A stretch of 48,242 nucleotides of DNA from Candidatus Woesearchaeota archaeon (GTDB taxonomy: Archaea; Nanobdellota; Nanobdellia; Woesearchaeales; CG1-02-33-12). The notes beneath the pieces are model-generated. The model was not told the origin of the DNA, did not search any database, and saw nothing but the letters and a program-made list of their open reading frames with translations. The position numbers and the translations under genes are program-made. Shown piece by piece: positions 1 through 48,242 of the stretch; within the stretch, counting starts at the first letter, position 1; every line of letters starts with the position of its first letter. The stretch is from the NCBI GenBank assembly GCA_017609385.1, contig JAFCEA010000001.1, positions 1 through 48,242 on the forward strand, in the 5' to 3' direction.

Positions 1-1549
<1,549 letters not shown>

Positions 1550-1591
1550 TTACCTTTTTATTTTACTAATGCACTCTTTATGATTATATAT

Positions 1592-1752
1592 GGGCCTGTA
1601 GCTCAGCCTGGTAGAGCATCGCCCTTGCAAGGCGGGGGCCTCGGGTTCGAACAGCTGGTTACGCTCAGCTGGCACGCAAGGGCGGGCATTGCTTAACAGC
1701 AAGCCCACCGAGCTCGCTGACGCTCGCCAGGTCGGAAGTCCCGACGGGTCCA
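1592..1752 (+). tRNA. tRNA-Ala (anticodon UGC) interrupted by a T-loop intron
   Basis: Hand-folded cloverleaf. Acceptor GGGCCTG/CGGGTCC includes the G3:U70 Ala identity pair. D arm GCTC-AGCCTGGTA-GAGC. Anticodon arm TCGCC-CTTGCAA-GGCGG (TGC). T stem TCGGG (1641-1645) / CCCGA (1740-1744) with loop TTCGAA...T split by the insert. Discriminator A; no encoded CCA. It sits in the usual 16S-23S spacer position. Confidence 0.85.
1652..1738 (+). other. Non-canonical tRNA intron in the T-loop (about position 59/60), ~87 nt and GC-rich
   Basis: Removing 1652-1738 restores a 7-nt TTCGAAT T-loop and a complete cloverleaf. The insert is ~64% G+C by hand count and has internal hairpins (GGGC-A-TTGCT-TAAC-AGCAA-GCCC; CGAGC-TCGCTGAC-GCTCG). 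The junction is ambiguous by 1 nt. Confidence 0.7.
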
Positions 1753-1845
1753 TTTTATACTCATTTTATCAAAAAATGATTTTATCCAATGTTGAACATT
1801 GGGTAAAGGGTTAAGTTAGGAAAGCCCTAATTCCTGATTATGAGA

Positions 1846-1864
1846 CCATGCATAGGCAAAGTAC
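1846..1864 (+). other. 5' strand of the 23S rRNA processing stem
   Basis: CCATGCATAGGCAAAGTAC is the perfect reverse complement of 4777-4795, as expected for the archaeal pre-rRNA processing helix that flanks the 23S. Confidence 0.8.
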
Positions 1865-4776
1865 AATTAAACTATTAGGTGGATGACTTGGCTCAAGATG
1901 CTGATGAAGGATGTGACAAGCTACACTATGCTCTGGCGAGGCGCACGTAGCCTTTGAACCAGAGATTTCCTAATGTGACTTCACTTTAAATCCGTAAGGA
2001 TGGGGAACGCAGGATCTTAGTACCTGCAGGAAAAGAAATCAATTGAGATGCTGTTAGTAAGAGCGACTGAAAACAGCAAAAGGCAAACTGAATCCTTTTT
2101 TGAAAGAAAAAGGAGATGTGGTGTTGTAAGACCGCTTTTTATCTTCTTTCGGGAACTCAAATTTTTCTGGAAAGAAAAGCTATAGAGGGTGATAGCCCCG
2201 TAGAGGCAACTGAAAAAGATTTTAGCGTGTTCTTGAGTACTGTTTACTGGAAACTAAGCAGGAATTTAGGAGACATCAACTTCTAACCTTAAATACATTT
2301 TGAGTCCGATAGAGCACAGTACCGTGAGGGAAAGTTGAAAAGAACCCTTAACAGGGAGTTAAAAGATCCTGAAACCTAATAGTAATAGAGGGGTAGGGCT
2401 CTTAGGAGTTCTACCGTGCGTTTCGAATAACGTGCCAGGGAGTTTATCTAAGTGGCAAGGATAATTCTTTAAAGGAGTATCCTAAGGGAAACCAACAGGC
2501 TCGCAGCTTGCAAGGAGCGAGGTATTAACATGCCTGAAGTCACTTGGATATGACCCGAAGCCGGGCGATCTAACCCTAGGTAAGGTGAAGTGAGGATAAA
2601 ACCTCGTGGAGGCCTGAAGAGGTTCTACGTGCAAGTGTTCTTCTAACCTGGGGCTAGGGGTGAAAAGCCAATCGAGCCCGGTGATAGCTGGTTCCTACTG
2701 AAGTTGGCCGTAGTCAAGTTTCAGATAAGACAACTAGAATGGTAGAGCTACGGATTGGGAATTTAGGCCTCGAAAGGGGTCGGTTCGCTGTCCAACTCCA
2801 AATGTTTTGGTGTCATAGATTCTGGAAAACGGCGGCTCGTCGTAAGGGTGAGTCACGAGAGGGGAACAACCCAGACTATAGTTAAGGTCCTAAAGTATCA
2901 ACTAAGTGTTAAAGGGTGAAGAATGTCCATAGCCTAAGACAGCGAGGAGGTTGGCTTAGAAGCAGCCATCCTTTAAAAAGTGTGTAACAACTTACTTGTC
3001 AAGGTTATGGGTCTCGAAGATTGACAGGGCTAAGTTGATCACCGATACTATAGACAACCGAAAGGTTAGTGGTAGGTAGGCATTCTGATAGGGAAGAAGC
3101 ATTTCTGTAAAGAAATGTTGACCTGTTAGGAAAGAAAATCCTGGTAAAAGTAAGATCATAGCAGAGTGAGAATCTCTGCCATCGAAGGGGCAAGGGTTCC
3201 TTGACAATATAGTTTAGTCAAGGGTTAGTTGATCCTAACCAAGCCCATAAATTGGGCAAGGGGAAAGGGAAAACGGTTAATATTCCGTTACTATTCAAAT
3301 ATTCGGCAACGAAAGTTTGATTACTGACACTTTGGGTTAGGCTAATACAAATCGTCGTTTGTATCAACTGGAATAAATCAATGGAGTATTACAATGATGA
3401 GAAGTTGATTAAATCCAGGATGAGTGGTTCTTATGAATCATTTAGCTTATACCTTGAGTCCGTGAAAAAGGAATCAAAACAGATTTTGAATAACCATACC
3501 CAGAACCAGCACAGGTGCCCCTAGGTGAGAAACCTAAGATGTGAAGGAGTAATCTAATTGAGGGAATTCGGCAAATTGGCCCTGTACCTTTGGTATAAGG
3601 GGTCCCTGCAATTGTGTTTGCATAAATGCGATTGCAGGGCGCAGTAACAAAGGCGGTTCGACTGTTTAACAAAAACTTAACTGACTGCTAGCCTGTAAAG
3701 GTGTGTATAGTCAGTGACGTCTGCCCAGTGTCAGTACCTAAAACCTCTTTTCAAGGAGGCTAAGGGCTGGTAAACGGCGGGGGTAACTATAACTCTCTTA
3801 AGGTAGCTTAATGCCTTGCCGATTGAATGTCGGCTTGCATGAATGGCGTAACGAAATCGCCACTGTCCCCAATTAGAATCCTCTGAACATTCTTTCCTGG
3901 TGCAAAAGCCAGGGATCTCCAGTGGGAAGTAAAGACCCCGTGAAACTTTACTGTAGCCTGTAGCTGTGATGTGAGTTTTGATGTGCAGTGTAGGTGGAAG
4001 TTGCTAAAGCTTGAACGCTAGTTTAAGTGTAGACGACAATGAGACACCACCCTTTAGAATTTACGTCACTAACTGAGAAATCAGGACAATTATAGGTGGA
4101 CAGTTTGGCTGGGATGGCACTCTACTGAAATGATATCAGTAGAGCCCAATGGTTGGCTCAAACGGGTCAGAAACATTTTGCGAAGATACAACAGCGCAAA
4201 AGCTGAGCATCCGTTGTAGAGTGTAAGAGTAAAAGCCAGCCTGACTGGATTTCAACTAATAAGAAATCCAGAGAAGAAATTTTGGTCTAGCGAACCCCTA
4301 TGCCTCCTTGATGGGGGCTAGGGATGACAGAAAAGTTACTCCGGGGATAACAGAGTTGTAGCGCCCGAGAGTTCATATCGACGGCGCTGCTTGCTACATC
4401 GATGTCGGCTCTTCCTATCCCGGCCGTGCAGAAGCGGCCAAGGGTGGGGGTGTTCACCCATTAAAAGGGATCGTGAGCTGGGTTCAGAACGCTGTGAGGC
4501 AGTTTGTTTAATATCTACTGGAGATGTAGGATATCTGAAGGGAAGGATCCCCTAGTACGAGAGGAACGGGGGTTCGGGGCCTCTGGTCCACCGGTTATCT
4601 GACAAGGTAAGCCGGGCAGCTACGCCCTAAGGGATAAGTGCTGAAAGCATCTAAGCACGAAGCCCGCCCTGAAAAGAGATATCTTAGGACTCGGGCAAAA
4701 GACCCGTTTAATGGGACCGGTGTGTAAGTGCCAAGCTTCGGCGAGGCATTCAGCACGCGGTTCCCAATAGTCCATA
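1865..4776 (+). rRNA. rrl: 23S (LSU) rRNA
   Basis: 5' GGTGGATGACTTGGCTCAAGATGCTGATGAAGG (~1879 onward). Peptidyl-transferase region GGGGATAACAG ~4343. Sarcin-ricin loop AGTACGAGAGGAAC 4554-4567. Helix 1 pairs ACTATTAGG (1871-1879) with CCCAATAGT (4763-4771). Length ~2.9 kb, so no large insertion. Mature ends are approximate. Confidence 0.93.
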
Positions 4777-4795
4777 GTACTTTGCCTATGCATGG
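4777..4795 (+). other. 3' strand of the 23S rRNA processing stem
   Basis: GTACTTTGCCTATGCATGG is the perfect 19-nt complement of 1846-1864. Confidence 0.8.
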
Positions 4796-4982
4796 TTTTC
4801 ATTTATTTTATTTCTATGAAATATTAAATTCAAAAGATAATGAAAACTTACTTAGCGTTAGCCTTGAAGTTATGCAAAAAAATTTGTTGTATTGTTCATG
4901 ATTTTAATATTCATCTTTGATTATTTGCCAAATGTTTATTCAAAACAAAAACATTTTAAAGATATGATATTTCTTTTTGGAT

Positions 4983-5948
4983 ATGATATGCCTAGGAATA
5001 GAAAGCACTGCCCATACTTTTGGAGTTGGTATAGTAAAGGACAAAAAGGTATTGGCCAATGTAATAGATTCCTATACCACTAAGTCCGGAGGCATAATAC
5101 CTGTTAATGCTGCAGAGCATCATATTGAAATATGTGATAAGGTTATTCAGGATGCCCTTGAGAGAGCTGGAATAAAATTAAAAGAAATAAACTTAATCTC
5201 ATTTTCACAGGGGCCAGGCATAGGCCATTGTTTAAGGATTGGAGCAATGGTTGCAAGGTCCTTAAGTTTAATGTTAAATAAGCCAGTTATTGGTGTTAAC
5301 CACTGCATTGCCCATCTTGAGATTGGAAAATTATTGACAAAAGCAAATGATCCTGTCTTGCTTTATGTTTCTGGGGCAAATACACAGATAATTGCTTTTG
5401 ATGGTGGAAAATACAGAATATTTGGAGAAACCTTGGATATTGGTGTTGGAAATTTTCTTGATGCTTTTGCACGTTACATTGGCTTAGGATTTCCCGGCGG
5501 CCCAAAACTTGACAAACTGGCTAAAGAAGGAAAAAATTTCATTGAATTGCCTTATGTTGTCAAGGGAATGGATATGAGCTTTGGAGGCATATTGACTAAT
5601 TTAAAGCAGAAATTCAACTCAAAAAAATACACAAATGCAGACCTTGCATACTCGATGCAGGAGACTGTTTTTGCAATGCTTTTGGAAGTAAGCGAAAGGG
5701 CAATATATCACTGCAATAAAAAAGAATTATTATTAGGTGGAGGAGTAGCCTGCAACTCAAGACTGCAGGAAATGGCAAAAACAATGTGTAAGGAAAATGG
5801 CTCTAAATGTTTCATACTTGAAAATCAGTTTAATCTTGATAATGGTGCAATGATAGCATGGCTTGGCTTAAAGGAATATAAAGAAGGAAAAAAGCAAAAT
5901 ATTAAAGATACAGGCATAAGGCCATACTGGAGAACAGATGAGGTTTAG
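4983..5948 (+). CDS. kae1: tRNA N6-adenosine threonylcarbamoyltransferase Kae1 (standalone, not fused to Bud32)
   Basis: MICLGIESTAHTFGVGIV N-terminus, HCIAHLE metal-binding His motif and ASKHA-fold pattern along the whole length. The ATG at 4983 is preferred over the TTG at 4977 used by the ORF track. Confidence 0.9.
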   Translation: MICLGIESTAHTFGVGIVKDKKVLANVIDSYTTKSGGIIPVNAAEHHIEICDKVIQDALERAGIKLKEINLISFSQGPGIGHCLRIGAMVARSLSLMLNKPVIGVNHCIAHLEIGKLLTKANDPVLLYVSGANTQIIAFDGGKYRIFGETLDIGVGNFLDAFARYIGLGFPGGPKLDKLAKEGKNFIELPYVVKGMDMSFGGILTNLKQKFNSKKYTNADLAYSMQETVFAMLLEVSERAIYHCNKKELLLGGGVACNSRLQEMAKTMCKENGSKCFILENQFNLDNGAMIAWLGLKEYKEGKKQNIKDTGIRPYWRTDEV

Positions 5949-6596
5949 ATGGATGAGATAAAAGAACAGGAAATTGAAGAAGAAAAAAGAAATCCCTTGG
6001 TTTATATTCTTGCATTATTTCTAATATTAATGCTTATTCTCTGGATTGTTCCATATTACTCAATAAAGCTTGACCCTGAGCCAAAGGATATTCCAGCAAA
6101 GGAAAGTATTCTTCCTGCAAACATAATAGTTGAGGAAAGAAACACAACATTTGTAACAAGAAACGAGTTTTTAAGCTTGTTAAATCCAAATGACCCCTTG
6201 ATAAAGCAGACAGCATCAAAGATTGCATCAAAATCATGCAACAGCGAAAAAGTTTGCCAGGCAAAGGCAATATTCTATTTTGTAAGGGATAACTTTGATT
6301 ATGTAAGTGATCCAAGAACAGAGTATATTGAATCTGCAAGAGAGGTTTTGACCACAGGAGGCTCTGACTGCGACGGCATGGCAGTTCTTTTGGCAAATCT
6401 TGAAGAGGCAATTGGTATTAGAACAAGGTTTGTGTTTATTCCTGGCCATGTATATGTGCAGATAAAGCTGGATGAGGCCATGAAGAAATACAAGACAAAG
6501 GATGGCTGGATAAGCCTTGATCCCACATGCAGCTACTGTGAATTCGGTGAGATACCTTATAAAAATATAGAGAGCAAAAAAAGCTATATACAATAG
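5949..6596 (+). CDS. Membrane-anchored transglutaminase-like (Cys-His-Asp) domain protein
   Basis: One N-terminal TM helix (LVYILALFLILMLILWIV). GGSDCDGMAVLLANLEEAIGIRTRFV...PGHVYV matches the transglutaminase-core Cys and His motifs. The ATG directly abuts the kae1 stop. Confidence 0.7.
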   Translation: MDEIKEQEIEEEKRNPLVYILALFLILMLILWIVPYYSIKLDPEPKDIPAKESILPANIIVEERNTTFVTRNEFLSLLNPNDPLIKQTASKIASKSCNSEKVCQAKAIFYFVRDNFDYVSDPRTEYIESAREVLTTGGSDCDGMAVLLANLEEAIGIRTRFVFIPGHVYVQIKLDEAMKKYKTKDGWISLDPTCSYCEFGEIPYKNIESKKSYIQ

Positions 6597-6709
6597 CAAT
6601 ATTTATAAATAAGCAAAAAGAACTTATTTAAACATAATAATAATGCTTATAACAGTATTCCCGAAAACTAAGGGCCTTTCAGGCCAGTAGGAGGGTGGAG
6701 GTTAGTTAG

Positions 6710-7363
6710 ATGAATAAAAATAAGTTTTTAGAGGCCTTAAAAAAAGCAAAGCAGGGTTCTAAGAAGAGAAATTTCAAGCAAAAGGTTGATTTAATCTTTA
6801 ATCTTAAGGACTTAAACCTTAAAAAGCCAGAGCAGCAGGTAGAGTTCTTTGTAAAACTGCACTATAGCAAAGGCAGGGAATCAAAGATATGCGCTCTTGT
6901 AGGGCCAGAACTTGCAACTAAAGCAAAATCAGCATGTAATAATGTTATTCTAGTAGATGACTTTCAGAAGTATGCAGGGGATAAAAAACTATCAAAAAAA
7001 CTCTGCAATGACTATGATTTTTTTATAGCACAGGCAAATATAATGGCAAAGGTAGCTGCAGCATTTGGCAGAATTCTAGGACCAATGGGAAAGATGCCTA
7101 ATCCAAAAGCAGGCTGTGTTGTTACAGACAAGACAGATCTTAATGCACTTTGTGAAAACCTAAAAAAGACTGTTAAGATATCTGCAAAAACAAGCCTTAT
7201 AATACAATTAATAGTAGGTAATGAAGAAATGAAAGATGAAGAGATAGCTGATAATGCATATAATATTTATGAGCAGCTTATACATCATCTTCCTAATGAA
7301 AAAAATAATATAAAATCCATATTTTTAAAATTGACAATGGGTAAGCCAATAAAGGTGTTATAA
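6710..7363 (+). CDS. rpl1: 50S ribosomal protein L1 (uL1)
   Basis: Typical archaeal L1 sequence (KRNFKQKVDLIFNLKDL..., GPMGKMPNPKAG) in the conserved L1-P0-P1 gene order. GGAGG lies upstream. Confidence 0.93.
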   Translation: MNKNKFLEALKKAKQGSKKRNFKQKVDLIFNLKDLNLKKPEQQVEFFVKLHYSKGRESKICALVGPELATKAKSACNNVILVDDFQKYAGDKKLSKKLCNDYDFFIAQANIMAKVAAAFGRILGPMGKMPNPKAGCVVTDKTDLNALCENLKKTVKISAKTSLIIQLIVGNEEMKDEEIADNAYNIYEQLIHHLPNEKNNIKSIFLKLTMGKPIKVL

Positions 7364-8626
7364 ATGGTTCATGTTGCTGAATACAAGAAAAAGATTGTAA
7401 ATGAATTTGTTAATTTAATTAATTCTTACCCTGTTATTGGTGTTGTAGATATGGAAAACCTTCCAACTGCTCAGCTGCAAAAAATGAGGGAGCAGCTCAG
7501 AGACAAAGTTGTTATAAGAATGACTAAAAGAAGGTTGATGAACATAGCCTTTGATAAACTAAAAGATAGTAAGAAAGGCATTGAAGAAATGAAGAATTAT
7601 TTAACAGGCATGCCCACACTTTTGTTCACAAAAGATGACCCATTCAAGCTTGCAAAAACCTTAAAGAAAAGCATGTCAACAGCTCCTGCAAAGCCCGGCC
7701 AGGTTGCACCAAAAGACATTATAGTTAGTGCTGGACCAACACCATTCAGTCCTGGACCAGTTATAAGCGAGCTTGCATCTGTAGGCATAAAAACAGCTAT
7801 TGAAAGTGGCAAGATTGTTGTTAAGAGCGATGCTATTGTTGTAAAAAAAGGGGACAAGGTAAGCCAAGCTATTGCAGGAATCCTTGCAAGATTGGGTGTT
7901 GAGCCAATGGATGTTGGCCTTAATTTAACAGCTGTTTATGATAATGGAACAATATTTACAAGGGATGTCCTTGATATTGATGAAGAGGAATTTATTGGTA
8001 AGATAAAAACAGCATATAACTCTGCTCTTGGACTTGCTCTTGAAATCTCCTTCCTGACTAAAGAAACTATTGAGATGATGATAGCAAAGGCTTTCAGAGA
8101 GACAAAAACCATTGCTTTATCACAAAACATAATGGCTGATGACGTAAAGGAAGAGATTGTGGCAAAGGCAACCAAAGAAATGCTTGCCCTGAAATCAAAA
8201 TTAAATATTCATGATATACCCAAAGAGAAACCTAAAGAAGAAGAGAAAGAAGTTAAAGAAGAAAAAGAAGAGATTAAAAAAGAAACTGGAGAAAAACCAG
8301 CTGAAGAGAAAGAAGAAATCAAGGAACCAGAAGAAAAACCTAAAGAAGAGAAAAGTGAGGATAAGAAAGAGGAAGTTAAGGAAGAAGTCAAAAAAGAAGA
8401 ACAAAAGATAGAAATTAAAGCAGAGGATATTAAAGAAAAAACTAAAGCTGAAAAGCCTAAGGAAGAAGTTAAGAAAGAAGAACAACCAAAAGCAAAAACT
8501 GAAGTTAAGGAAAAACCAGAACAAGACGTTGAGACAAAAAAAGTAGAAACAAATGAAGAAACTAAGAAAGAGGAAAAACCCAAAGAAGAAGTTAAAACAG
8601 AGGAAAATCAAGATAAACAAAATTAA
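7364..8626 (+). CDS. rplP0: 50S ribosomal stalk protein P0 (uL10) with a ~135-aa Lys/Glu-rich C-terminal extension
   Basis: The N-terminal ~280 aa align with archaeal P0 (YKKKIVNEF..., TAQLQKMREQLRD, PGPVISELASVGI). The tail from ~8215 is a low-complexity KE/P repeat that ends ...EENQDKQN. Confidence 0.9.
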   Translation: MVHVAEYKKKIVNEFVNLINSYPVIGVVDMENLPTAQLQKMREQLRDKVVIRMTKRRLMNIAFDKLKDSKKGIEEMKNYLTGMPTLLFTKDDPFKLAKTLKKSMSTAPAKPGQVAPKDIIVSAGPTPFSPGPVISELASVGIKTAIESGKIVVKSDAIVVKKGDKVSQAIAGILARLGVEPMDVGLNLTAVYDNGTIFTRDVLDIDEEEFIGKIKTAYNSALGLALEISFLTKETIEMMIAKAFRETKTIALSQNIMADDVKEEIVAKATKEMLALKSKLNIHDIPKEKPKEEEKEVKEEKEEIKKETGEKPAEEKEEIKEPEEKPKEEKSEDKKEEVKEEVKKEEQKIEIKAEDIKEKTKAEKPKEEVKKEEQPKAKTEVKEKPEQDVETKKVETNEETKKEEKPKEEVKTEENQDKQN

Positions 8627-8650
8627 ATATAAAGTTTGGAGGTAAATAAA

Positions 8651-8959
8651 ATGGAGTATGTATATGCTGCAATGTTGATCCACAAAGCTGGAGGAAAAAT
8701 AGATGAAGCAACAGTAACAAAAGTATTAGAAGCTGCTGGAGCAAAACCAGATTCAGCAAGAGTCAAGGCCGTGGTGGCAGCCTTTGATGGAGTTGACATT
8801 GAGAAAGTAATCAAAGAATCATCTGTTATGCAGGTAGCAGCACCAGCTGCTGGTGAAGCAAAAGCAGAAGAGAAAAAGGAAGAAAAACCCAAAGCCAAAG
8901 AAGAAGAGAAGAAAAGCCAGGAACAGGCAGCTGCTGGTCTAGGTTCGTTGTTTGGTTGA
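8651..8959 (+). CDS. rpl12: 50S ribosomal stalk protein P1 (L12)
   Basis: MEYVYAAMLIHKAGG N-terminus and the canonical acidic tail ending GLGSLFG. GGAGGT at 8638-8643 supports the ATG at 8651 rather than the TTG at 8636. Confidence 0.93.
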   Translation: MEYVYAAMLIHKAGGKIDEATVTKVLEAAGAKPDSARVKAVVAAFDGVDIEKVIKESSVMQVAAPAAGEAKAEEKKEEKPKAKEEEKKSQEQAAAGLGSLFG

Positions 8960-8992
8960 TTAGTTTTATTTTTAATTATTAAGTGAGAGGAT

Positions 8993-9889
8993 ATGCCAGA
9001 AAAGAAGAATAAGAAGGAATTATTAAAAAATCTTAGCAAATGCAGAAAAGAAATAATTGAGTTAAGATTGAGTTTAAACCAGTTAGACAACCAAAAAGAA
9101 GAATGTTTTAAGAAAAAAGAAAAAGCAAGCAATGATCTTTCTAATTTTTTTAAAAAGATTAAAGAATTGAAAAATAGCAGAAATAACCTAACAAAAAAAG
9201 TTAAGGAACTAAAGTCTAAAAGGGAAAACTACAATAAGCTGATTAAGGAAAAAATTAGTGAGATAAAAAACGTTAACAATGAGAAAAAAGAGATTATAGA
9301 GAAGTTCAACCTAAAAGAGGATCCTTCTCAAATTAAACGTGATATTGAAAAACTTGAGATGAGAATAGAGACTGAAGTAATGCCTTTTGATAAAGAACAG
9401 AAGCTGATGAAAGAGATAAAGCTTAAGAAAAAGAAGTATAAGGAAGCAGAAAGAGTAAGCGAGGTCTGGAAAAAATCTGACTCTCTTTCAAAGGAAATTG
9501 ACAAGCTGAGAAAAGAGGCTGATGAAACCCATAAAAAAATTAGAAGTGATGCTGATGAAAGTCAGAAAAAGCATGATGAGATGATAAAACTATTAAAGGG
9601 TGTTGATGGTCTAAAAAAAGAGGAAGAGCTTGCTTATAAGAAATTCTTTGAATTTAAAAAGAAGTTGGCAGATGTTAATGATTTATTAAAGAAAAAACTG
9701 GTTGAAATAAATGAGATAAACAAAAAACTAGGATTATCCAGAGAAAAGGCAAAAAAAGAGAAAAAACAAAGACAGGAAAAAATAATAAAAGAAAAAGAGG
9801 AAAAGGTTGAAGATAAGATTAAGAAGAGGAAGAAACTTACAACAGAAGATCTTCTTGTATTCCAGAGATTAGATAACAAGGAGAAATAA
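8993..9889 (+). CDS. Lys/Glu-rich coiled-coil protein (resembles the archaeal COG1340-type coiled-coil family)
   Basis: 298 aa with heptad-like charged repeats throughout and no enzymatic motif. Family assignment is tentative. Confidence 0.6.
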   Translation: MPEKKNKKELLKNLSKCRKEIIELRLSLNQLDNQKEECFKKKEKASNDLSNFFKKIKELKNSRNNLTKKVKELKSKRENYNKLIKEKISEIKNVNNEKKEIIEKFNLKEDPSQIKRDIEKLEMRIETEVMPFDKEQKLMKEIKLKKKKYKEAERVSEVWKKSDSLSKEIDKLRKEADETHKKIRSDADESQKKHDEMIKLLKGVDGLKKEEELAYKKFFEFKKKLADVNDLLKKKLVEINEINKKLGLSREKAKKEKKQRQEKIIKEKEEKVEDKIKKRKKLTTEDLLVFQRLDNKEK

Positions 9890-9940
9890 TTATTTTTGAT
9901 TTTAGGTTATATAAGAAATCTTGAATAGATTTGATAAAAA

Positions 9941-10138
9941 TTATTTCTGCTCAGGTTTTTTTACAAACTCTGTGTAGCCGCACTTTCCGCAGCTTAATCT
10001 GTCTTTATGTGTTGCAAGGAATACTCCTGGCCCGCATTTAGGGCAGAACTTTGTCTTTCTTTTGAGTGAGCCTCCTTCAACTGAATAAAGTGCTTTTATA
10101 TCAACTGCTTTCCTTGGTTTCTTTTTCTTTTTGGCCAT
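9941..10138 (-). CDS. rps27ae: 30S ribosomal protein S27ae (eS31)
   Basis: CPKCGPG...CGKCGYTEF zinc ribbon and basic N-terminus. The ATG at 10138 is preferred over the TTG at 10144. Confidence 0.9.
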
Positions 10139-10140
10139 CT

Positions 10141-10680
10141 TCAAGCTTTATTTTCCGGTTTATTTTCCTTTTGCTCTGGTTTTGTTTCTTCTTTTTTAAC
10201 TTCTTTTATTTCTCCTTTGTGTTCTGGTTTTTTTAGTTCTTCTTTTCTTCCTTCCTGTTCTTGTTCTGGTTTCTTTTCTTCTGGTTTGCTTTCTTCATGT
10301 TTTTCTTGCTCAGAATGTTTTTCTTTCTCTTGTTCTGCTTTCACTTCTTCCTTTTTTTCATCAATTTTTGGCTTATCCTGTTTCTTTTCTTCCTTTTTTT
10401 CCCTAGGAATCCCTTTCTTAAATGCATATTCTGGCTCAATTCTTTCCATATCCTTCTTATTGGAATATAGGTAAGCTATTATCTTTGCATTGCCAAATCC
10501 AAATTCTGGATAAATATGCTTTATCACAATTAGCTCTCCTTTTGCATTTAATTTTTCAGCTAATATCTTCTTAATAGCATCTCTTGATGGTGTTGCTCCT
10601 GTATAGCTCTCTTTTGCTATAATCTCTGTTCTTGATAATAACGGATATTCTTTTTTTTCAACTATCTGCATAGAATTCAC
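10141..10680 (-). CDS. rps24e: 30S ribosomal protein S24e (eS24) with an ~85-aa Lys/Glu-rich C-terminal extension
   Basis: The N-terminal ~95 aa match S24e (NPLLSR-like YPLLSRTEI..., [30 protein letters not shown]). The remainder is a KE-rich repeat. The start is GTG 10680 (overlapping the spt4 stop) or ATG 10671. Confidence 0.88.
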
Positions 10681-10862
10681 CTTACCTTAATAACATACTC
10701 TCCCTTTACTTTTATTCCAATTTTTTCAGCAATCATTGACTTATCAGCATCAAGTACATTTATCCTGCCCTTCCAGTTTGTGGTAAACTGATTACCCTTG
10801 CATATGGGGCAACTGTCTCCCTTCACAAAAATCCTGCATTTTTTACAAACTTTTTTAGGCAT
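10677..10862 (-). CDS. spt4: Transcription elongation factor Spt4 (RpoE'')
   Basis: 61 aa with the zinc ribbon CKKC...CPIC and the conserved position between rpo7 and S24e. Confidence 0.88.
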   Translation of the reverse strand: MPKKVCKKCRIFVKGDSCPICKGNQFTTNWKGRINVLDADKSMIAEKIGIKVKGEYVIKVR

Positions 10863-10864
10863 TT

Positions 10865-11455
10865 TTATTTCCTTGATTTCTTTTTAGACTTTTTTTCAGT
10901 TTTTTTAGCTGTCTTTTTTTGCTCATACTTTTCTTCTATCCACTCTATTTTTCCAAGGCCAGTCTGCCTCATTGTCAAACCAAGCTTTGGGTTTGTGGGG
11001 TCTTTATAGCTCGTGGCAATTATTCTTGCCCTGCACTTATCACCTATTTTCAAAACTTTTCTTGATTCCTTGCCAGCAAGGGTCTTCTCCTTATTGAATG
11101 AAACAAAATCATTCATTGTTTGTGAGATATGGATCATGCCCTCTATTGGACCAATGCTGATAAAAGCTCCAAAGTCTGCAATGTCCTTTATCCTTCCAAG
11201 AACAACCTCCTGCATTTCTGGCTTGAAAGTTATTACCTCAAACTCTGTTTCATAGTATGATGCTCCATCTCCGGGGATTATAATCCCTTCTCCTATGTTG
11301 TCCAATCTTGATACATCTATTACAATGCCCAGTTCCTTTGAAATATAGCCCTCATACTTTTTTTTGATTCTCTCAAGCATTGCATCCTCTAGCTTAAGCC
11401 CAAAAAGATGGGGTGGAACCCTTATATGGTCTTTTAATTGTGTTTTATAGAACAT
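10865..11455 (-). CDS. rpoE: DNA-directed RNA polymerase subunit Rpo7 (E')
   Basis: N-terminal Rpb7-like domain plus S1 domain (GRIKDIADFGAFISIGPIEGMIHISQ) in the conserved cluster. Has a basic C-terminal tail. Confidence 0.9.
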   Translation of the reverse strand: MFYKTQLKDHIRVPPHLFGLKLEDAMLERIKKKYEGYISKELGIVIDVSRLDNIGEGIIIPGDGASYYETEFEVITFKPEMQEVVLGRIKDIADFGAFISIGPIEGMIHISQTMNDFVSFNKEKTLAGKESRKVLKIGDKCRARIIATSYKDPTNPKLGLTMRQTGLGKIEWIEEKYEQKKTAKKTEKKSKKKSRK

Positions 11456-11471
11456 TTTGACCTTATTTCAA

Positions 11472-11873
11472 TTAAATAATCAGTTTAAGATACTTTTTTT
11501 GTCTCAAAACAATGATAGAGACTCCTTTTTTCCTTATCTCTCTTTTAAGCCCTTTATCCTGTGTTGCAACTATGAAATTTCCTTTTTTAATCAGGTTTAA
11601 AATTAAAAGGTCAACGTTTTTAACTCTTTTGTTTTTAGAGGGTGTTTTTATTATTTTAATCTTTTTCTTCTTGATTAATTCAAAGGAAATCTTTGCTGAC
11701 ATAACCTCCTTTGGCTTTCCTGTTTCAGCTAGTTTTTTCAGCTCAGTTATTGTGCCATCAACTATGCAGGCCATATATTTAAAATCACATATTCTTTGAA
11801 GCTCTGAAAATAGGTCTACCTTAAACTTAACCACACTTACTAAGAAATTTGTATCAAGGATTATTTTTTTCAT
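11472..11873 (-). CDS. PIN-domain protein (Fcf1/Utp24-like, COG1412-type)
   Basis: KIILDTNFLV N-terminal acidic motif, ...VATQDKGL near the C-terminus, and the conserved archaeal position upstream of rpo7. Confidence 0.75.
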   Translation of the reverse strand: MKKIILDTNFLVSVVKFKVDLFSELQRICDFKYMACIVDGTITELKKLAETGKPKEVMSAKISFELIKKKKIKIIKTPSKNKRVKNVDLLILNLIKKGNFIVATQDKGLKREIRKKGVSIIVLRQKKYLKLII

Positions 11874-11894
11874 GTTTTGTTAAATTAGTATTTA

Positions 11895-13124
11895 TTATTT
11901 ATATCTTTTGAAAACTAAAACCGCATTGTGGCCTCCAAAGCCAAAAGAATTAGACATTGCTATATCAACATCTTTTTTTCTCGATTCATTTGGTACATAA
12001 TCAAGGTCACACTCTGGATCCTTAAATTCATAGTTTATTGTTGGAGGAATTATATTATTTTTGATTGTCAAGATTGAGATAATTGCTTCTAGACCACCAG
12101 CTGCTCCTATAAGATGTCCTGTCATTGATTTTGTTGAGCTTACTGGAATTTTCTTGGCATTAGAAAACACTTTTTTTATTGCTAGTGTTTCTATTCTGTC
12201 ATTTAAAGGGGTTGATGTTCCATGTGCATTAATATAATCAATCTGTTCTGGTTCTAATTTTGAACTTAATAAGGCTCCTCGCATTGCATCTGCTGCACCC
12301 TCACCATTTTTATCAGGAGCAGCTAATTTATAAGCATCGCAATTACAGCTATAACCAACAATTTCTGCATATATTCCTGCATTTCTTTCTAATGCATGTT
12401 GTTGTTCTTCTAGTACCAAAATTCCTGCGCCTTCTCCTAAAACAAAACCACTTCTTTTTTTATCAAAGGGTCTTGATGCTTTTTTTGGCTCATCATTGTA
12501 TTCTTTAGTTATTGCCATCATATTTGTAAATGCTGCTACTCCTACTGGTACAATAGGCGCTTCTGTGCCCCCTGTGATTATTAGATCTGCTTCTCCATGT
12601 TTTATTTTTAAATAGGATTCACCAATTGCATTAGCACCAGAAGCACATGCTGTTGAAACAGAAAAATTAGAGCCTTTAAGAGAATATTTTATTGCTATAA
12701 GTGCTGGTGCTGCATTTGACATTAGTTTTGGTATTGTCTTTGGGTTAACTTTATCAGGACCTTTTTCATATAAAATATTTTGTTGCTTTATTGTTGTTTT
12801 AAGACCACCAATTGCTGTTCCAATGATTACACCTATTTTTTTTCCTGATGGGATTTCTAGATTATTAAGAGCTCGCTCTGTTGCTGCCAAGGCATATTGT
12901 GAAAATAAATCAAGGTCCTTTATTTCTTTTTTGCTTATTTTATAGTGTTCTGGATTAAAGTCTTTTACTTCTGCTGCAATCTTAACCTCAAAATCAGAAC
13001 TATCAAATTTTGTTATTTTATCTACACCAGAAACACCATTAACAAGATTCTCCCAAAATGTATTTATATCGTTACCCAGGGGAGAAATTACACCTAAACC
13101 GGTTACAACCACCCTTCTTTCCAT
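11895..13124 (-). CDS. fabF: Beta-ketoacyl-ACP synthase II (bacterial FabF type)
   Basis: RRVVVTGLGVISPLGN, active-site STACASG, HGTSTPLND, GHLIGAAGGLE and NSFGFGGHNAVLVFK: a full-length KAS II pattern. Confidence 0.9.
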   Translation of the reverse strand: MERRVVVTGLGVISPLGNDINTFWENLVNGVSGVDKITKFDSSDFEVKIAAEVKDFNPEHYKISKKEIKDLDLFSQYALAATERALNNLEIPSGKKIGVIIGTAIGGLKTTIKQQNILYEKGPDKVNPKTIPKLMSNAAPALIAIKYSLKGSNFSVSTACASGANAIGESYLKIKHGEADLIITGGTEAPIVPVGVAAFTNMMAITKEYNDEPKKASRPFDKKRSGFVLGEGAGILVLEEQQHALERNAGIYAEIVGYSCNCDAYKLAAPDKNGEGAADAMRGALLSSKLEPEQIDYINAHGTSTPLNDRIETLAIKKVFSNAKKIPVSSTKSMTGHLIGAAGGLEAIISILTIKNNIIPPTINYEFKDPECDLDYVPNESRKKDVDIAMSNSFGFGGHNAVLVFKRYK

Positions 13125-13176
13125 TGCTTATTTGTAACAGCAAAAGGTATTTAAAGGTTTCTGAGTTCTCAAGTTT

Positions 13177-14192
13177 ATGGACAATGTAAGAATTGCTGGA
13201 ATTGGTTCTTATCTTCCTAAAAAGATTGTTACTAATAAAGATTTAGAAAATATAGTTAAGAATTATGATTATAGTAAATATGATGATTTTTCTGAGTGGG
13301 TAATTAGAGTAACAGGCATTGAAGAAAGACACTATGCTGATGGAAATGAAACAATAGAAGAAATGGGTGCTGAAGCTTCTAAAAAAGCATTAGAGGACGC
13401 TAATTTGAAAGCAATTGATATTGACTTAATAATTCTAAATACATTCACACCAGGGGCATTAATACCAACTTCAGCTATTGAAGTAGGGCATTTAATTGGT
13501 AATGATAACATACCAGCTATTACAATAAACCAGGCATGTTCTGGTTTTGTTTATGCAGTAGAGAGCGCGTACCATCATATAAGAAGTGGAAAATACAACA
13601 ATGTCTTAGTTGTTGCAAGTGAAAAATTATCAAGTATTATTGATTATAGCAACCCAAAAACAGCTATTTTGTTTGGGGATGGTGCTGGAGCAGCTGTTTT
13701 GCAAAGGAGTAATAAAAAAGGCATCTTGGGGATACCCTACATTGGCGGAAAATATTCTTCTAAACATATTAATGTAAAAAATACAGGTGTAGATGTAAAA
13801 GATATTCTAACAAAGGCTGAAAAAAGTATGTTAAAAAGGAATACCTCAAAATGAGTGGTGGTCCACAGGTATTAAGACAAGCTGTTAATGCTATGGTTCA
13901 GTCTGCTAGAATTGCACTTAGAAGAAGCAATTTAGAAATAAAGGACATTGACTGGCTTTGCCCTCATCAAGCAAATAAAAGAATAATAGACGGTACTGCT
14001 AAATCTAAATACTTGCGTATGTCAAAAAAAACTCTTATTACAATAGAAGAAGATGGTAATGTATCTGGTGCTTCTAATATTATAACCCTTGATAAAAGTA
14101 TAAAACAAGGTAAGGTTAAAAGAGGAGATAAAATTTTAATAACTGCTGTTGGTGGGGGTTATACAATGGGTGCTTTTGTTTTTGAATATTAA
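13177..14192 (+). pseudogene. fabH: Beta-ketoacyl-ACP synthase III (FabH-like) split into two ORFs (13177-13854 and 13851-14192) by a -1 frame change
   Basis: ORF1 carries the Cys motif NQACSGFVYA. ORF2 carries HQAN and GNVSGAS (the His and Asn of the triad). The ORF2 frame is already open from 13821 and reads KKYVKKEYLKMSGGPQV. The frames meet at GAAAAAAG (13819-13826). Confidence 0.75.
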
Positions 14193-14968
14193 TTTGATTT
14201 TAATTTTTCTATAATTTCCTTCATCTTTAATGAATCTTCCCATGTTATGGGGCTCTCGCAGATTATAGTTATGTCAACCTTTCTTTTAAGTATTTCCTTG
14301 GCCAAAGGCAAAAAATCAGCCCCCTCCATAATAATATGTCTTCTCTCTCCTTTATCGCTGAATTCAATTCCTGAAAAGTGAGAATGAATATGCCTTAAAC
14401 CAGATAACTGGTCAAAAACAGATAAGTAATTTATAGAGCTGTTTCTTGCATGCAAATGCGCAAAATCAACACAAATACTGCATTTGATTTCATCCCTTAG
14501 CTTTAAAATCTCATTCAAGGAGCCAAACTGTGATTTTTTTCCTGTTGTCTCTGGTGCAAGTTTTGTTTTCCATTTATTTTCTCTTATTATATCCTGCATT
14601 TCAATAATCTCTTTCTTTATCATTTCATAACATTCCTTATCAGAAAGCTTGCCATAAAATCCAGGATGAAAAACAACATGGCTTGCCTTAAGATAATGAG
14701 CTCTTTCGCAGCTGTCTAGAATACGCTTTTTTGATGCTTCAATTTTTTGCTTTTCAGCAGATGCAAGATTTATGTAATATGGCGCATGAACACTAAGCTT
14801 AATATCAAGTCTTTCTGCGAGCTTTCCAATTTCTTTTGCAAGCTTATTCTGCATTCTTACACCATAAGTAAACTCAACCTCCATTGCATTCAGGCCAATC
14901 TTCTCAATATAGCCAAGGCCATCCAAAGTGCTTTTCATGGGAGAGCCAGCAGGACCAAGCCTAATCAT
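14189..14968 (-). CDS. nfo: Endonuclease IV-like AP endonuclease (xylose-isomerase-like TIM barrel)
   Basis: HAPYYINLAS, VVFHPG, APETTG, DFAHLHA, HSHFSGIE...GERRH and ICESP correspond to the metal-ligand blocks of the Nfo family. Confidence 0.8.
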   Translation of the reverse strand: MIRLGPAGSPMKSTLDGLGYIEKIGLNAMEVEFTYGVRMQNKLAKEIGKLAERLDIKLSVHAPYYINLASAEKQKIEASKKRILDSCERAHYLKASHVVFHPGFYGKLSDKECYEMIKKEIIEMQDIIRENKWKTKLAPETTGKKSQFGSLNEILKLRDEIKCSICVDFAHLHARNSSINYLSVFDQLSGLRHIHSHFSGIEFSDKGERRHIIMEGADFLPLAKEILKRKVDITIICESPITWEDSLKMKEIIEKLKSN

Positions 14969-16149
14969 TGTGTTTCTGCCTCTAGGAAATTTCTTGAAAG
15001 TTTTGTAACTATTGTAGAAAGTATTATGCTATAAACAATAAATGCAACTATAATATCCAGTAGTGTAATAATTCCAGGTATGTTATAGGTAGCCAGGATA
15101 AATACAACAACTGCAACAGCAATTCCCTTTGGTATGTTTAATGTCATAAAAAGCTTTTCCTTAAAAGAATAATTTAGTTTTGAAAAACACAGCTGGACTG
15201 ACATATATCTTATTACTAAATATATTATGAATAATAGTATTGATTTTGAAATAAACCAAAATTCTAGTGGAAAATCTATGATTATGCCCAGTAGTATAAA
15301 GACAATGATTTCAAGTGAATTTGCAAACATGTAAGAAAATTCGTGCAATGTTTCTTTTTCCCTGACATAAACATTACCAAAAAACAATCCTAGGGTTGTT
15401 ACTGCAAGAACTCCATTACCCTTGAGATTCTCTGCAAGGATATAGGTTATAAGGGCAGCAGTGATTAAAGCAAGGGGTGATAATCTCTCTGAATATTTGG
15501 TTCTCATTATTTTGAATATAACTATACCAACTAAAATCCCAGCACCAATTCCTGTAACAAACTGCTGCAAGAAAGGACCTGCAGATTCTAGGAATTTTGA
15601 GAAAAAGAACTCTTTACTATAATCTTGGAATAAGTCAAGAATTATAAAAGGTATTAAAACAATTAAAGGCGTATTAATTATTGATTCTATGTTAAGCAGC
15701 TCTATTACCCTGTTCTTGGTTTGTTTAAGCATTGTTAAAACAACATCTGGAGCTGTTCCAGACATAAGGGCAGCAAACATCATTGCCAGAAATATGTTGC
15801 TGACATTAAAAATAAGGCTTACAGATATTGTTAGGAGTATAAGGTTTAGTATGAGAAATATTCCGACCAACTTTAATGCCCTAAATGAGAAAGTATCAAA
15901 CTCCCTTAGCTTGAACCTGGAGCTTGCGTCAAAGATTATCATAACCAAGGCAAGTATTCCTACAGAAGTCAAGAATATTGGCGAGAACTGAATTAATTGT
16001 CTGCCATAATACCTAATGTGACCAATAAGTATCCCGGTTAGAACCAATAAGAGTATGTTTGGCAGCTTTATCTTTTCTGAAAGAATTGTGCATAAGATAC
16101 CTATAACCAAGAGGATTGCGAATGAAGTTAAATAAAAAAGTGCATCCAT
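14965..16149 (-). CDS. Cation/proton (Na+/H+) antiporter, CPA family
   Basis: 394 aa with ~11-12 predicted TM helices and typical CPA layout. The stop overlaps the nfo start (ATGA). Confidence 0.75.
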   Translation of the reverse strand: MDALFYLTSFAILLVIGILCTILSEKIKLPNILLLVLTGILIGHIRYYGRQLIQFSPIFLTSVGILALVMIIFDASSRFKLREFDTFSFRALKLVGIFLILNLILLTISVSLIFNVSNIFLAMMFAALMSGTAPDVVLTMLKQTKNRVIELLNIESIINTPLIVLIPFIILDLFQDYSKEFFFSKFLESAGPFLQQFVTGIGAGILVGIVIFKIMRTKYSERLSPLALITAALITYILAENLKGNGVLAVTTLGLFFGNVYVREKETLHEFSYMFANSLEIIVFILLGIIIDFPLEFWFISKSILLFIIYLVIRYMSVQLCFSKLNYSFKEKLFMTLNIPKGIAVAVVVFILATYNIPGIITLLDIIVAFIVYSIILSTIVTKLSRNFLEAETQ

Positions 16150-16198
16150 TATATCACCTGTTTTTAAATAAAAAAGAGATATTTATTAAACTTTTGCT

Positions 16199-16996
16199 TT
16201 AGGGTTTTTTCTTCTTGAAAAAATACTGCAATGGCCTCTGTTTTTTTGGTTTTAAGAGAGTTTTGCTTACCTTTGCTATTTTCTCTTGTTCTAAAAATGA
16301 TTTTAAAAATCTCTTTCTTGTCCTATTTGTCAGTATATCCTGCTCAAGTGTTTTTGCAAGCCTTTCTGGCCTCTTTAATGATGATTCCTTTACAATATCG
16401 ACTATAATTTTTTCATTTGATTCCTTTTCAAGTATTCTTTTGACATCATCCTGCTCTAACAACCTTTTTATGAATATTTCTCTTGTGCCCTGGGTTAAGA
16501 CCTTGTTGCCTGTTTCTTTTTTTAACAGCTCTGCAAGATTATCTGGATTGGCTATCAACAGGTATTTAATAAGCTGTATTGTTCTTACTGTTGTATTTCT
16601 GTAGTTCTGCTTGTCAATATCATCTATTACTTCATAGAGTATGTCATCAAATTTCAAAACATTGATTCCCTTTAGATTAATGTTTCTATGAGATGTCAAA
16701 ATTAGTGTTTTTTCATAGTTAAAGGCTGTTCCAACAAAGTCTTTTATGACTTGTTTTACTTTTTTGATAACTGTCTTGTCTTCAAATTTTTTTATGTATT
16801 CGTTTATATCCTTGTCAACAAGTGTTGAGCTTATAGAACAATTAACCTCTATATGCTCTACCCTCTCAAGCTTTCCATTTTTAAGTTTTATTGCTATAAG
16901 GTCTATTACCTTGTTTTTTCCAGCATTGATATCATTAATAGTAAAGAAACCCTTTTTATTAAGCCAAAGATTAACTATTTCTTTTTCTTGACTCAT
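16199..16996 (-). CDS. Hypothetical protein, possibly with an N-terminal PD-(D/E)XK-like fold
   Basis: N-terminus EIVNLWLNKKGFF...IDLIAIK...VEHIEVN resembles YraN-type nuclease cores. The rest is helical and charged. The ATG at 16996 is preferred over the GTG at 17023. Confidence 0.5.
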   Translation of the reverse strand: MSQEKEIVNLWLNKKGFFTINDINAGKNKVIDLIAIKLKNGKLERVEHIEVNCSISSTLVDKDINEYIKKFEDKTVIKKVKQVIKDFVGTAFNYEKTLILTSHRNINLKGINVLKFDDILYEVIDDIDKQNYRNTTVRTIQLIKYLLIANPDNLAELLKKETGNKVLTQGTREIFIKRLLEQDDVKRILEKESNEKIIVDIVKESSLKRPERLAKTLEQDILTNRTRKRFLKSFLEQEKIAKVSKTLLKPKKQRPLQYFFKKKKP

Positions 16997-17229
16997 AAGC
17001 AAGCACCTCTCTAAGATGGCCACTAAGGCCTGTAAATCCCCCCAGTCCTGAATTGAAGCAAAATATTATATAAACCCCAAGAATTCAACTATTTAAATGT
17101 TTCTAATCGAGATTTTAAAATTCTATTAAAAAAGTTTATTTTAAGATTTCTTATCGTGCCTGTACATTACAATATACAGAAAGATTGAAACAAGAACCAA
17201 TATCTCGCCAATATAAATAGTGTAGTTGG

Positions 17230-17412
17230 CTATATTAAGGCTTGCAGAATATCTTTGATGTGATGAGCTTCTGCAGAATCACAAATATTCTCTGGCTCGC
17301 AGTCGGGTGGAAAACAACAGCTTTGTGATACAACATTGCCTGTAATGCCCCCGCCAATCAAAAGAAAACCAATAAATAAAGTAACCAAGGGGATTATTAG
17401 TTTGCTTTTCAT
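17230..17412 (-). CDS. Small Cys-rich membrane or secreted protein (hypothetical)
   Basis: 60 aa with an N-terminal hydrophobic helix followed by CCFPPDCEPENIC. No homology recognised. Confidence 0.35.
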   Translation of the reverse strand: MKSKLIIPLVTLFIGFLLIGGGITGNVVSQSCCFPPDCEPENICDSAEAHHIKDILQALI

Positions 17413-17465
17413 AATCAGGTTAAAAACTTTACAAATATAAAAAGATTTCTAAAAATTCATTTAAT

Positions 17466-18425
17466 TTAATCAAACTTCATAATCCTGTCTTTGTAATCTT
17501 CTTTGGCCAATAGAACAACCCGGCTCTCTTCTTTTTCGTCGATTATTTTATATCCGGAAAGTTCTGCAATCTTTTTTGCAAAATTTTTTACATCTTCGTG
17601 ATAAGGCATGTTTTCCTCTAATAATCTTTTCCTTGATGAGCCAATAAACATATATCCTTTAAGCTCAACAAACATTGGGCTTGCTTTTTTTATTAAATCA
17701 GCATAAGCTTTTTCATCTTTCATGTTTATTCCTTTCATCACTGTTATTCTAATTACTGTTCTTGTTTTTAATTTAGGCAGTAATTCAAGTGTTTTGTTCA
17801 GGCGTTGCCATCCATTATTAAAGCATGATTTATTAAATTTCTTAAAGTCTTGTTCATTTGTTGCACTAACTGAAACATAAAGCTGGGTTGGTAATTCTTT
17901 CAATGATTCAATAACCTCTGGAAACTGGCCATTCGTAACCAAAAAAGTTGTCTTATTTTGTTTGTGAAGCTCAGCTATTAATTCATTAAGCTGTGGATAG
18001 ATAGTTGGCTCTCCTGTTAATGAGATTGCAAAATGCATTGGCTCCTGTGCTTGATTAAGCTTTTTCCTGTTCACTTTTTCATTTCCAAAAAAACCATTAA
18101 GAAGTTTTCTCTGGCATAATATTGATTTTTTTATTATCTCTTTTGGACTATCTACTGCATTAGTCATCTTAATTCCAGCAGCATAATCCATCTCACGCCA
18201 GCAATGGATGCACTGGTTTGTGCAAAATCCAACAGAAGGTGTCATCTGGCAGCATAGGTGAGATCTTATTCCATAAAACTTCTCCTTATAACAAACATTT
18301 TCATCTAATAATGACTTCTTTGTCCATGTGCAGATTTTAACAGCAGAGTGCTCACCGCTAAAGCAGTAGTGCTGTTTTTCTAATAATATCTTAAGCTCAG
18401 GGCTTATTTTTGTTATCTCCCCCAT
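17466..18425 (-). CDS. taw1: tRNA 4-demethylwyosine synthase Taw1 (TYW1, radical SAM)
   Basis: CxxxCxxC radical-SAM cluster CTNQCIHCWR, an upstream Cys cluster (CYKEKFYGIRSHLCCQMTP) and the C-terminal TYW1 domain. The ATG at 18425 is preferred over the TTG at 18473. Confidence 0.88.
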   Translation of the reverse strand: MGEITKISPELKILLEKQHYCFSGEHSAVKICTWTKKSLLDENVCYKEKFYGIRSHLCCQMTPSVGFCTNQCIHCWREMDYAAGIKMTNAVDSPKEIIKKSILCQRKLLNGFFGNEKVNRKKLNQAQEPMHFAISLTGEPTIYPQLNELIAELHKQNKTTFLVTNGQFPEVIESLKELPTQLYVSVSATNEQDFKKFNKSCFNNGWQRLNKTLELLPKLKTRTVIRITVMKGINMKDEKAYADLIKKASPMFVELKGYMFIGSSRKRLLEENMPYHEDVKNFAKKIAELSGYKIIDEKEESRVVLLAKEDYKDRIMKFD

Positions 18426-18506
18426 AGAGCAAGCTAAAAGAGGATTATATAAAAAGCTTTCTTTAAAAACCAAAATTATATAAATCTCATTCCTGTTCTA
18501 AAAACC

Positions 18507-19004
18507 ATGGATTTTAAAACAGCACTTAAAAAACTAAAAAACAGCTCTGAATTCAAGAAATGGGTTTTTAAGAACAAAAAATCGTATTTAACATATGCCT
18601 TTACCATGATTGAAAACTCAGAAAAAAGTGAGTGGCAGATTGGCTATTATGACAAAAAACTGGATAAGGTGACAGTTTTTACTATAAATAATAATATTAA
18701 AATCAATCCAGAACAAGATATTTTCAAAAAACCAGGAACAGCTGTAAAAAAGATTAACCTGAAAGATGTTAAATTTAGCTTAGATAAGGTATTGAAAAAA
18801 GCTCAAACTATTAAGGAGAAAAAATACCCTAAAGAGTTAGTAACAAAAACAATAGCTATCCTGCAGAACATTGAGCTTGGCCAGCTATGGAACATAACCC
18901 TTATCACAAGCTCTTTGAATACAATCAATATAAAAATAGATGCAAAAACAGGCAAGACAATAAAGCATGAATTAGTATCATTATTCCAGTTCAAGGCTGG
19001 CTAG
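18507..19004 (+). CDS. Hypothetical protein
   Basis: A clean 165-aa ORF with an ATG start and no recognisable motif. Confidence 0.5.
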   Translation: MDFKTALKKLKNSSEFKKWVFKNKKSYLTYAFTMIENSEKSEWQIGYYDKKLDKVTVFTINNNIKINPEQDIFKKPGTAVKKINLKDVKFSLDKVLKKAQTIKEKKYPKELVTKTIAILQNIELGQLWNITLITSSLNTINIKIDAKTGKTIKHELVSLFQFKAG

Positions 19005-19035
19005 ATTACTACTTTGATAAAACAAAAACCAATGT

Positions 19036-19113
19036 TTTCTTGTGAAAAACAAGCTTATTTCTTGTGGAGAAAATGATTATTTCCTTTGGAAAACGTTTTT
19101 TTCAATTGGAATC
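19036..19113. promoter_or_regulatory. Array of four TTTC-N4-6-GRAAA dyad-like motifs spaced 20-22 bp apart, upstream of dut-nrdD
   Basis: TTTCTTGTGAAAAAC (19036), TTTCTTGTGGAGAAAAT (19058), TTTCCTTTGGAAAAC (19080) and TTTCAATTGGAATC (19100). A weaker fifth copy, TTTCCATTAGAAC, lies at ~19173. Confidence 0.4.
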
Positions 19114-19295
19114 TTTTTTATTATAAACCAAAGAAAGCCTTAAACAACAAAATAAAAGATTATTAAGCTTTATTTCCATTAGAACAATAATTGTTTTAAT
19201 TATATATTTTTAACCTTAATTTAATTTAAATAGGAGTTGTGTTTCCTTTTTTACCTTGCTCTTTTAGTTTTTAAAATCAAAAAAGAGGGATATGT

Positions 19296-19739
19296 TTGTC
19301 AGAAAATCTAAAGATAAGGATAAAGAAAATAAAAGAAAACGCAATTTTACCACATTATGCTCATGATGGTGATGCGGGGGTTGATCTTTATTCAACAGAA
19401 GATTATGTTCTTAAGCCTGGCCAGAGGATATTAGTCAGCACAGGGGTAATAATAGCTGTTCCACAGGGTTATGAAGCACAAATAAGGCCAAAATCAGGCC
19501 TTGCATTAAATCATGGAATTTCTGTATGCAACAGTCCTGGAACAATTGATTCAGGCTATCGTGGAGAGATTGGTGTTATAGCAATCAACCACAGCAAGGA
19601 AGAATTTAAGATAGAAAAAGGAACAAAGATTGCACAGCTGGTTTTCAATAAAATAGAAAAAGCAGAATTTGAAGAGGTCAAAAGTCTTGATAATACAAAA
19701 CGCGGCCATGGAGGTTTTGGAAGCACTGGATTGGTTTAA
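19296..19739 (+). CDS. dut: dUTP diphosphatase (trimeric dUTPase)
   Basis: AGVDLYS, GTIDSGYRGEIGVI and RGHGGFGSTG are the classical dUTPase motifs. The apparent start is TTG. Confidence 0.9.
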   Translation: MSENLKIRIKKIKENAILPHYAHDGDAGVDLYSTEDYVLKPGQRILVSTGVIIAVPQGYEAQIRPKSGLALNHGISVCNSPGTIDSGYRGEIGVIAINHSKEEFKIEKGTKIAQLVFNKIEKAEFEEVKSLDNTKRGHGGFGSTGLV

Positions 19740-19746
19740 AAGGCAA

Positions 19747-21819
19747 ATGGAAAACAATAATAATCACACTAAAACGCAGCTCATGACATCCTTTGGGGAT
19801 CTTGTTGAGCTAAGGGAAATAAAAATAAAAGATTCTTTAATAAAGGAAACTTCTATATCAGAAGAAAATGCAAAAAAAATTTCTCATGAGGCATATAATG
19901 AATTAATAAAACTTGATATACCAAAAACAACAACTATTGTAAGAGAGATTGTATGTATGAAGCTTCTGGAATCAAATCTTCTTAATGAAAACAAGGAATA
20001 TTCAAGGCTTGGAATGTCTGTTTCTGATGTCAAAGAGGTTATTTTCAAAAAGTTTAAAGAAAATGCCAATACAAACTATAATCTCCAGACAATACATAAA
20101 AGACTGGCAGATTCTATTTCTGCACAATACACACTATCTTACCTCTTGCCAAAAAAAGCTTCAAAAGCACATATGAAAGGTGAGATTCATATTCATGATT
20201 TGGATTATTTTCCAACAAGGCCATTTTGTTTTGAGCATGACATAAGGTTCTTCCTTAGACAGGGATTTATGTCAGACGGCAAAGGCATTCATACAGCTGT
20301 TTCAGGTCCTGCTAAGTCATTAGAGGTTGCCATGATACATGCTGCCAGGGTTTTACTCTTAAGCTCAACATATTTCTCAGGTGGTCAGGGATATGATGCA
20401 TTAAACCTTTTCTTGGCTCCTTATGCAAAAGGCCTTGAATACAAAAAAATAAAGCAGGCTGTTCAGGCATTTGTATATGAGCTTGATCAGCTTGATGTTG
20501 TCAAGGGAGGACAGACACCATTTACATCAGCAAGCTTTGAGTTCAATGTTCCATCTTACCTAAGGGATATTCCAGTAGTGTTGCCAGGTGGAAAGATAAC
20601 AGAAAAAGAATCATATCTTGACTATCTTGATGAGTCAAGGAAAATAATAAAGGCCTTTACAGAGGTTATGATTGATGGTGATTATAACAAAAAAGCATTT
20701 CACTTTCCAAAACCAGAGTACAAGATAAGGAAGGAAACACTTAAGGACAGTTCTGCAGATGAGCTTTTGTTTGATGTTCATAAGCTTGTTGCAAAATATG
20801 GCTCTCCCTATTTTCTTAACATGGCTGCACCATATATGCCTGAGGCCTTGCAAAGCCAGTGCTGCAGGTATTTTCTAAGGCCAGATGGTGATTTCTGGGA
20901 GGAGATAAAAACCGGGAATGTCCGCTCAGGCTCTTTGCAGACAGTAACAATAAATCTTCCAAATATTAGCTATAATGCAAAAGACGAATCTAATGTTTAT
21001 GAACTGATTGATGAAAGAATTAACATGACAAAGCATATATTTAATGTAAAGAGAAAATGTATAAAAGAGGTTATGAAAAGTGGATATGCATCTTTCCTTT
21101 CAATGGATTGTTATGGTAAGCCATACTATAAGCTAGATCAGGCAACAAATTCGATTGGTTTTATAGGCCTTAATGAAATGGTTAAAAAAATAACTGGCCA
21201 TGAGATGCACGAATCAAGGGATTCATGGAAATTTGGCTTAAAGATAATCAAATATATGTCAGATGCAGTTAATAAGAAGAAAGATGAAACAGGGCAAAGG
21301 TGGGGAATGGTCCAGACACCTGCTGAGTCAGCAACATTCAGGCTTGCCAACTTTGACTTAGAGAAATATAAGGACAAGGCTGTTGTTCAGGGTGATAGAA
21401 AAACAGGGGATGTTTATTACACAAACTCATCTCATGTCAATTATTCAGCTGACATATCATTATTTAAGAGGCTTGAGATAGATTCCTCATTCCACCCCCT
21501 GGTTCAGGGTGGTGCAATATCACACATATTTTTAGGTGAGAATAATCCAGACCCAGATGCTTTATTAAAGCTGACAAGAAGAATATGCTCCAATACATTA
21601 ACCTCTTATTTTGCTTATACAAAAGATATGACATATTGCAACTCATGTAAAAGAACAATTAGCGGTATTTATGAAAAATGCCCAAATTGCGGAGCAAAAG
21701 ACGATAATATTCAGTGGTACTCAAGAGTAACAGGGTATTACACACCTGTTAAGTCATGGAACAAAGGCAAGTTAAAGGAATTTATGGATAGACATAAATA
21801 CAATCTAAAAGGCATATAA
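19747..21819 (+). CDS. nrdD: Anaerobic ribonucleoside-triphosphate reductase (class III RNR)
   Basis: C-terminal Zn ribbon CNSC...CPNCG followed by the glycyl-radical motif SRVTGYY. The large NrdD core is present. The ATG at 19747, just after the dut stop, is preferred over the overlapping upstream start. Confidence 0.92.
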   Translation: MENNNNHTKTQLMTSFGDLVELREIKIKDSLIKETSISEENAKKISHEAYNELIKLDIPKTTTIVREIVCMKLLESNLLNENKEYSRLGMSVSDVKEVIFKKFKENANTNYNLQTIHKRLADSISAQYTLSYLLPKKASKAHMKGEIHIHDLDYFPTRPFCFEHDIRFFLRQGFMSDGKGIHTAVSGPAKSLEVAMIHAARVLLLSSTYFSGGQGYDALNLFLAPYAKGLEYKKIKQAVQAFVYELDQLDVVKGGQTPFTSASFEFNVPSYLRDIPVVLPGGKITEKESYLDYLDESRKIIKAFTEVMIDGDYNKKAFHFPKPEYKIRKETLKDSSADELLFDVHKLVAKYGSPYFLNMAAPYMPEALQSQCCRYFLRPDGDFWEEIKTGNVRSGSLQTVTINLPNISYNAKDESNVYELIDERINMTKHIFNVKRKCIKEVMKSGYASFLSMDCYGKPYYKLDQATNSIGFIGLNEMVKKITGHEMHESRDSWKFGLKIIKYMSDAVNKKKDETGQRWGMVQTPAESATFRLANFDLEKYKDKAVVQGDRKTGDVYYTNSSHVNYSADISLFKRLEIDSSFHPLVQGGAISHIFLGENNPDPDALLKLTRRICSNTLTSYFAYTKDMTYCNSCKRTISGIYEKCPNCGAKDDNIQWYSRVTGYYTPVKSWNKGKLKEFMDRHKYNLKGI

Positions 21820-21820
21820 A

Positions 21821-22195
21821 ATGAAGCTAATATTATTTACAGGAATAAATTGTCCAAAGTGCCCAAATGCAAGAAAGCTTGTAAGACAAGCAGCAAAAGA
21901 GCTTGGGTGGATTGAAGGAAAGGATTTTGTTGAAAAGCTTATTGACGGCCAGGATTTAAAAACTCCATCTATTACTGAGCTTGAAGGCAATAAATTACAT
22001 GTTGTCTCATCTGAAGATGAAATAACAAAGGATAATGTTCCAGCAGCAATAGGTGGCAAGGATCTAACAGTTGAGGCATTGATGTATCAGATTGCATCAA
22101 CACCTTCTATTGTGATAAATGAAAGGGCAGTTTTCAAGGGAGAGGTTCCATCAAAGGATGAACTTCTAAAAGAGATAAAAAAGGTGGAAGAATGA
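21821..22195 (+). CDS. Glutaredoxin/thioredoxin-like redoxin (CPKC active site), NrdH-like
   Basis: The N-terminus LFTGINCPKCPNARKL has a CxxC motif at the expected position. It sits between nrdD and nrdG. Confidence 0.7.
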   Translation: MKLILFTGINCPKCPNARKLVRQAAKELGWIEGKDFVEKLIDGQDLKTPSITELEGNKLHVVSSEDEITKDNVPAAIGGKDLTVEALMYQIASTPSIVINERAVFKGEVPSKDELLKEIKKVEE

Positions 22196-22296
22196 AGAAT
22201 GGCATAAAATATAAAACAGCAAAGAAAAACACAAAATTATTTGAGTTCATCGAGGAAGAAGAGACTAAGAAATTATCTAAAGATAAAAAAAGTTAG
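22192..22296 (+). CDS. Possible 34-aa micro-ORF between the redoxin gene and nrdG
   Basis: Its ATG overlaps the redoxin stop (ATGA). It reads MKNGIKYKTAKKNTKLFEFIEEEETKKLSKDKKS and fills an otherwise empty 109-nt gap. No homology can be judged. Confidence 0.25.
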   Translation: MKNGIKYKTAKKNTKLFEFIEEEETKKLSKDKKS

Positions 22297-22304
22297 GGGT
22301 TTAA

Positions 22305-23054
22305 ATGCAGGCATATGTTGGTGGGATAGTTCCCTTATCAACAGTTGACTGGTCAGCTAATGTTTGCACAGTAATCTTTTTTTCAGGATGTGACTTCAAG
22401 TGTTGTTATTGCTACAATAAGAATTTTATAGATTTTAAAGAGGAATTCTTAAAAGATTTAAATGATATCAAAAAAGAGATAACAAAAAATTCTGATTTTA
22501 TTGATGCTGTTCTTTTCTCAGGAGGCGAAGCATGCCTTCAGAGGCAGGCATTACTAACCTTAGCAAGATTTACAAAAAAACTTGGTTTAAAGGTTGGAAT
22601 TGAAACTAATGGCTCAAAGCCCTATTCAATAAGATCGTTAATAAATGAAAATTTATTGGATTTTATTGCTTTAGATATAAAAGCTCCTTTTAAAAAAGAG
22701 ATTTTCGAAAGGGTTACACAATCAGGGACTTTTTTTAAAAGACCGGAAGATGTTATCAAGGATATTAAACAAACACTCAAAATATTAAAGAGGAATCAGG
22801 ATAAGATCCAGATAGAGTTGAGGACAACTGTTGTTCCAGGAGTTATTTTCAGAAAGCAGGATATTTTGGAGATCGCTGAAGAAATCAATGGATTAAACTG
22901 CAGATGGGTCTTGCAACCATTTATATCTAATAAAGGCACACTTGACCCAAAGATGAATAGTATAGAATCACCAACAAAAAAATTCTTAGAAAATCTAAAA
23001 AAAGAATGCCAAAAAAAATACAGCAAACTAAGAATTGATATTAAAACTGTATGA
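22305..23054 (+). CDS. nrdG: Anaerobic RNR activating protein (radical SAM)
   Basis: The CDFKCCYC CxxxCxxC cluster after a VDWSANV-type motif, GGE, and its position next to nrdD. Confidence 0.85.
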   Translation: MQAYVGGIVPLSTVDWSANVCTVIFFSGCDFKCCYCYNKNFIDFKEEFLKDLNDIKKEITKNSDFIDAVLFSGGEACLQRQALLTLARFTKKLGLKVGIETNGSKPYSIRSLINENLLDFIALDIKAPFKKEIFERVTQSGTFFKRPEDVIKDIKQTLKILKRNQDKIQIELRTTVVPGVIFRKQDILEIAEEINGLNCRWVLQPFISNKGTLDPKMNSIESPTKKFLENLKKECQKKYSKLRIDIKTV

Positions 23055-23055
23055 T

Positions 23056-23778
23056 TTAGTTTTCTTTAAGGAAATCTTCCCATATTTTTATTGCTTCTTT
23101 TTCTGTTTCCTCAACTGTTTTTGGAAAGTTTGTATCTAGATAAACAATCCTGGAACCATGGCTCTCGAACAGGTTTTTTAACCACTGGCTGTTGTACCTT
23201 TGCTCAACCTTTCTCTGAAAGTTTATCTCTTCAAAAATAGCCTTATCATGTTTTTGTCTCTGGCTTAGTCTTTGCATAACTGTTTCTGGTGCAACCTGTG
23301 CTATTATCAACAGGTTTGGAGAATTCTGCAATGCAAGCTTATTGCCTGGCAGTCTCATAATCTCTGTTAAGGGTATATTACCCTGAACAGGCTGGTAGAC
23401 AATAGAGCTTATAACACCCCTTTCCTGAAAAATATATTTATTTTGTTTTAAGGCAGGAATAATAACCATTTTGTAAAGTATTTCCCTATCAATGGAAAAT
23501 GCGTGTGCTGTAGAGGTTATTGAATAGTTGCGGTTGTTTTTTCTTACTATTTCTTCTCTTAAAGCACGCCCAACCCAGCAATAGCTCATCTCACAGGAAA
23601 CAATTACATCAAAGTCATTTATCTCTTCAGGCTCTGGAAACCTGTTTTTTTCCTTGCAATATGTCCTTAGATCAAATATCTTAAGCTGTTTTTGCTCAGC
23701 CCATTTTTTCAGGGCATTAACAATAACTCCCTTACCAGAACCGTCAAGGCCGTCAACCATCACAAACCTTTTCTTCAT
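23056..23778 (-). CDS. Thymidylate-kinase-family P-loop (deoxy)nucleotide kinase
   Basis: P-loop DGLDGSGKG and a Tmk-like layout, adjacent to dut/nrdDG. Substrate is not determinable. Confidence 0.65.
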   Translation of the reverse strand: MKKRFVMVDGLDGSGKGVIVNALKKWAEQKQLKIFDLRTYCKEKNRFPEPEEINDFDVIVSCEMSYCWVGRALREEIVRKNNRNYSITSTAHAFSIDREILYKMVIIPALKQNKYIFQERGVISSIVYQPVQGNIPLTEIMRLPGNKLALQNSPNLLIIAQVAPETVMQRLSQRQKHDKAIFEEINFQRKVEQRYNSQWLKNLFESHGSRIVYLDTNFPKTVEETEKEAIKIWEDFLKEN

Positions 23779-23837
23779 ATGAGAATTATTTGTAATAATC
23801 TATTTAAATCTTTTGAAAATCAGAAGTTTTATATTTT

Positions 23838-24437
23838 TTATCTAGAAGCATCTGCCTGTCTTTCAAGATCAAGTTTCTTTTTAATTGCATTTGATGAATT
23901 ACTTAACTGGTAGGCAGCTATTATCTCATCAGCAAGTGCATTAACAGCTTCTTTCTTGGAGTTGAAGGATTTTGTAAAAGCACCCTGAACCATATATCTC
24001 AATGCAAGATCAACCCTTCTTTGAGGAGCACACTCAACAGCCTTTGGATAACGTGCTCCACCATATTCTATTGTTATTATTTCTTCCCTTGGTGCTGCAT
24101 TCTCCAGTGCCTTGACAAAAACAGCGATTGGATTCTGTTTTGTCCTGTTTTCAATGATTTTAAATGTTTCCTCAACAAGAGAATATGCTGATTGGCTCTT
24201 CCCTGTTGATTTGTATGAAGTTATAAAGTGCTTTTTTCCTTTGTGTCCTGGTATCATTATTTTGTTTATTAATCTCTCAACAATAAATGTCTTTGATTTG
24301 TGGAACCTTGCACCAGCATATCTTGCACCTGTCTTTGGTATTATCTTTGGCTCTAGATTAATGTATCTCTTTAACCCAGGATCCTCTACTTTTATTCCAT
24401 TTATACTCCATCTGTTAAATACCTTTATATCTTCCAT
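23838..24437 (-). CDS. rps7: 30S ribosomal protein S7 (uS7)
   Basis: The full-length archaeal S7 pattern (RFHKSK..., IVERLINKIM, YGGARYPKAV, ALRYMVQGA). Confidence 0.92.
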   Translation of the reverse strand: MEDIKVFNRWSINGIKVEDPGLKRYINLEPKIIPKTGARYAGARFHKSKTFIVERLINKIMIPGHKGKKHFITSYKSTGKSQSAYSLVEETFKIIENRTKQNPIAVFVKALENAAPREEIITIEYGGARYPKAVECAPQRRVDLALRYMVQGAFTKSFNSKKEAVNALADEIIAAYQLSNSSNAIKKKLDLERQADASR

Positions 24438-24518
24438 TTTAATGCTTATTTCATAGAGGGGGGTTTGAGTTCATATTTAAAGCTTTCTGTGGTGATACAA
24501 AAAATAAAGTTAAAAAAG

Positions 24519-24619
24519 AATAAAAATTCTTATGAACATACTTTTGTCATGTAGCTTGATTCGGGATTTGTATTAATTATGTGCTCATTAGAATAATAGA
24601 CTTTATTAAGAACAGTCAT
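24519..24619. repeat. Direct repeat copy A (101 bp): an orphan copy of the 3' end of gene 27444-28118
   Basis: Base-for-base identical to 27433-27533 by direct comparison. On the minus strand it encodes MTVLNKVYYSNEHIINTNPESSYMTKVCS-stop. Confidence 0.95.
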
Positions 24620-24641
24620 TATAAATGCATTCTGTCTTACC

Positions 24642-25235
24642 TTAAAGGATATATTCTAATGTTTTGCTGGTTACAGCTATTTTATCCTGATGAGAATCAA
24701 TTCTGTAGATTCTACGCTCCAAAGAAACTGCATCAATGGCTACTCTAAAGTTATTTAAATAGCACTCAAATTCAGGGGTTATACCTAAAAGCCGTTTCTT
24801 GATTAATTCCATGCCAGCAAAATAGATTATATGAAAATCCTCTATAGGAACATAATGAATATCTTGGCAGAGTGTATCAACAATTTTTTTGGATTCCTCA
24901 AATGTTCTAGTTCTTATAAGGCGAGCGATTGCTGATGACTTTATTGTAACATATCCCCTATCCAAAAGAACAATATCACTCTCTATATTTTGACACAAAT
25001 CATTCCTTCTTTTTGCACCGACAATATTAATTTTAACAATCTCTCTTGGATCCTTTGAAACATACCAGCCCTTTCTTTCTTCAAGAGATTGCGGATAATC
25101 TGAATTAAAATACACTACAGAGTCAGGGATAAAAACTCCTAATCCTTTCTTTGAGAAATGATCATTCAGCAGTTTTACCTGTGTGCTTTTCCCAACACCA
25201 TCTATGCCACCAATCTCAATTATTGTTTTTTTCAT
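24642..25235 (-). CDS. Thymidylate-kinase-family P-loop kinase (island gene 4)
   Basis: GGIDGVGKST P-loop and the LLDRGY (DR[YH]-like) motif. 197 aa. Its start overlaps the NUDIX stop (ATGA). Confidence 0.7.
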   Translation of the reverse strand: MKKTIIEIGGIDGVGKSTQVKLLNDHFSKKGLGVFIPDSVVYFNSDYPQSLEERKGWYVSKDPREIVKINIVGAKRRNDLCQNIESDIVLLDRGYVTIKSSAIARLIRTRTFEESKKIVDTLCQDIHYVPIEDFHIIYFAGMELIKKRLLGITPEFECYLNNFRVAIDAVSLERRIYRIDSHQDKIAVTSKTLEYIL

Positions 25236-25651
25236 TTCAAAAGCTCTGCATTTATCTTCTTAAATAGATCTTTTAAAGTCCTGAATGGAAGACGCCTTAA
25301 TACAGTTCCATAATCATAAAATCCAAATTCAGAATGTTCAGATCCTATATGAATCTCATCTTCAGACAGCTTAACATAAAACACTGCAAGTTCATGTCTA
25401 ATAAGCTCATCATCTTTCTTTGATTCAAAGGAATAGGTATATTTTGATTTTATAGCTGAAGTTATTGATAATGACGCCTCCTCCTTGACCTCGCGGAACA
25501 GAGCTTGTTCATCAGTCTCATCGGCTTCTTTACCGCCTTTCAGAAACTCATATCCAACCCAGCCTTCTTTTCTCTTGAACAAGGCATATAATATTTTCTT
25601 GTTTTCTTTTTTATATAATATTGCTAAAATTCCTTTTTTTATTTTGACCAT
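25232..25651 (-). CDS. NUDIX hydrolase (island gene 3)
   Basis: The Nudix box reads GGKEADETDEQALFREVKEEASL, i.e. G-x5-E-x7-REVxEE. Confidence 0.85.
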   Translation of the reverse strand: MVKIKKGILAILYKKENKKILYALFKRKEGWVGYEFLKGGKEADETDEQALFREVKEEASLSITSAIKSKYTYSFESKKDDELIRHELAVFYVKLSEDEIHIGSEHSEFGFYDYGTVLRRLPFRTLKDLFKKINAELLK

Positions 25652-25654
25652 TTT

Positions 25655-26269
25655 TCATTTATTAATAACCTTAACTATCAAAGATATAGCACTTTTGATA
25701 TTTTTATTCTCAATTACAGGAATAGTATATTTTCTTGCACAATCCACTAAAAAATCATTGAGTTCCCTAATTGCCTTAAAATTATCAAAGTAAAATTTTG
25801 GCTGCTGATAAGACTTTTTAAGCCTGTTGAGAATATTCCTTTTATGCTCTTTACTATTTACAGATAAGCAAACTGTTTGCACATTATTCTTTTTTATTAG
25901 TTTTTCTATTAAGTTTGGATGGAGATGTACTCCTTCCATGATAATGTTCCTTCCCCAAGAATCATTAATGTTTATTACACCAGAAATCTCTTTCTCAATC
26001 TGCTCCGAATATTTCTCGTATCCCAAAAGAATATTCTTTTGGCTCTGTTTTTTTCCAAATAGCTCCCAGGATTTAAAAGAATATGTGTTAATATACTGGT
26101 TCTTGGGTTCTTGGACTGCCTTTATTCCTCTTATTATATCCGTATCTATTACCTGCTCAATTCCAAGTTCTATAGCTAGTTTATAAGATATTGTAGATTT
26201 ACCTGAGACAGGTGCACCCATAATTAAAATTATTTTATTTCTTGACTTTTGGAATTGGCTTAAATTCAT
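25655..26269 (-). CDS. P-loop kinase resembling the 2-phosphoglycerate-kinase (COG2074) family (island gene 2)
   Basis: IMGAPVSGKSTISYKLAIELGI..VIDTDIIR...IIMEGVHLHP follows the 2PGK-like ATPase pattern. Confidence 0.65.
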   Translation of the reverse strand: MNLSQFQKSRNKIILIMGAPVSGKSTISYKLAIELGIEQVIDTDIIRGIKAVQEPKNQYINTYSFKSWELFGKKQSQKNILLGYEKYSEQIEKEISGVININDSWGRNIIMEGVHLHPNLIEKLIKKNNVQTVCLSVNSKEHKRNILNRLKKSYQQPKFYFDNFKAIRELNDFLVDCARKYTIPVIENKNIKSAISLIVKVINK

Positions 26270-27038
26270 TTTGGTTTACCTTAACTAATCCTCTTGAATA
26301 ATCCTTACAAAAATAGCAAAAATCCATTATAAACTGCAAATCAGCTGATTTTTCTTCTTTGGAGCTTTGCAATTCTTTCTTTGATTTGTTGGAGATTGTA
26401 AGCAACCTATATCCAAGTTGTGCATCTATATTTTTTGAAAATGAATTTATAATATCCTCTTTCTGCGATGTATATATGCCTTTCAGTAAAAGGGTTGTTT
26501 TTGCGATGACAAAAGATATGTTTATACATTTATGATATGAAGACAATGATTTGTAGAGCTCTGTAATCAATTCAGATATATTAGAGTAAAGCTCAAAGGG
26601 GTGGTATTGAGCAGTATACCCTTCCAAATCTGCTTTTAAATCCTTACCATAAATTCTTTGAGAATTAAGAATATCATAAAGGAAAGATGTTCTTTTCTTT
26701 CCATGTGTATGCGCCTTGAATATTTTAATATCCTCCTTGAGATCATTTATCTCAGAATAACACGTTGAAATCTTTATTCCACTCTTTTTACTGATCCGGC
26801 TTATATTTTCCTCTAATGTATGTATATCTTCAAAAGAGGGTTTCTCAACAATCAAGGATAAATCTATATCACTGTATCTAAAATCAAAGTTTTTGGTATA
26901 ATAACTGCCAGCACTATATACTGAATAAAGCGAAGGGCAATTAGTAAATGCCTGATAAAGTATTTGTCTTAATTCTTTTGATTTATTCATAGCTTTTTTT
27001 AAAACAAATTTCTCGTTAGGTTCTACATCTATGTTCAT
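26235..27038 (-). CDS. Pol-beta-superfamily nucleotidyltransferase with a helical C-terminal domain (island gene 1)
   Basis: YSAGSYYTKNFDFRYSDIDLSLIV gives the G-S ... D-x-D minimal NTase signature. The C-terminal ~150 aa are helical. It overlaps the next gene by 35 nt. Confidence 0.7.
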   Translation of the reverse strand: MNIDVEPNEKFVLKKAMNKSKELRQILYQAFTNCPSLYSVYSAGSYYTKNFDFRYSDIDLSLIVEKPSFEDIHTLEENISRISKKSGIKISTCYSEINDLKEDIKIFKAHTHGKKRTSFLYDILNSQRIYGKDLKADLEGYTAQYHPFELYSNISELITELYKSLSSYHKCINISFVIAKTTLLLKGIYTSQKEDIINSFSKNIDAQLGYRLLTISNKSKKELQSSKEEKSADLQFIMDFCYFCKDYSRGLVKVNQNEFKPIPKVKK

Positions 27039-27432
27039 TATTATTTTTCCTCTCTTTTTGCTCAGACTTTTAAATTATATAGCCAATGGTGTTTTATCCT
27101 TTAAATCAATATAAATTATATTATTATTCCTTTGTTTTTGAGATTGTCAATAACACAACAACTATTTCTGTTTAACCTGTCTTCTTCTACAATAAAGTTA
27201 CCCCTTTCATTTCAAACTTTCAATTATATAGGTTATTTTGCATATCTAACCTATTTAAATATTTTGGTTATAAATCCCCAAGATTTTCAACAGTGCTGGA
27301 AATAATAGTATTTCATATAAAGTTTTCATGTGTCTTGTTCTTTGGGTAGCCTGCTTCTTTTTTTCTTTTATTTTAAAAGTAGTGGATTATCATTCTAAGA
27401 TGCTAGATTATATAAAATCAAGGAAAAGAAGA

Positions 27433-27533
27433 AATAAAAATTCTTATGAACATACTTTTGTCATGTAGCTTGATTCGGGATTTGTATTAATTATGTGCTC
27501 ATTAGAATAATAGACTTTATTAAGAACAGTCAT
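27433..27533. repeat. Direct repeat copy B (101 bp): the genuine 3' end (29 codons, stop and 11 nt) of gene 27444-28118
   Basis: Identical to 24519-24619. Confidence 0.95.
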
Positions 27534-28118
27534 ATTAAATCTTAGTCTGAACAGATAAACTTTGTTTTTCTCAAGATTAAAGTCAGCGTCAGTAGTGCAT
27601 TCATCACAGATTTCAAAGTATTTATATCTCTCAAACAGGCCATCCATCTTATAAACTTCCTTGTATTCCTGGTTAACATCCTCTTTAACCTCAAATGCAA
27701 TGTCTTTTGGAAGAACCCCTGTCTTAAAATAAACAAAGCCTCCATTTTTCCCTTTTATGCATGCTGGCTTTACTGTCACATTAACTATTGATGTGCCTTC
27801 CTCATTAGTCAGGATTGGCTCAAAATATGTATTTAATTCTATTTCAGGGATAGTTTCACACTCATTAGAATTATCAACCACCCTCTTATCAGGGCATACA
27901 TATTTTGTTAAAGTTATTGTTTCTGTCTCTGTTTTTGTTTTCTCAGGGCATAATGAGCAGTCCATGACACAATCAGGGCATTTTTCACATATGCATTCAG
28001 GGCATTCAGGGCATTCTGCTGGTTTCTGAAATATAAAAGCAAACACAAGAACAATTACTATAACTACAAACGATGTAATGTATGGCATATCCTCTTTTTT
28101 AAAGATTCCTTTTTTCAT
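27444..28118 (-). CDS. Membrane-anchored Cys-rich extracellular protein (hypothetical)
   Basis: N-terminal TM helix, then ECPECPECICEKCPDCVMDCSLCPE. It carries the motif KYVCPDKRVVDNSNEC, shared with gene 30298-31011. Confidence 0.65.
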   Translation of the reverse strand: MKKGIFKKEDMPYITSFVVIVIVLVFAFIFQKPAECPECPECICEKCPDCVMDCSLCPEKTKTETETITLTKYVCPDKRVVDNSNECETIPEIELNTYFEPILTNEEGTSIVNVTVKPACIKGKNGGFVYFKTGVLPKDIAFEVKEDVNQEYKEVYKMDGLFERYKYFEICDECTTDADFNLEKNKVYLFRLRFNMTVLNKVYYSNEHIINTNPESSYMTKVCS

Positions 28119-28147
28119 AATTTTCCCCCATCTAAGTCCTTAAGACA

Positions 28148-28666
28148 TTACTGTTTAAGAGCAGGTATATTCAACGTCTCATCCTTATTCAGGAGAGATA
28201 TTGCTGCATCATTGCCTATGATGTCAACCCTTATTATCTTGTCTGGATTTTTTAAGTCCACTTTTGGCCTGTCAACAACTTCTGTAAGCTTCATTATAAG
28301 CTCTGTTGTGTGGTATTTTTCATAGCATCTTTTTGCTATATCCATCTTCCACTTATCCTTTTCATCAATACCCTTAACAAGCCCTTTTATTGTTTTCTGC
28401 ATGTCTTCAATAGTTGACTTGCACCAGTTGTCCACAGGAACCCAGTGGAATGTCATCCTAAACATAGAAGTGTCCTTTTTGCATGTTTTCACTAATTTCC
28501 TTATGGTTTCTTTTGGTTCTTTTATTGTTATCTGAAATAAGCCCTCTATCTCTGATTTCAAGAACTCTGGTTCTACTTTAAGCTGTTTTAAAACAGCAAT
28601 TATTTCTTCCTTGGCCAGACCTGCATGATTTGGATCATGTGTTACAAGTAGATTTGCTTTTGCCAT
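28148..28666 (-). CDS. THUMP-domain RNA-binding protein (COG1818-like)
   Basis: NLLVTHDPNH..., the PVDNWC block and VDLKNPDKIIRVDIIGNDAAISLL match the standalone archaeal THUMP family layout. Confidence 0.7.
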   Translation of the reverse strand: MAKANLLVTHDPNHAGLAKEEIIAVLKQLKVEPEFLKSEIEGLFQITIKEPKETIRKLVKTCKKDTSMFRMTFHWVPVDNWCKSTIEDMQKTIKGLVKGIDEKDKWKMDIAKRCYEKYHTTELIMKLTEVVDRPKVDLKNPDKIIRVDIIGNDAAISLLNKDETLNIPALKQ

Positions 28667-28753
28667 TAAACCACCCCCTATAAGTTTGATATAGAATTTT
28701 CTGTTTATATAGTTTTCGATTTATTTTAAAATATTTGGTTAAAAGAATTAAAT

Positions 28754-30208
28754 TCAACCATCAATTGTATATTTTCTGTAAATTTGTTTTTCAACAGGCT
28801 TAACAGGTTTTTCTTCTTCTGGTTCAATAACATTAACAATCCATGCATAGGTTTTTGTTTCAATTCCGTCTGAAACTATGACCTGGACTGGCTTTGTTCC
28901 AAGTATTGTAAATCTTCTCCTGTGTATATTATTTCCACTATATTTCTCAAAAACACCAAACTTCCATGTATATGTAAGGTCATTGTTATCTAAATCATCA
29001 GCAATAACCTTAAAATCAATAATCTTGTTTTTATAGACATTTATCAGTGCTTCAGGGCTAGTGTTTGTTATTATTGGAGCCCTGTTTTTATCATATACCC
29101 TTATAGTCATGTTTCTTTTAGCCATTATCTTGTTGTCACTGGCAATAAAAGTTAGTGTAAAATCCTTTTTGTCTTTATCAACAGTATCAAAATCAGGTAT
29201 CCAACTAAATGTCTCATTAACTAAGCTAGAGCCATTTGGTGCATTCTCAACCAAGAAGTTTATACTATCACCATCAGGATCTGTTGCATAAATCTTGAAT
29301 TCTATTGATTTGTTCTCGTAAACAGCAATATCACTGATTGGCTTAAGAATTGGTGCCCTGTTTGTGTTTTTTATTATTAAGGTTATGTTTTCTGAATCAT
29401 TAAGATAACCATCTGATGCCAAAACAGTTGTAGAGTATGTTCCTGCCTCATCATATCCAATTTCGCGTTTTTTCTTGTTTGCAAAGCCAGAATAATAATA
29501 TCTCAAAATATCTCCATCAGGGTCTGCTGCAACTGGCTCAAGAGTCAGTAATTCACCCTCATTTACTGTTATTGTTCCTATTTTTTCCAGTATCGGAGCC
29601 CTGTTTGTCTCATAAACAGTTATCTTAATTGTTTGTTCTGCTTCAAGATCATTTGATTTTGCAACAAAAGTTACAAAAAAGTTTCTTTTTGGCCTGTAAG
29701 GAACATGTATTCTCGCAATTATTTTTTCAAGCCAGTTCTTTTTTACTGTATCAAAGCTAGGTGTCCATCTAAACTCATTATTAACAAAACTAGCATCATC
29801 TGGCAAATTAATTGCTAAATAAGTTATTTTATCACCATCAGGATCAATAGCTGTAATATTCAAGATTAATTGCTCATTTTCATTAACAAAAGCATTATTT
29901 AATGGCTCAAAAAAAGGGGCCCTGTCCTTGTCTTCAACTACTAACAAAACCTCTTGAGTGTCTGTTAATTTGCCGTCAGATGCTGTTACAGTAATCTTAT
30001 ATTCTCCAGCATCATCACAGCCAGTCTGCCACTCGCCATTTTGATCTAAGGGTTGGCTGAAACTATAAATAATATTGTCCATATCCTCATCTATTGCCTC
30101 TGGCTTAAGGCTTACAAGATCTCCCTCATTAACTGTTATTGTCATAAATTCTGCTCTAACTAAAATAAGCTGGAATAAAATTATAAAAATTAGTATTAAT
30201 TTTTTCAT
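28754..30208 (-). CDS. Secreted protein with ~5 tandem cadherin-like/Ig-like repeats
   Basis: Signal peptide MKKLILIFIILFQLILVRAEF. Repeated modules end in NRAP(I/F) and contain DPDGD Ca-binding-like motifs. Two module types alternate. Confidence 0.8.
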   Translation of the reverse strand: MKKLILIFIILFQLILVRAEFMTITVNEGDLVSLKPEAIDEDMDNIIYSFSQPLDQNGEWQTGCDDAGEYKITVTASDGKLTDTQEVLLVVEDKDRAPFFEPLNNAFVNENEQLILNITAIDPDGDKITYLAINLPDDASFVNNEFRWTPSFDTVKKNWLEKIIARIHVPYRPKRNFFVTFVAKSNDLEAEQTIKITVYETNRAPILEKIGTITVNEGELLTLEPVAADPDGDILRYYYSGFANKKKREIGYDEAGTYSTTVLASDGYLNDSENITLIIKNTNRAPILKPISDIAVYENKSIEFKIYATDPDGDSINFLVENAPNGSSLVNETFSWIPDFDTVDKDKKDFTLTFIASDNKIMAKRNMTIRVYDKNRAPIITNTSPEALINVYKNKIIDFKVIADDLDNNDLTYTWKFGVFEKYSGNNIHRRRFTILGTKPVQVIVSDGIETKTYAWIVNVIEPEEEKPVKPVEKQIYRKYTIDG

Positions 30209-30297
30209 TTTATTAATTAAAATATTTAATTATATAAAAAGCTTTCTATTATTTAGTATTCTAAAGGAGTAAAAAGAAATATAAAAAAATAAAAGAA

Positions 30298-31011
30298 TCA
30301 GTCTTGTACAATCTTTACAATTCTTGGAGGTCTGTTCACATTATTGACTGTTACTATTACATCCTGGCTTGTTGATTCTATGTTATCAGAGGCTGTTACC
30401 GTAACAATATGTGTTCCTGCATCATCATAGTTTGTTGTATAGCTTGCCTCTGTCATCCAGCCAGAGTATGTTATTGTTACTTCATCTCCGTCAGGATCTG
30501 TTGCAACTGGCTCAAAGCTTACTGTCTCACCCTCATTAAGTGTGATGTCGGCAATTGGACTTAGTACTGGTGGTTTATTTATGCTCTCAACAACCAACAA
30601 AATCTTTTGTGTATCTGTTAATTCACCATCAGATGCTGTTACAGTTATCTCATAGTTTCCTGCATCTCCCTTCTTTGTCTGCCATCTACCCTCATTGTCT
30701 AATGGCTCACTAAATGTATACAAAATAGTGTCTGCATCAGGATCCTCGCTTTCAGGCTTTAGAACAACTAATTCCCCTTCTTGAACCATTATTTTGGTTA
30801 ACTCTTCTTCTGGTTCTTCTTCAACCTCTTCTACAACTTCTTCTAGTATTTCAGTTATTAGTTCTTCTTCTTTTTCCTCTACCCCAAGACATTCATCCAA
30901 ATTGGTAACAATAGAACCATCTGGGCATACATACTTTGTTTCTGTAAGCTTGCATCCGCTTGCCAAAAGCAATAAAAGAACTAACCCACAAAAAAATATC
31001 TCTTTTTTCAT
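30298..31011 (-). CDS. Putative lipoprotein with an acidic linker and two cadherin-like repeats (paralog of 28754-30208)
   Basis: Signal peptide ends LLLASGC (lipobox-like). TKYVCPDGSIVTNLDEC motif, E-rich linker. The first repeat is visibly similar (many identical positions by eye) to the first repeat of the neighbouring gene. Confidence 0.8.
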   Translation of the reverse strand: MKKEIFFCGLVLLLLLASGCKLTETKYVCPDGSIVTNLDECLGVEEKEEELITEILEEVVEEVEEEPEEELTKIMVQEGELVVLKPESEDPDADTILYTFSEPLDNEGRWQTKKGDAGNYEITVTASDGELTDTQKILLVVESINKPPVLSPIADITLNEGETVSFEPVATDPDGDEVTITYSGWMTEASYTTNYDDAGTHIVTVTASDNIESTSQDVIVTVNNVNRPPRIVKIVQD

Positions 31012-31124
31012 TTTCCACCTCTGCTTTAAATTTCAATATGTTATTATTCTTAAATAAGAAACATATATATAAACTTTTCGATAGTCAAGAATACCTTTTT
31101 AATTTAATATTTATTTTGTTTTAA

Positions 31125-32222
31125 CTATAAACCAAAAAATCCTTTTTTCTTTTTTGAGTCTTTTTCAAACTCTTTTAGAAGCTCTTTCTGCTTTTTTGTA
31201 AGTTTTGTTGGGGTTTCAACAACTATTTTTACATTCTCTGAGCCAACACCATATCCATGAAGACTTGGAATGCCCTTTCCTTTCATCTTGAATATTGTAT
31301 TTGTTTGTGCTCCTGCTGGTATTTTTAACTTTGCCTTTCCCTTTAATGTTGGAACCTCTATTTCAGAGCCAAGTGCAGCCTGTGCAAAGCTTACTGGGAT
31401 TTCACAGTATATATCATTATTTCTTCTTTCAAATATATTATGCGGTTTTATATGGATTACAACATATAAATCTCCAGGGCTTCCATTTTTTATTCCAGCT
31501 TCTCCGCCGCCGGCAATCCTAAGTTCATTGCCATTATCAATGCCTTTTGGGATAGTAATTTCTATCTTTCGATCATGATGAACCCTACCAGTGCCTTCAC
31601 ATTCTGGACATGGATCTTTTATAATTTTTCCTTCACCATGGCATTTAGGGCATGTTGTTGTTGTAGAAAAAATACCAAATGGTGTTCTCCTTGTCTGCTG
31701 GATACGGCCAGAGCCATTGCATTTGTTGCATGTTATAATATCAGAGCTTGACTTTGCTCCAGAGCCATTGCATTCCTTGCATTTCTCCATTCTAGGAACT
31801 ATAATATGCTTTTTTGCGCCAAAGGCAGCTTCCTCAAGTGTTATTTCCATATCATATCTCAAGTCAGCCCCTCTTCTTGGGCCACGGCTGTGCCTTCCAA
31901 AGCCCCTGCTAAAAAAAGTGTCAAATATGTCCTCAAAATCAAAGCCAAAATCTGAAAAACCAAAATCAGAGAAGTCAAAGCCTGCAGCACCAGGGCCAAA
32001 GCCCTCTGTTGTTGTGCCAAATCTGTCATATTGTGCTCTTTTTTTATCATCGCCAAGAACAGAAGCAGCCTCATTAATCTCCTTGAATCTTTCAGCAGCA
32101 TCAGAATCAGTTTTATTTATGTCTGGATGATATTTCTTGGCCAGCCTCTTGTAAGCCCTCTTAATCTCTTCTTTGGAGGCATTTTCAGAAACACCCAATA
32201 TTTTGTAATAATCTTTGGCCAT
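31125..32222 (-). CDS. dnaJ: Chaperone DnaJ (Hsp40, type I)
   Basis: J domain with HPD (KKYHPDINK), G/F region and four CxxCxGxG zinc-finger repeats. Confidence 0.95.
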
Positions 32223-32253
32223 TTTTAATCTATTCTAGTTTCTATATTAAACA

Positions 32254-32775
32254 TCATCTATTTGTTAATTTTTTTCCTAGTTTTTTTAGTTCATTGATTA
32301 CTGTTATGTTATTTTTAACTTCCCCAGAATCATCTGCTTTTGCTGCTAATTTTCCTATAATAGGTATTTTACAAATCTCACAAAAAATTTCAAGAGTTTT
32401 TAATGCAGTTTTTTCTGTTGCAATACCAGTTGAAATCAAGATTGCTCTTTTTTCTCTTAATCTTTTATCCTGCCAATAAGGGTTCATTCTATCAATAAAA
32501 TCCTTCATCAAACCAGAAACATTATTAAAATAAGTAGGTGAACCAAGAATCAAGATATCAGCATCAAATATTTTTTTATAAATATCACACATGTCGTCCT
32601 TTATTTTGCATTCTTTATGTTTATCACAATAACTATCTCCATCACAATGTTCAATTCTTAGTTCTCTCAAAAGAATTAATTCTTTTTCAACATTACCTAC
32701 GCCTTCCAGAACTTTGTTTAGCATAAACTCTGTATTGCCTTTTCTTGGTGAGCCACATATTGCCAATACTTTCAT
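32254..32775 (-). CDS. NADPH-dependent FMN reductase / iron-sulfur-flavoprotein-like protein
   Basis: MKVLAICGSPRKGNT, Cys cluster CDGDSYCDKHKEC and ILGSPTYFNNVSG. Confidence 0.75.
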   Translation of the reverse strand: MKVLAICGSPRKGNTEFMLNKVLEGVGNVEKELILLRELRIEHCDGDSYCDKHKECKIKDDMCDIYKKIFDADILILGSPTYFNNVSGLMKDFIDRMNPYWQDKRLREKRAILISTGIATEKTALKTLEIFCEICKIPIIGKLAAKADDSGEVKNNITVINELKKLGKKLTNR

Positions 32776-32797
32776 TTTAAATTAAAAAAAGAAAAAA

Positions 32798-34705
32798 TTA
32801 CTTTTTCTTTTCCTTGTCATCCTCTTCCTTGTATTCTGCGTCAACTACTTTTTCGCCTTTGTTTTTTGGTTCCTCTGCTGTTTCTGCTTTGCCTGCTCCA
32901 GCTTGTTGCTGTTTCTTTGCCTGCTCTTCAGCCACTTTTTGGTACATCTCTGTTGACATCTTTTGTACAAGCTGGTTTACTTCATCCATCTTTGTTTTTA
33001 TTGCTGCTGCGTCTTTCTTCTCTGGCTTCAATAGTTCCTTTAGTTCCATTATCTTTCCTTTAACAGTTTCAAGCTCCTTGGCGTCAACCTTTCCCTCAAA
33101 CTCCTTGAACAGCTTTTCTGTTGAATAAACTAGAGTGTCTGCCTGGTTTATTGTTTCAACCTCTTGTTTTCTTTTCTTGTCTTCCTCTGCATGCTCTTCA
33201 GCTTCTTTTCTCATTCTTTCAACTTCATCTTCATTAAGCTTTTGCGATGCTGTGATTTTTATTGACTGCTCTTTTCCTGTTCCAAGGTCCTTTGCTGTTA
33301 CATGAACAATCCCATTTGCATCAATATCAAATGTTACCTCTATCTGTGGGATACCCCTTGGCGCAGGAGGGATCCCAACCAAATCAAATCTTCCCAAGCT
33401 TTTGTTGTCAGCAGCCATTGAACGTTCACCTTGCAAGACATTTATTGTCACAGCAGGCTGGTTATCTGCAGCTGTTGAAAATATCTGTGATTTCTTTGTT
33501 GGAATTGTTGTGTTTCTCTCAATTAAAGGGGTTCTTACCCCTCCAAGTGTTTCAATTCCAAGAGTTAATGGAGTAACATCCAGCAATAAAATGTCCTTTA
33601 CATCTCCTGCAAGAACACCTGCCTGTATAGCAGCTCCTGCTGCAACACATTCCATTGGGTCAACTCCCCTCTCTGCCTTTTTTCCTATAATGTCCTCAAT
33701 AAACTTTCTCACACAGGGCATTCTTGTAGGTCCGCCAACTAAAATTATCTTGTTTATATCATCTGGCTTTAATTTAGCATCCTTTATTGCCTGCTCAATT
33801 GGATGTTTGCATTTCTTTATTATTGGCTCAACTAATTCCTCAAGCTTTGAGCGCCTTATTTTTATTGTTAAATGCTTTGGGCCTTTATCAGTAGCAGTTA
33901 TAAAAGGAAGATTTATATCTGTCTCAAGTGTTGTGGAAAGCTCTATTTTTGCTTTTTCAGCAGCCTCTCTTAATCTTTGCATTGCTACAGCATCATTTTT
34001 CAAGTCGATTCCCTCATTTTTCTTGAATTCCTCAACAATGAAATCTGTAAGAGCATTATCCATGTCTGTTCCGCCAAGCTGTGTGTCTCCGCTTGTGGAT
34101 TTTACCTCAAAGACTCCATCACCAAATTCCATTATTGTAACATCTAGTGTTCCGCCTCCAAAATCAAAAACCAGAATCTTAAGTTCTTTGTCTGTTTTGT
34201 CAAGCCCGTAAGCTAAGGATGCAGCTGTTGGCTCATTAATAATTCTGATAACATCTAAACCAGCTATTGTTCCAGCATCCTTTGTTGCCTGTCTTTGGTT
34301 GTCATCAAAATAAGCTGGACAGGTTATAACTGCTTTTGAAATCTTCTCTCCAATAAATTCCTCTGCATCCTTTTTTATTTTTTGTAGTATGAATGCAGAT
34401 ATCTGTTGTGGAGTGTATTCCTTGCCGTTAATTTTGTATTTATGGCTTGTACCCATCTTTCTCTTAACAGCTGTTATTGTTCTCTCTGGATTTGAAACTG
34501 CCTGTCTTCTGGCTGGTTCTCCAACTAGCATCTGACCATCATCTGTAAAGGCAACAACTGACGGAAATGCCTTTCCATAAGCAGTTGTACCCTCAGAGCT
34601 TGGTATTATAATGGGCTTTCCTGCCTGCAGAAAAGCTGCTGCAGAATTGCTTGTCCCTAAATCTATCCCAATTATTTTCTCCTTTTTTGTTTTCTCCTTG
34701 ACCAT
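32798..34705 (-). CDS. dnaK: Chaperone DnaK (Hsp70)
   Basis: [19 protein letters not shown]-like [10 protein letters not shown] and the full Hsp70 pattern. The ATG at 34705 has GGGGGT upstream and is preferred over the TTG at 34720. Confidence 0.96.
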
Positions 34706-34735
34706 TTTAATTACCCCCAAATTTAAGTTTTATGA

Positions 34736-35095
34736 TTATCCAAAATAGCTTGGTGATTTTACTGTTTTGCCCTCCCCTGTTTTTTTAATTCTCTTCTTTT
34801 TCTTTTTTTCATATTTCTTTAGTGAGTCCGGCTTTTCTATTTTGCCAAACTCTGACTCATATTTCTTTACAACCCTTGACAAAACATTAAGAAACTGCTT
34901 TGCATGATATGGCTCCACCATTATAACATTGTGCTTTAATGCTATTGTAGCAGTCGGGCTTCTTGCATCTATTCTTGGTGTTACACATCTAAAGTCAAAG
35001 ATAAACTGTGTTGGACTAAAGTTAATTGATGTTTCATGTGAAAAAAATGCATCACTATCCATTATGCTCATATTTATTTTTTGTTTTTCTGCCAT
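34736..35095 (-). CDS. DUF3467-like small protein with a basic C-terminal tail
   Basis: The core FSHETSINFSPTQFIFDF...VIMVEPYHAKQFLNVLSRVVKKYESEFGKI resembles DUF3467. This is from memory of the family pattern and was not searched. Confidence 0.55.
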   Translation of the reverse strand: MAEKQKINMSIMDSDAFFSHETSINFSPTQFIFDFRCVTPRIDARSPTATIALKHNVIMVEPYHAKQFLNVLSRVVKKYESEFGKIEKPDSLKKYEKKKKKRIKKTGEGKTVKSPSYFG

Positions 35096-35107
35096 TTTAA
35101 AACCTCC

Positions 35108-35446
35108 TTAATCATCTTTTTTCAATGCAATCTTCCTTAATTCTTCAACACTTTCGTGTGTGAGTATTGTTCTTTCCCTTCCCTTTACTCTCTTTAATGA
35201 ACCTATTTCAACAACTTCAAGGAACTTTACAAGCTTTCTTTGGTTGAAGTTGTCATAATCTTTTAAAGAGCCCAATGCCTCATACAAATCCTGGTCTGTT
35301 GTTACAAGGTCAATCTCATTATTTCTGCACATTATCAATGTCTCTATCTTATCACTTGTTCCAAGAAAATATTTTAGTATAGCTCCTGCCTTGAGGTAGA
35401 GCTTCTGCTTCTGTATTCCGTTTTCATCATTTATTTTTATTCTCAT
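35108..35446 (-). CDS. Hypothetical protein (112 aa)
   Basis: A clean ORF whose ATG overlaps the upstream stop (ATGA). No recognisable motif. Confidence 0.5.
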   Translation of the reverse strand: MRIKINDENGIQKQKLYLKAGAILKYFLGTSDKIETLIMCRNNEIDLVTTDQDLYEALGSLKDYDNFNQRKLVKFLEVVEIGSLKRVKGRERTILTHESVEELRKIALKKDD

Positions 35447-35955
35447 TTTTTCAAAATATTATAGTTTAGTATTTTCTTAAGTTTTTCTTCATCAGGAACA
35501 AGCTCCTTTAGTGAGCCGCCGGGTATTGACTTATTTTGTGTTAAAAATATTTTCCACTGCCTTATTGAGTCAGGATCATCTGGATTTACAAGGTAATTAA
35601 GCATAAACCACTGGTTTAAATCATCCCCGTATGTATTGCAGTTGCCTATTTTGCAGTGAAGTGGCTTTACCTCGTGGATTGTGCAGCCAACCTGCTCGTT
35701 ATAAAAAATGCATTTGCCATATGGCTTAGTTCCTTTGATTAGTTTTGGCCTCAGTAATTTTGTATTAAATCTCTCATGCTCTTCAAGATATTTTTTCTTG
35801 AGCTCGTCTGTTGTCATCCTTAAAAACCGTGCAATTCTTGTGATATCATCATCAACTAAAAAGCCGGATGTGTATTTGCAGCAGTTGCCACACATCTTGC
35901 ACTCTTTCCCAAGCTTTAATACAGTTTCTTTTGGTGTTTTTTTTGAAATAAGCAT
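35443..35955 (-). CDS. YkgJ-family (CxxCxxCC) zinc/iron-sulfur cluster protein
   Basis: CKMCGNCCKY motif plus a second Cys set (CIFYN...CTIHEVKPLHCKIGNC). The ATG at 35955 has AGGGGT upstream and is preferred over the TTG at 35982. Confidence 0.7.
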   Translation of the reverse strand: MLISKKTPKETVLKLGKECKMCGNCCKYTSGFLVDDDITRIARFLRMTTDELKKKYLEEHERFNTKLLRPKLIKGTKPYGKCIFYNEQVGCTIHEVKPLHCKIGNCNTYGDDLNQWFMLNYLVNPDDPDSIRQWKIFLTQNKSIPGGSLKELVPDEEKLKKILNYNILKK

Positions 35956-35965
35956 TTTTACCCCT

Positions 35966-36460
35966 TTATTTGTTTTTTGCAATCTTTACCTTTGCATGCC
36001 TTATTGGTTTATTATTAAGTATATAACCTTTTTGCAAAACTTTTATTATTGTATTATCAGGCTTATTGCTTTTATCGCAGATAAGCACCTCGTGCTTATT
36101 GGGGTCAAATTTCTCACCCAATGGATTAATTTGTTTTAGTCCCTCTTTTTCAAGTAATGAATAAAATTGTGAAAATACCAATTTCATCCCTTCAAGGAAT
36201 TTATTTTTGTCTTTGTGGTTTTTTAAGGCAATCTCAAATGAGTCAACTATTGGAAGTAATTTTATTATTAAGTTTTGTGAGGCATATCTGATTAAGTCCT
36301 GTTTTTCTTTTTCAACTCTTTTTTTGTAGTTCTCAAACTCTGCCTGTAATCTCTGTAATGAGTCTGTAAGTTCTCTTGTTTTATGAGTTAACTCTTTTAT
36401 TCCGTTATCTTTTTTCTCCATTTCTGATTTTTTCTTTTTATGTGCTTCTTCTTTAGTCAT
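35966..36460 (-). CDS. grpE: Nucleotide exchange factor GrpE
   Basis: LQRLQAEFENYKKRVEKE coiled-coil motif, LLPIVDSFE and a C-terminal beta domain (RPAKV-like IRHAKVKI). Confidence 0.9.
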   Translation of the reverse strand: MTKEEAHKKKKSEMEKKDNGIKELTHKTRELTDSLQRLQAEFENYKKRVEKEKQDLIRYASQNLIIKLLPIVDSFEIALKNHKDKNKFLEGMKLVFSQFYSLLEKEGLKQINPLGEKFDPNKHEVLICDKSNKPDNTIIKVLQKGYILNNKPIRHAKVKIAKNK

Positions 36461-36500
36461 TTAATCACCAGGTTAGTTTAATAATAAATAATTAAAAAAT

Positions 36501-36953
36501 CTACTCAATTTCAATTCGTTTCTTTTTTAATGCCTGTTTCTTTTTTGGAATCTCTATCCTTAGCATTCCATTTTTGTATGTTGCCTTTGCTTTGTCAGCT
36601 ATAACCTCTGCTGGCAATGGTAGTTTTCTGTAGAACTGATGAGCTCTTGTTTCATATGAATAAAATCCTTTTTTCTTAACTTCAGTCTCTGCTTTTTTCT
36701 CTACCTTGACTTCAATAAAGTCGTCAGTAATATTTAACTCTATATCTTTCTTGTCAGCCCCGGGTAATTCAAATGCTGCTACAACTGAGTTTTCAGTTTC
36801 TCTTATATCAGATATTGGTGCTCTGAAAAAGTCGCTAGTCTTTGCCAGGCTCTTGTTCTGGTTTCCAAACCCTAAAAGGGGTCTTGTTTTTGCAAAAAGT
36901 CTGTCCATTTCTTCTTGTATTGCCTTAAATTCTTCAAAAGGGTCCCATATCAT
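36501..36953 (-). CDS. hsp20: Small heat-shock protein (Hsp20/alpha-crystallin)
   Basis: Alpha-crystallin domain (DIRETENSVVAAFELPGADKKDIELNITDDFIEV...LPLPAEV...ATYKNGMLRIEIPK). The ATG at 36953 follows GGAGGTG and is preferred over the GTG at 36962. Confidence 0.92.
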   Translation of the reverse strand: MIWDPFEEFKAIQEEMDRLFAKTRPLLGFGNQNKSLAKTSDFFRAPISDIRETENSVVAAFELPGADKKDIELNITDDFIEVKVEKKAETEVKKKGFYSYETRAHQFYRKLPLPAEVIADKAKATYKNGMLRIEIPKKKQALKKKRIEIE

Positions 36954-36967
36954 TTTGTTCACCTCCT

Positions 36968-36984
36968 GTTGACTTTAAGTCAAC
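36968..36984. promoter_or_regulatory. Perfect 7-3-7 palindrome GTTGACT-TTA-AGTCAAC between the hsp20 TATA box and its Shine-Dalgarno sequence
   Basis: Read directly. A TATA-like TTTATATATAAG (minus strand, ~37008-37018) lies ~29 nt upstream, so the dyad sits at or just after the predicted transcription start site. Confidence 0.55.
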
Positions 36985-37063
36985 TATTTCATATTAGAAT
37001 AAACAACTTATATATAAATGTTTCGCAAAAGGTTTATAAATAAGTGAAATAACTTAGCTAGAT

Positions 37064-37471
37064 ATGAGATATGAGCATCAAAGAATAACCATAATAAAAT
37101 TCAGAAAGCCGCTTAAAAAAAATATAAATGAAGAGCTCCAGTGGTTTGGCTCATCACTTGGATTGTTTAACCTAAGGGATAAGGACAGATCATGCTTTAG
37201 GATATTTATTGAATTAGTTAAGAGCTCCAGGAAAAAAAAGCCATTGTCAAGCGATGAGCTTGCATACAAGACTGGATTGAGCAGGGGCACAGTCATACAT
37301 CATCTGAATAAATTAATGGGGTCAGGCATTGTTGTAAGTGAGAAAAATAAATATATTCTAAGAGTTGAAAACCTCAAGGTTCTTGTAGAGGAGATAGAAA
37401 AAGATATCAAAAGAGCATGCAGTGATTTAAAAAATATAGCAAAGAATATTGATGAAGAGCTGGGATTGTAG
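37064..37471 (+). CDS. Winged-helix (ArsR/MarR-like) transcriptional regulator, divergent from the heat-shock operon
   Basis: PLSSDELAYKTGLSRGTVIHHLNKLMGSGIVV is a typical HTH plus wing. TATA-like TTTATAAATA lies ~26 nt before the ATG, suggesting a leaderless transcript. Confidence 0.7.
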   Translation: MRYEHQRITIIKFRKPLKKNINEELQWFGSSLGLFNLRDKDRSCFRIFIELVKSSRKKKPLSSDELAYKTGLSRGTVIHHLNKLMGSGIVVSEKNKYILRVENLKVLVEEIEKDIKRACSDLKNIAKNIDEELGL

Positions 37472-37520
37472 TTTTTTTAGATTTTGTTTGATGTTATGAC
37501 TGCTGTTTAACTTTAGAAAG

Positions 37521-37545
37521 ATTTTCCTAGAAGATTTCCGGATTG
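37521..37545. repeat. Copy A of an imperfect ~26-bp direct repeat (tandem GATTTTCC half-sites)
   Basis: GATTTTCCTAGAAGATTTCCGGATT resembles GAATTTTCCTGGAGAATTTTCGGATT at 38164-38189. Confidence 0.5.
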
Positions 37546-37676
37546 TTTTTGCAAAGGTTTAAATATGAGTTATGCGTATTAGTTATTGTTATATTGATGA
37601 AGGGTGTTTTCCCTCTAACATATGCTATGAAAGGCATGAGTTATGGAGAAAAATGCAGGTATGCCTGCCCCCCGAA

Positions 37677-38123
37677 TCATTTCTTTTTTAAGCATTTTTT
37701 AATATCATTTAATAATAGAATTTTGTTGGGTCTCCGGTTGCCTCTAAAGACATCAATTGCTACAGCATGCGCATTGGATTTTTTACCAATTATATTAAAC
37801 CTTATAATTTTTGCATCAATCCTTGGATAATCTTTCCTTAAATAGTCAAGCAGGAGTGATTTAATGAGATTTTCTTTACCTTTGTACTCACAACAAATTG
37901 TTATTAGTTCTTTTTCCCTGATATAGTTTCTTAGACAGTAATAAATTCCAATACAAAATAACCTGTACCTTAATTTCTTGATTTTCCCTTTATATAATTT
38001 ATATGCTTCTTGTTTTACTAATTTTGGGATTAAAACAGAGTATTGATTTCTATTGCTAAAGGCAATTATGCTATCTTTGTTTAATTGTTCAATCTTCCCG
38101 CTTTGGTCAATTTCTATGTGCAT
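37677..38123 (-). CDS. Hypothetical protein (148 aa)
   Basis: A clean ORF beginning MHIEIDQSGKIEQ... No family recognised. Confidence 0.5.
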   Translation of the reverse strand: MHIEIDQSGKIEQLNKDSIIAFSNRNQYSVLIPKLVKQEAYKLYKGKIKKLRYRLFCIGIYYCLRNYIREKELITICCEYKGKENLIKSLLLDYLRKDYPRIDAKIIRFNIIGKKSNAHAVAIDVFRGNRRPNKILLLNDIKKCLKKK

Positions 38124-38163
38124 TAGGTTTGTATTCAGAATTAGTGTTTAATAAGCCTTTACA

Positions 38164-38189
38164 GAATTTTCCTGGAGAATTTTCGGATT
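38164..38189. repeat. Copy B of the imperfect direct repeat, in the promoter region of gene 37677-38123
   Basis: See 37521-37545. Confidence 0.5.
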
Positions 38190-38259
38190 TAGGTTAGGAT
38201 TTAAAAGTTTCAGCTAATAAATATTTATTATATTATAAAGAAAAAAAGTAATTAAAAAA

Positions 38260-40038
38260 TCAATGTCTCTTTTTCTTTTCATAGATTAAGAAACCTATTA
38301 ATGCAAGAAGTGCTATTATCAAGACTATTATCATTGCTGTCTTTGGCTTTGCAGGAGGTATCTCTTCCTCTTCTGGTAGCACTTCTTCCTCTGGTGGTTC
38401 TTCTGGAACTTCCTCAGGCTCCTCTTCTGGAACTTCCTCTGGTTCTTCTTCTTCTTCAGCTTCAGCAGTAGTAGATTCATGGATGTGTTTTAGTGTCAGA
38501 TATGCCTTGCTGTTCTTTATCTCATCCAGTTTGATATACAAGTCATAGTAGCCGTCATTATCAAAGTCAAAACTCTTAGACTCAAGAAGCTTTAGTGTTA
38601 GTGTAACAGGCGTTGATGTAACCCTTAATATAGCATAATCAGTTCCTATTTCCACACCTTTTATTGTATGATAGGCTTTATCCAAAATAAAGGTTTTAAT
38701 ATAGCCTTTTCTCAGTATGATACTAGTTCCCTGTTCTGTAATTGAAGTAGAACTTACTGTACCTCCACCCCCACTAGTAGCAGCAGTAACTGCTGCTGTT
38801 CTTGTAACAATTAGTGAGATGGTAGCACTACTATGGCTAACATTATCATAAGCTATAACACTAAAGTAATTTTCGCTTGTTATAGGTAAATCAACTGTTA
38901 TGGTATATACTCCTGTTGCTGCAGTTAGTGTTGCATTAACCCCATTAACAGCTACATGAGATATGCCTGATCCATTATCAATTGCAGTTCCTGAGATGAT
39001 TGTAGTCGTTGCAGTAGTTGATGTTCCTTCAGAACTTGAAGCAGTAACTGTTGGTGCAACTGCATCACATTTTAGAACAAATTCAGATGAATTCTTTTTA
39101 TTGCCAGAATCATCTGTTACTTCTAATATTAAAAGGTATGTTGCATTATCCAATAATCCTGTTAAGGTTACATGAGTGCCTGCTTCTGTAACATTATCTG
39201 CAACTGTTGATACATTAATAGTATTATTTACATAAACAGCAATATCCAATGTATCATCTATTACATCAGAGCCATTGATTGCAATGGTGTCTGCTATCCA
39301 TGTATTATTTGCAGGGCTTGTTATATTAGAAAGGGTTGGTGCAGCATTATCTACTTTAAGGGTTATGATTTCTGTACTATTAATATTACCAGCAAAATCT
39401 GTTGCAGTAATCAGGAAAATGCAATTCCCGTCTGCTCCGCAAGAAAAGTTTGCAGTAGCATTTTCAGTATACCAAACTTCTGTAGAAGCAATCTGACTTA
39501 AGCTTGTTCCGTTTATTGTAACAGTGCTTACATTAGCAGTTGGGTCACTAACAGTAACACTAAAGTTTAATGATGTAGTGTTGGTTACATTATAATCAGA
39601 ATCATTAACTGCAAAATTAGTTACAAGTGGATTTGTATTATCAAAAGTTACACTAGTAATAGCAGTGGCATTAATCTCTGCACCGGTACTATTAATTGCA
39701 GTAGCATTAATATCATAAGTGCCATCAGAAATACTAGTAGTATTAAATGTGCAGTTAAATGCAGTTCCTGTTGTATCATTAACACATATTGAGTAACAAC
39801 TTGTGGCATTGCAGTAGTAGAATGTCACATTGTCTGCATTTCCTGTGGTTGCTGCACTAAATGTATAGTTTCCACTGATGTTTTCATTATTTGATGGATG
39901 ATTTATTGTCACATCAGTCAACTCATCAGCAGCAAGGGCAATCCAGACGCCCACTGCAACCAGAATAACCATCAGAGAAAGAAAAAGTGTTTTGTTTTTC
40001 ATAAATGCGGCTTTCTTAAAAAAATTGTCTTTTATCAT
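38260..40038 (-). CDS. Cell-surface (S-layer-like) glycoprotein candidate with Ig-like repeats, an acidic Pro/Glu linker and a C-terminal TM anchor
   Basis: Signal/TM segment at the N-terminus and roughly thirty N-x-S/T sequons by hand count. EEEEEPEEVPEEEPEEVPEEPPEEE linker, then a hydrophobic helix ending KKKRH. GAGGTG precedes the ATG. Confidence 0.75.
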   Translation of the reverse strand: MIKDNFFKKAAFMKNKTLFLSLMVILVAVGVWIALAADELTDVTINHPSNNENISGNYTFSAATTGNADNVTFYYCNATSCYSICVNDTTGTAFNCTFNTTSISDGTYDINATAINSTGAEINATAITSVTFDNTNPLVTNFAVNDSDYNVTNTTSLNFSVTVSDPTANVSTVTINGTSLSQIASTEVWYTENATANFSCGADGNCIFLITATDFAGNINSTEIITLKVDNAAPTLSNITSPANNTWIADTIAINGSDVIDDTLDIAVYVNNTINVSTVADNVTEAGTHVTLTGLLDNATYLLILEVTDDSGNKKNSSEFVLKCDAVAPTVTASSSEGTSTTATTTIISGTAIDNGSGISHVAVNGVNATLTAATGVYTITVDLPITSENYFSVIAYDNVSHSSATISLIVTRTAAVTAATSGGGGTVSSTSITEQGTSIILRKGYIKTFILDKAYHTIKGVEIGTDYAILRVTSTPVTLTLKLLESKSFDFDNDGYYDLYIKLDEIKNSKAYLTLKHIHESTTAEAEEEEEPEEVPEEEPEEVPEEPPEEEVLPEEEEIPPAKPKTAMIIVLIIALLALIGFLIYEKKKRH

Positions 40039-40253
40039 TAACTACACCTCAATTTTTTCTTCAAGTTTGCTTAAATTATAGGAAAGAATTCAGAAATTCT
40101 ATCCCCTCTTTTTTTTGATACTGTTTTTGATACCAATATGACTATTTATACTCTATATAATTTTTATAAACTTATATTTAAATGTTTTGTTTATTTTATA
40201 AACCTTTATTTAAATGTTTTGAAAAATAAAAAAAATTATGAAATCCTTTGTTT

Positions 40254-40661
40254 TCACTCGGATTTGACAGCTCCAGTATGTTTGCACCTGTAAATCTGTG
40301 CAAAGGAAGGAGTAACAACAATATAATCCTCACCAAATCCTGCAATGTCACCGTCAATTGCATCGCATGTTTTCTTAAGTTTGTTGATGGCCCTTTTAAG
40401 ATCAACCAAGTCCTTATCCTTCAATGGCTTTATGTTAATCAGGGCAATAGTATAACCCTCCCTCAATGAATCAAGAATTTCTTTTATGTCAGAAAAATCA
40501 TCAATAACAAATGGTCTTACAATAATATTTGCCTTAGACTCTCCGCCTTCTGTGTCAAGCTCAAGATATTCCTTTTCGCCCTCTGATAATAATTCTGCTT
40601 CTGTCTTTGAGCCAAATATTTTTTTAAAGCCTGATTTAACATCTGAAAGAATTTTTTTCAT
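40254..40661 (-). CDS. sepF: Cell division protein SepF homolog
   Basis: N-terminal amphipathic peptide (MKKILSDVKSGFKKIFG). The C-terminal domain IVRPFVIDDFSDIKEILDSLREGYTIALINIKPL...AINKLKKTCDAIDGDIAGFGEDYIVVTP matches SepF/DUF552. GGAGGG supports the ATG at 40661. Confidence 0.85.
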   Translation of the reverse strand: MKKILSDVKSGFKKIFGSKTEAELLSEGEKEYLELDTEGGESKANIIVRPFVIDDFSDIKEILDSLREGYTIALINIKPLKDKDLVDLKRAINKLKKTCDAIDGDIAGFGEDYIVVTPSFAQIYRCKHTGAVKSE

Positions 40662-40787
40662 CTTTTTGCCCTCCTTTTTATAAAAATCATACAGCATAAG
40701 TTAAATAACAAATATTTAAATGTTTCTATTATTACCGATGAAAAAATTAGAAAGGTTTTTAAAAAAGCAAAAAAGCAAAAATAATAT

Positions 40788-41555
40788 ATGATACCATACA
40801 TGCCGCATCCGGTTTTGATTGATTTGGGATTTCTGAAGATTTACAGCTGGGGCTTGATGGTTGCAATTGCATTTATTGTTGCAACAATCTTGGCAACAAA
40901 AGAAGCAAAAAGAAAGAAAATAGACCATGAAAAAATTTACAGTCTTGTTACCTATATTATAATAGGGGCAATCATTGGCTCAAGAATAGGTTATTTATTA
41001 TTTAACCCTAATAATCTTACAAACTTCTTAGATATATTTAGGTTCTGGGAAGGAGGCCTATCATTCCATGGCGGTTTTATAGGGGGGCTTTTATTTGGAT
41101 TTTTTTATGTTAAAAAAAACAAGCTGAAGTTTTGGGAGATTACAGATATAGTTGCTCCTTCGATTCCTCTCGCACAAGCAATTGGAAGAATTGGCTGTTT
41201 TTTAAGGGGCTGCTGTTATGGCATTGAAACAACACTGCCATGGGGCATTCAACATCTAGACCAAATAAGGCATCCAACACAGGTTTACTCAAGCATTGCA
41301 TTGTTTTTAATCTTTATTTTCCTTTCAAAGCAAAAATACAAAAAGAATTTCAACGGAGCTTTATTCCTAACCTATATTATAATATACAGTGTATTCAGGT
41401 TCTTTATAGAATTCATAAGAGCAGATCCGAGAATTCTTTTTGGCTTAACAGGAGCTCAAATTGTGAGCATTATTTTATTTGTAATATCCTTATCTTTATT
41501 TTTGAAATTCAGAAAGTTATTTAAAACAAAAAACATTAGTAAAAGAAAATGCTAA
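40788..41555 (+). CDS. lgt: Prolipoprotein diacylglyceryl transferase (bacterial Lgt family)
   Basis: Block-by-block match to E. coli Lgt recalled from memory: IYSWGLM (HWYGLM), GSRIGYLLF, FRFWEGGLSFHGGFIGG, DIVAPSIPLAQAIGRIGCF, RHPTQVYS and FRFFIEFIRADP. Confidence 0.9.
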   Translation: MIPYMPHPVLIDLGFLKIYSWGLMVAIAFIVATILATKEAKRKKIDHEKIYSLVTYIIIGAIIGSRIGYLLFNPNNLTNFLDIFRFWEGGLSFHGGFIGGLLFGFFYVKKNKLKFWEITDIVAPSIPLAQAIGRIGCFLRGCCYGIETTLPWGIQHLDQIRHPTQVYSSIALFLIFIFLSKQKYKKNFNGALFLTYIIIYSVFRFFIEFIRADPRILFGLTGAQIVSIILFVISLSLFLKFRKLFKTKNISKRKC

Positions 41556-42223
41556 AGACACCAATAATTATTGTGAACTTTAAGACATACAAAGAATCAA
41601 CAGGAGATAATGCCATAAAGCTTGCAGAGATATGCAATAAAATAGCAGAAGAAACAAAAACAAGCATTGCTGTTGCAGCCCAGAGCACTGATATTTACAG
41701 GATTGCAAAGATTGTTTCAATGCCAGTTTTGAGCCAACACATTGATGCAATAAGCTTTGGAAAAAACACTGGATTTTTGCTTCCAGAGTCTGTAAGGCAG
41801 GCAGGTGCAGAAGCAACATTGTTAAATCATTCTGAGCACAGGTTAGATTTTGATGTATTGAAAAGCTCAATTGAAAGGGCAAGGCAAGCTAGGCTAAAAA
41901 CAGTAGTTTGTGCAAAGAATGTTGAGGATGCAAAAAAAATTGCATCATTAAATCCTGATTTCATTGCGGTTGAGCCTCCAGAGCTTATCGGCAGCAATAT
42001 ATCTGTTTCAGAAGCAAAGCCAGAGGTAATAAGTGATGCTGTAAAAGCAATAAAATCCATTAACAATAAAATAAAAGTCCTTTGTGGAGCTGGAATACAC
42101 AACAAAGATGATGTTAAAAAATCTATTGAATTGGGAGCAGAGGGAATTCTGGTTGCCTCAGGAGTTGTTAAAGCAGAAAACCAGGAATCTGCCTTAAGAG
42201 ATTTAATAAATGGATTAAGTTAA
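41549..42223 (+). CDS. tpiA: Triosephosphate isomerase (archaeal short type)
   Basis: IIVNFKTY, LLNHSEHR, AVEPPELIG and GAGI...V: the archaeal TIM pattern in 224 aa. Confidence 0.9.
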   Translation: MLKTPIIIVNFKTYKESTGDNAIKLAEICNKIAEETKTSIAVAAQSTDIYRIAKIVSMPVLSQHIDAISFGKNTGFLLPESVRQAGAEATLLNHSEHRLDFDVLKSSIERARQARLKTVVCAKNVEDAKKIASLNPDFIAVEPPELIGSNISVSEAKPEVISDAVKAIKSINNKIKVLCGAGIHNKDDVKKSIELGAEGILVASGVVKAENQESALRDLINGLS

Positions 42224-42756
42224 GGAACCACAACATATAATTTCTGGGTTGTCCCATACCTGTTGTCAGAATCTTTCTCGCATGAAATTTTTTCATCACT
42301 GCAAATATAAACATTAAGGATGTATGTTCCTTTTTTTGTGCCTCCAGGAACCTGGACAGCTATTCCTACCTTCTTTTGTTCATTAGGTTCAATAGTTACC
42401 TCCTTTTTTAACACCCAATATTTTTTTCCTATTTGAGGTATTCCCTCAGAATCTGATTCTTCAACATCAACGTAAAAGTCCATCCTCTCATTATGGGTAT
42501 TCAAAATCCCGACTGTAAAAAATCCTACCTTGTTTGGCCTTAGCTCCCTCCTGCTGATTCCAAGGCATATTCTCTCTGAAGAATCACACATGATGTTCTC
42601 AAGATGATCATCAATATCCTTTATTGTTATCTTGCTGAGTTCATCAGCCTGATGCATAATGTCATAAGCAAACTTAATTCCAAAACCAAATACAACTATT
42701 GATATAATTAGAATTACAATAAAATTTATTGAGAGTTCAAATGCTTTCTTGTTCAT
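42220..42756 (-). CDS. Archaeal type IV pilin-like protein (class III signal peptide)
   Basis: The N-terminus MNKKA/FELSINFIVILIISIVVFGFG has a basic stretch, a small residue, then a hydrophobic helix. It is paralogous to 43593-44111. Confidence 0.65.
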   Translation of the reverse strand: MNKKAFELSINFIVILIISIVVFGFGIKFAYDIMHQADELSKITIKDIDDHLENIMCDSSERICLGISRRELRPNKVGFFTVGILNTHNERMDFYVDVEESDSEGIPQIGKKYWVLKKEVTIEPNEQKKVGIAVQVPGGTKKGTYILNVYICSDEKISCEKDSDNRYGTTQKLYVVVP

Positions 42757-42757
42757 T

Positions 42758-43567
42758 TTAGCCTGGATTTACAAAGAATATTTTAGAGCTGTATGATTTT
42801 GTGTAGGTATCCCTTTTTACCTTATTTTCATATATTGGATTTCCCTCGCTGTCATGCCCTATCCTTTCTTTTATGATGTAGGTATAACCAATAACCAAGC
42901 TCAGCCTTTTCTCTTCTTCAACATTTTGCATGCTATCTTCATTGATAGGTATTGACTCAATGAAAGAATCACCAACATATTTTAATGTTCCATCAAGCTC
43001 TTTTCCCCCAATCAGAAGTTCTTTCTCAACAAGCTTTAGCGATGTTATTGTAACTGGAAGCACTAAATCTTCATCTGTATCTTCAAGCTGAATCTTAACC
43101 TTAAATTTTGAACTGTCTATGTTAAATGGCTGGTCAAGAGATGATGTTATTCCAATCTTAAAATAGCTAAACTCCTTGTCATCTGTAAGGACAATCTTCC
43201 TTATCAAAGACTCATCTATGCTAAGGACACATTCATTATCCTTGCATTTATATTCAAGGTATTCTGTATCATAGGTTCTTGAGCCAATCTGTATTTTGCC
43301 TTTACCGCTGCATTTACCACAATCGTTTTCACATAAGCATTTGTTTTCATCTGCATTTGTTTCACATCTTTTATTTCCGCAGCAATTGCTTATAACATCT
43401 ATCTCACATTTATTGTTAACACAACTTATATCAAGACATTTACTAGAATAGTCCTTAAACTCTTCCCTGACCCTTGAATTACAGTCAGAACTAAGCTTAC
43501 ACTCCTTGCAGCCACTGGTCAATAACATAACAAAAATCAGTACTGCAATAATAAATTTAGTTCTCAT
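42758..43567 (-). CDS. Cys-rich putative lipoprotein (hypothetical)
   Basis: Signal peptide MRTKFIIAVLIFVMLLTSGC (lipobox-like) followed by a Cys-rich region. It sits between the two pilin-like genes. Confidence 0.6.
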   Translation of the reverse strand: MRTKFIIAVLIFVMLLTSGCKECKLSSDCNSRVREEFKDYSSKCLDISCVNNKCEIDVISNCCGNKRCETNADENKCLCENDCGKCSGKGKIQIGSRTYDTEYLEYKCKDNECVLSIDESLIRKIVLTDDKEFSYFKIGITSSLDQPFNIDSSKFKVKIQLEDTDEDLVLPVTITSLKLVEKELLIGGKELDGTLKYVGDSFIESIPINEDSMQNVEEEKRLSLVIGYTYIIKERIGHDSEGNPIYENKVKRDTYTKSYSSKIFFVNPG

Positions 43568-43592
43568 AAAAATCACTTATGATTTAAAATAA

Positions 43593-44111
43593 TTATTTTG
43601 TAACTGTTATATAAAATGTTTTTGAGGCATAATCTCCATCATCAATAAGTGCACTGCACATATATGTTGTGGCAACTGCATTTGGTGATACCTTAATGAC
43701 TGCTGGCAAGACCATTATCTCATCCCTTTCAAGCATCTTTGTTTCTCTAAAAACACTAAATGTAATATCATCTAAATTTGCATCCTCATCCATCTTGCTG
43801 TCGCACATAAATTCAATGTCAAAAGAAGCTTCATCCTCTTCCTCATTTCTTATTCCAAAATAAATCGTTTTTTCACCGCTTTTTTTGATTTCTATATTTT
43901 CCTCACGCAAGACAAGTCTTTCATCGCTGTCCCTAATCGTGTTAATCATATCATTTTCTATGTCCTTGCTTACCTCTCCAAGCTGGCCTATTGTTTGACT
44001 GAACATGCCTCTTATAAAGCCAAGGCCTATGCCGAGAACAGTTATAGCCAGAATCAGGATAACAATGGCATTAATAGAAATCTGTAACCCTGCTTTTTTA
44101 TTTGATCTCAT
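43593..44111 (-). CDS. Archaeal type IV pilin-like protein (class III signal peptide)
   Basis: MRSNKKAG/LQISINAIVILILAITVLGIGLGF. GAGGTG 6 nt upstream supports the ATG at 44111. Confidence 0.65.
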   Translation of the reverse strand: MRSNKKAGLQISINAIVILILAITVLGIGLGFIRGMFSQTIGQLGEVSKDIENDMINTIRDSDERLVLREENIEIKKSGEKTIYFGIRNEEEDEASFDIEFMCDSKMDEDANLDDITFSVFRETKMLERDEIMVLPAVIKVSPNAVATTYMCSALIDDGDYASKTFYITVTK

Positions 44112-44226
44112 TAAAATCACCTCTTTGGATAATGTATACTAATATAGCAATTATATATAAAACTTTCTATTATAACCAGAAACCTCTTTAGAAAGCTTTT
44201 TAAATTAACCATAATTCCCAAAAAAC

Positions 44227-44769
44227 ATGGCAAAACTAAGAAAATTTAGGTCTTACAGAAAAGTTGAAAGGCCTTACACAAGGACATCAAAATTCAGAAA
44301 GAAATCTTTTATTAGAGCAAGCCCTAACCTCAAAATAGTAAGGTTTGAGATGGGAGATCCTAAAAAGAATTTTGATTATACGATTGAGCTTATATCTAAA
44401 ACAGATTTGCAGATAAGGCATGATGCAATTGAATCAGCAAGGCAGACCAGCAATAGATTATTGGAAAAAGAGCTTGGAAAAATGGGTTATTTCATAAAGA
44501 TAATGATTTACCCATTCCATATACTTAGAGAAAATCCAGTTGCAAGCGGTGCAGGTGCAGATAGAATGTCAACAGGCATGAAGAAGTCATTTGGAAAGCC
44601 TATTGGAGCAGCTGCTCAGGTCAGGAAAGGGCAAAAGGTATGCATAGTTAGGGTTAATAAAGGGGGTCTTGAAACAGCAAAGACTGCATTGAAAAGGGTG
44701 TCAAAGAAAATACCAAACTCTTATTCTATTTTAGTTAAGGAAAACAAGCCTGTTACTATTTCTGGATAG
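44227..44769 (+). CDS. rpl10e: 50S ribosomal protein L10e (uL16)
   Basis: YRKVERPYTRTSKFRKKSFIRASP..., GADRMSTGMKKSFGKP: the typical archaeal L10e sequence. Confidence 0.92.
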   Translation: MAKLRKFRSYRKVERPYTRTSKFRKKSFIRASPNLKIVRFEMGDPKKNFDYTIELISKTDLQIRHDAIESARQTSNRLLEKELGKMGYFIKIMIYPFHILRENPVASGAGADRMSTGMKKSFGKPIGAAAQVRKGQKVCIVRVNKGGLETAKTALKRVSKKIPNSYSILVKENKPVTISG

Positions 44770-44809
44770 ACAGAAAGTTATAAATATAATCCCTATTTCA
44801 AAAAAAGAT

Positions 44810-45844
44810 ATGGAGTTAAATACTATAACAGAGATTTTCAAGAACCAGTATGTAGAAGCAGCATTAATCTTTCTTTTATTTGTAGTAATAGCAAAAACAG
44901 TTGCAATTGTTTTGAGAAAGTATTTAAAAAAAATAACAGAGAAAACAAAAACAAAGTTTGATGATGTGCTTTTGGAAAAAACAGAACCATTTTTAACATA
45001 CGTTATAGTATTAGTTGGTGTAAAGGTTTTACTGCTGCATATTGGGATCATGACATTATTATTATCAAGAATAATCAACTCTTTTATAACAATCTTGGCT
45101 GTATATTTTGCAATAATAATTATTGATATGTTCATTGACTTCTGGGGAATTAACTGGGCAAAGAAGACAAGATCAGGCATTGATGCCATGCTCCCATTAA
45201 TACACAAGTTCTCAAAGGTTGTTTTGATTATTGCTGGCTTGATGTTCATACTAGATATCTGGGACAAGGACATAACTGGATTTGTTGCTGGCCTGGGCAT
45301 AGCAGGCATTGTACTTGGATTTGCCCTTAAGGACAGCCTTGGAAACATATTTGGGGGCATATCAATAATACTTGACAGAACATACAAGGTAGGTGACAGG
45401 ATAAAGATTGACTCTGGCGAAAGCGGAATAGTTTATGACATCGGCCTTAGAAGCACAAAGATAAAAACATGGGATAATGATATTATTGTCATACCAAATG
45501 GTAAGATGGCTAATTCAAAAATACAGAACTATGTCCAGCCAAGCATTAGATCAAGAGCTGTTATTGAATTTGGTGTTGCATATGGCTCAGATGTTAAAAA
45601 GGTCAAGGATGTTGTAATAAAAACAATAAAAAAAGTGGAAAATGTTCTGGAAGACCCTGAACCTTCTGTTGTGTTTGTAAAGATGAATGATTTTTCTCTG
45701 GACTTTAAGGCAAAGTTCTGGGTCGCAAATATTTCCCAGAGATATGCTGCAAAAGAAAAGGCAACATGCATGATTTATGATGCTCTGAACAAGGCAAAGA
45801 TAAGCATACCTTTCCCAACAAGAACTGTTTATCTAAAGAAATAA
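44810..45844 (+). CDS. mscS: Small-conductance mechanosensitive channel (MscS family)
   Basis: Three to four TM helices, then GLGIAGIVLGFALKDSLGNIFGGISIILDRTYKVGDRIKI...IVIPNGKMANSKIQNY. Confidence 0.88.
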   Translation: MELNTITEIFKNQYVEAALIFLLFVVIAKTVAIVLRKYLKKITEKTKTKFDDVLLEKTEPFLTYVIVLVGVKVLLLHIGIMTLLLSRIINSFITILAVYFAIIIIDMFIDFWGINWAKKTRSGIDAMLPLIHKFSKVVLIIAGLMFILDIWDKDITGFVAGLGIAGIVLGFALKDSLGNIFGGISIILDRTYKVGDRIKIDSGESGIVYDIGLRSTKIKTWDNDIIVIPNGKMANSKIQNYVQPSIRSRAVIEFGVAYGSDVKKVKDVVIKTIKKVENVLEDPEPSVVFVKMNDFSLDFKAKFWVANISQRYAAKEKATCMIYDALNKAKISIPFPTRTVYLKK

Positions 45845-45895
45845 AACAATAGATTTAAATAATTGCTTTTCTAAGACAATAATTGGGTGGTTATT

Positions 45896-46069
45896 ATGAA
45901 TTTTAACAGCTATGGGAGGGTAGGTTATTACAAGCCAGATTACTTTTGTGGAATCTTGCCTAACGCTAATGAATTAAAGCATGAATTTAGTATGGGATCA
46001 AGACGCATTGATAAAAAACCAGTTAAAAAAGATAATATTGAGAGCAAACTAAATTATAAATTAAATTGA
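45896..46069 (+). CDS. Possible small protein (57 aa), hypothetical
   Basis: An ORF preceded by GGGTGG. No homology recognised. Confidence 0.3.
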   Translation: MNFNSYGRVGYYKPDYFCGILPNANELKHEFSMGSRRIDKKPVKKDNIESKLNYKLN

Positions 46070-46078
46070 GGTGATAAG

Positions 46079-47683
46079 ATGTTTTTCAGGAAAAAAAGAA
46101 ATCCCTTCTTAACAATCGGACTATTAACAGGAGTATTTTTAGGCTTGTTTTTAGGCAATATCTTATTTTGGATGATAATCGGAGGCCTTATCGGTTACCT
46201 GATGGAAAAAAAAGGTTTCTCCCCTAACAAAGGAAAGATAATTGATGTCAAAAAACCCTTTACAAAGATTGGCTCATTAATAACGATAGTTGTACTGATT
46301 TTTATTTTGTATTTTTTCAGGCCATGGTTTCATCCATTTATTATGGGCCTTTACACTCATCCAAGCATTATATTTATGATAATATTTGGATTATTTTCTG
46401 CATTTGCATTTATGAAAAAAAAGGATAATCTTGGTTATGGCTTGATGATTATTGCATTGATTTTCTTCATGGCATTTTCATTAAATGATGTTATTGTTGA
46501 GAGATATATTGTAAGTGAAACAGAATATCACATTATAAATGAGCTTCCTGACTCATCACAAGTCAGGATTGTTCCAGTTACTGTTGCCAGGAGATATGCA
46601 AAAGACAGCCTGCAGAAATCAAGGGAAAAGCTTGGAGATTTTGACATTGTTAATCTAAACAATAATCTTATCTGGACAACACCAAGGGTTCCTGATGGGA
46701 TAGTACTCTATTTTACACAGAAGGTTAAGGGCCTCATGACAGTAAATGCAGAGAAGAGCAGCAGGCAGACAAAGATGATTAATCAGGAGCTTAAAATTGG
46801 AGAGGATATTGGAATAACAGATAATATCTACTGGAAACTTTACAAAAAAACTTATTTTATAAATCTTGGAGAGATTTATTATATAATTGAAAGTAATGAG
46901 GTTTTAACAGTTGCTCCTGTAATTAAGTATAAGTTTAGGTTTCCTGTTATGATTCCATATTTTGACGGGGTTTATGTTGTAAATCCTGAGGCTGAAATAA
47001 AAAAATATTCACCAGATGAAATAGATTATATTGATTACCTAAAAAATAACAGGGCATATCCAGAATATCTTGCAAGATTGTATGTTGATTCATATAAATA
47101 TCATCTTGGTGTGTTAAATGCATGGTTTATGCACAAGGACCAGATAGAGATATCAGATGTTTATGGCCAGCAGAACAGGCAGCCATTCTTAATGCCAACT
47201 GTTGATGGTCTTAAATGGATCCTGGCAACAGAGCCATATGGCGAGAGCTATGGCGTGTTCAAGATATTTATTGTTGATGCAGTAACTGGCCAGATTGACA
47301 TGCTTGAGATGGATGAGGACAAGACATTAACCGGCCCAGTAAGGGTAGTAAGCTATGTAAAGAAGCAATTCCCAAGGATTGACTGGACAGAGGCAAGAAT
47401 TGTTGAGCCAAGGCCTTATGTTGTTAATGGAAAACTCTACTGGATGCTCTCAATAACACCAGCAGATTTTGCAGGAATCTCATACACTGTTTTTGTTGAT
47501 TCAGAGAACAATGATGTTCTTTCATTTGAGACAGATGAGGATGTGCTTAATTTTGTCAGCAAGGGAATAATCACTGCTGGAAATAAAACAATAACAGAGA
47601 TTCCAAGCAGGGATAAAGAAGAAATAATAAGAGAGATAGAGGAAAAGCTGGAAGAGCTTAAGGAATTAATAGAAGAGGGGTAA
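46079..47683 (+). CDS. Polytopic membrane protein with a large extracytoplasmic domain (hypothetical; faint resemblance to UPF0182/COG1615)
   Basis: About five N-terminal TM helices followed by a ~380-aa soluble domain. GAGGTGA precedes the ATG. The family guess rests only on the overall layout and a ...NGKLYWMLSITP... block. Confidence 0.6.
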   Translation: MFFRKKRNPFLTIGLLTGVFLGLFLGNILFWMIIGGLIGYLMEKKGFSPNKGKIIDVKKPFTKIGSLITIVVLIFILYFFRPWFHPFIMGLYTHPSIIFMIIFGLFSAFAFMKKKDNLGYGLMIIALIFFMAFSLNDVIVERYIVSETEYHIINELPDSSQVRIVPVTVARRYAKDSLQKSREKLGDFDIVNLNNNLIWTTPRVPDGIVLYFTQKVKGLMTVNAEKSSRQTKMINQELKIGEDIGITDNIYWKLYKKTYFINLGEIYYIIESNEVLTVAPVIKYKFRFPVMIPYFDGVYVVNPEAEIKKYSPDEIDYIDYLKNNRAYPEYLARLYVDSYKYHLGVLNAWFMHKDQIEISDVYGQQNRQPFLMPTVDGLKWILATEPYGESYGVFKIFIVDAVTGQIDMLEMDEDKTLTGPVRVVSYVKKQFPRIDWTEARIVEPRPYVVNGKLYWMLSITPADFAGISYTVFVDSENNDVLSFETDEDVLNFVSKGIITAGNKTITEIPSRDKEEIIREIEEKLEELKELIEEG

Positions 47684-47693
47684 TTAAGCAAAT

Positions 47694-47885
47694 ATGGAAT
47701 GCAATAAACCAGAAAATCTAAAGAAATGCAACTGCACTTATGAGCCTTGTGAAAGAAAAGGCCTTTGCTGCGAGTGCGTAAGATATCATCTAAGCAGAAA
47801 TGAACTTCCAGCATGCTGCTTTCCAGATGATGCTGAAAAAACATTTGATAGGTCTATAGCTAAGTTTATTGAGATAAACAGCTGA
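47694..47885 (+). CDS. Small cysteine-rich protein (63 aa)
   Basis: Pattern C-x7-CNC-x4-C-x5-CCEC-x13-CC. It starts 10 nt after the upstream stop. Probably metal-binding. Confidence 0.5.
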
Positions 47886-47888
47886 AAG

Positions 47889-48242
47889 ATGAAAATAATT
47901 AATGTAAAAATAAAAAAAGTTAGTGTTAATTCTTTCTCTGCAAGAGACTATTCTGTTGAACTTGCCATTGATTTTAATGATGGTATTGACAAGCAGATAA
48001 TGAGGCACACTGTAATAGATTATCCAGATATGGTTGCAGAGCATATTTTTAATGACCTCAAGAAAATGGAAAAAAATATTAACATAAAATTTGATGGAGA
48101 GTCTATTTTAGACAGCTATGTTAATGTTGTTATGCAGAACGAGGATGAAGATAAAAAAAAGATAGCAAAGTTTCTCAGCAAAGTCCAGGAAAAGATAAGC
48201 AAGATAAAAAATAAAAGAGTTGTTGAGGGATATATCAACCTG
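47889..48242 (+). CDS. Hypothetical protein, 3'-truncated by the window edge
   Basis: An ATG at 47889 opens a frame that stays open for 118 codons to the end of the window (checked by hand). It is absent from the ORF track because there is no stop. Confidence 0.5.
   Translation, partial: MKIINVKIKKVSVNSFSARDYSVELAIDFNDGIDKQIMRHTVIDYPDMVAEHIFNDLKKMEKNINIKFDGESILDSYVNVVMQNEDEDKKKIAKFLSKVQEKISKIKNKRVVEGYINL

What the first reader, a model, noticed from the sequence alone, without database searches (positions are those of the whole stretch)
1592..1752. tRNA-Ala(UGC) in the rRNA spacer carries an ~87-nt GC-rich intron in the T-loop instead of the canonical 37/38 site
All cloverleaf elements, including the G3:U70 pair and the TGC anticodon loop, are intact and uninterrupted. 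However, the T stem strands TCGGG (1641-1645) and CCCGA (1740-1744) are separated by TTCGAA + 87 nt + T. Removing 1652-1738 gives a canonical TTCGAAT loop. The insert is ~64% G+C by hand count in a roughly one-third-GC genome and forms stable hairpins. Non-canonical intron positions are established for some archaea, especially Thermoproteales, and need a splicing endonuclease with relaxed BHB recognition. Here the intron sits in the tRNA that must also be released from the pre-rRNA, so rRNA and tRNA processing are coupled to its removal.
Basis: partly seen in the sequence, partly recalled or inferred. Interest (0 to 1): 0.62.

Follow-up and report, generated by a model that had tools for sequence, protein, structure and literature searches.

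The report
T-loop intron in spacer tRNA-Ala
The alanine tRNA gene between the 16S and 23S rRNA genes of this small archaeon (Woesearchaeota) carries a genuine 87-base intron in its T-loop, and that intron belongs to a conserved GC-rich family found in many tRNA genes of related archaea, one member of which appears as an excised RNA circle in an environmental transcriptome.

Summary
Exons 1592-1651 and 1739-1752 form a complete tRNA-Ala(UGC), interrupted between T-loop nucleotides 59 and 60 by an 87-nt insert of 64.4% G+C.

It is a bulge-helix-bulge (BHB) intron:
- The T stem, a 4-bp helix (UUCG/CGGA) and two 3-nt bulges place the cuts exactly at 1651|1652 and 1738|1739.
- ARAGORN calls the spliced sequence tRNA-Ala.
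- Other organisms carry the identical tRNA without the insert.
- An orthologous operon keeps the intron, with pairing-preserving changes only.

About 75 nt of it is a conserved three-hairpin module, with 65 copies in the loci fetched, mostly Woesearchaeota/Nanoarchaeota genome bins and metagenome contigs. Nearly all lie in T-loop introns at this same site, in at least nine tRNA species, or just 3' of tRNA genes.

For one family member, a groundwater metatranscriptome contig is the exact circular permutation of the intron, with no other real coverage of that genome.

Position 59/60 and intron families shared between tRNAs are already known in archaea, so this is a new variant of a known kind. 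The need for a relaxed endonuclease and the coupling to rRNA processing remain unshown. Splicing of this particular gene was not observed directly.

The parts
1..1547 (+). 16S rRNA, cut at the 5' end of the window. Context: the first gene of the operon that holds the tRNA.
   Evidence: Rfam SSU_rRNA_archaea, 1387 bits, model positions 29-1478.
1592..1651 (+). tRNA-Ala(UGC) exon 1: acceptor 5' strand, D arm, anticodon arm, variable loop, T-stem 5' strand and T-loop nucleotides 54-59 (TTCGAA).
   Evidence: Read directly from the sequence. ARAGORN calls tRNA-Ala(tgc) after splicing. Metatranscriptome contigs X26 and X27 match with 0 mismatches and continue straight into exon 2.
1652..1738 (+). 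BHB intron at tRNA position 59/60: 87 nt, 64.4% G+C.
   Evidence: The orthologue in L091 differs at 4 positions, all pairing-preserving or in a loop.
1739..1752 (+). tRNA-Ala exon 2: T60, T-stem 3' strand CCCGA, acceptor 3' strand CGGGTCC (with U70) and discriminator A73. No CCA is encoded.
1646..1649 (+). 5' strand of the BHB central helix H (UUCG, T-loop nucleotides 54-57). It pairs with 1733-1736.
   Evidence: Pairs are U-A, U.G, C-G, G-C. Across 30 distinct family introns, UUCA always faces UGAA/UGGA (14 of 14), and UUCG faces CGAA/CGGA (9) or UGAA (7). Fisher p = 0.0009, but the sequences are not independent.
1650..1652 (+). 5' bulge AA|C. The predicted cut lies between 1651 and 1652.
   Evidence: BHB geometry read from the sequence. 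The same AA|N bulge occurs in 29 of the 30 distinct family introns (one has AC|A).
1733..1736 (+). 3' strand of central helix H (CGGA).
   Evidence: L091 has CGAA here, changing the G.U pair to A-U.
1737..1739 (+). 3' bulge AG|U. The predicted cut lies between 1738 and 1739.
1652..1729 (+). Conserved GC-rich module. P1 hairpin: 1652-1657 with 1666-1671. Invariant linker GCACGCA: 1672-1678. P2 hairpin: about 1680-1709. P3: GCUCGC 1712-1717 with GCUCGC 1722-1727.
   Evidence: Covariance model R1 scores 72 bits, E = 1.7e-15. It is the only copy in the window. The family structure is 97.9% paired, with compensatory changes in 12 of 15 pairs and 0 of 500 shuffles as good.
1726..1732 (+). 3' strand of the inner helix h' (GCCAG + G + U). 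It pairs with A1653 and CUGGU 1655-1659 across one G.G mismatch. This pairing overlaps P1 and P3, so the splicing fold and the module fold are alternatives.
   Evidence: Constrained fold and the fold of the insert alone. That the two folds are real alternatives is my inference.
703..805 (+). Second intron-like insertion in the same operon: 103 nt, 31% G+C, in the 16S 790-loop region (about E. coli 795). The border is ambiguous by 3 nt because of a TAC repeat.
   Evidence: Absent from the 97%-identical 16S of L091. The BHB was read by hand: H = UUAG/CUAA, bulges AU|A and CU|A, and an adjacent helix of about 11 bp.
1855..4786 (+). 23S rRNA (context).
   Evidence: Rfam LSU_rRNA_archaea, 2563.8 bits. 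The flanks form a long processing stem.

Best explanation
Positions 1652-1738 are a bulge-helix-bulge (BHB) intron inserted between nucleotides 59 and 60 of the tRNA-Ala(UGC) gene in the 16S-23S spacer of a Woesearchaeota genome.

In the precursor, T-loop bases UUCG pair with CGGA near the 3' end of the intron. With the T stem on one side and an intron-internal helix on the other, this presents two 3-nt bulges. The archaeal splicing endonuclease EndA cuts both bulges. An RtcB-type ligase then joins the exons to restore the TTCGAAT loop, and probably circularises the intron.

The intron body is one copy of a conserved three-hairpin module of about 75 nt. This module has spread among T-loop introns and 3' trailers of many tRNA genes in a subset of Woesearchaeota. 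TTCGAA is self-complementary and nearly universal in tRNAs, so any intron ending in YGRAAG can form the required central helix in any tRNA. That makes this site a portable, phenotypically silent niche.

Shown here: the gene anatomy, the BHB motif, the family and its covariation, the empty-site homologues, and an intron circle for one relative.

Inferred: the enzymes involved, splicing of this particular gene, and how the module spreads.
For: 1. Complete cloverleaf with G3:U70, A73 and anticodon UGC once 1652-1738 is removed. ARAGORN then calls tRNA-Ala.

2. BHB geometry: h = T stem (5 bp), H = 4 bp, bulges AA|C and AG|U, h' = A-U, G.G, then 5 bp.

3. Empty sites: metatranscriptome contigs X26 and X27 carry exon 1 with 0 mismatches joined directly to TCCCGACGGGTCCA, in different flanks.

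4. The orthologous operon L091 has identical exons. Its intron has 4 changes: two are compensatory in P2, one lies in a loop, and one turns G.U into A-U in H. The spacers diverge much more.

5. Thirty distinct introns at the same site in tRNA-Gly, Ser, Arg, Val, Pro, Asp, Ala and others show a covarying H helix.

6. Groundwater metatranscriptome X41 has a 152-nt contig equal to L099 2669-2698 followed by 2578-2698. This is the exact circular permutation of that locus's 121-nt T-loop intron, with junction GAAAG|ACAAATGG. Over 12.8 kb of L099, that run otherwise gives only one 170-nt contig at about 96% identity (10774-10943) and a few 17-25-nt fragments.

7. Model R1 finds 65 module copies in 40 low-GC archaeal loci and none in 5 other low-GC loci (four bacterial, one Bathyarchaeota). 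At least 58 of the 65 lie in T-loop introns or tRNA trailers.

8. Position 59/60 is a documented non-canonical intron site (PMC4090602).
Against: - No RNA data cover this gene's own splice junction or its own intron circle.
- The helix h' is imperfect and competes with the module hairpins P1 and P3.
- The cloverleaf-plus-BHB fold (-65.5 kcal/mol) is less stable in silico than the unconstrained minimum (-79.7 kcal/mol).
- No EndA or RtcB gene is in the window, so the enzyme type is unknown.
- The circle evidence is a single assembled contig from a relative, not raw reads.
- The module family was first collected with a fixed sequence pattern, which inflates its apparent sequence conservation.
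Confidence: 0.87

Rival explanations
1. The module is mainly a selfish mobile element, moving at the DNA or RNA level. It colonises pre-existing short T-loop introns and tRNA trailers because it is spliced or trimmed away there. It does nothing for the cell. This refines the main explanation rather than excluding it.
For: - Orthologous or similar tRNAs carry 18-32-nt mini-introns without a module at the same site.
- Some introns hold two or more modules in tandem, along with truncated P1 halves.
- Copies sit in tRNA 3' trailers, some of them decaying.
- One intergenic copy (L154) is flanked by a 19-20-nt direct repeat.
Against: - Only one weak copy was found in 839 kb of other Woesearchaeal DNA, so the module does not scatter like a typical MITE.
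- There are no terminal inverted repeats and no associated transposase.
- It is absent from viral contigs.
- Linker and stems are strongly conserved, with compensatory changes. This also fits a selected RNA.
Confidence: 0.45
2. The module is a functional small RNA. tRNA genes serve as its expression and processing hosts, much as the box C/D RNA sits in the archaeal tRNA-Trp intron. It is released as a stable circle from introns, or as a linear piece from trailers.
For: - The three-hairpin fold is conserved and has an invariant single-stranded linker.
- In metatranscriptome X41 the intron circle is the only full-length, near-identical match over 12.8 kb of the L099 locus, which implies stability.
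- The module occurs in two different processing contexts, intron and trailer.
- The linker GCUGGCAC is complementary to 16S GUGCCAGC (about positions 515-522). The duplex is -21.3 kcal/mol, and 2 of 200 shuffles do as well.
Against: - No C/D or H/ACA boxes are present, and there is no Rfam match.
- The 16S complementarity is only 8 nt. It is borderline after correction for six tests.
- P2 is replaced wholesale by at least four unrelated hairpins.
- Many copies are truncated.
Confidence: 0.15
3. The gene is a pseudogene: a tRNA-Ala disrupted by a repeat insertion and never spliced.
For: - ARAGORN and the Rfam tRNA model fail on the unspliced sequence.
- The in-silico minimum-energy fold is not a cloverleaf.
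Against: - The exons are intact and identical to uninterrupted tRNAs found elsewhere.
- The exons show 0 differences from L091, while the spacers have diverged.
- The BHB is maintained by covariation across 30 introns.
- An intron circle was found for a family member.
- From general knowledge: the spacer tRNA-Ala is normally the functional UGC isoacceptor in archaeal rRNA operons.
Confidence: 0.04
4. The insert is an assembly chimera or artefact.
For: Repeated modules could in principle mislead assemblers.
Against: - The independent metagenome contig L091 has the same arrangement.
- Contig X36 spans 1589-1691 with 0 mismatches.
- Contig X25 spans 1588-1656 and continues into a related module.
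Confidence: 0.01

Closest known systems
Non-canonical BHB tRNA introns of Archaea (positions such as 53/54, 56/57 and 59/60, best known in Thermoproteales and Nanoarchaeota)
   Same: - The intron lies outside the anticodon loop.
- Its borders are defined by a bulge-helix-bulge motif.
- Removal restores a standard tRNA.
- Position 59/60 is listed explicitly among known sites (PMC4090602).
   Different: - The host is a low-GC, presumably mesophilic Woesearchaeota genome bin.
- The tRNA sits in the rRNA spacer.
- The motif is close to the strict hBHBh' form rather than a clearly relaxed one.
Transposed tRNA intron families of Thermoproteales (Fujishima et al. 2010, as summarised in PMC4033280 and PMC4090602)
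   Same: Near-identical intron sequences occur in tRNA genes for different amino acids. This implies spread of introns between tRNA genes by an unknown mechanism.
   Different: - Every copy found inside a tRNA body here sits at one site (59/60), not at many positions.
- The shared part is a discrete structured module of about 75 nt.
- The module can be tandemly repeated, swaps its middle hairpin, and also occurs in 3' trailers.
Box C/D RNA in the tRNA-Trp intron of Euryarchaeota, and circular tRNA-intron RNAs
   Same: A structured RNA is housed in a BHB tRNA intron, released by EndA and circularised.
   Different: - There are no C/D boxes and no Rfam match.
- No guide target has been established.
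- The intron is in the T-loop, not at 37/38.
GC-rich palindromic repeat elements tolerated inside genes of AT-rich genomes (for example yeast mitochondrial GC clusters and Rickettsia palindromic elements). Comparison from general knowledge.
   Same: A short, GC-rich, hairpin-forming repeat family sits in an AT-rich genome at sites where it does no harm.
   Different: - The harmlessness here comes from RNA splicing or trimming.
- Copies are almost confined to tRNA genes.

Membership tests
Archaeal BHB (EndA-dependent) tRNA intron | Two 3-nt bulges separated by a 4-bp helix, with the cuts placed symmetrically in the bulges. | tested here: met
   H = UUCG (1646-1649) with CGGA (1733-1736). Bulges are AA|C and AG|U. 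The same geometry occurs in 30 distinct family introns.
Archaeal BHB (EndA-dependent) tRNA intron | Flanking helices h and h' (strict hBHBh' form). | tested here: inconclusive
   h is the 5-bp T stem and is met. h' is A-U, then a G.G mismatch, then 5 bp, and it competes with module hairpins P1 and P3. In relatives h' is often offset by 1-2 nt.
Archaeal BHB (EndA-dependent) tRNA intron | Removing the insert gives a canonical, functional-looking tRNA. | tested here: met
   ARAGORN calls tRNA-Ala(tgc) on the spliced sequence. An identical uninterrupted tRNA is present in contigs X26 and X27.
Archaeal BHB (EndA-dependent) tRNA intron | Excision at the predicted sites in vivo, with a circular intron and ligated exons. 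| tested here: inconclusive
   Not observed for the window's own gene. Observed for the family member in L099, as a 152-nt circularly permuted contig in metatranscriptome X41.
Archaeal BHB (EndA-dependent) tRNA intron | The genome encodes the splicing endonuclease EndA and an RtcB ligase. | not testable with these tools
   None of the 50 window ORFs scanned against Pfam matches a tRNA intron endonuclease or RtcB. A motif scan of the fetched loci found nothing. The literature reports alpha4 EndA with an L3 loop in DPANN (PMC5829648).
tRNA-Ala(UGC) | G3:U70 pair, A73 discriminator and UGC anticodon in a 7-nt loop. | tested here: met
   G1594:T1749, A1752, and CTTGCAA at 1624-1630. ARAGORN assigns tgc.
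Transposed intron family (similar introns in different tRNA species) | The same intron sequence occurs in tRNA genes of different identity. | tested here: met
   The module is found in T-loop introns of tRNA-Ala, Gly, Ser, Arg, Val, Pro and others.
Box C/D or H/ACA guide RNA housed in an intron | C (RUGAUGA) and D (CUGA) boxes, or an ACA box with a pseudouridylation pocket. | tested here: not met
   No RUGAUGA is present. CUGA is not conserved across copies. There is no Rfam match at E up to 10 other than noise.
Self-splicing group I or group II intron | A catalytic core of several hundred nucleotides that matches the Rfam models. | tested here: not met
   The insert is only 87 nt and has no Rfam hit.
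MITE or IS-derived repeat | Terminal inverted repeats, target-site duplications and dispersed genomic copies. | tested here: inconclusive
   No terminal inverted repeats were seen. One intergenic copy has a 19-20-nt flanking direct repeat. Copies are nearly confined to tRNA genes, with one weak hit in 839 kb elsewhere.

The most novel reading that the evidence does not exclude
The roughly 75-nt three-hairpin module may be a distinct genetic element hosted by tRNA genes, not intron filler. It could be a mobile element specialised for T-loop BHB introns and tRNA trailers of Woesearchaeota. It could instead be a family of stable small circular RNAs with a trans-acting role, for example through its invariant GCUGGCAC linker. 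In either case tRNA genes would supply its promoter and processing.
Probability: 0.35. Interest if true: 0.75.

Novelty: new variant of a known kind. Interest (0 to 1): 0.55.

Why it matters
**Annotation.** Standard tRNA finders miss this gene and its relatives. ARAGORN found 0 tRNAs in the window, and the Rfam tRNA hit was mis-paired. This helps explain why DPANN genome bins appear to lack full tRNA sets, a problem noted in PMC5829648. A model of the T-loop intron would recover them.

**Biology.** The result shows how one near-universal, self-complementary tRNA sequence (TTCGAA) can serve as a portable docking site for BHB introns. It also provides a sequence-defined intron family with many snapshots: mini-intron, single module, tandem modules, trailer copies and an intergenic copy with flanking repeats. 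That makes the long-open question of how archaeal tRNA introns spread directly approachable.

**Small RNAs.** The circle found in a metatranscriptome suggests that these introns persist as small circular RNAs in nature.

Tried and rejected
- **Unspliced tRNA detection.** ARAGORN and the Rfam tRNA model on the unspliced sequence are uninformative, because neither models T-loop introns.
- **Thermodynamics.** The unconstrained fold does not give the cloverleaf. The insert's z-score is only -1.3.
- **RNA evidence for this gene.** No run holds its intron as RNA. Only exon matches from other organisms, DNA-like contigs and one contig from a run labelled metatranscriptomic ChIP-Seq that reads 5 nt into a related intron were found. 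A second search for circles, using L037, found none. One read-laying run was lost to a filter.
- **EndA.** It is not in the window. A catalytic-motif scan of all fetched loci found nothing.
- **Kae1-anchored synteny.** This was meant to collect orthologous spacer tRNAs. None of the 80 loci contained tRNA-Ala.
- **Alternative pairings within the module.** GCACGC with either GCUCGC repeat, and the P1 loop UUGC with the tail GCAA, have mixed support. They were left out in favour of P3.
- **Guide-RNA idea.** Complementarity to rRNA is borderline.
- **Viral origin.** No module was found in IMG/VR.
- **Literature.** Searches by topic and by the module's sequence found no description of this family. 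The library is incomplete.

Full report
**1. The observation**

The window opens inside an archaeal 16S rRNA (1-1547), followed by a 23S rRNA (1855-4786). The genes beyond are 31-36% G+C. Their products are typical archaeal housekeeping proteins: Kae1, L1, P0, S24e, Rpo7, Tyw1, NrdD and DnaK/DnaJ/GrpE. The Kae1 protein is 84-87% identical to those of Woesearchaeota genome bins, so the organism is a Woesearchaeota (DPANN) archaeon.

- acceptor stem 1592-1598 with 1745-1751, including G3:U70, and discriminator A1752;
- D arm, and anticodon arm with loop CTTGCAA;
- T stem TCGGG (1641-1645) with CCCGA (1740-1744);
- between the T-stem strands, TTCGAA, an 87-nt insert (1652-1738) and T1739.

The insert is 64.4% G+C. 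ARAGORN finds no tRNA in the raw window. The Rfam tRNA model gives only a mis-paired local hit. Once the insert is removed, ARAGORN calls tRNA-Ala(tgc).

**2. It is a BHB intron**

In the archaeal motif, each strand runs helix, then the 4-bp central helix, then a 3-nt bulge that is cut after its second base. Here the T stem is the outer helix. UUCG (1646-1649) pairs with CGGA (1733-1736). The bulges are AA|C and AG|U. The inner helix is A1653-U1732, a G.G mismatch, then CUGGU/GCCAG. The predicted cuts fall exactly at 1651|1652 and 1738|1739, which yields the loop TTCGAAT.

Three independent comparisons fix these borders.
- Two metatranscriptomes hold contigs with exon 1 (0 mismatches) running straight into TCCCGACGGGTCCA, in unrelated flanks. 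These are uninterrupted copies of the same tRNA in other organisms.
- A metagenome contig (L091) carries the orthologous 16S-tRNA-23S region. Its exons are identical. Its intron differs at four positions: two are a compensatory swap in a hairpin, one is in a loop, and one turns the G.U pair of the central helix into A-U. The spacers on both sides have diverged far more.
- Across 30 distinct introns at this site, a T-loop reading UUCA always faces UGAA or UGGA (14 of 14). UUCG faces CGAA or CGGA (9) or UGAA (7).

**3. The insert is one copy of a family**

A 34-nt piece of the insert matched two other Nanoarchaeota bins. A looser pattern, and then a covariance model, found 65 copies in 40 low-GC archaeal loci. 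None were found in five other low-GC loci (four bacterial, one Bathyarchaeota), and only one in the window.

Each copy has four parts:
- a 6-bp hairpin P1 (CAGCUK...MAGCUG);
- an invariant linker GCACGCA;
- a variable hairpin P2 that comes in at least four unrelated versions;
- two GCUCGC repeats that can pair as P3.

On the family alignment, 97.9% of cells are paired and 12 of 15 pairs show compensatory changes. None of 500 shuffles reaches this. The alignment was fitted to the model, which favours the structure, and the seed pattern inflates the apparent sequence conservation.

By position, about 47 copies lie in T-loop introns at 59/60 of tRNA-Ala, Gly, Ser, Arg, Val, Pro and others. Some introns hold two or more copies in tandem. 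Eleven copies begin 2-4 nt after a tRNA's discriminator base. Seven lie elsewhere or at contig ends.

In 839 kb of other Woesearchaeal DNA there is one weak copy. It is intergenic and flanked by a 19-20-nt direct repeat. No copy was found in viral contigs.

The same T-loop site also holds 18-32-nt mini-introns without a module, and unrelated inserts in more distant Woesearchaeota. The 59/60 intron is therefore a lineage feature, and the module looks like a later tenant.

**4. RNA evidence**

No run holds this gene's intron as RNA.

For the family member in L099 (intron 2578-2698), a groundwater metatranscriptome has a 152-nt contig made of 2669-2698 followed by 2578-2698. That is the intron (122 nt in that organism) plus 30 nt, which is what a circle gives in a k = 31 assembly. 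The junction is GAAAG|ACAAATGG, exactly at the predicted cuts.

Over 12.8 kb of that locus, the same run otherwise gives only one 170-nt contig at about 96% identity (10774-10943) and a few 17-25-nt fragments. DNA carry-over is therefore unlikely, and the excised intron appears to be a stable circle. This rests on one assembled contig, not raw reads.

**5. How it most likely works**

EndA cuts both bulges, and an RtcB-type ligase joins the exons and closes the intron into a circle. This step is inferred from established archaeal splicing.

TTCGAA is its own reverse complement and is nearly universal in tRNAs. An intron ending in YGRAAG can therefore form the central helix in any tRNA, which explains why a single site is used across isoacceptors.

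The inner helix overlaps P1 and P3, so the splicing fold and the module fold are alternatives. This is my inference.

Whether the module is selfish or useful is open, and the evidence is set out under the rival explanations.

**6. Comparison with what is known**

Position 59/60 is listed among known non-canonical sites (PMC4090602). Intron families shared between tRNA species are known in Thermoproteales (PMC4033280 and PMC4090602). DPANN archaea are reported to have alpha4 EndA with an extra loop, many disrupted tRNA genes and incomplete tRNA predictions (PMC5829648).

I found no description of this module or of a Woesearchaeal T-loop intron family, and Rfam has no match. My verdict is a new variant of a known kind.

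No EndA gene is in the window. The proposed coupling with rRNA processing is untested. The same operon's 16S does carry a 103-nt BHB-like intron that is absent from L091, so EndA probably acts at several places on this transcript.

Noticed in passing
window 703-805 (border ambiguous by 3 nt, TAC repeat): The 16S rRNA gene carries a 103-nt, 31% G+C insertion in the 790-loop region (about E. coli 795). It is absent from the 97%-identical 16S of L091. By hand it forms a BHB-like motif: H = UUAG/CUAA, bulges AU|A and CU|A, and an adjacent helix of about 11 bp. It is probably a recently gained or lost rRNA intron, and it is unrelated in sequence to the tRNA intron.
   Followed up: partly
L154 8927-9039 (- strand), with flanks about 8900-9070: This is an intergenic copy of the module in a 1.3-Mb Nanoarchaeia contig. 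It is flanked by a 19-20-nt direct repeat, GGAGGTAAAAA(A)TGGCACC, that duplicates the ribosome-binding site and start codon of the downstream gene. The repeats are 148 nt apart and the insertion is not in frame. It looks like a target duplication and hints at DNA-level insertion.
   Followed up: partly
L055 7184-7220; L056 (- strand) about 5627; contigs of runs X39 and X41; L131 (- strand) 12441: Mini-introns of 18-32 nt with no module occupy the same 59/60 T-loop site in tRNA-Asp and in Ala- and Ile-like tRNAs. Each is a compact BHB. They suggest that the T-loop intron came first and the GC-rich module was added later.
   Followed up: partly
L034, L037, L081, L084, L031, L066, L092, L094: immediately 3' of tRNA genes: Module copies start 2-4 nt after the discriminator base of tRNAs, in the 3' trailer. 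Several retain the ...GCTTTGAAA tail typical of T-loop introns, and some are truncated. Their origin is unexplained: recombination remnants or a second processing route.
   Followed up: partly
window 1667-1674 versus window 421-430: The invariant module linker GCUGGCAC is perfectly complementary to the universally conserved 16S segment GUGCCAGC (about positions 515-522). The duplex is -21.3 kcal/mol, and 2 of 200 shuffles do as well. This is borderline after multiple testing.
   Followed up: partly
L014, L032, L034, L055, L065, L070, L080, L101 and others: Several genome bins whose records are titled 'uncultured Methanosarcinales archaeon' have 31-35% G+C, carry the Woesearchaeal tRNA introns, and have Kae1 up to 87% identical to the window's. 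They appear to be mislabelled Woesearchaeota.
   Followed up: no
window 13177-13854 and 13851-14192 (+), next to 11895-13124 (-): A FabH-type 3-oxoacyl-ACP synthase III is split into two ORFs overlapping by 4 nt, holding the N-terminal and C-terminal Pfam domains separately. It sits beside a beta-ketoacyl synthase. These are bacterial-type fatty-acid synthesis genes in an archaeon. Either the gene is naturally split or it is frameshifted.
   Followed up: no
L091 4790-4973 (- strand): About 250 nt upstream of the orthologous 16S gene lies another tRNA 3' half. Its T-loop intron has a variant P1 (CAAAUG...CAUUUG) and extra hairpins. The window starts inside the 16S gene, so the equivalent region cannot be seen there.
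   Followed up: no

Follow-up and report, generated by a model that had tools for sequence, protein, structure and literature searches.

A 101-bp duplication of a gene tail brackets a four-gene cassette upstream of rps7 in a Woesearchaeota genome

Layout of the repeats and the cassette

The window analysed here is a stretch of 48,242 nucleotides from contig JAFCEA010000001.1 (assembly GCA_017609385.1) of a Candidatus Woesearchaeota archaeon. Within it, segments 24519-24619 and 27433-27533 match at 101/101 positions, which agrees with the base-for-base identity reported in the initial annotation, and the similarity drops off immediately beyond both edges. This pair is the sole long repeat within the 48 kb window. 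A 23-mer taken from the repeat, with up to three mismatches allowed, occurs at exactly two sites, where shuffles predict 0.01, and the 101-mer, for which a generic multi-copy repeat had initially been considered, was found not to be one. A 32-mer from the repeat had no exact match in the JGI metagenome collection, which evidently lacks the source samples. The insert between the two copies occupies 24620-27432 (2,813 bp), and the features of the locus are as follows.

23838-24437, minus strand: rps7 (archaeal S7), start codon at 24437
24469-24486: conserved BRE/TATA-like element of rps7, AAAGCTTTAAATATGAAC, intact and downstream of copy A
24519-24619, minus strand: repeat copy A, an orphan duplicate of the membrane-protein gene tail with no gene body
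24620-24635, minus strand: insert tail, 16 nt, reading ACAGAATGCATTTATA on the minus strand
24642-25235, minus strand: cassette gene 4, P-loop kinase distantly related to thymidylate kinase, 197 aa
25232-25651, minus strand: cassette gene 3, Nudix hydrolase, 139 aa
25655-26269, minus strand: cassette gene 2, P-loop kinase of the 2-phosphoglycerate kinase / mevalonate-3-phosphate-5-kinase type, 204 aa
26235-26990, minus strand: cassette gene 1, two-domain Pol-beta-type nucleotidyltransferase (NTase), 251 aa, in an open reading frame that reaches 27038
26991-27432, minus strand: 5' non-coding region of the insert, 442 nt, without a convincing open reading frame
27433-27533, minus strand: repeat copy B, the functional 3' end of the membrane-protein gene (29 codons, stop codon and 11 nt of 3' flank)
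27444-28118, minus strand: target gene, conserved Cys-rich membrane protein, 224 aa, without a Pfam family

The open reading frame coordinates bear out the earlier description of both copies, with copy B supplying the last 29 codons, the stop codon and 11 nt beyond open reading frame 27444-28118, and copy A being the same tail without a gene body, 81 nt before the rps7 start codon and 22 nt downstream of the last cassette gene. On the minus strand, copy A starts exactly with an ATG, continues as an open frame of 29 codons (MTVLNKVYYSNEHIINTNPESSYMTKVCS, followed by the stop codon) and has an oligo-T tract at its end. Folding of the repeat gave no RNA-structure signal (z-score +0.47).

The four cassette reading frames are closely packed (24642-25235, 25232-25651, 25655-26269 and 26235-27038), being separated in that order by a 4-nt overlap, a 3-nt gap and a 35-nt overlap. 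The initial annotation had described the interior as a four-gene operon and a 394-nt non-coding stretch; the operon stands, and a non-coding length of 442 nt is likelier, as the NTase probably starts at the ATG at 26990, where its homologues start. A G-S...D-I-D motif is seen in the NTase with alignment, and its AlphaFold2 model (mean pLDDT 86) has as best PDB folds the AadA/ANT(3'')(9)/AAD(9) adenylyltransferases, at E ~5e-6 but a TM score of only ~0.3. Searching the PDB by sequence with the NTase and both kinases returned nothing useful. Gene 2 matches NCBIfam PRK04220 at E = 3e-39, yet below the equivalog cut-off, and in one distant homologous cassette (L029) this kinase is fused to a Nudix domain. 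The Nudix hydrolase itself scores above the Pfam NUDIX cut-off (38.5 bits), and PADLOC gave only a weak-to-moderate match of this protein to candidate family PDC-S07 and recognised no defence system. The matches of gene 4 to Pfam Thymidylate_kin (19.9 bits, cut-off 27), to an NCBIfam dTMP kinase model and to PHROG 761 all fall below the curated cut-offs.

The leader upstream of the NTase gene contains a TATA-like element, TTTAAATA, at 27252-27259, which is a putative promoter. No structure signal was obtained on folding the 442-nt leader (z-score +1.87), and an Rfam search of 24400-27700 at permissive E-values returned no matches. The GC content of the insert (0.30-0.33) shows no compositional contrast with the flanks (0.33-0.35).

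Independent assemblies, empty sites and a second cassette location

In addition to the window, several assemblies contain all or part of this arrangement. Both copies lie together with the cassette on one independent contig, L001/L003 (JGI contig Ga0366824_1021884), with a single distinguishing SNP. Contig JAFCBX010000007.1 starts inside copy B, of which it retains 83 nt, and continues through the insert and copy A, and contig k141_147837 of ERZ27248386 includes the copy B junction. The same junctions are present in L041, L036 and L037, lineages that are ~90% identical. As an independent contig spans both copies and two diverged lineages have the same junctions, the insertion structure is real and an assembly artefact is ruled out. 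A chimeric join or collapsed repeat that created the duplicated 101-mer could be imagined from the origin of the window in a short-read metagenome assembly, the splitting of the region over two contigs in sample 3300033148 and the fact that 101 nt is also a common read length, but its probability is negligible, given that the break in that sample falls within the NTase gene (window 26422-26521), away from the repeat, and that two more assemblies, from lineages ~10% diverged, have the same boundaries with substitutions of their own. Perfect repeats in metagenome-assembled genomes are not necessarily artefacts.

In relatives of four lineages (L005-L022; 63-87% protein identity), the site is empty, and the gene order is a THUMP gene, the membrane-protein gene, rps7 ~30-100 nt downstream, and then Tmk. 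The membrane-protein gene lies directly upstream of rps7 in every examined relative without the cassette, and the repeat is single-copy in relatives without the insert. These empty sites are collinear with both junction flanks of the window, with no target bases lost, and the locus therefore carries an insertion with a clean duplication of its target. Deletion of one repeat and the interior had been predicted in the initial annotation to recreate a simple junction, for which an empty site with the 27444-28118 homologue directly upstream of rps7 was to be sought; the four relative lineages have exactly this junction.

The cassette also exists at a second chromosomal location. In sister lineages it is flanked by genes for a Glu/Gln-tRNA synthetase and a metallophosphoesterase, at a locus that more widely includes thermosome, rubrerythrin, desulfoferrodoxin and Ogg genes. 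The window cassette is 88% identical, with zero gaps, to the copies in L023-L027, L039, L040 and L042, and 91.5% identical to that in L038, and this range of 88-92% is comparable to host-gene divergence. The insert is thus homologous to a chromosomal locus of sister lineages and, of genes, holds only the operon of that locus. Its 16-nt tail is homologous to the L038 intergenic sequence that follows the cassette there, which places the 3' breakpoint 16 nt inside the donor intergenic region, and its 5' 253-442 nt have no detectable homologue at the L040/L023 locus, where the upstream region is not alignable. More distant homologues of the cassette (~50% identity) were found on contigs resembling mobile elements, one with Ku, ligase and PCNA genes (L028) and one with an MCM gene (L029). 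No flanking direct repeats were found around the cassette copies at other loci in L040, L032, L028 and L029.

The L041 cassette, which sits at the occupied site, is slightly closer to the native-locus cassette of L038 (93.8%) than to the window cassette (92.2%), a pattern that a single ancestral relocation does not simply predict. From these identities, either inter-lineage recombination, a retained second copy or repeated insertion would be needed. By their host genes, the window, the occupied lineage L041 and the empty-site lineage L005 are at approximately equal distances from one another, with conflict from gene to gene.

Shared substitutions in the two repeat copies

Within a genome, copies A and B differ at 0/101 sites in the window, 1/101 in L003 and 3/83 in L041, while orthologous copies of the window and L041 differ at 6-8 sites per 83-101. 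Lineage-specific bases are present in both copies of the same genome: T15 and A78 in the window lineage, and A79 and C84 in the L041 lineage. The same is seen over a much shorter distance at position 39, which is C in both window copies and T in both L003 copies, in contigs that are 98.6-100% identical over aligned blocks, including 1,676 nt of identical cassette sequence. Lineage-specific substitutions common to both copies, together with a within-genome similarity that exceeds the between-genome similarity, support the view that the copies evolve in concert by gene conversion, an exchange read here from the comparative pattern. Such conversion would explain the perfect identity of the copies in the window. 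Bubble popping in short-read assemblies can inflate the identity of repeat copies, and the fact that the copies do differ in L003 and L041 argues against this source. The pattern resembles the concerted evolution of dispersed repeats in both respects, namely within-genome likeness greater than between-genome likeness and shared derived changes, and is evidence, at the level of sequence, for homologous recombination and gene conversion over ~100-bp tracts in these archaea.

We also considered whether copy A may have been kept by selection as a functional sequence, either encoding a 29-residue peptide or serving as a terminator or insulator upstream of the rps7 promoter. Oligo-T tracts accompany archaeal transcription termination, and one ends the repeat; in addition, the ATG of copy A begins 22 nt past the last cassette gene, and its frame is open in L041 and L003. 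Purifying selection, however, cannot yield the same lineage-specific and mostly synonymous changes in both copies, L041 and L037 carry a non-conservative Thr-to-Asp change at codon 2 of copy A that copy B does not share, and an RNA-structure signal is absent, which leaves a selected function for copy A very improbable.

Origin of the insertion

We consider it probable that the locus arose by a one-off, host-mediated duplicative insertion and that the copies have since been homogenised by recombination. In this event a whole transcription unit, namely the NTase / P-loop kinase / Nudix / Tmk-like kinase operon with its 5' non-coding region and a further 16 nt on the 3' side, would have been placed between the tail of the membrane-protein gene and the rps7 promoter, with duplication of 101 bp of the target (the last 29 codons, the stop codon and the start of the oligo-T tract). 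As a result of this duplication, the end of the target gene would be kept, the cassette would be given a T-rich 3' end and the upstream context of the rps7 promoter would remain native. The duplication may have formed through a staggered break with fill-in, through a template switch during replication that resumed 101 nt behind its point of departure, or through a single crossover of circular DNA that already bore the 101 bp. The copies would since have exchanged sequence by gene conversion, and the same recombination should at times excise the cassette, which would return the locus to its empty form. Duplicative recombination, the second option in the initial annotation, fits these data better than the site-specific integration that had been proposed alongside it, and we infer that the event was mediated by the host and was not the act of an autonomous mobile element.

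The architecture has features of a target-site duplication of the transposon or casposon kind, as the duplication is clean on both sides and no target bases are lost. No transposase, Cas1 or terminal inverted repeats were found at the insert, however, and the insertion is single: multiple insertions, each with its own target duplication, were not found, and only one repeat-flanked site exists. A target duplication of 101 bp is also far longer, by roughly an order of magnitude, than those of known transposases. The bracketing repeat of ~100 bp is at the same time what a Campbell-type pop-in would leave as a single-crossover product and the substrate for pop-out; that design is a laboratory construct, whereas the present case is a natural locus in an uncultivated archaeon, where recombination is read from sequence.

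The chief alternative, which we regard as unlikely, is that the insert is an integrated mobile element, with the repeats as attL and attR and an attP on the circular element that mimics the gene tail; its integrase would since have been deleted or would act in trans, in a manner that is Xer-dependent or like that of the H47 island. The locus has the layout expected when an element integrates at a gene's 3' end and regenerates it, relatives have the single-copy empty site, and the ~50% identical cassette homologues lie on the mobile-element-like contigs described above. In L041 and L036, copy-specific differences lie near the outer edges of the repeat (copy A positions 4-5 and copy B position 99), as hybrid att sites would show, although edge-biased differences are equally expected under gene conversion. 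There are also precedents in the literature (PMC6563490, PMC6379469, PMC3191183). According to PMC6379469, citing Hill et al. 1989, e14 and phage 21 have their integration site at the 3' end of E. coli icd, and e14 leaves a 163-bp pseudo-icd. e14 is like the present insert in lying in the 3' end of a protein gene, with the tail present twice, the gene intact, an orphan fragment on the far side and excision restoring a simple junction; it differs as a prophage with an integrase and an excisionase, whereas the present insert is a chromosomal operon without a recombinase in a DPANN archaeon. In Thaumarchaeota, 14/68 integrated elements are targeted to the 3' end of a protein gene (PMC6563490), and these elements share with our locus the bracketing direct repeats, the type of target and the use of empty sites for validation. 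They carry integrases, Cas1 or transposases together with typical mobile-element genes, whereas the insert described here does not. The microcin H47 island of E. coli moves without its own recombinase, its excision and integration having been demonstrated experimentally and without homologous recombination (PMC3191183; see also PMC5426353). Like our insert, it is small and cargo-only, with long direct repeats, no recombinase of its own and a repeat that is single in island-free genomes; unlike it, the H47 repeats are imperfect, and our repeat is a gene tail.

Several observations argue against this alternative. No recombinase was detected in the four cassette reading frames by Pfam, NCBIfam, PADLOC or PHROGs scans, and no recombinase families were present among the Pfam records of called genes within ~10 kb on the independent contigs. 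The absence of an integrase, a transposase and inverted termini, already pointed out in the initial annotation, is therefore upheld by family scans and sequence inspection. Besides the 253-442-nt leader and the 16 nt of tail, the insert is only the repeat-free chromosomal operon of the sister lineages, the tail itself is homologous to a housekeeping locus there, and the GC content matches that of the flanks. Searches of IMG/VR viral contigs with the P-loop kinase, a conserved 22-mer of the leader, a degenerate 29-mer of the repeat and an NTase family alignment gave no matches, so that neither an attP-like copy of the repeat nor a relative of the cassette was found there, and phage and plasmid records likewise gave none when the full 3,015 bp were compared with them by blastn. 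In addition, 101 bp exceeds the reported archaeal att ranges, which are 8 to ~26 bp in most Thaumarchaeota and 29-69 bp in Crenarchaeota (PMC6563490). Integration of a mobile element at a specific site, as first proposed, is thus unsupported, and duplications of gene tails do not necessarily imply integrases. Three further candidates had no supporting feature and were dropped: an integron cassette, as there is neither an attC-like structure nor IntI; mRNA retroposition, as a reverse transcriptase is lacking and the insert carries the presumed promoter; and an SSV-type split integrase, as the target gene encodes a conserved membrane protein that all relatives have.

A different possibility, decidedly unlikely in our estimation, is recombinase-free shuttling, in which a 2,914-bp circle pops out by homologous recombination and re-enters the empty sites of related lineages through a single crossover at the conserved gene tail or a double crossover in the flanks. 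On this view, repeated recent re-insertion or lateral spread, and not conversion alone, would account for the junctions common to these lineages and for the identity of the copies within a genome. The window and L041 cassettes are indeed more similar (92.2%) than the flanking rps7 (87.0%) and Tmk (89.9%) genes, C94 is found in copy A in L041 and in copy B in L036, and the equidistance of occupied and empty lineages, with conflicting host genes, indicates that lineages recombine. Against this, a circular or tandem form was not found among the fetched contigs, nor an empty-site contig in the population of the window. Moreover, the difference between C39 in both window copies and T39 in both L003 copies arose within one insertion lineage and needs copy-to-copy exchange anyway, and shuttling does not explain the origin of the first duplication. 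There is a slim chance that the repeat-cassette-repeat unit goes further and is a recombinase-free mobile cassette, with the 101-bp tail as a portable landing pad; its 2.9-kb circle would re-enter related Woesearchaeota chromosomes, and perhaps viruses or plasmids, through host homologous recombination or a trans-acting recombinase. If so, such a cassette would spread the NTase / kinase / Nudix / kinase module, which also occurs on virus- or plasmid-like contigs.

Under the favoured one-off insertion, the locus is a clean and comparatively validated case in which small DPANN genomes would move or acquire entire operons with no recognisable enzyme of a mobile element. The host organisms are not yet amenable to genetics. 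The locus is a natural pop-out substrate, and the presence or absence of the cassette could mark strains. The conserved module itself, an AadA-like nucleotidyltransferase with two P-loop kinases and a Nudix hydrolase, may merit functional study.

Finally, leader segment 26991-27179 (189 nt) is missing in L041 and L036, and ~147 nt of the NTase gene (26520-26665, minus strand; 49 codons, in frame) are missing in L003; no bounding direct repeats were found at either indel. The L003 NTase reading frame consequently has 218 aa versus 267 aa, in a contig that is otherwise near-identical to the window.

The repeat pair and the empty site

The segments 24519-24619 and 27433-27533 match at 101 of 101 positions, and outside them similarity falls immediately to background. 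A 23-mer of the repeat occurs exactly twice in the window with three mismatches allowed (0.01 expected from shuffles), and the 48 kb window holds no second long repeat of comparable kind. The relevant genes at the locus are all on the minus strand.

Features of the locus, in order of transcription
27444-28118, minus strand, membrane-protein gene (target gene)
27433-27533, minus strand, copy B: last 29 codons, stop codon and 11 nt of 3' flank of the ORF 27444-28118
24620-27432, minus strand, insert: an ORF-free stretch and four tightly packed ORFs (the cassette)
26235-26990, minus strand, cassette gene 1, first transcribed: two-domain Pol-beta-type nucleotidyltransferase (NTase), by its G-S...D-I-D motif
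within the insert, minus strand, cassette gene 2: P-loop kinase, 2-phosphoglycerate kinase / mevalonate-3-phosphate-5-kinase type (NCBIfam E = 3e-39, below the equivalog cut-off)
within the insert, minus strand, cassette gene 3: Nudix hydrolase (Pfam, above cut-off)
within the insert, minus strand, cassette gene 4: second P-loop kinase, a distant relative of thymidylate kinase
24519-24619, minus strand, copy A: the gene tail without gene body; 22 nt separate it from the last cassette gene (upstream) and 81 nt from the start codon of rps7 (downstream)
23838-24437, minus strand, rps7

The coordinates and description in the initial annotation were correct in every detail checked. The non-coding stretch of 394 nt that it reported is indeed free of ORFs, and its length is probably 442 nt, because close homologues of the first cassette gene begin at ATG 26990 (251 aa). 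None of the membrane protein's 39 homologues has a Pfam family, and the two with named sources come from bins labelled Nanoarchaeota archaeon. It had been predicted that relatives would carry this gene directly upstream of rps7, and that arrangement was found in all empty-site contigs examined (L005-L022), which encode membrane-protein homologues at 87%, 78%, 71% and 63% identity. In every one of these contigs the gene order is DnaK, DnaJ, two PKD-domain proteins, THUMP protein, membrane protein, rps7 and Tmk, with only about 30-100 nt between the membrane-protein gene and rps7, no cassette, and the repeat in single copy. Alignment to these contigs shows the window to be collinear with the empty site on both sides, in the flank upstream of copy B as well as in the one following copy A, which includes a conserved promoter-like element (AAAGCTTTAAATATGAAC, 24469-24486); no target bases were lost at insertion. 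The event is therefore a clean 2,813-bp insertion (24620-27432) with a 101-bp target duplication.

Archaeal 16S and 23S rRNA genes in the window, together with protein relatives in metagenome-assembled genomes labelled Nanoarchaeota or Candidatus Woesearchaeota, identify the organism on sequence grounds as an uncultivated DPANN archaeon; window GC is about 33%, with no compositional step at the insert. The chance that the repeat pair is an assembly artefact is practically negligible, as an independent JGI contig (Ga0366824_1021884, L001/L003; sample 3300033153; 23.6 kb) carries the membrane-protein gene, copy B, cassette, copy A, rps7 and downstream genes, with the two copies differing at one position. 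In sample 3300033148 the locus lies on two contigs, and the break falls inside the NTase gene (window 26422-26521) rather than at the repeat. The same junctions, with their own substitutions, are present in two further assemblies of lineages about 10% diverged: JAFCBX010000007.1 (L041), which begins within copy B and contains 83 nt of it, the insert and copy A, and ERZ27248386 k141_147837 (L036), which has the copy B junction. A copy A junction is also present in Ga0164313_10149208 (L037). Although labelled 'Methanosarcinales archaeon AB_1215_Bin_111', the L041 scaffold shares the window's gene order and about 86-90% identity with it across 8.7 kb, so that mis-binning of a Woesearchaeota-like contig is probable.

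The cassette and its native locus

The AlphaFold2 model of the NTase has a mean pLDDT of 86, and among PDB folds it comes closest to the aminoglycoside adenylyltransferases AadA/ANT(3'')(9)/AAD(9), with E about 5e-6 and TM-scores of only about 0.3. The four-gene module would form a nucleotide- or small-molecule-modifying pathway. Family scans and a repeat search found no integrase, transposase, Cas1, replication protein or terminal inverted repeats in the insert, bearing out the lack of integrase, transposase and inverted termini noted initially, and a transposon or casposon was rejected on the missing transposase, Cas1 and inverted repeats.

The content of the cassette varies among strains. 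About 147 nt of the NTase gene (window 26520-26665; 49 codons, in frame) are missing from the near-identical L003, giving a protein of 218 aa versus 267 aa, and no direct repeats lie at the deletion boundaries. The two contigs of sample 3300033148 overlap at 26422-26521, and because the assembly breaks exactly at the place of this deletion, both NTase variants are suggested to coexist in that sample; in some strains the cassette may be in decay. Directly ahead of the probable NTase start, the window and L003 have a 189-nt segment (26991-27179) of which L035 has a part; it is absent from L041 and L036, though their insertion is the same as that of the window; it has no second copy in the window or the fetched loci.

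The same four genes occur in contigs L023-L027, L039, L040 and L042 (the last from Candidatus Woesearchaeota archaeon CG10_big_fil_rev_8_21_14_0_10_33_12), at 88% DNA identity to the window, gap-free over 2,313 nt. There the cassette stands between a Glu/Gln-tRNA synthetase gene, which is transcribed divergently, and a metallophosphoesterase gene, with thermosome, rubrerythrin, a thioredoxin-reductase-like gene, desulfoferrodoxin and Ogg as further neighbours. This native locus is a plain housekeeping neighbourhood, and no direct repeats flank the cassette in it. Another version, in L038, is 91.5% identical to that of the window; this contig begins inside the cassette, with the metallophosphoesterase side alone visible. 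Homology between the window and L023 or L040 stops 6 nt past the last stop codon, while that with L038 runs on through the 16-nt insert tail (ACAGAATGCATTTATA in the window, ACAGGAGGCATTCTTG in L038), so the 3' breakpoint of the insert lies within the donor's intergenic region. About 46 nt of the intergenic region after the cassette in L038 (1674-1725) are missing from L023 and L040; they open with 16 nt that correspond to the insert tail. The 5' leader of the insert is common to L041 and L036 (about 91% identity) and is not alignable to the region upstream of the cassette in L040 or L023. One sample yielded both a native-locus contig (L040, Ga0210017_1000134) and an empty-site contig (L006, Ga0210017_1003157), which fits, without proving, a single organism whose cassette is at the native locus and whose rps7 site is empty.

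Distant versions of the module, with NTases about 50% identical, lie on two contigs resembling viruses or plasmids. The one at L028 10001-12561 shares its contig with many small ORFs, Ku, DNA ligase, PCNA and PHROG 1250; at L029 2511-4723, on a contig with MCM, the kinase and Nudix parts form a single fused protein of 332 aa, in support of the two being functionally linked. A further version is followed by a methyltransferase gene at a chromosomal-looking locus (L032-L034). Searches of phage and plasmid records and of IMG/VR viral contigs gave no relatives of the repeat or cassette.

Probable exchange between the copies and among lineages

Copies A and B differ at 0 of 101 positions in the window, 1 of 101 in L003 and 3 of 83 in L041, whereas between the window and L041 copy A differs at 8 of 101 positions and copy B at 6 of 83. 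Independent copies should have diverged at least as far as orthologues, about 7%, and if the insertion predates the window/L041 split, the probability of no differences in 101 sites is about 4e-4 by our own arithmetic. With empty sites as outgroups, the derived states T15 and A78 are found in both copies of the window/L003 lineage, and A79 and C84 in both copies of the L041/L036/L037 lineage. The window and L003 are 98.6-100% identical across aligned blocks, including 1,676 identical nt of cassette, and despite this both window copies have C39 and both L003 copies T39. The copies are more alike within genomes than between them, and repeated copy-to-copy exchange (gene conversion) is the simplest explanation. 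Short-read assemblers can homogenise repeats, yet two assemblies resolved the copies as different. In the L041 lineage most of the copy-specific differences sit towards the ends of the repeat (copy A positions 4-5, and positions 94 and 99); C94 is carried by copy A in L041 and by copy B in L036. Conversion tracts reach repeat edges least often, and this distribution fits gene conversion; hybrid att sites would look alike, so it does not discriminate.

In rps7, Tmk and NrdG, roughly equal distances (87-91% identity) separate the window, L041 (occupied) and L005 (empty) from one another, and these lineages evidently recombine, since the genes conflict with each other. Across 22305-24437, pairwise identities of the same genes among the window, L041, L005, L015 and L011 also conflict (L015 versus L005: 91.8% in NrdG but 79.6% in Tmk), a mosaic that suggests frequent homologous recombination among populations. 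At 92.2% identity the cassettes of the window and L041 are somewhat more alike than the rps7 genes beside them (87.0%). The cassette of L041 is slightly nearer to the native-locus one of L038 (93.8%, mosaic profile 85-97.5%) than to that of the window. These data allow three histories: one insertion followed by losses in some lineages, an occupied allele that spread laterally through homologous recombination, or a retained second copy with exchange between the copies. In a scan of a genome collection the JAFCBX01 bin gave a single cassette locus, which, as far as bin completeness permits, weakly favours relocation over duplication of the cassette. The neighbourhood has a second presence/absence polymorphism: NrdD and the adjacent thioredoxin-like gene (window 19669-22195) are present in the window and L005 and absent from L041, L011, L015 and L019, while the NrdG-like radical-SAM gene is retained in L041 and L011 and was not called in L015 and L019.

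Origin of the insertion

The comparisons show that the cassette has a source locus in the chromosome and that the two copies evolve in concert. We think that the insert probably, though not securely, arose by a single host-mediated duplicative insertion. A widely staggered break could have been filled in, a replication template switch could have returned 101 nt behind its departure point, or circular DNA already carrying the gene tail could have entered by a single crossover. Selection would have retained the product because the duplication spares the C-terminus of the membrane protein, leaves each of the two transcription units with a T-rich 3' end and keeps native sequence ahead of the rps7 promoter. 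Homologous recombination would afterwards keep the copies alike and should occasionally delete the cassette.

Integration by an integrase or host recombinase, with the enzyme lost or acting in trans, is unlikely. The geometry is that of insertion into the 3' end of a protein gene with the tail regenerated, as for e14 in icd, where a 163-bp pseudo-icd is left (PMC6379469), and for archaeal integrated elements, 14 of 68 of which in Thaumarchaeota target 3' ends of protein genes (PMC6563490). However, the 101-bp repeat exceeds in length the att sites so far reported from Archaea (mostly 8-26 bp for those of Thaumarchaeota, 29-69 bp for those of Crenarchaeota; PMC6563490), and the search for three defining features found no recombinase, mobile-element genes or attP-bearing free form. 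Of the two origins offered in the initial annotation, duplicative recombination fits better, and site-specific integration is not supported. Shuttling by recombinase-free pop-out and pop-in is unlikely, and a recombinase-free mobile cassette using the gene tail as a landing pad quite unlikely. In descriptive terms the insert resembles islands that lack a recombinase and have long direct repeats on both sides, such as the microcin H47 island (PMC3191183). It is very improbable that copy A is functional and under selection, and neither the leader nor the repeat matches an Rfam family or gives an RNA-structure signal. All this points to a scar of genome rearrangement, tidy but ordinary, in which gene conversion is ongoing, and not to a new integration system.

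Elsewhere in the window, the 16S-23S spacer has a short tRNA-like Rfam match (1592-1649; 58 nt, 32.5 bits), which may be a truncated or atypical spacer tRNA; ARAGORN called none in the whole window. At 8218-9821 a long repetitive stretch of low complexity, purine-rich and Lys/Glu-rich, coincides with strong AT and GC skew and comprises 22 degenerate 50-nt repeat copies, one an outlier at 7216-7265.

Follow-up and report, generated by a model that had tools for sequence, protein, structure and literature searches.

Ap4A hydrolases cut nucleotide-pp(n)-nucleotide bonds, and enzymes of the NUDT2 type are reported to be active on 5'-triphosphate RNA as well. The 2-phosphoglycerate kinase (2PGK) family has, to our knowledge, very few known functions. 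In the NadR/NadM route of NAD salvage, in which NMNAT::kinase and NMNAT::Nudix fusions occur, a kinase acts before an adenylyltransferase and a Nudix enzyme controls the product (PMC9503650). Here we analysed a 48,242-nt stretch of DNA from a Candidatus Woesearchaeota archaeon (the window; coordinates count from its first letter) that encodes, side by side, a nucleotidyltransferase (NTase), a P-loop kinase (K1), a Nudix hydrolase (Nudix) and a second P-loop kinase (K2) (Table 1). The quartet is a genuine, conserved four-gene operon. NMNAT (HIGH-motif) models have no match in this cassette, the NTase of which is of the Pol-beta type. The combination had been suspected to correspond to no named pathway or defence system; searches of PADLOC, NCBIfam, PHROGs (which gave no informative family match for the cassette) and the literature (on the gene combination, on DPANN archaea with Nudix and kinase, and on 2PGK functions) yielded neither a match nor a description of the cluster. 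The original prediction of an uncharacterised, non-housekeeping, nucleotide-centred accessory operon thus survives on the three grounds on which it was open to refutation: conservation, the lack of a named pathway and the motif-based family calls.

Table 1 Features of the cassette and its surroundings in the window
Feature	Position	Strand	Length	Remarks
Genuine Tmk	23056-23778			Beside nrdG, nrdD and dut
Direct repeat, distal copy	24500-24626	None		Between the K2 stop and the rpS7 start
Repeat core, distal copy	24519-24619		101 nt	Identical to the proximal core
K2	24642-25235	Minus	197 aa	From the ORF list
Nudix	25232-25651	Minus	139 aa	From the ORF list
K1	25655-26269	Minus	204 aa	From the ORF list
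NTase	26235-27038	Minus	267 aa	From the ORF list
Non-coding leader	27039-27413	Minus	~375 nt	Without a convincing ORF
Direct repeat, proximal copy	27414-27540	None		Last ~90 nt and stop codon of the 224-aa ORF, then ~11 nt downstream
Repeat core, proximal copy	27433-27533		101 nt	Identical to the distal core
224-aa ORF	27444-28118	Minus	224 aa	3' end lies in the proximal repeat copy

Organization and conservation of the operon

The ORF list and the junction sequences agree on the predicted packing: NTase and K1 overlap by 35 nt, a gap of 3 nt separates K1 from Nudix, and Nudix and K2 share a 4-nt ATGA overlap. Every motif quoted in the original prediction is present in the translations (GS...SDIDL in NTase; GAPVSGKST, IDTDIIR and EGVHL in K1; G-x5-E-x7-REVKEE in Nudix; GGIDGVGKST and LLDRG in K2), and profile and structure searches upheld the corresponding family calls at the superfamily level. 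The promoter presumably sits in the non-coding leader, which is partially conserved in locus L009 and not conserved in L010, in which homology begins inside NTase.

At least seven lineages, in which the flanks are unrelated, share the order NTase-K1-Nudix-K2 at pairwise identities of 32-62%, and in every one of them the NTase and K1 coding sequences overlap by 17-35 nt. K1 and Nudix are fused into a single protein of 332 amino acids in L002 and L003, two independent samples of one lineage, and dN/dS values of 0.20-0.30 for each of the four genes indicate purifying selection. A chance juxtaposition of unrelated small genes, which the original prediction had named as a way to be wrong and for which the weak single-protein Pfam scores of the window NTase and K2 are the one point in favour, is refuted by the retained order, the fusion, the coding overlaps and the purifying selection, and we give it next to no credence.

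Remote relatives of NTase (25-31% identity) again adjoin K1-like kinases; at these loci a PHP phosphoesterase replaces Nudix and a DUF362 protein is added (DUF362 and the LarA 2-hydroxy-acid racemases belong to the same Pfam clan). Because even distant NTase relatives pair with K1-like kinases, we regard NTase and K1 as the core of the cassette. A 290-amino-acid protein beside a remote K1 relative (L016), tried as a further member of the NTase family, gave no significant hhalign result despite its GS...DVD motif.

The nucleotidyltransferase

NTase joins a Pol-beta-superfamily nucleotidyltransferase domain to a helical C-terminal domain, an AadA/ANT-like architecture; its homologues begin near M17. 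G44-S45 and D57-I-D59, which make up the G[SG]...DxD pattern of Pol-beta enzymes, are invariant in 13 family members (the middle position of D57-x-D59 aside), as is a loop that reads H110-x-H112-G-K-K-R. Candidates for the third catalytic carboxylate, which Pol-beta enzymes carry on the third strand, are E96, which is frequent and variable, and D103, which is nearly invariant but falls in a predicted helix. Polbeta/NTP_transf_2 models (PF18765/PF01909) match 11 of the 13 members, with a best value of 1e-10, and the window protein itself is sub-threshold. The whole family amounts to 29 matches among 1.84 billion representative proteins.

Against PDB sequences, the single NTase protein had no match and the family profile found only MNT-level matches (E ~0.04, with ANT(4') at E 1.9). 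With the AF2 model (pLDDT 80.6), Foldseek recovered AadA/ANT(3'')(9)/AAD(9) from the PDB over the full length (E 3e-6, probability 1.00, 262-268 aligned columns); the TM-score to AadA is only 0.32, because the relative orientation of the domains differs. MNT and HEPN folds match the two halves of the protein, the C-domain resembling HEPN fold AF_0298. The nearest structures are small-molecule O-adenylyltransferases (AadA, AAD(9), LinB and ANT(4')), not RNA- or DNA-polymerising NTases; matches to CCA-adding enzymes, poly(A) polymerases and TUTases all have E > 0.1. The viral BFVD library returned only weak, generic NTase matches. An MNT-HEPN toxin-antitoxin pair was considered for NTase and rejected: the HEPN Rx4-6H motif is absent from the invariant residues of the C-domain, and the partners are kinases and Nudix.

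All of these best structural matches, ANT(3'')(9) included, are resistance enzymes, and one family member weakly matches the Pfam streptomycin adenylyltransferase model. The cassette could accordingly be read as a mobile determinant for the inactivation of a xenobiotic or antibiotic, in which NTase, together with one or two O-phosphotransferases, modifies a single toxic small molecule (for example an aminoglycoside-like compound or a nucleoside antibiotic) and Nudix deals with a toxin or by-product of the nucleotide type. By sequence, however, NTase belongs to no ANT family, AadA included, as no Pfam or NCBIfam ANT model scores above threshold. A translationally coupled set of four enzymes with a kinase::Nudix fusion is also atypical of resistance determinants, and the cassette has no conserved transporter or regulator beside it. 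We consider this reading very unlikely.

Pol-beta NTases with helical C-domains also include CD-NTases and OAS, and Foldseek gave weak matches to CdnE/CdnC (E 0.02-0.2, low probability). Together with the presence of a mobile, rare cassette on element-like contigs and a weak PADLOC candidate for Nudix (PDC-S07, E 6.5e-10), this would be in line with nucleotide-signal defence or anti-defence, in which NTase makes, or Nudix destroys, an immune nucleotide that the kinases feed or drain. The AadA-like fold nevertheless ranks far above the CD-NTases, PADLOC has no match for NTase and only P-loop-level matches for the kinases, and the cassette comes with neither a sensor nor an effector (nuclease, TIR, SIR2, transmembrane or pore-forming). 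Its surroundings in the window are ordinary housekeeping genes (an rRNA operon, dnaK/dnaJ/grpE, nrdDG and rpS7) with no defence-island context. Such a function is therefore improbable, and of the roles first suggested for the locus, that of a classical defence system has the least support. A CBASS-like system was likewise rejected: no lineage has an effector, and the CD-NTase models of PADLOC do not match.

The kinases and the Nudix hydrolase

K1 has an NMP-kinase fold and the core of the 2PGK/mevalonate-3-phosphate 5-kinase family, with no ATP-cone. It matches the NCBIfam models for 2-phosphoglycerate kinase (NF003259; E 3e-39, 135.1 bits against a cut-off of 343, positions 87-289 of 306) and, over its full length, mevalonate-3-phosphate 5-kinase (NF008996; E 2.6e-18, 66.5 bits against a cut-off of 250). 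The label '2PGK-like' consequently stands as a superfamily resemblance and falls as a family assignment. The best Foldseek matches of the AF2 model (pLDDT 90.2) are adenylate, UMP/CMP, shikimate and gluconate kinases, a generic NMP-kinase fold that does not discriminate among them. Going by NCBIfam names, the family includes characterised kinases of small phospho-hydroxy-acids; known substrates are not transferable to K1 or K2, because both score far below the curated family cut-offs. Searched singly against PDB sequences, the two kinases gave only P-loop-level matches.

K2 is a divergent thymidylate-kinase-like P-loop kinase with an acceptor-binding middle region of its own. GGIDGVGKST and LLDRG(Y/F) correspond to the Tmk-type P-loop and DR[YH] motifs, and D12, D92 and R93 are invariant in ten members, eight of which match Thymidylate_kin (PF02223); K2 itself is sub-threshold (E 6e-4, 19.9 bits against 27). 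The family profile matches solved Tmk structures at E 1e-9, with only the P-loop and lid segments aligned, and just the N-terminal ~70 residues of K2 align with the genuine Tmk encoded nearby. That neighbour reaches 92.5 bits with TIGR00041 (cut-off 83.25) and K2 reaches 19.1 bits, so that 'Tmk-like' holds for the superfamily and not for the family, and K2 is, as proposed, not the housekeeping copy.

The Tmk-like K2 and the NMP-kinase fold of K1 lend themselves to a second reading, in which the cassette would supply or sanitize (d)NTP pools in the style of large viruses: K2 and K1 would convert (d)NMPs to (d)NDP/(d)NTP, Nudix would remove unwanted or non-canonical (d)NTPs, NTase would be auxiliary, and the module as a whole would boost or bias DNA precursors for the cell or a mobile element. 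Nudix also matches NudB, NudG and MutT, the cassette lies 0.9 kb from tmk-nrdG-nrdD-dut in the window, and several other loci have DNA-metabolism neighbours. In the L001/L021 lineage, the cassette closes a co-directional block with Ku, an ATP-dependent ligase, PCNA and more than 20 orphan ORFs; MCM is near the cassette in L002, and a DNA methyltransferase and a DHH phosphoesterase are near it in L013. In other lineages, however, the cassette does not keep its place near nrd/dut, no cassette gene was found in IMG/VR viral contigs, and the acceptor-binding region of K2 does not align with that of Tmk. Pool supply would also leave NTase without a role, although NTase and K1 form the most conserved, translationally coupled part. 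On balance we hold it to be unlikely.

Nudix scores 38.5 bits with PF00293 (cut-off 21.1) and has an intact box, G39-x5-E45-x7-R53-E54-V-K-E57-E58, in which Glu and Arg are invariant. Its family profile matches, over the full length, the Ap4A hydrolase of C. elegans (6e-14), human NUDT2 (9e-12) and CT771 (2.5e-9) in the PDB, and by sequence it appears closest to the asymmetric Ap4A hydrolases (NUDT2 type). Where the C. elegans enzyme has its Tyr, the family has the invariant F75, a Phe 14 residues past the box compared with ~16-18 for the signature Tyr. Resemblance extends to RppH, to NudB (dATP pyrophosphohydrolase), NudG and MutT-type (d)NTP/RNA pyrophosphohydrolases, and to Dcp2.

Relatives such as CT771, RppH and Dcp2 bring RNA ends into consideration. 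K1, K2 or both might phosphorylate 5' ends (5'-OH to p, p to pp), NTase might add a 3' tail or a 5'-5' cap, and Nudix might strip 5' polyphosphate or Np(n) caps, in a form of RNA-end healing or of capping and decapping. Methyltransferases adjoin the module twice: a 442-amino-acid TIM-barrel::SAM-MTase overlaps K2 in L005, and in L018 a GCD14/Trm61-like MTase lies beside it with a PHP/PHP_C phosphoesterase. All four cassette proteins are basic (pI 8.7-9.7), and the presumed parallel with Pnkp/Hen1, taken up below, points the same way. Yet high pI is commonplace in low-GC DPANN proteomes, the methyltransferases are not kept across lineages and no RNA-binding domain was detected. The structural neighbours of NTase are antibiotic ANTs and MNTs rather than RNA-type enzymes, and those of K1 are small-molecule and NMP kinases, with Pnk and Clp1 absent from its top 50 Foldseek matches. 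RNA-end chemistry thus seems an unlikely role.

Direct repeats and mobility

The cassette was thought to lie on a repeat-bounded insert, and two direct repeats of 127 nt (92% identity) do bracket all four genes. The distal copy carries a relic of the last 29 codons of the 224-aa ORF; flanking repeats that duplicate the 3' end of a target gene are a mark of integrative mobile elements. L008 and L009 carry the same repeat pair, and because both copies share substitutions within each of the three genomes, gene conversion between them is indicated. Between the repeats lie the four enzyme genes and the leader, with no integrase or transposase of their own. An empty integration site was sought through the identical rpS7 protein, and the contigs found all bear the cassette.

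A Woesearchaeota MAG has an 88%-identical copy of the cassette at a different chromosomal site, and dS is lower for the cassette than for its flanks. The cassette apparently travels as an intact block between DPANN archaea (Woesearchaeota/Nanoarchaeota) and a number of element-like contigs. We do not call these contigs viral, because scans of IMG/VR viral contigs with NTase, K1 and K2 profiles gave no relatives. So far the cassette has been found only in a few tiny DPANN archaea, rare and patchy in its distribution; this pattern, the bounding repeats, the relocation between genomes and the low dS would also fit the transfer of an antibiotic-inactivating trait.

Proposed function

We tentatively favour a route in which a kinase and then a nucleotidyltransferase make a pyrophosphate-linked nucleotide conjugate, which Nudix would cleave, with K2 adding a phosphate back to the nucleotide set free or to the product; this is possible, at less than an even chance. 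We infer the substrates, the order of the steps and the physiological role of the cassette as follows. Its core would be the AadA/ANT-like Pol-beta nucleotidyltransferase, translationally coupled to the 2PGK-family kinase. K1 would phosphorylate a small acceptor, for which a hydroxy-acid- or phospho-acid-like metabolite, a vitamin-like precursor and a nucleotide are candidates. NTase would then transfer the NMP of an NTP onto this phosphorylated acceptor to give N-pp-X or Np(n)N, as in the synthesis of NAD, CoA, CDP-choline or F420 precursors. The Ap4A-hydrolase-type Nudix would cut the pyrophosphate linkage for turnover, proofreading or control of levels. The Tmk-like K2, finally, might rephosphorylate the released (d)NMP or add the last phosphate of the product, in the manner of dephospho-CoA kinase and NAD kinase. 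The cassette is likely to serve organisms that live by scavenging as an accessory pathway that salvages or handles a nucleotide-linked metabolite.

Some observations weigh against a conjugate. The data do not favour a phosphate over a hydroxyl as the acceptor of NTase, and ANT-type enzymes yield phosphodiesters, which Nudix enzymes do not cut. The low scores of K1 and K2 with the curated models, the resemblance of Nudix to RppH, NudB and MutT-type enzymes and the activity reported for NUDT2-type enzymes on triphosphate RNA also count against it, as do the ill-defined third catalytic carboxylate of NTase and its low TM-score to AadA. A role in conflict or resistance, moreover, would also be in keeping with a cassette that is extremely rare and mobile.

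A more specific proposal, quite unlikely in our estimation, is a self-contained make-and-break cycle for a new pyrophosphate-linked nucleotide, either a dinucleoside-polyphosphate-like alarmone or an Np(n) 5' RNA cap, that the new Pol-beta family and the 2PGK-type kinase would synthesise and that the dedicated NUDT2-like hydrolase would remove; the cassette would spread horizontally among DPANN archaea and their mobile elements.

DPANN archaea have minimal genomes and rely on scavenging, and a conserved accessory enzyme set that they exchange horizontally is therefore likely to be important to their way of life. The cassette links an orphan Pol-beta nucleotidyltransferase family to 2PGK-family kinases, a new connection, and knowing the substrate would give a function to both; it might also bring to light a novel nucleotide-linked metabolite, a route of cofactor salvage or archaeal chemistry at RNA ends. 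As a repeat-bounded, relocated unit, the cassette also represents a route by which small metabolic modules move between genomes without a recombinase of their own.

Comparison with known systems

Each of the four proteins departs from its closest characterised relatives. AadA/ANT(3'')(9), AAD(9), LinB and ANT(4') share with NTase a Pol-beta domain, a helical C-domain and a similar length (E 3e-6 to 2e-4), whereas NTase has 12-17% identity to them, its own HxHGKKR loop and a place in a four-enzyme archaeal operon. K1 matches the kinase core of the COG2074 2PGK/mevalonate-3-phosphate 5-kinase family over nearly its whole length but has neither an ATP-cone nor a 3H domain, and we know of no constant NTase partner, such as K1 has, for that family. 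Nudix and the asymmetric Ap4A hydrolases (NUDT2, C. elegans and Chlamydia CT771) have W...KG and EH motifs in common, and at the signature position both carry an aromatic residue; Nudix differs in its Phe for Tyr and its operon linkage, in one case fusion, to a kinase. Solved thymidylate kinase structures are the best matches of K2, which keeps the P-loop with its Asp, the DR motif and the lid region; its nucleotide-monophosphate-binding middle region, by contrast, is unalignable.

As a set, kinase, phosphoesterase and nucleotidyltransferase, with a methyltransferase in L005 and L018, present what we take to be a parallel to bacterial Pnkp/Hen1 RNA repair. The differences from that system are an NTase outside the ligase-type lysyl-AMP enzymes, a methyltransferase that is not conserved and a lack of RNA-binding modules. 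Compared with NadR/NadM, the cassette has a second kinase, a Nudix that is Ap4A-hydrolase-like rather than ADP-ribose-pyrophosphatase-like and no NAD-specific motif that we could find, but it combines the same three chemistries, partly fused (kinase::Nudix).

The cassette and its genomic setting

The archaeal window opens with a 16S–tRNA–23S rRNA operon and carries a cassette of four minus-strand genes that encode, in order, a Pol-beta-superfamily nucleotidyltransferase (NTase), a 2-phosphoglycerate-kinase-like P-loop kinase (K1), a Nudix hydrolase and a thymidylate-kinase (Tmk)-like P-loop kinase (K2). The positions given to the four ORFs in the original prediction match the ORF list exactly; the 35-nt overlap, 3-nt gap and 4-nt ATGA overlap that it described are all present in the junction sequences, and each motif that it quoted was found in the sequence. 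The nearby gene that it set apart as Tmk-like is a bona fide Tmk, which passes the TIGR00041 cut-off (92.5 versus 83.25 bits). That side of the cassette also holds rpS7, nrdG, a thioredoxin-like gene, nrdD and dut, and on the opposite side lie an orphan Cys-rich 224-amino-acid (aa) ORF and a gene for a THUMP protein. Farther away, the gene content is that of an ordinary chromosome (Tyw1, a Na/H antiporter, dnaK/dnaJ/grpE, Hsp20 and Ig/PKD surface proteins); the cassette lies in neither a defence island nor a provirus. GC content is 43–49% across the rRNA operon and ~31–35% from roughly 5 kb on.

Several other features of the window were recorded. The 224-aa ORF, which has an N-terminal hydrophobic segment and a Cys-rich stretch (CPECPECICEKCPDC), is kept in the related contig L008 and had no match in Pfam or NCBIfam. 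The 16S–23S spacer contains an Rfam tRNA-like element (32.5 bits) of only 58 nt that was not called by ARAGORN, and an inverted repeat on either side of the 23S rRNA gene presumably forms the 23S rRNA processing stem. A 420-aa ORF ends in a long Lys/Glu-rich low-complexity coding stretch that continues into the region beyond it and consists of degenerate AAG/GAA-rich repeats (22 copies, family D1). Two further regions encode large secreted-looking proteins in which Big_9, cadherin-like and PKD domains recur; DNA repeats of families D3, D4 and D6 lie inside their genes, and these proteins are likely to be surface adhesins of an episymbiont.

Positions of the cassette and other features in the window
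Feature	Position	Strand	Remark
NTase	26235–27038	minus	ORF list
K1	25655–26269	minus	ORF list
Nudix	25232–25651	minus	ORF list
K2	24642–25235	minus	ORF list
rpS7	23838–24437		immediate neighbour of cassette
Tmk	23056–23778		
224-aa ORF	27444–28118	minus	beyond cassette leader
Direct repeat	24500–24626 and 27414–27540		127 nt, 92% identity, 101-nt identical core
tRNA-like element	1592–1649		16S–23S spacer
Inverted repeat	1845–1867 and 4774–4796		23 nt, 96% complementary
Lys/Glu-rich stretch	7364–8930		
Big_9/cadherin-like/PKD genes	28754–31011 and 38260–40038		

Repeats and mobility

The genes had been placed on a repeat-bounded insert, and a direct repeat does bracket all four together with a 375-nt leader. 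Each repeat covers roughly the final 90 nt of the 224-aa ORF, its stop codon and ~11 nt more; the distal copy, between K2 and rpS7, is thus a relic of the 3′ end of that ORF. The arrangement is the same in L008 and in a second related contig, L009 (JAFCBX010000007.1). Within one genome, both copies carry common substitutions, and these are not the same from genome to genome, a sign that gene conversion is ongoing. Synonymous divergence between the window and L009 is 0.13–0.25 for the cassette genes, well under the 0.49–0.62 of the adjacent rpS7 and Tmk genes, which suggests that the cassette was exchanged later than the flanks diverged. In contig L010, the cassette has 88% nucleotide identity to that of the window, with homology restricted to window positions 26948–24636 (essentially the coding block), unrelated flanks and no repeat. 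No integrase or transposase lies between the repeats and a search for an empty site found none; we infer that the cassette may move as a 2.9-kb circle that recombines homologously or site-specifically.

Irregularities were seen in two close relatives. L008 is 99.97% identical to the window over 2.8 kb, from the 3′ part of the NTase gene to Tmk, and 95.5% identical upstream of a 147-nt in-frame deletion in that gene (L008 position 2487; window 26520–26665), which removes roughly residues 125–173 and leaves a 218-aa product. A perfect 52-nt tandem duplication (L008 671–774) splits its THUMP gene, and contig L020 breaks within the NTase gene. The cause is either variation between strains or faulty assembly. 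L009 is labelled ‘Methanosarcinales archaeon’, yet its cassette, rpS7, Tmk and nrdG share ~91% identity with the window; the contig probably belongs to a DPANN archaeon and was mis-binned. The remaining relatives are labelled Woesearchaeota or Nanoarchaeota.

Conservation of the quartet

Among 5.8 billion proteins, the NTase accounts for no more than eight clusters at 90% identity; in a set of 1.84 billion representative proteins, 29 relatives could be detected. The cassette occurs in just 3 of 185,579 GTDB species genomes, and none of its genes was found in IMG/VR. On the contigs retrieved, the quartet keeps its gene order in several settings, at pairwise identities of 32–62%. MAGs with the cassette include PCYE01, JAHIUF01 and JAHIZZ01.

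Settings of the cassette on related contigs
Contigs	Setting
L008, L009, L020 (window lineage)	adjoins rpS7
L010 (Woesearchaeota MAG)	between GluRS and metallophosphoesterase
L011/L014 (Nanoarchaeota MAG)	between ArgRS-side genes and ZPR1/SepF
L005–L007	AsnC upstream; TIM-barrel::SAM-methyltransferase overlaps K2
L001, L021–L024	ends co-directional string of >20 mostly orphan ORFs including Ku, DNA ligase and PCNA
L002/L003	near MCM
L013	near DNA methyltransferase and DHH phosphoesterase

In all lineages, the end of the NTase gene runs 17–35 nt into K1, and K1 and Nudix are a single 332-aa protein in L002/L003, which come from two independent samples. The dN/dS values of 0.20–0.30 for all four genes (window versus L009 or L010) place them under purifying selection, which is laxer than that on rpS7 and Tmk (about 0.08). 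Chance juxtaposition of the four genes is excluded.

In the Ku–ligase–PCNA lineage, a 73-aa acidic ORF lies between K1 and Nudix (L001 9297–9518; also L021, L023 and L024). Contigs of several samples from this lineage stop inside K2 at one place, which could be a variable junction or the end of an element; L024 alone runs past it and enters a block on the opposite strand that includes an HD-domain gene.

Enzyme families

The families originally proposed stand for all four proteins at the superfamily level, but by curated thresholds none falls within a named enzyme family. The Nudix protein has a complete Nudix box and exceeds the Pfam threshold (38.5 versus 21.1 bits). A profile of six orthologues aligned from end to end with asymmetric Ap4A hydrolases (Caenorhabditis elegans 1kt9, E = 6e-14; human NUDT2, 9e-12; Chlamydia CT771, 2.5e-9), with NudB, MutT, RppH and Dcp2 scoring lower. 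The EH motif is common to Ap4A hydrolases and the cassette protein, whereas an invariant Phe stands in the latter in place of their signature Tyr.

K1 matches the kinase core of two NCBIfam models, those of 2-phosphoglycerate kinase (E = 3e-39; positions 87–289 of the model) and mevalonate-3-phosphate 5-kinase (E = 2.6e-18); both scores fall well short of curated cut-offs, and K1 lacks the ATP-cone. Its AlphaFold model (pLDDT 90) has a generic NMP-kinase fold and is closest to adenylate, UMP/CMP, shikimate and gluconate kinases, with no polynucleotide kinase near the top of the model’s structure matches.

K2 retains the Tmk-type P-loop GGIDGVGKST, including the Asp, and the LLDRG(Y/F) motif. 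Pfam Thymidylate_kin is matched by 8 of 10 family members, and the best PDB matches of the family are solved Tmk structures (E = 1e-9). Those structures do not align with K2 in its central, acceptor-binding region, however, and alignment with the real Tmk next door is limited to ~70 N-terminal residues. A module for the supply or sanitation of (d)NTP pools would suit K2, the Nudix protein and the replication-gene neighbourhoods, but would leave the core NTase without a role, and we consider it unlikely.

The G-S and D-x-D motifs of the NTase are invariant in its family, 11 of 13 members of which match Polbeta/NTP_transf_2. Its model (pLDDT 80.6) aligns from one end to the other with the streptomycin/spectinomycin adenylyltransferases AadA, ANT(3'')(9) and AAD(9) (E = 3e-6), followed by LinB and ANT(4'); CD-NTases and RNA-specific NTases were reached only at E > 0.02. 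Taken singly, the modelled halves match MNT antitoxins and a HEPN-fold protein, and the HEPN catalytic motif is absent from the C-domain. For an invariant H-x-H-G-K-K-R loop, specific to this family, no counterpart was identified. The AadA-like fold and mobility might point to inactivation of an antibiotic or xenobiotic, a reading that the coupling of four enzymes does not suit and that we regard as very improbable.

The core pair and predicted function

Distant NTase relatives (25–31% identity), with the GS, SDIDL, HxHG and KKGIN...AK motifs in common, were recovered on two metagenome contigs. On L017, the relative overlaps a K1-like kinase gene by 17 nt. On L018 (81–3919), co-directional, overlapping genes encode a GCD14/Trm61-like methyltransferase, the NTase relative, a DUF362 protein, a K1-like kinase and a PHP/PHP_C phosphoesterase, in that order; DUF362 shares a Pfam clan with LarA 2-hydroxy-acid racemases (PMC11770544). 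From these layouts, the hydrolase partner is changeable (Nudix or PHP) and the NTase–kinase pair constant: NTase and K1 are the core of the module. The PHP enzyme, the methyltransferases now and then alongside and the resemblance of the Nudix protein to RppH, NUDT2 and Dcp2 would also fit RNA-end healing or capping/decapping, but the predicted structural neighbours of NTase and K1 speak against such a role, which we doubt.

Contig L016 (217–3768) carries another kinase/NTase-like/phosphatase/kinase set: after a remote K1 relative (31% identity) come a 290-aa protein, a His_Phos_1 phosphatase and a PfkB::CYTH fusion. The 290-aa protein carries GS...DVD, a motif like that of nucleotidyltransferases, and its C-terminal region may be OB-like; its homology to the NTase family is not significant.

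From architecture and family resemblance, we tentatively propose a model that we hold to be possible rather than probable. K1 would phosphorylate a small molecule and the ANT-like NTase would then nucleotidylate the product, giving a nucleoside-diphosphate-X compound that Nudix could cleave; K2 would rephosphorylate the liberated (d)NMP or give the product its last phosphate. Phosphorylation followed by nucleotidylation is common in biosynthesis, and it fits a small-molecule-type kinase and an ANT-like NTase that are always paired and translationally coupled. NR kinase and NMNAT, PanK and PPAT, and choline kinase and LicC work in this way, as does F420 synthesis at its lactyl- or enolpyruvyl-diphospho-guanosine step. 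Such routes yield nucleoside-diphosphate-X compounds, the very class that Nudix enzymes take as substrates; last phosphates are added by, for instance, dephospho-CoA kinase and NAD kinase. Ap4A hydrolases, the nearest kin of the cassette Nudix (once fused to K1), split nucleotide–polyphosphate–nucleotide bonds. Candidate readings are salvage of a CoA-like or NAD(P)-like kind, an alarmone of the Np(n)N type and an activated hydroxy-acid.

Relation to known systems

As first suspected, the cassette matches no named pathway or defence system in PADLOC, PHROGs or NCBIfam; the gene set is undescribed in the literature searched, and the four proteins of the window go unnamed in the sources. Signalling-based defence or anti-defence, for which effector, sensor, island context and PADLOC support are all lacking, is a highly unlikely role. 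The parts are known enzyme superfamilies; new are the way in which they are combined, the NTase family, which is an orphan and obligately linked to 2PGK-type kinases, and the relocated, repeat-bounded cassette. That the cassette is real and undescribed is well supported, and its proposed function is a prediction. As a kinase/nucleotidyltransferase/Nudix accessory module, it would work in a manner akin to NadR/NadM-type or ANT-type systems without being a member of either.

Follow-up and report, generated by a model that had tools for sequence, protein, structure and literature searches.

In bacteria, Lgt is the enzyme that lipid-anchors secreted proteins. Archaea are stated to have no Lgt homologue in three papers (PMC12462473, PMC13251419 and PMC13631571; Nat Commun 2025, mBio 2026 and JBC 2026), in agreement with the general view cited in an earlier note on the DNA described here, and this reported absence has been used in the same papers to argue that archaeal membrane lipids required a different enzyme, AliA/AliB. 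In Haloferax volcanii, AliA and AliB (arCOG02177/arCOG02178) have the same proposed role: they would attach lipid to the lipobox cysteine of proteins that archaea secrete. Two conserved arginines of AliA have been likened to R143 and R239 of Lgt, and Hong et al. consider that AliA possibly derived from the Lgt family (PMC12462473). They also report AliA in DPANN 'with some gaps', and infer an "additional lipidation pathway" for archaea without Ali genes (PMC12462473).

The bacterial Lgts closest to the protein described here are short-form 'Cys-Cys' enzymes of Clostridia, Omnitrophota, Actinomycetota, Margulisbacteria and similar MAGs. They share with it a length of about 240-260 aa, the signature GRIGCFLxGCCYG, a reduced head domain and 40-47% identity; they start with M-[YHF]-P, and a same-strand lsp lies upstream of lgt in 42 of 78 loci. 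This is the group, combining N146C with E151C/D (E. coli numbering, as below), that has been noted for Leptospira and for M. smegmatis MSMEG_5408 (PMC13251419).

We analyzed a window of 48,242 nucleotides, a contiguous stretch of DNA from a Candidatus Woesearchaeota archaeon, that carries an lgt gene among archaeal core genes. Our main reading, to which we assign a probability of about 0.7, is that this gene encodes a membrane transferase of an archaeal Lgt subfamily, imported from bacteria long ago, since domesticated, and probably functional. The features on which the argument draws are as follows.

30298..31011, minus strand: lipobox protein with PKD/Big_9 Ig-like domains (Pfam Big_9, PKD), putative surface lipoprotein; LLLASG-C20, MKKEIFFCGLVLLLLLASGC; PS51257 match.
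40254..40697, minus strand: sepF (PF04472, 46 bits), divergently transcribed; same position in loci L004, L005 and L007.
40744..40766, plus strand: upstream block AAATTAGAAAGGTTTTTAAAAAA, a purine-rich BRE-like stretch and a TATA-like box centered about 27 nt before the ATG.
40788..41555, plus strand: lgt, prolipoprotein diacylglyceryl transferase homologue, 255 aa, ATG start; short form with reduced head domain.
41549..42223, plus strand: tpiA, archaeal-type triosephosphate isomerase (TIM; NF003302 PRK04302, 297 bits).
42220..42756, minus strand: pilin-like protein, its N-terminus like an archaeal class III (type IV pilin-like) signal peptide, MNKKAFELSINFIVILII; assigned by inspection only.
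42758..43567, minus strand: conserved secreted lipobox protein, putative Lgt substrate; LLTSG-C20-KEC, MRTKFIIAVLIFVMLLTSGC; PS51257 match.
43593..44120, minus strand: second pilin-like protein, KKAGLQISINAIVILIL; position conserved by synteny, with no family match in profile searches.

The product of 40788-41555 is a genuine full-length Lgt-family protein, as confirmed by its sequence, by curated cutoffs and by its predicted fold. It matches the Pfam family LGT (PF01790) with 236.4 bits (E = 3.7e-70, cutoff 24.9) over profile positions 1-238 of 240, and the equivalog TIGR00544 with 156 bits (cutoff 118.9). Every motif block listed in the earlier note, which had called the protein a bacterial-type Lgt, was found: IYSWG, GSRIGY, WEGGLSFHGG, GRIGCF, RHPTQVY and FRFFIEFIRADP. 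The AF2 model (pLDDT 90.7, pTM 0.85) has seven long helices, in accord with the seven-transmembrane-helix fold with a central cavity known from 5AZB; a Foldseek comparison with the PDB gave that E. coli Lgt structure as the sole significant match (E = 1.8e-13, TMq 0.83, rmsd 2.8). The N-terminus, MIPYMPHP, is of the archaeal-subfamily type described below, and because M1, P3 and Y4 are invariant across the clade, the start at 40788 is supported. The protein thus shares Pfam and TIGRFAM family and seven-helix fold (TM 0.83) with E. coli Lgt (PDB 5AZB/5AZC), to which it is 28% identical, and differs from it in having a short hairpin of about 10 residues, rather than about 34, as its head domain. 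Its gene, unlike that of E. coli, belongs to an archaeal genome, where it shares an operon with an archaeal-type tpiA and follows a putative archaeal-type promoter box. It clearly belongs to PF01790, a family that the authors of the AliA work set apart from AliA (PMC12462473).

Which of the residues known from E. coli are conserved? The phosphate-binding, catalytic arginines R143 and R239 correspond to R134 and R204 of the window protein and are invariant in the clade (35/35 sequences) and in all of the archaeal-context Lgts that we examined. A further set of residues that E. coli Lgt requires (H103, G154, G99, G142, G145, Y235 and R246) is complete, and G104, D129 and E243 are shared as well. 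Across the clade, R73, G98, G99, G104, D129, G142, R143, G154, F211, Y235, R239 and R246 are kept in all 35 sequences, and H103, G145 and E243 in all except one to three; position 103, which is variable among bacteria (PMC13251419), is H in 32 of the 35 and Q or Y elsewhere. The earlier note had asked for the catalytic residues to be checked: both arginines, H103 and Y235 are kept, but W stands in place of Y26, and C in place of both N146 and E151 (the latter two lie within the signature GRLGNFINGE). E. coli Lgt requires Y26 and N146, and N146C has been tied by the mBio authors to the presumed low activity of M. smegmatis MSMEG_5408 (PMC13251419). Among the 86 nearest bacterial matches, however, C occupies position 146 in all 86 and position 151 in 83, and W occupies position 26 in nine; such substitutions have been described as variants of distant Lgts (PMC13251419). 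Being normal in the closest bacterial Lgts as well as described variants, they are signs of a subtype and are compatible with membership of the family. No core position was found that systematically separates archaeal Lgts from bacterial ones, the Cys-Cys forms included, and no subfamily-specific substitution was found in the lipid pocket except at the N-terminus and at one arm-1 position.

We used the PROSITE PS51257 rule as the criterion for a lipobox. Both secreted proteins listed above match it, and none of the 123 spurious ORFs taken from this DNA does. The two L-x-S-G-C lipoboxes proposed in the earlier note therefore stand, with the clarification that position -3 is A or T in the window (L-[A/T]-S-G-C); some orthologues have I or V there. 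In orthologues of the 42758..43567 protein from six other loci, SGC-KEC is invariant and the hydrophobic core varies. PS51257 is satisfied by 29 of its 31 full-length database homologues, and the remaining two have N at -2 and keep G-C. The coordinates of this protein are given from its ATG start; there is an alternative GTG start at 43576. With these two matches the genome encodes candidate lipobox-bearing Sec substrates, consistent with the earlier proposal that the enzyme has plausible substrates, and the two proteins are candidate Lgt acceptors.

The partners of the bacterial pathway present a different picture. As a positive control, a local profile built from the Lsp sequences of E. coli, P. 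aeruginosa and S. aureus recovered the lsp that precedes lgt in 42 bacterial loci. Applied to about 10 kb either side of lgt, it detected no Lsp (PF01252) in the window, in the syntenic loci or in the other archaeal-context loci; the slot before lgt in the window is occupied by sepF, not lsp. A tblastn search of the window and its syntenic loci found neither Lnt nor Lit; in L012, a related archaeal contig, the gene next to TIM belongs to the Lit family (PF07314, 78 bits). No NCBIfam family matched the uncharacterized membrane proteins in the window. The canonical lipoprotein pathway may be incomplete in these archaea.

This raises the alternative that an Lgt homologue has been kept for some other role, for example to transfer a glyceryl-lipid to another acceptor, with the lipobox proteins being handled by an AliA-type system or by signal peptidase I. 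The replacement of two essential E. coli residues (Y26W and N146C) and the strong reduction of the head domain speak for this reading, as does the lack of Lsp near archaeal lgt when set against the same-strand upstream lsp of 42 bacterial relatives. Moreover, the native lipidation enzyme AliA (arCOG02177), whose record in DPANN has the gaps mentioned above (PMC12462473), could, if present, explain the lipobox proteins without Lgt. Yet the same substitutions and the same short head are usual in the closest bacterial Lgts, which are presumably true lipoprotein enzymes because they lie in lsp-lgt operons; nor does any core position set the archaeal proteins apart. Finally, all through the clade a lipobox protein whose SGC never varies is encoded two genes away from lgt. 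We therefore regard a different role as unlikely and favor the reading in which a domesticated Lgt still lipidates proteins.

To place the gene among its relatives, we used a wider archaeal Lgt set that came from a metagenome scan; a search from the most divergent clade member, P0033, returned no further close archaeal relatives. Lgts occur in several archaeal contexts: with DnaG and the exosome superoperon (L020, L039), PheRS-beta (L093), aIF-1A (L094) and an archaeal-type TIM fragment (L047). The Cys-Cys bacterial genes usually follow an lsp; these archaeal ones have none in about 10 kb on either side, and their products share a five-residue N-terminal extension, MIPYxPHP, which is present in 0 of the 42 lsp-linked bacterial loci. 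One further sequence, P0061, begins with MIPYSTHP and lies on a contig without a domain-diagnostic gene. The archaeal-context Lgts have diverged to about 40% identity among themselves and fall in one 51-tip group of an unrooted NJ tree. In that tree they lie nested among the short-form Cys-Cys Lgts of bacteria, from which they are about as distant as bacteria are from one another. Because the deep node uniting them has a bootstrap of 0/200 for the tested groupings, the case for a single archaeal origin rests mainly on the N-terminal extension, and the donor phylum cannot be named; the direction and timing of transfer are those that the distribution suggests.

The same divergence, together with the several unrelated core-gene contexts and the shared, derived extension, might indicate an ancient lineage, possibly older than LACA, that survives only in some DPANN. 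Such a lineage may even be the ancestor of AliA, in keeping with the proposal of Hong et al. that AliA arose from the Lgt family (PMC12462473). What makes this improbable, in our judgment, is that the archaeal sequences nest among the bacterial Cys-Cys forms and are found only in low-GC, DPANN-like contexts, in lineages that hold many bacterial genes (PMC8204110), and that RefSeq archaea are without Lgt (PMC13251419). Ancient import from bacteria remains our preferred explanation.

A recent acquisition that is non-functional or decaying would be compatible with the substitution of some essential E. coli residues, but the following observations make it very improbable. The dN/dS of lgt is 0.09-0.23, and its ORF is intact in every clade member. 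The divergence of Lgt tracks that of TIM (identity pairs of 85/81, 86/88, 84/87, 87/87, 70/73, 69/71 and 56/61%), implying that the two have diverged together. Composition has ameliorated to that of the host (GC z = -0.38, GC3 z = +0.44, typical codon usage). The promoter-like block is also conserved: it lies at equal distance in seven of eight loci, in which the flanks vary, and has a diverged form in the eighth (L008, 56% identity). We interpret 40744..40766 as a putative archaeal promoter giving a short or absent leader. Together these data support the view that lgt is an old resident under purifying selection and, probably, a working gene; a decaying pseudogene is ruled out by the dN/dS and by residue conservation.

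The setting of the gene is archaeal throughout. Archaeal SSU and LSU rRNA genes lie at 1-4786 of the window, and the contig also carries the markers that the earlier note had taken as arguments for an archaeal contig, SepF, archaeal-type TIM and archaeal/eukaryotic-type uL16 (L10e), all of which were confirmed. The coordinates likewise bear out the 7-nt overlap between the end of lgt and the start of tpiA. This overlap, which is 4-7 nt across loci, implies that the two genes form an operon and supports translational coupling of lgt to tpiA. Lgt and TIM are adjacent in L001-L008, L013 and L014. The gene order SepF / Lgt-TIM / pilin-like, lipobox protein, pilin-like / uL16 is kept in independent assemblies, with matching contigs from JGI, NCBI, ENA and Logan samples at 56-98% identity; the Lgt-TIM pair and its downstream genes are still together at 56% Lgt identity, and the 42220..42756 neighbor flanks the lipobox protein in L004, L005, L007, L008, L013 and L014. 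With its tpiA coupling, host composition and conserved promoter-like box, lgt sits in a core-gene neighborhood rather than in an island, as had been proposed. An assembly or binning artifact, with a false join between archaeal DNA and a piece of bacterial lgt, is conceivable for a metagenome-derived sequence, DPANN bins being prone to contamination, but is effectively refuted by the presence of rRNA, SepF, archaeal TIM and uL16 on one 48-kb contig, by the recurrence of the neighborhood across assemblies, by the overlap with archaeal tpiA and by the host-like composition.

These data lead us to the following model. An ancestor of DPANN archaea (Woesearchaeota/Nanoarchaeia-labelled MAGs) most likely took lgt from bacteria long ago, and would have acquired it without the lsp that usually precedes it in its closest bacterial relatives. 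Domestication would have brought an archaeal-type promoter, translational coupling to archaeal tpiA and host composition, and vertical inheritance, with purifying selection acting on the gene, presumably followed. On the model of E. coli Lgt, the protein would lie in the cytoplasmic membrane with seven helices and act as an enzyme: R134 and R204 would bind a glycerophospholipid with a glycerol head group, and the di-radyl-glyceryl moiety would pass to the +1 cysteine thiol of proteins that are exported by Sec and carry an L-x-S-G-C lipobox. Candidate acceptors are the conserved protein two genes downstream of lgt and the PKD-domain protein at 30298-31011.

As donor we consider a phosphatidylglycerol-type lipid most likely, whether the cell synthesizes it with bacterial-type lipid genes or scavenges it; the alternative is archaetidylglycerol. 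Bacterial fatty-acid genes and a G3P dehydrogenase have been reported in Woesearchaeota (PMC8204110), which are also reported to be without GGGP and DGGGP synthases (PMC8421398). The window itself contains an intact FabF (TIGR03150, 578.6 bits, cutoff 493.75); endogenous fatty-acid synthesis is nevertheless uncertain, because FabH is frameshifted.

Selectively maintained Lgt genes among the core genes of several DPANN lineages, beside conserved lipobox proteins, correct the accepted distribution of the enzyme. They make archaeal Lgt a candidate for the "additional lipidation pathway" of Hong et al., and make directly testable the question of which lipid a bacterial-type Lgt transfers in an archaeon. 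The identity of the donor bears on whether Woesearchaeota-like archaea, without GGGPS/DGGGPS and with bacterial fatty-acid genes, have bacterial-type or mixed membranes. We tentatively raise a broader proposal, which we hold to be possible but doubtful: that an old, archaea-specific Lgt subfamily, marked by MIPYxPHP and uncoupled from lsp, extends over several DPANN lineages and lipidates surface proteins with diacyl or ether lipids, as a second route beside AliA/AliB. If so, a diacyl donor would point to ester-lipid or mixed membranes, self-made or derived from bacterial hosts, whereas an ether-lipid donor would mean that Lgt chemistry is independent of the lipid divide; either could explain archaea with many predicted lipoproteins yet no Ali genes.

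Our literature searches on DPANN, and on Woesearchaeota and Nanoarchaeota in particular, found no report of either Lgt or signal peptidase II. The novelty is tempered, in that an abundance of bacterial genes in DPANN genomes is already known and such Lgt sequences are not new to databases: the GenBank automatic annotation pipeline already names such proteins Lgt in Nanoarchaeota and Woesearchaeota MAGs. A scan of GTDB genomes with the window Lgt alone returned three close relatives only, giving little taxonomic breadth. Two of these three are labelled 'Methanosarcinales', labels that look like binning placeholders.

The earlier note had assigned the following open reading frame to Lgt:

40788-41555, plus strand: lgt, ATG start, 255 aa

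Profile searches and fold comparison both uphold this assignment. The protein matches PF01790, the Pfam LGT family, over profile positions 1-238 of 240 (236 bits, E=3.7e-70) and, at 156 bits, passes the curated threshold of 118.9 set for the TIGR00544 lgt equivalog. In a sequence search of PDB chains, the only match was E. coli Lgt, 5AZB (E=8e-27). An AlphaFold2 model made with 51 homologues (pLDDT 90.7, pTM 0.85) has seven long helices, and Foldseek returned 5AZB as its sole significant match in the PDB (E=1.8e-13, query-normalised TM 0.83, rmsd 2.8 Å). Unlike E. coli Lgt, the window protein has a periplasmic head domain shrunk to a short hairpin, its residues 151-161 aligning with residues 162-196 of the E. 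coli structure chain.

We compared the protein, in E. coli numbering, at each of the 18 conserved positions treated in a 2026 mBio study (PMC13251419). The catalytic residues, which the earlier note had singled out for checking, are largely in place: 15 positions are kept (R73, G98, G99, H103, G104, D129, G142, R143, G145, G154, F211, Y235, R239, E243 and R246), but Y26 is replaced by W, and N146 and E151 by C. The same pattern is common to the 35 sequences of the window's clade, save that H103, G145 and E243 are lost in one to three of them. Among the nearest bacterial matches, C146 is found in 86/86, C151 in 83/86 and W26 in 9/86, and the mBio authors describe a short-form group with C146 and C151 among distant bacterial Lgts (PMC13251419). 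The three substitutions are therefore subtype characters of this short-form "Cys-Cys" group and do not point to decay. We conclude that the window protein is a true member of the Lgt family, of the short Cys-Cys subtype; what we say of its enzymatic activity, acceptor proteins, donor lipid and signal-peptide removal, we infer.

The archaeal, non-chimeric setting claimed for lgt is borne out by archaeal markers and by recurrent gene order:

1-4786: archaeal 16S/23S rRNA operon

The window also encodes a triosephosphate isomerase (TIM) of archaeal type (PRK04302, 297 bits), a uL16 of archaeal/eukaryotic type and SepF. The gene order runs from a divergent sepF through the Lgt-TIM pair, a pilin-like protein, a lipobox protein, a second pilin-like protein and uL16 to MscS. 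When the window was compared with L004-L008, L011, L013 and L014, loci from genome and metagenome scans, the SepF-to-MscS order was found again in independent JGI, NCBI, ENA and Logan assemblies at 87%, 70% and 69% Lgt identity; at 56%, the Lgt-TIM pair and downstream genes are still there. The lgt/tpiA overlap is 7 nt in the window, as the earlier note had it, and 4 nt in L005 and L007. Lgt and TIM identities track each other closely across locus pairs (85/81, 86/88, 84/87, 87/87, 70/73, 69/71 and 56/61%). Pairwise dN/dS of lgt, restricted to pairs with unsaturated dS, is 0.09-0.23, and the gene is typical of the window in composition (GC z=-0.38, GC3 z=+0.44) and codon usage. The block AAATTAGAAAGGTTTTTAAAAAA, about 27 nt ahead of its ATG, has a TATA-like box after a purine-rich stretch. 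It is kept between variable flanks in seven of eight loci, and the eighth, L008 (56% identity), has a diverged version; the block may represent an archaeal promoter of BRE/TATA type whose leader is short or absent. Together, these observations exclude recent import, a pseudogene and a bacterial/archaeal chimera. The window Lgt is a long-standing resident, under selection, in a Woesearchaeota-like archaeon.

Two GTDB representative MAGs titled 'uncultured Methanosarcinales archaeon' (L001, CAYMFI010000056.1; L002, CAZXME010000028.1) share this Woesearchaeota-type synteny, with Lgt identities of 84-85%; the titles are probably placeholders or errors.

In a 5.8-billion-protein collection the window's clade is narrow, with about 34 clusters at 56-98% identity before a drop to bacterial sequences at 47% or less. 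It is monophyletic in 161 of 200 neighbour-joining bootstraps, and in 187 of 200 after sequences were added. Scanning metagenomes with the clade alignment yielded 80 loci. Some of them, and some database matches, hold Lgts at about 40-44% identity in archaeal surroundings of other kinds:

L020: Lgt followed by archaeal DnaG (NF003108, 404 bits; cutoff 300), proteasome alpha, SBDS, Rrp4 and Rrp41
L039: Lgt followed by archaeal DnaG (421 bits)
L093: archaeal PheRS-beta (pheT_arch, 498 bits against 283)
L094: aIF-1A (118 bits against 91), NCBI assembly GCA_964410985.1
L047: divergent fragment of an archaeal-type TIM
L033: presenilin-type SPP and TtuA

These Lgts all keep R143, R239, G154 and R246, and the neighbour-joining tree joins them with the window's clade in one 51-tip group whose deep node lacks bootstrap support. 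Their N-terminus has 8-9 residues of the type M-I-P-Y-x-P-H-P (the L046 Lgt starts with MIPY, yet is unaligned through the N-terminal region). Of the lsp-linked bacterial relatives, 38/42 have a three-residue M-x-P start (36 of them M-[YHF]-P), and the extension is seen in none of the 42. Because the extension is a shared derived character, it independently supports common ancestry, and the window Lgt belongs to a wider archaeal subfamily. The MIPY N-terminus, which does not vary within the clade and is diagnostic of the subfamily, is dropped in many of the clade's database gene calls (P0006, P0015-P0019, P0021-P0024 and similar, 243-246 aa), which start at an internal Met and hold 95% of the protein; their start sites are likely mis-annotated.

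A small profile for signal peptidase II (Lsp), made from E. coli, P. aeruginosa and S. aureus sequences and validated against PDB entries, placed an lsp gene upstream of lgt, on its strand, in 42 of 78 non-clade loci (E 1e-12 to 1e-39), which served as its positive control. These loci, within L015-L092, include L015 (lsp at 9553-10014) and L058 (9478-10005), and the distance to lgt is mostly a few hundred bases or less; lsp-lgt operons are common among the nearest bacterial relatives and seem typical of the short Cys-Cys group. Within about 10 kb on either side of lgt, the profile had no match in the window, in its syntenic loci or in the remaining loci of archaeal context. Thus, whereas bacterial lgt of this subtype often stands behind lsp, archaeal lgt is uncoupled from it at these loci.

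The earlier note had pointed to two lipobox signal peptides, and both satisfy the PROSITE PS51257 rule, our lipobox criterion; among spurious ORFs of the same DNA, 0/123 pass. The proteins, and two neighbours of the second, are:

30298-31011, minus strand: lipobox protein with PKD/Big_9 domains, …LLLASG-C20
42758-43567, minus strand: lipobox protein near lgt-tpiA, …LLTSG-C20-KEC
42220-42756, minus strand: pilin-like, N-terminus MNKKAFELSINFIVILII…, no family match
43593-44120, minus strand: pilin-like, N-terminus …KKAGLQISINAIVILIL…, no family match

Both lipobox proteins are putative Lgt substrates. The second stands two genes away from lgt-tpiA across the whole clade, and in six other loci its SGC-KEC does not vary, whereas the hydrophobic core changes freely. 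Its family is small (33 clusters); 29 of 31 full-length database homologues satisfy PS51257, and two depart from it by an N at -2 but keep G-C. By inspection, the N-termini of its neighbours resemble archaeal class III (type IV pilin-like) signal peptides. All three, with the lipobox protein in the middle, keep this arrangement across the clade, and together they may make up a single surface structure.

A related archaeal contig, L012 (uL16, S19e, L31e, Cbf5), carries a 40%-identity homologue of the 42758-43567 protein. In its slot beside a TIM of bacterial type (3974-4675 and 3227-3970, both minus strand), a Lit-family gene stands in place of Lgt, matching the full PF07314 profile (lipoprotein intramolecular transacylase, 78 bits). 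After Lgt, Lit is a second bacterial family for lipoprotein modification in these archaea; in bacteria, its targets are ester-linked acyl chains.

Which lipids the organism can make bears on the donor, and here the window holds, amid archaeal core genes, two divergent genes for fatty-acid condensing enzymes of bacterial type:

11895-13124, minus strand: FabF, intact (TIGR03150, 578.6 bits; cutoff 493.75)
13177-14192, plus strand: FabH in two ORFs, with a frameshift near 13850 in an A-rich stretch

The split FabH is either a pseudogene or a sequencing error. In Woesearchaeota, bacterial fatty-acid synthesis genes and a bacterial G3P dehydrogenase have been reported (PMC8204110), and GGGP and DGGGP synthases have been reported absent (PMC8421398). 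Given FabF and these surveys, a phosphatidylglycerol-type donor, self-made or scavenged, is plausible; archaetidylglycerol is possible. Archaeal and bacterial Lgts differ systematically only at the N-terminus and one arm-1 position; the sequences thus give no hint that the lipid pocket was re-tooled.

Three recent papers state that archaea are without an Lgt homologue (PMC12462473, PMC13251419, PMC13631571), in agreement with the earlier note's account of the literature; in PMC13251419 the statement rests on PF01790 in RefSeq genomes. Full-text searches turned up no paper describing Lgt in DPANN. GenBank already labels clade members "prolipoprotein diacylglyceryl transferase" (MBU4283491.1 and MBU4492992.1, Nanoarchaeota archaeon; MBA3063807.1, Candidatus Woesearchaeota archaeon; MDD5086612.1, Candidatus Nanoarchaeia archaeon). 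The gap is thus one of sampling and attention, the former because RefSeq and arCOG omit these MAGs. Observation and interpretation of an archaeal Lgt are both supported; it contradicts a current textbook-level statement and renders the lipid-donor question testable. Hong et al. describe some archaea with many predicted lipoproteins yet without the lipidation components AliA or AliB (PMC12462473), and Lgt is a candidate for the missing route.

Elsewhere in the window, the intergenic block ACAGATATTTAAATGTTTCTATT (40703-40727), common to the window, L004, L007 and L008, probably holds the TATA box of the divergent sepF. Downstream of MscS, a 534-aa protein with a hydrophobic N-terminus (46079-47683, plus strand) has no Pfam or NCBIfam match and keeps its position in L004, L005, L007 and L011. 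A cluster at 31125-36962 (minus strand), assigned by Pfam on the identical JGI contig L011, encodes DnaJ, DnaK, GrpE, HSP20, a DUF3467 protein and a CxxCxxCC protein, and is consistent with a published account of how the bacterial DnaK system has spread in DPANN (PMC8204110). In the 16S-23S spacer, a 58-nt tRNA-like Rfam match (1592-1649, plus strand, 32.5 bits; no ARAGORN call) may be a degenerate or unusual spacer tRNA.
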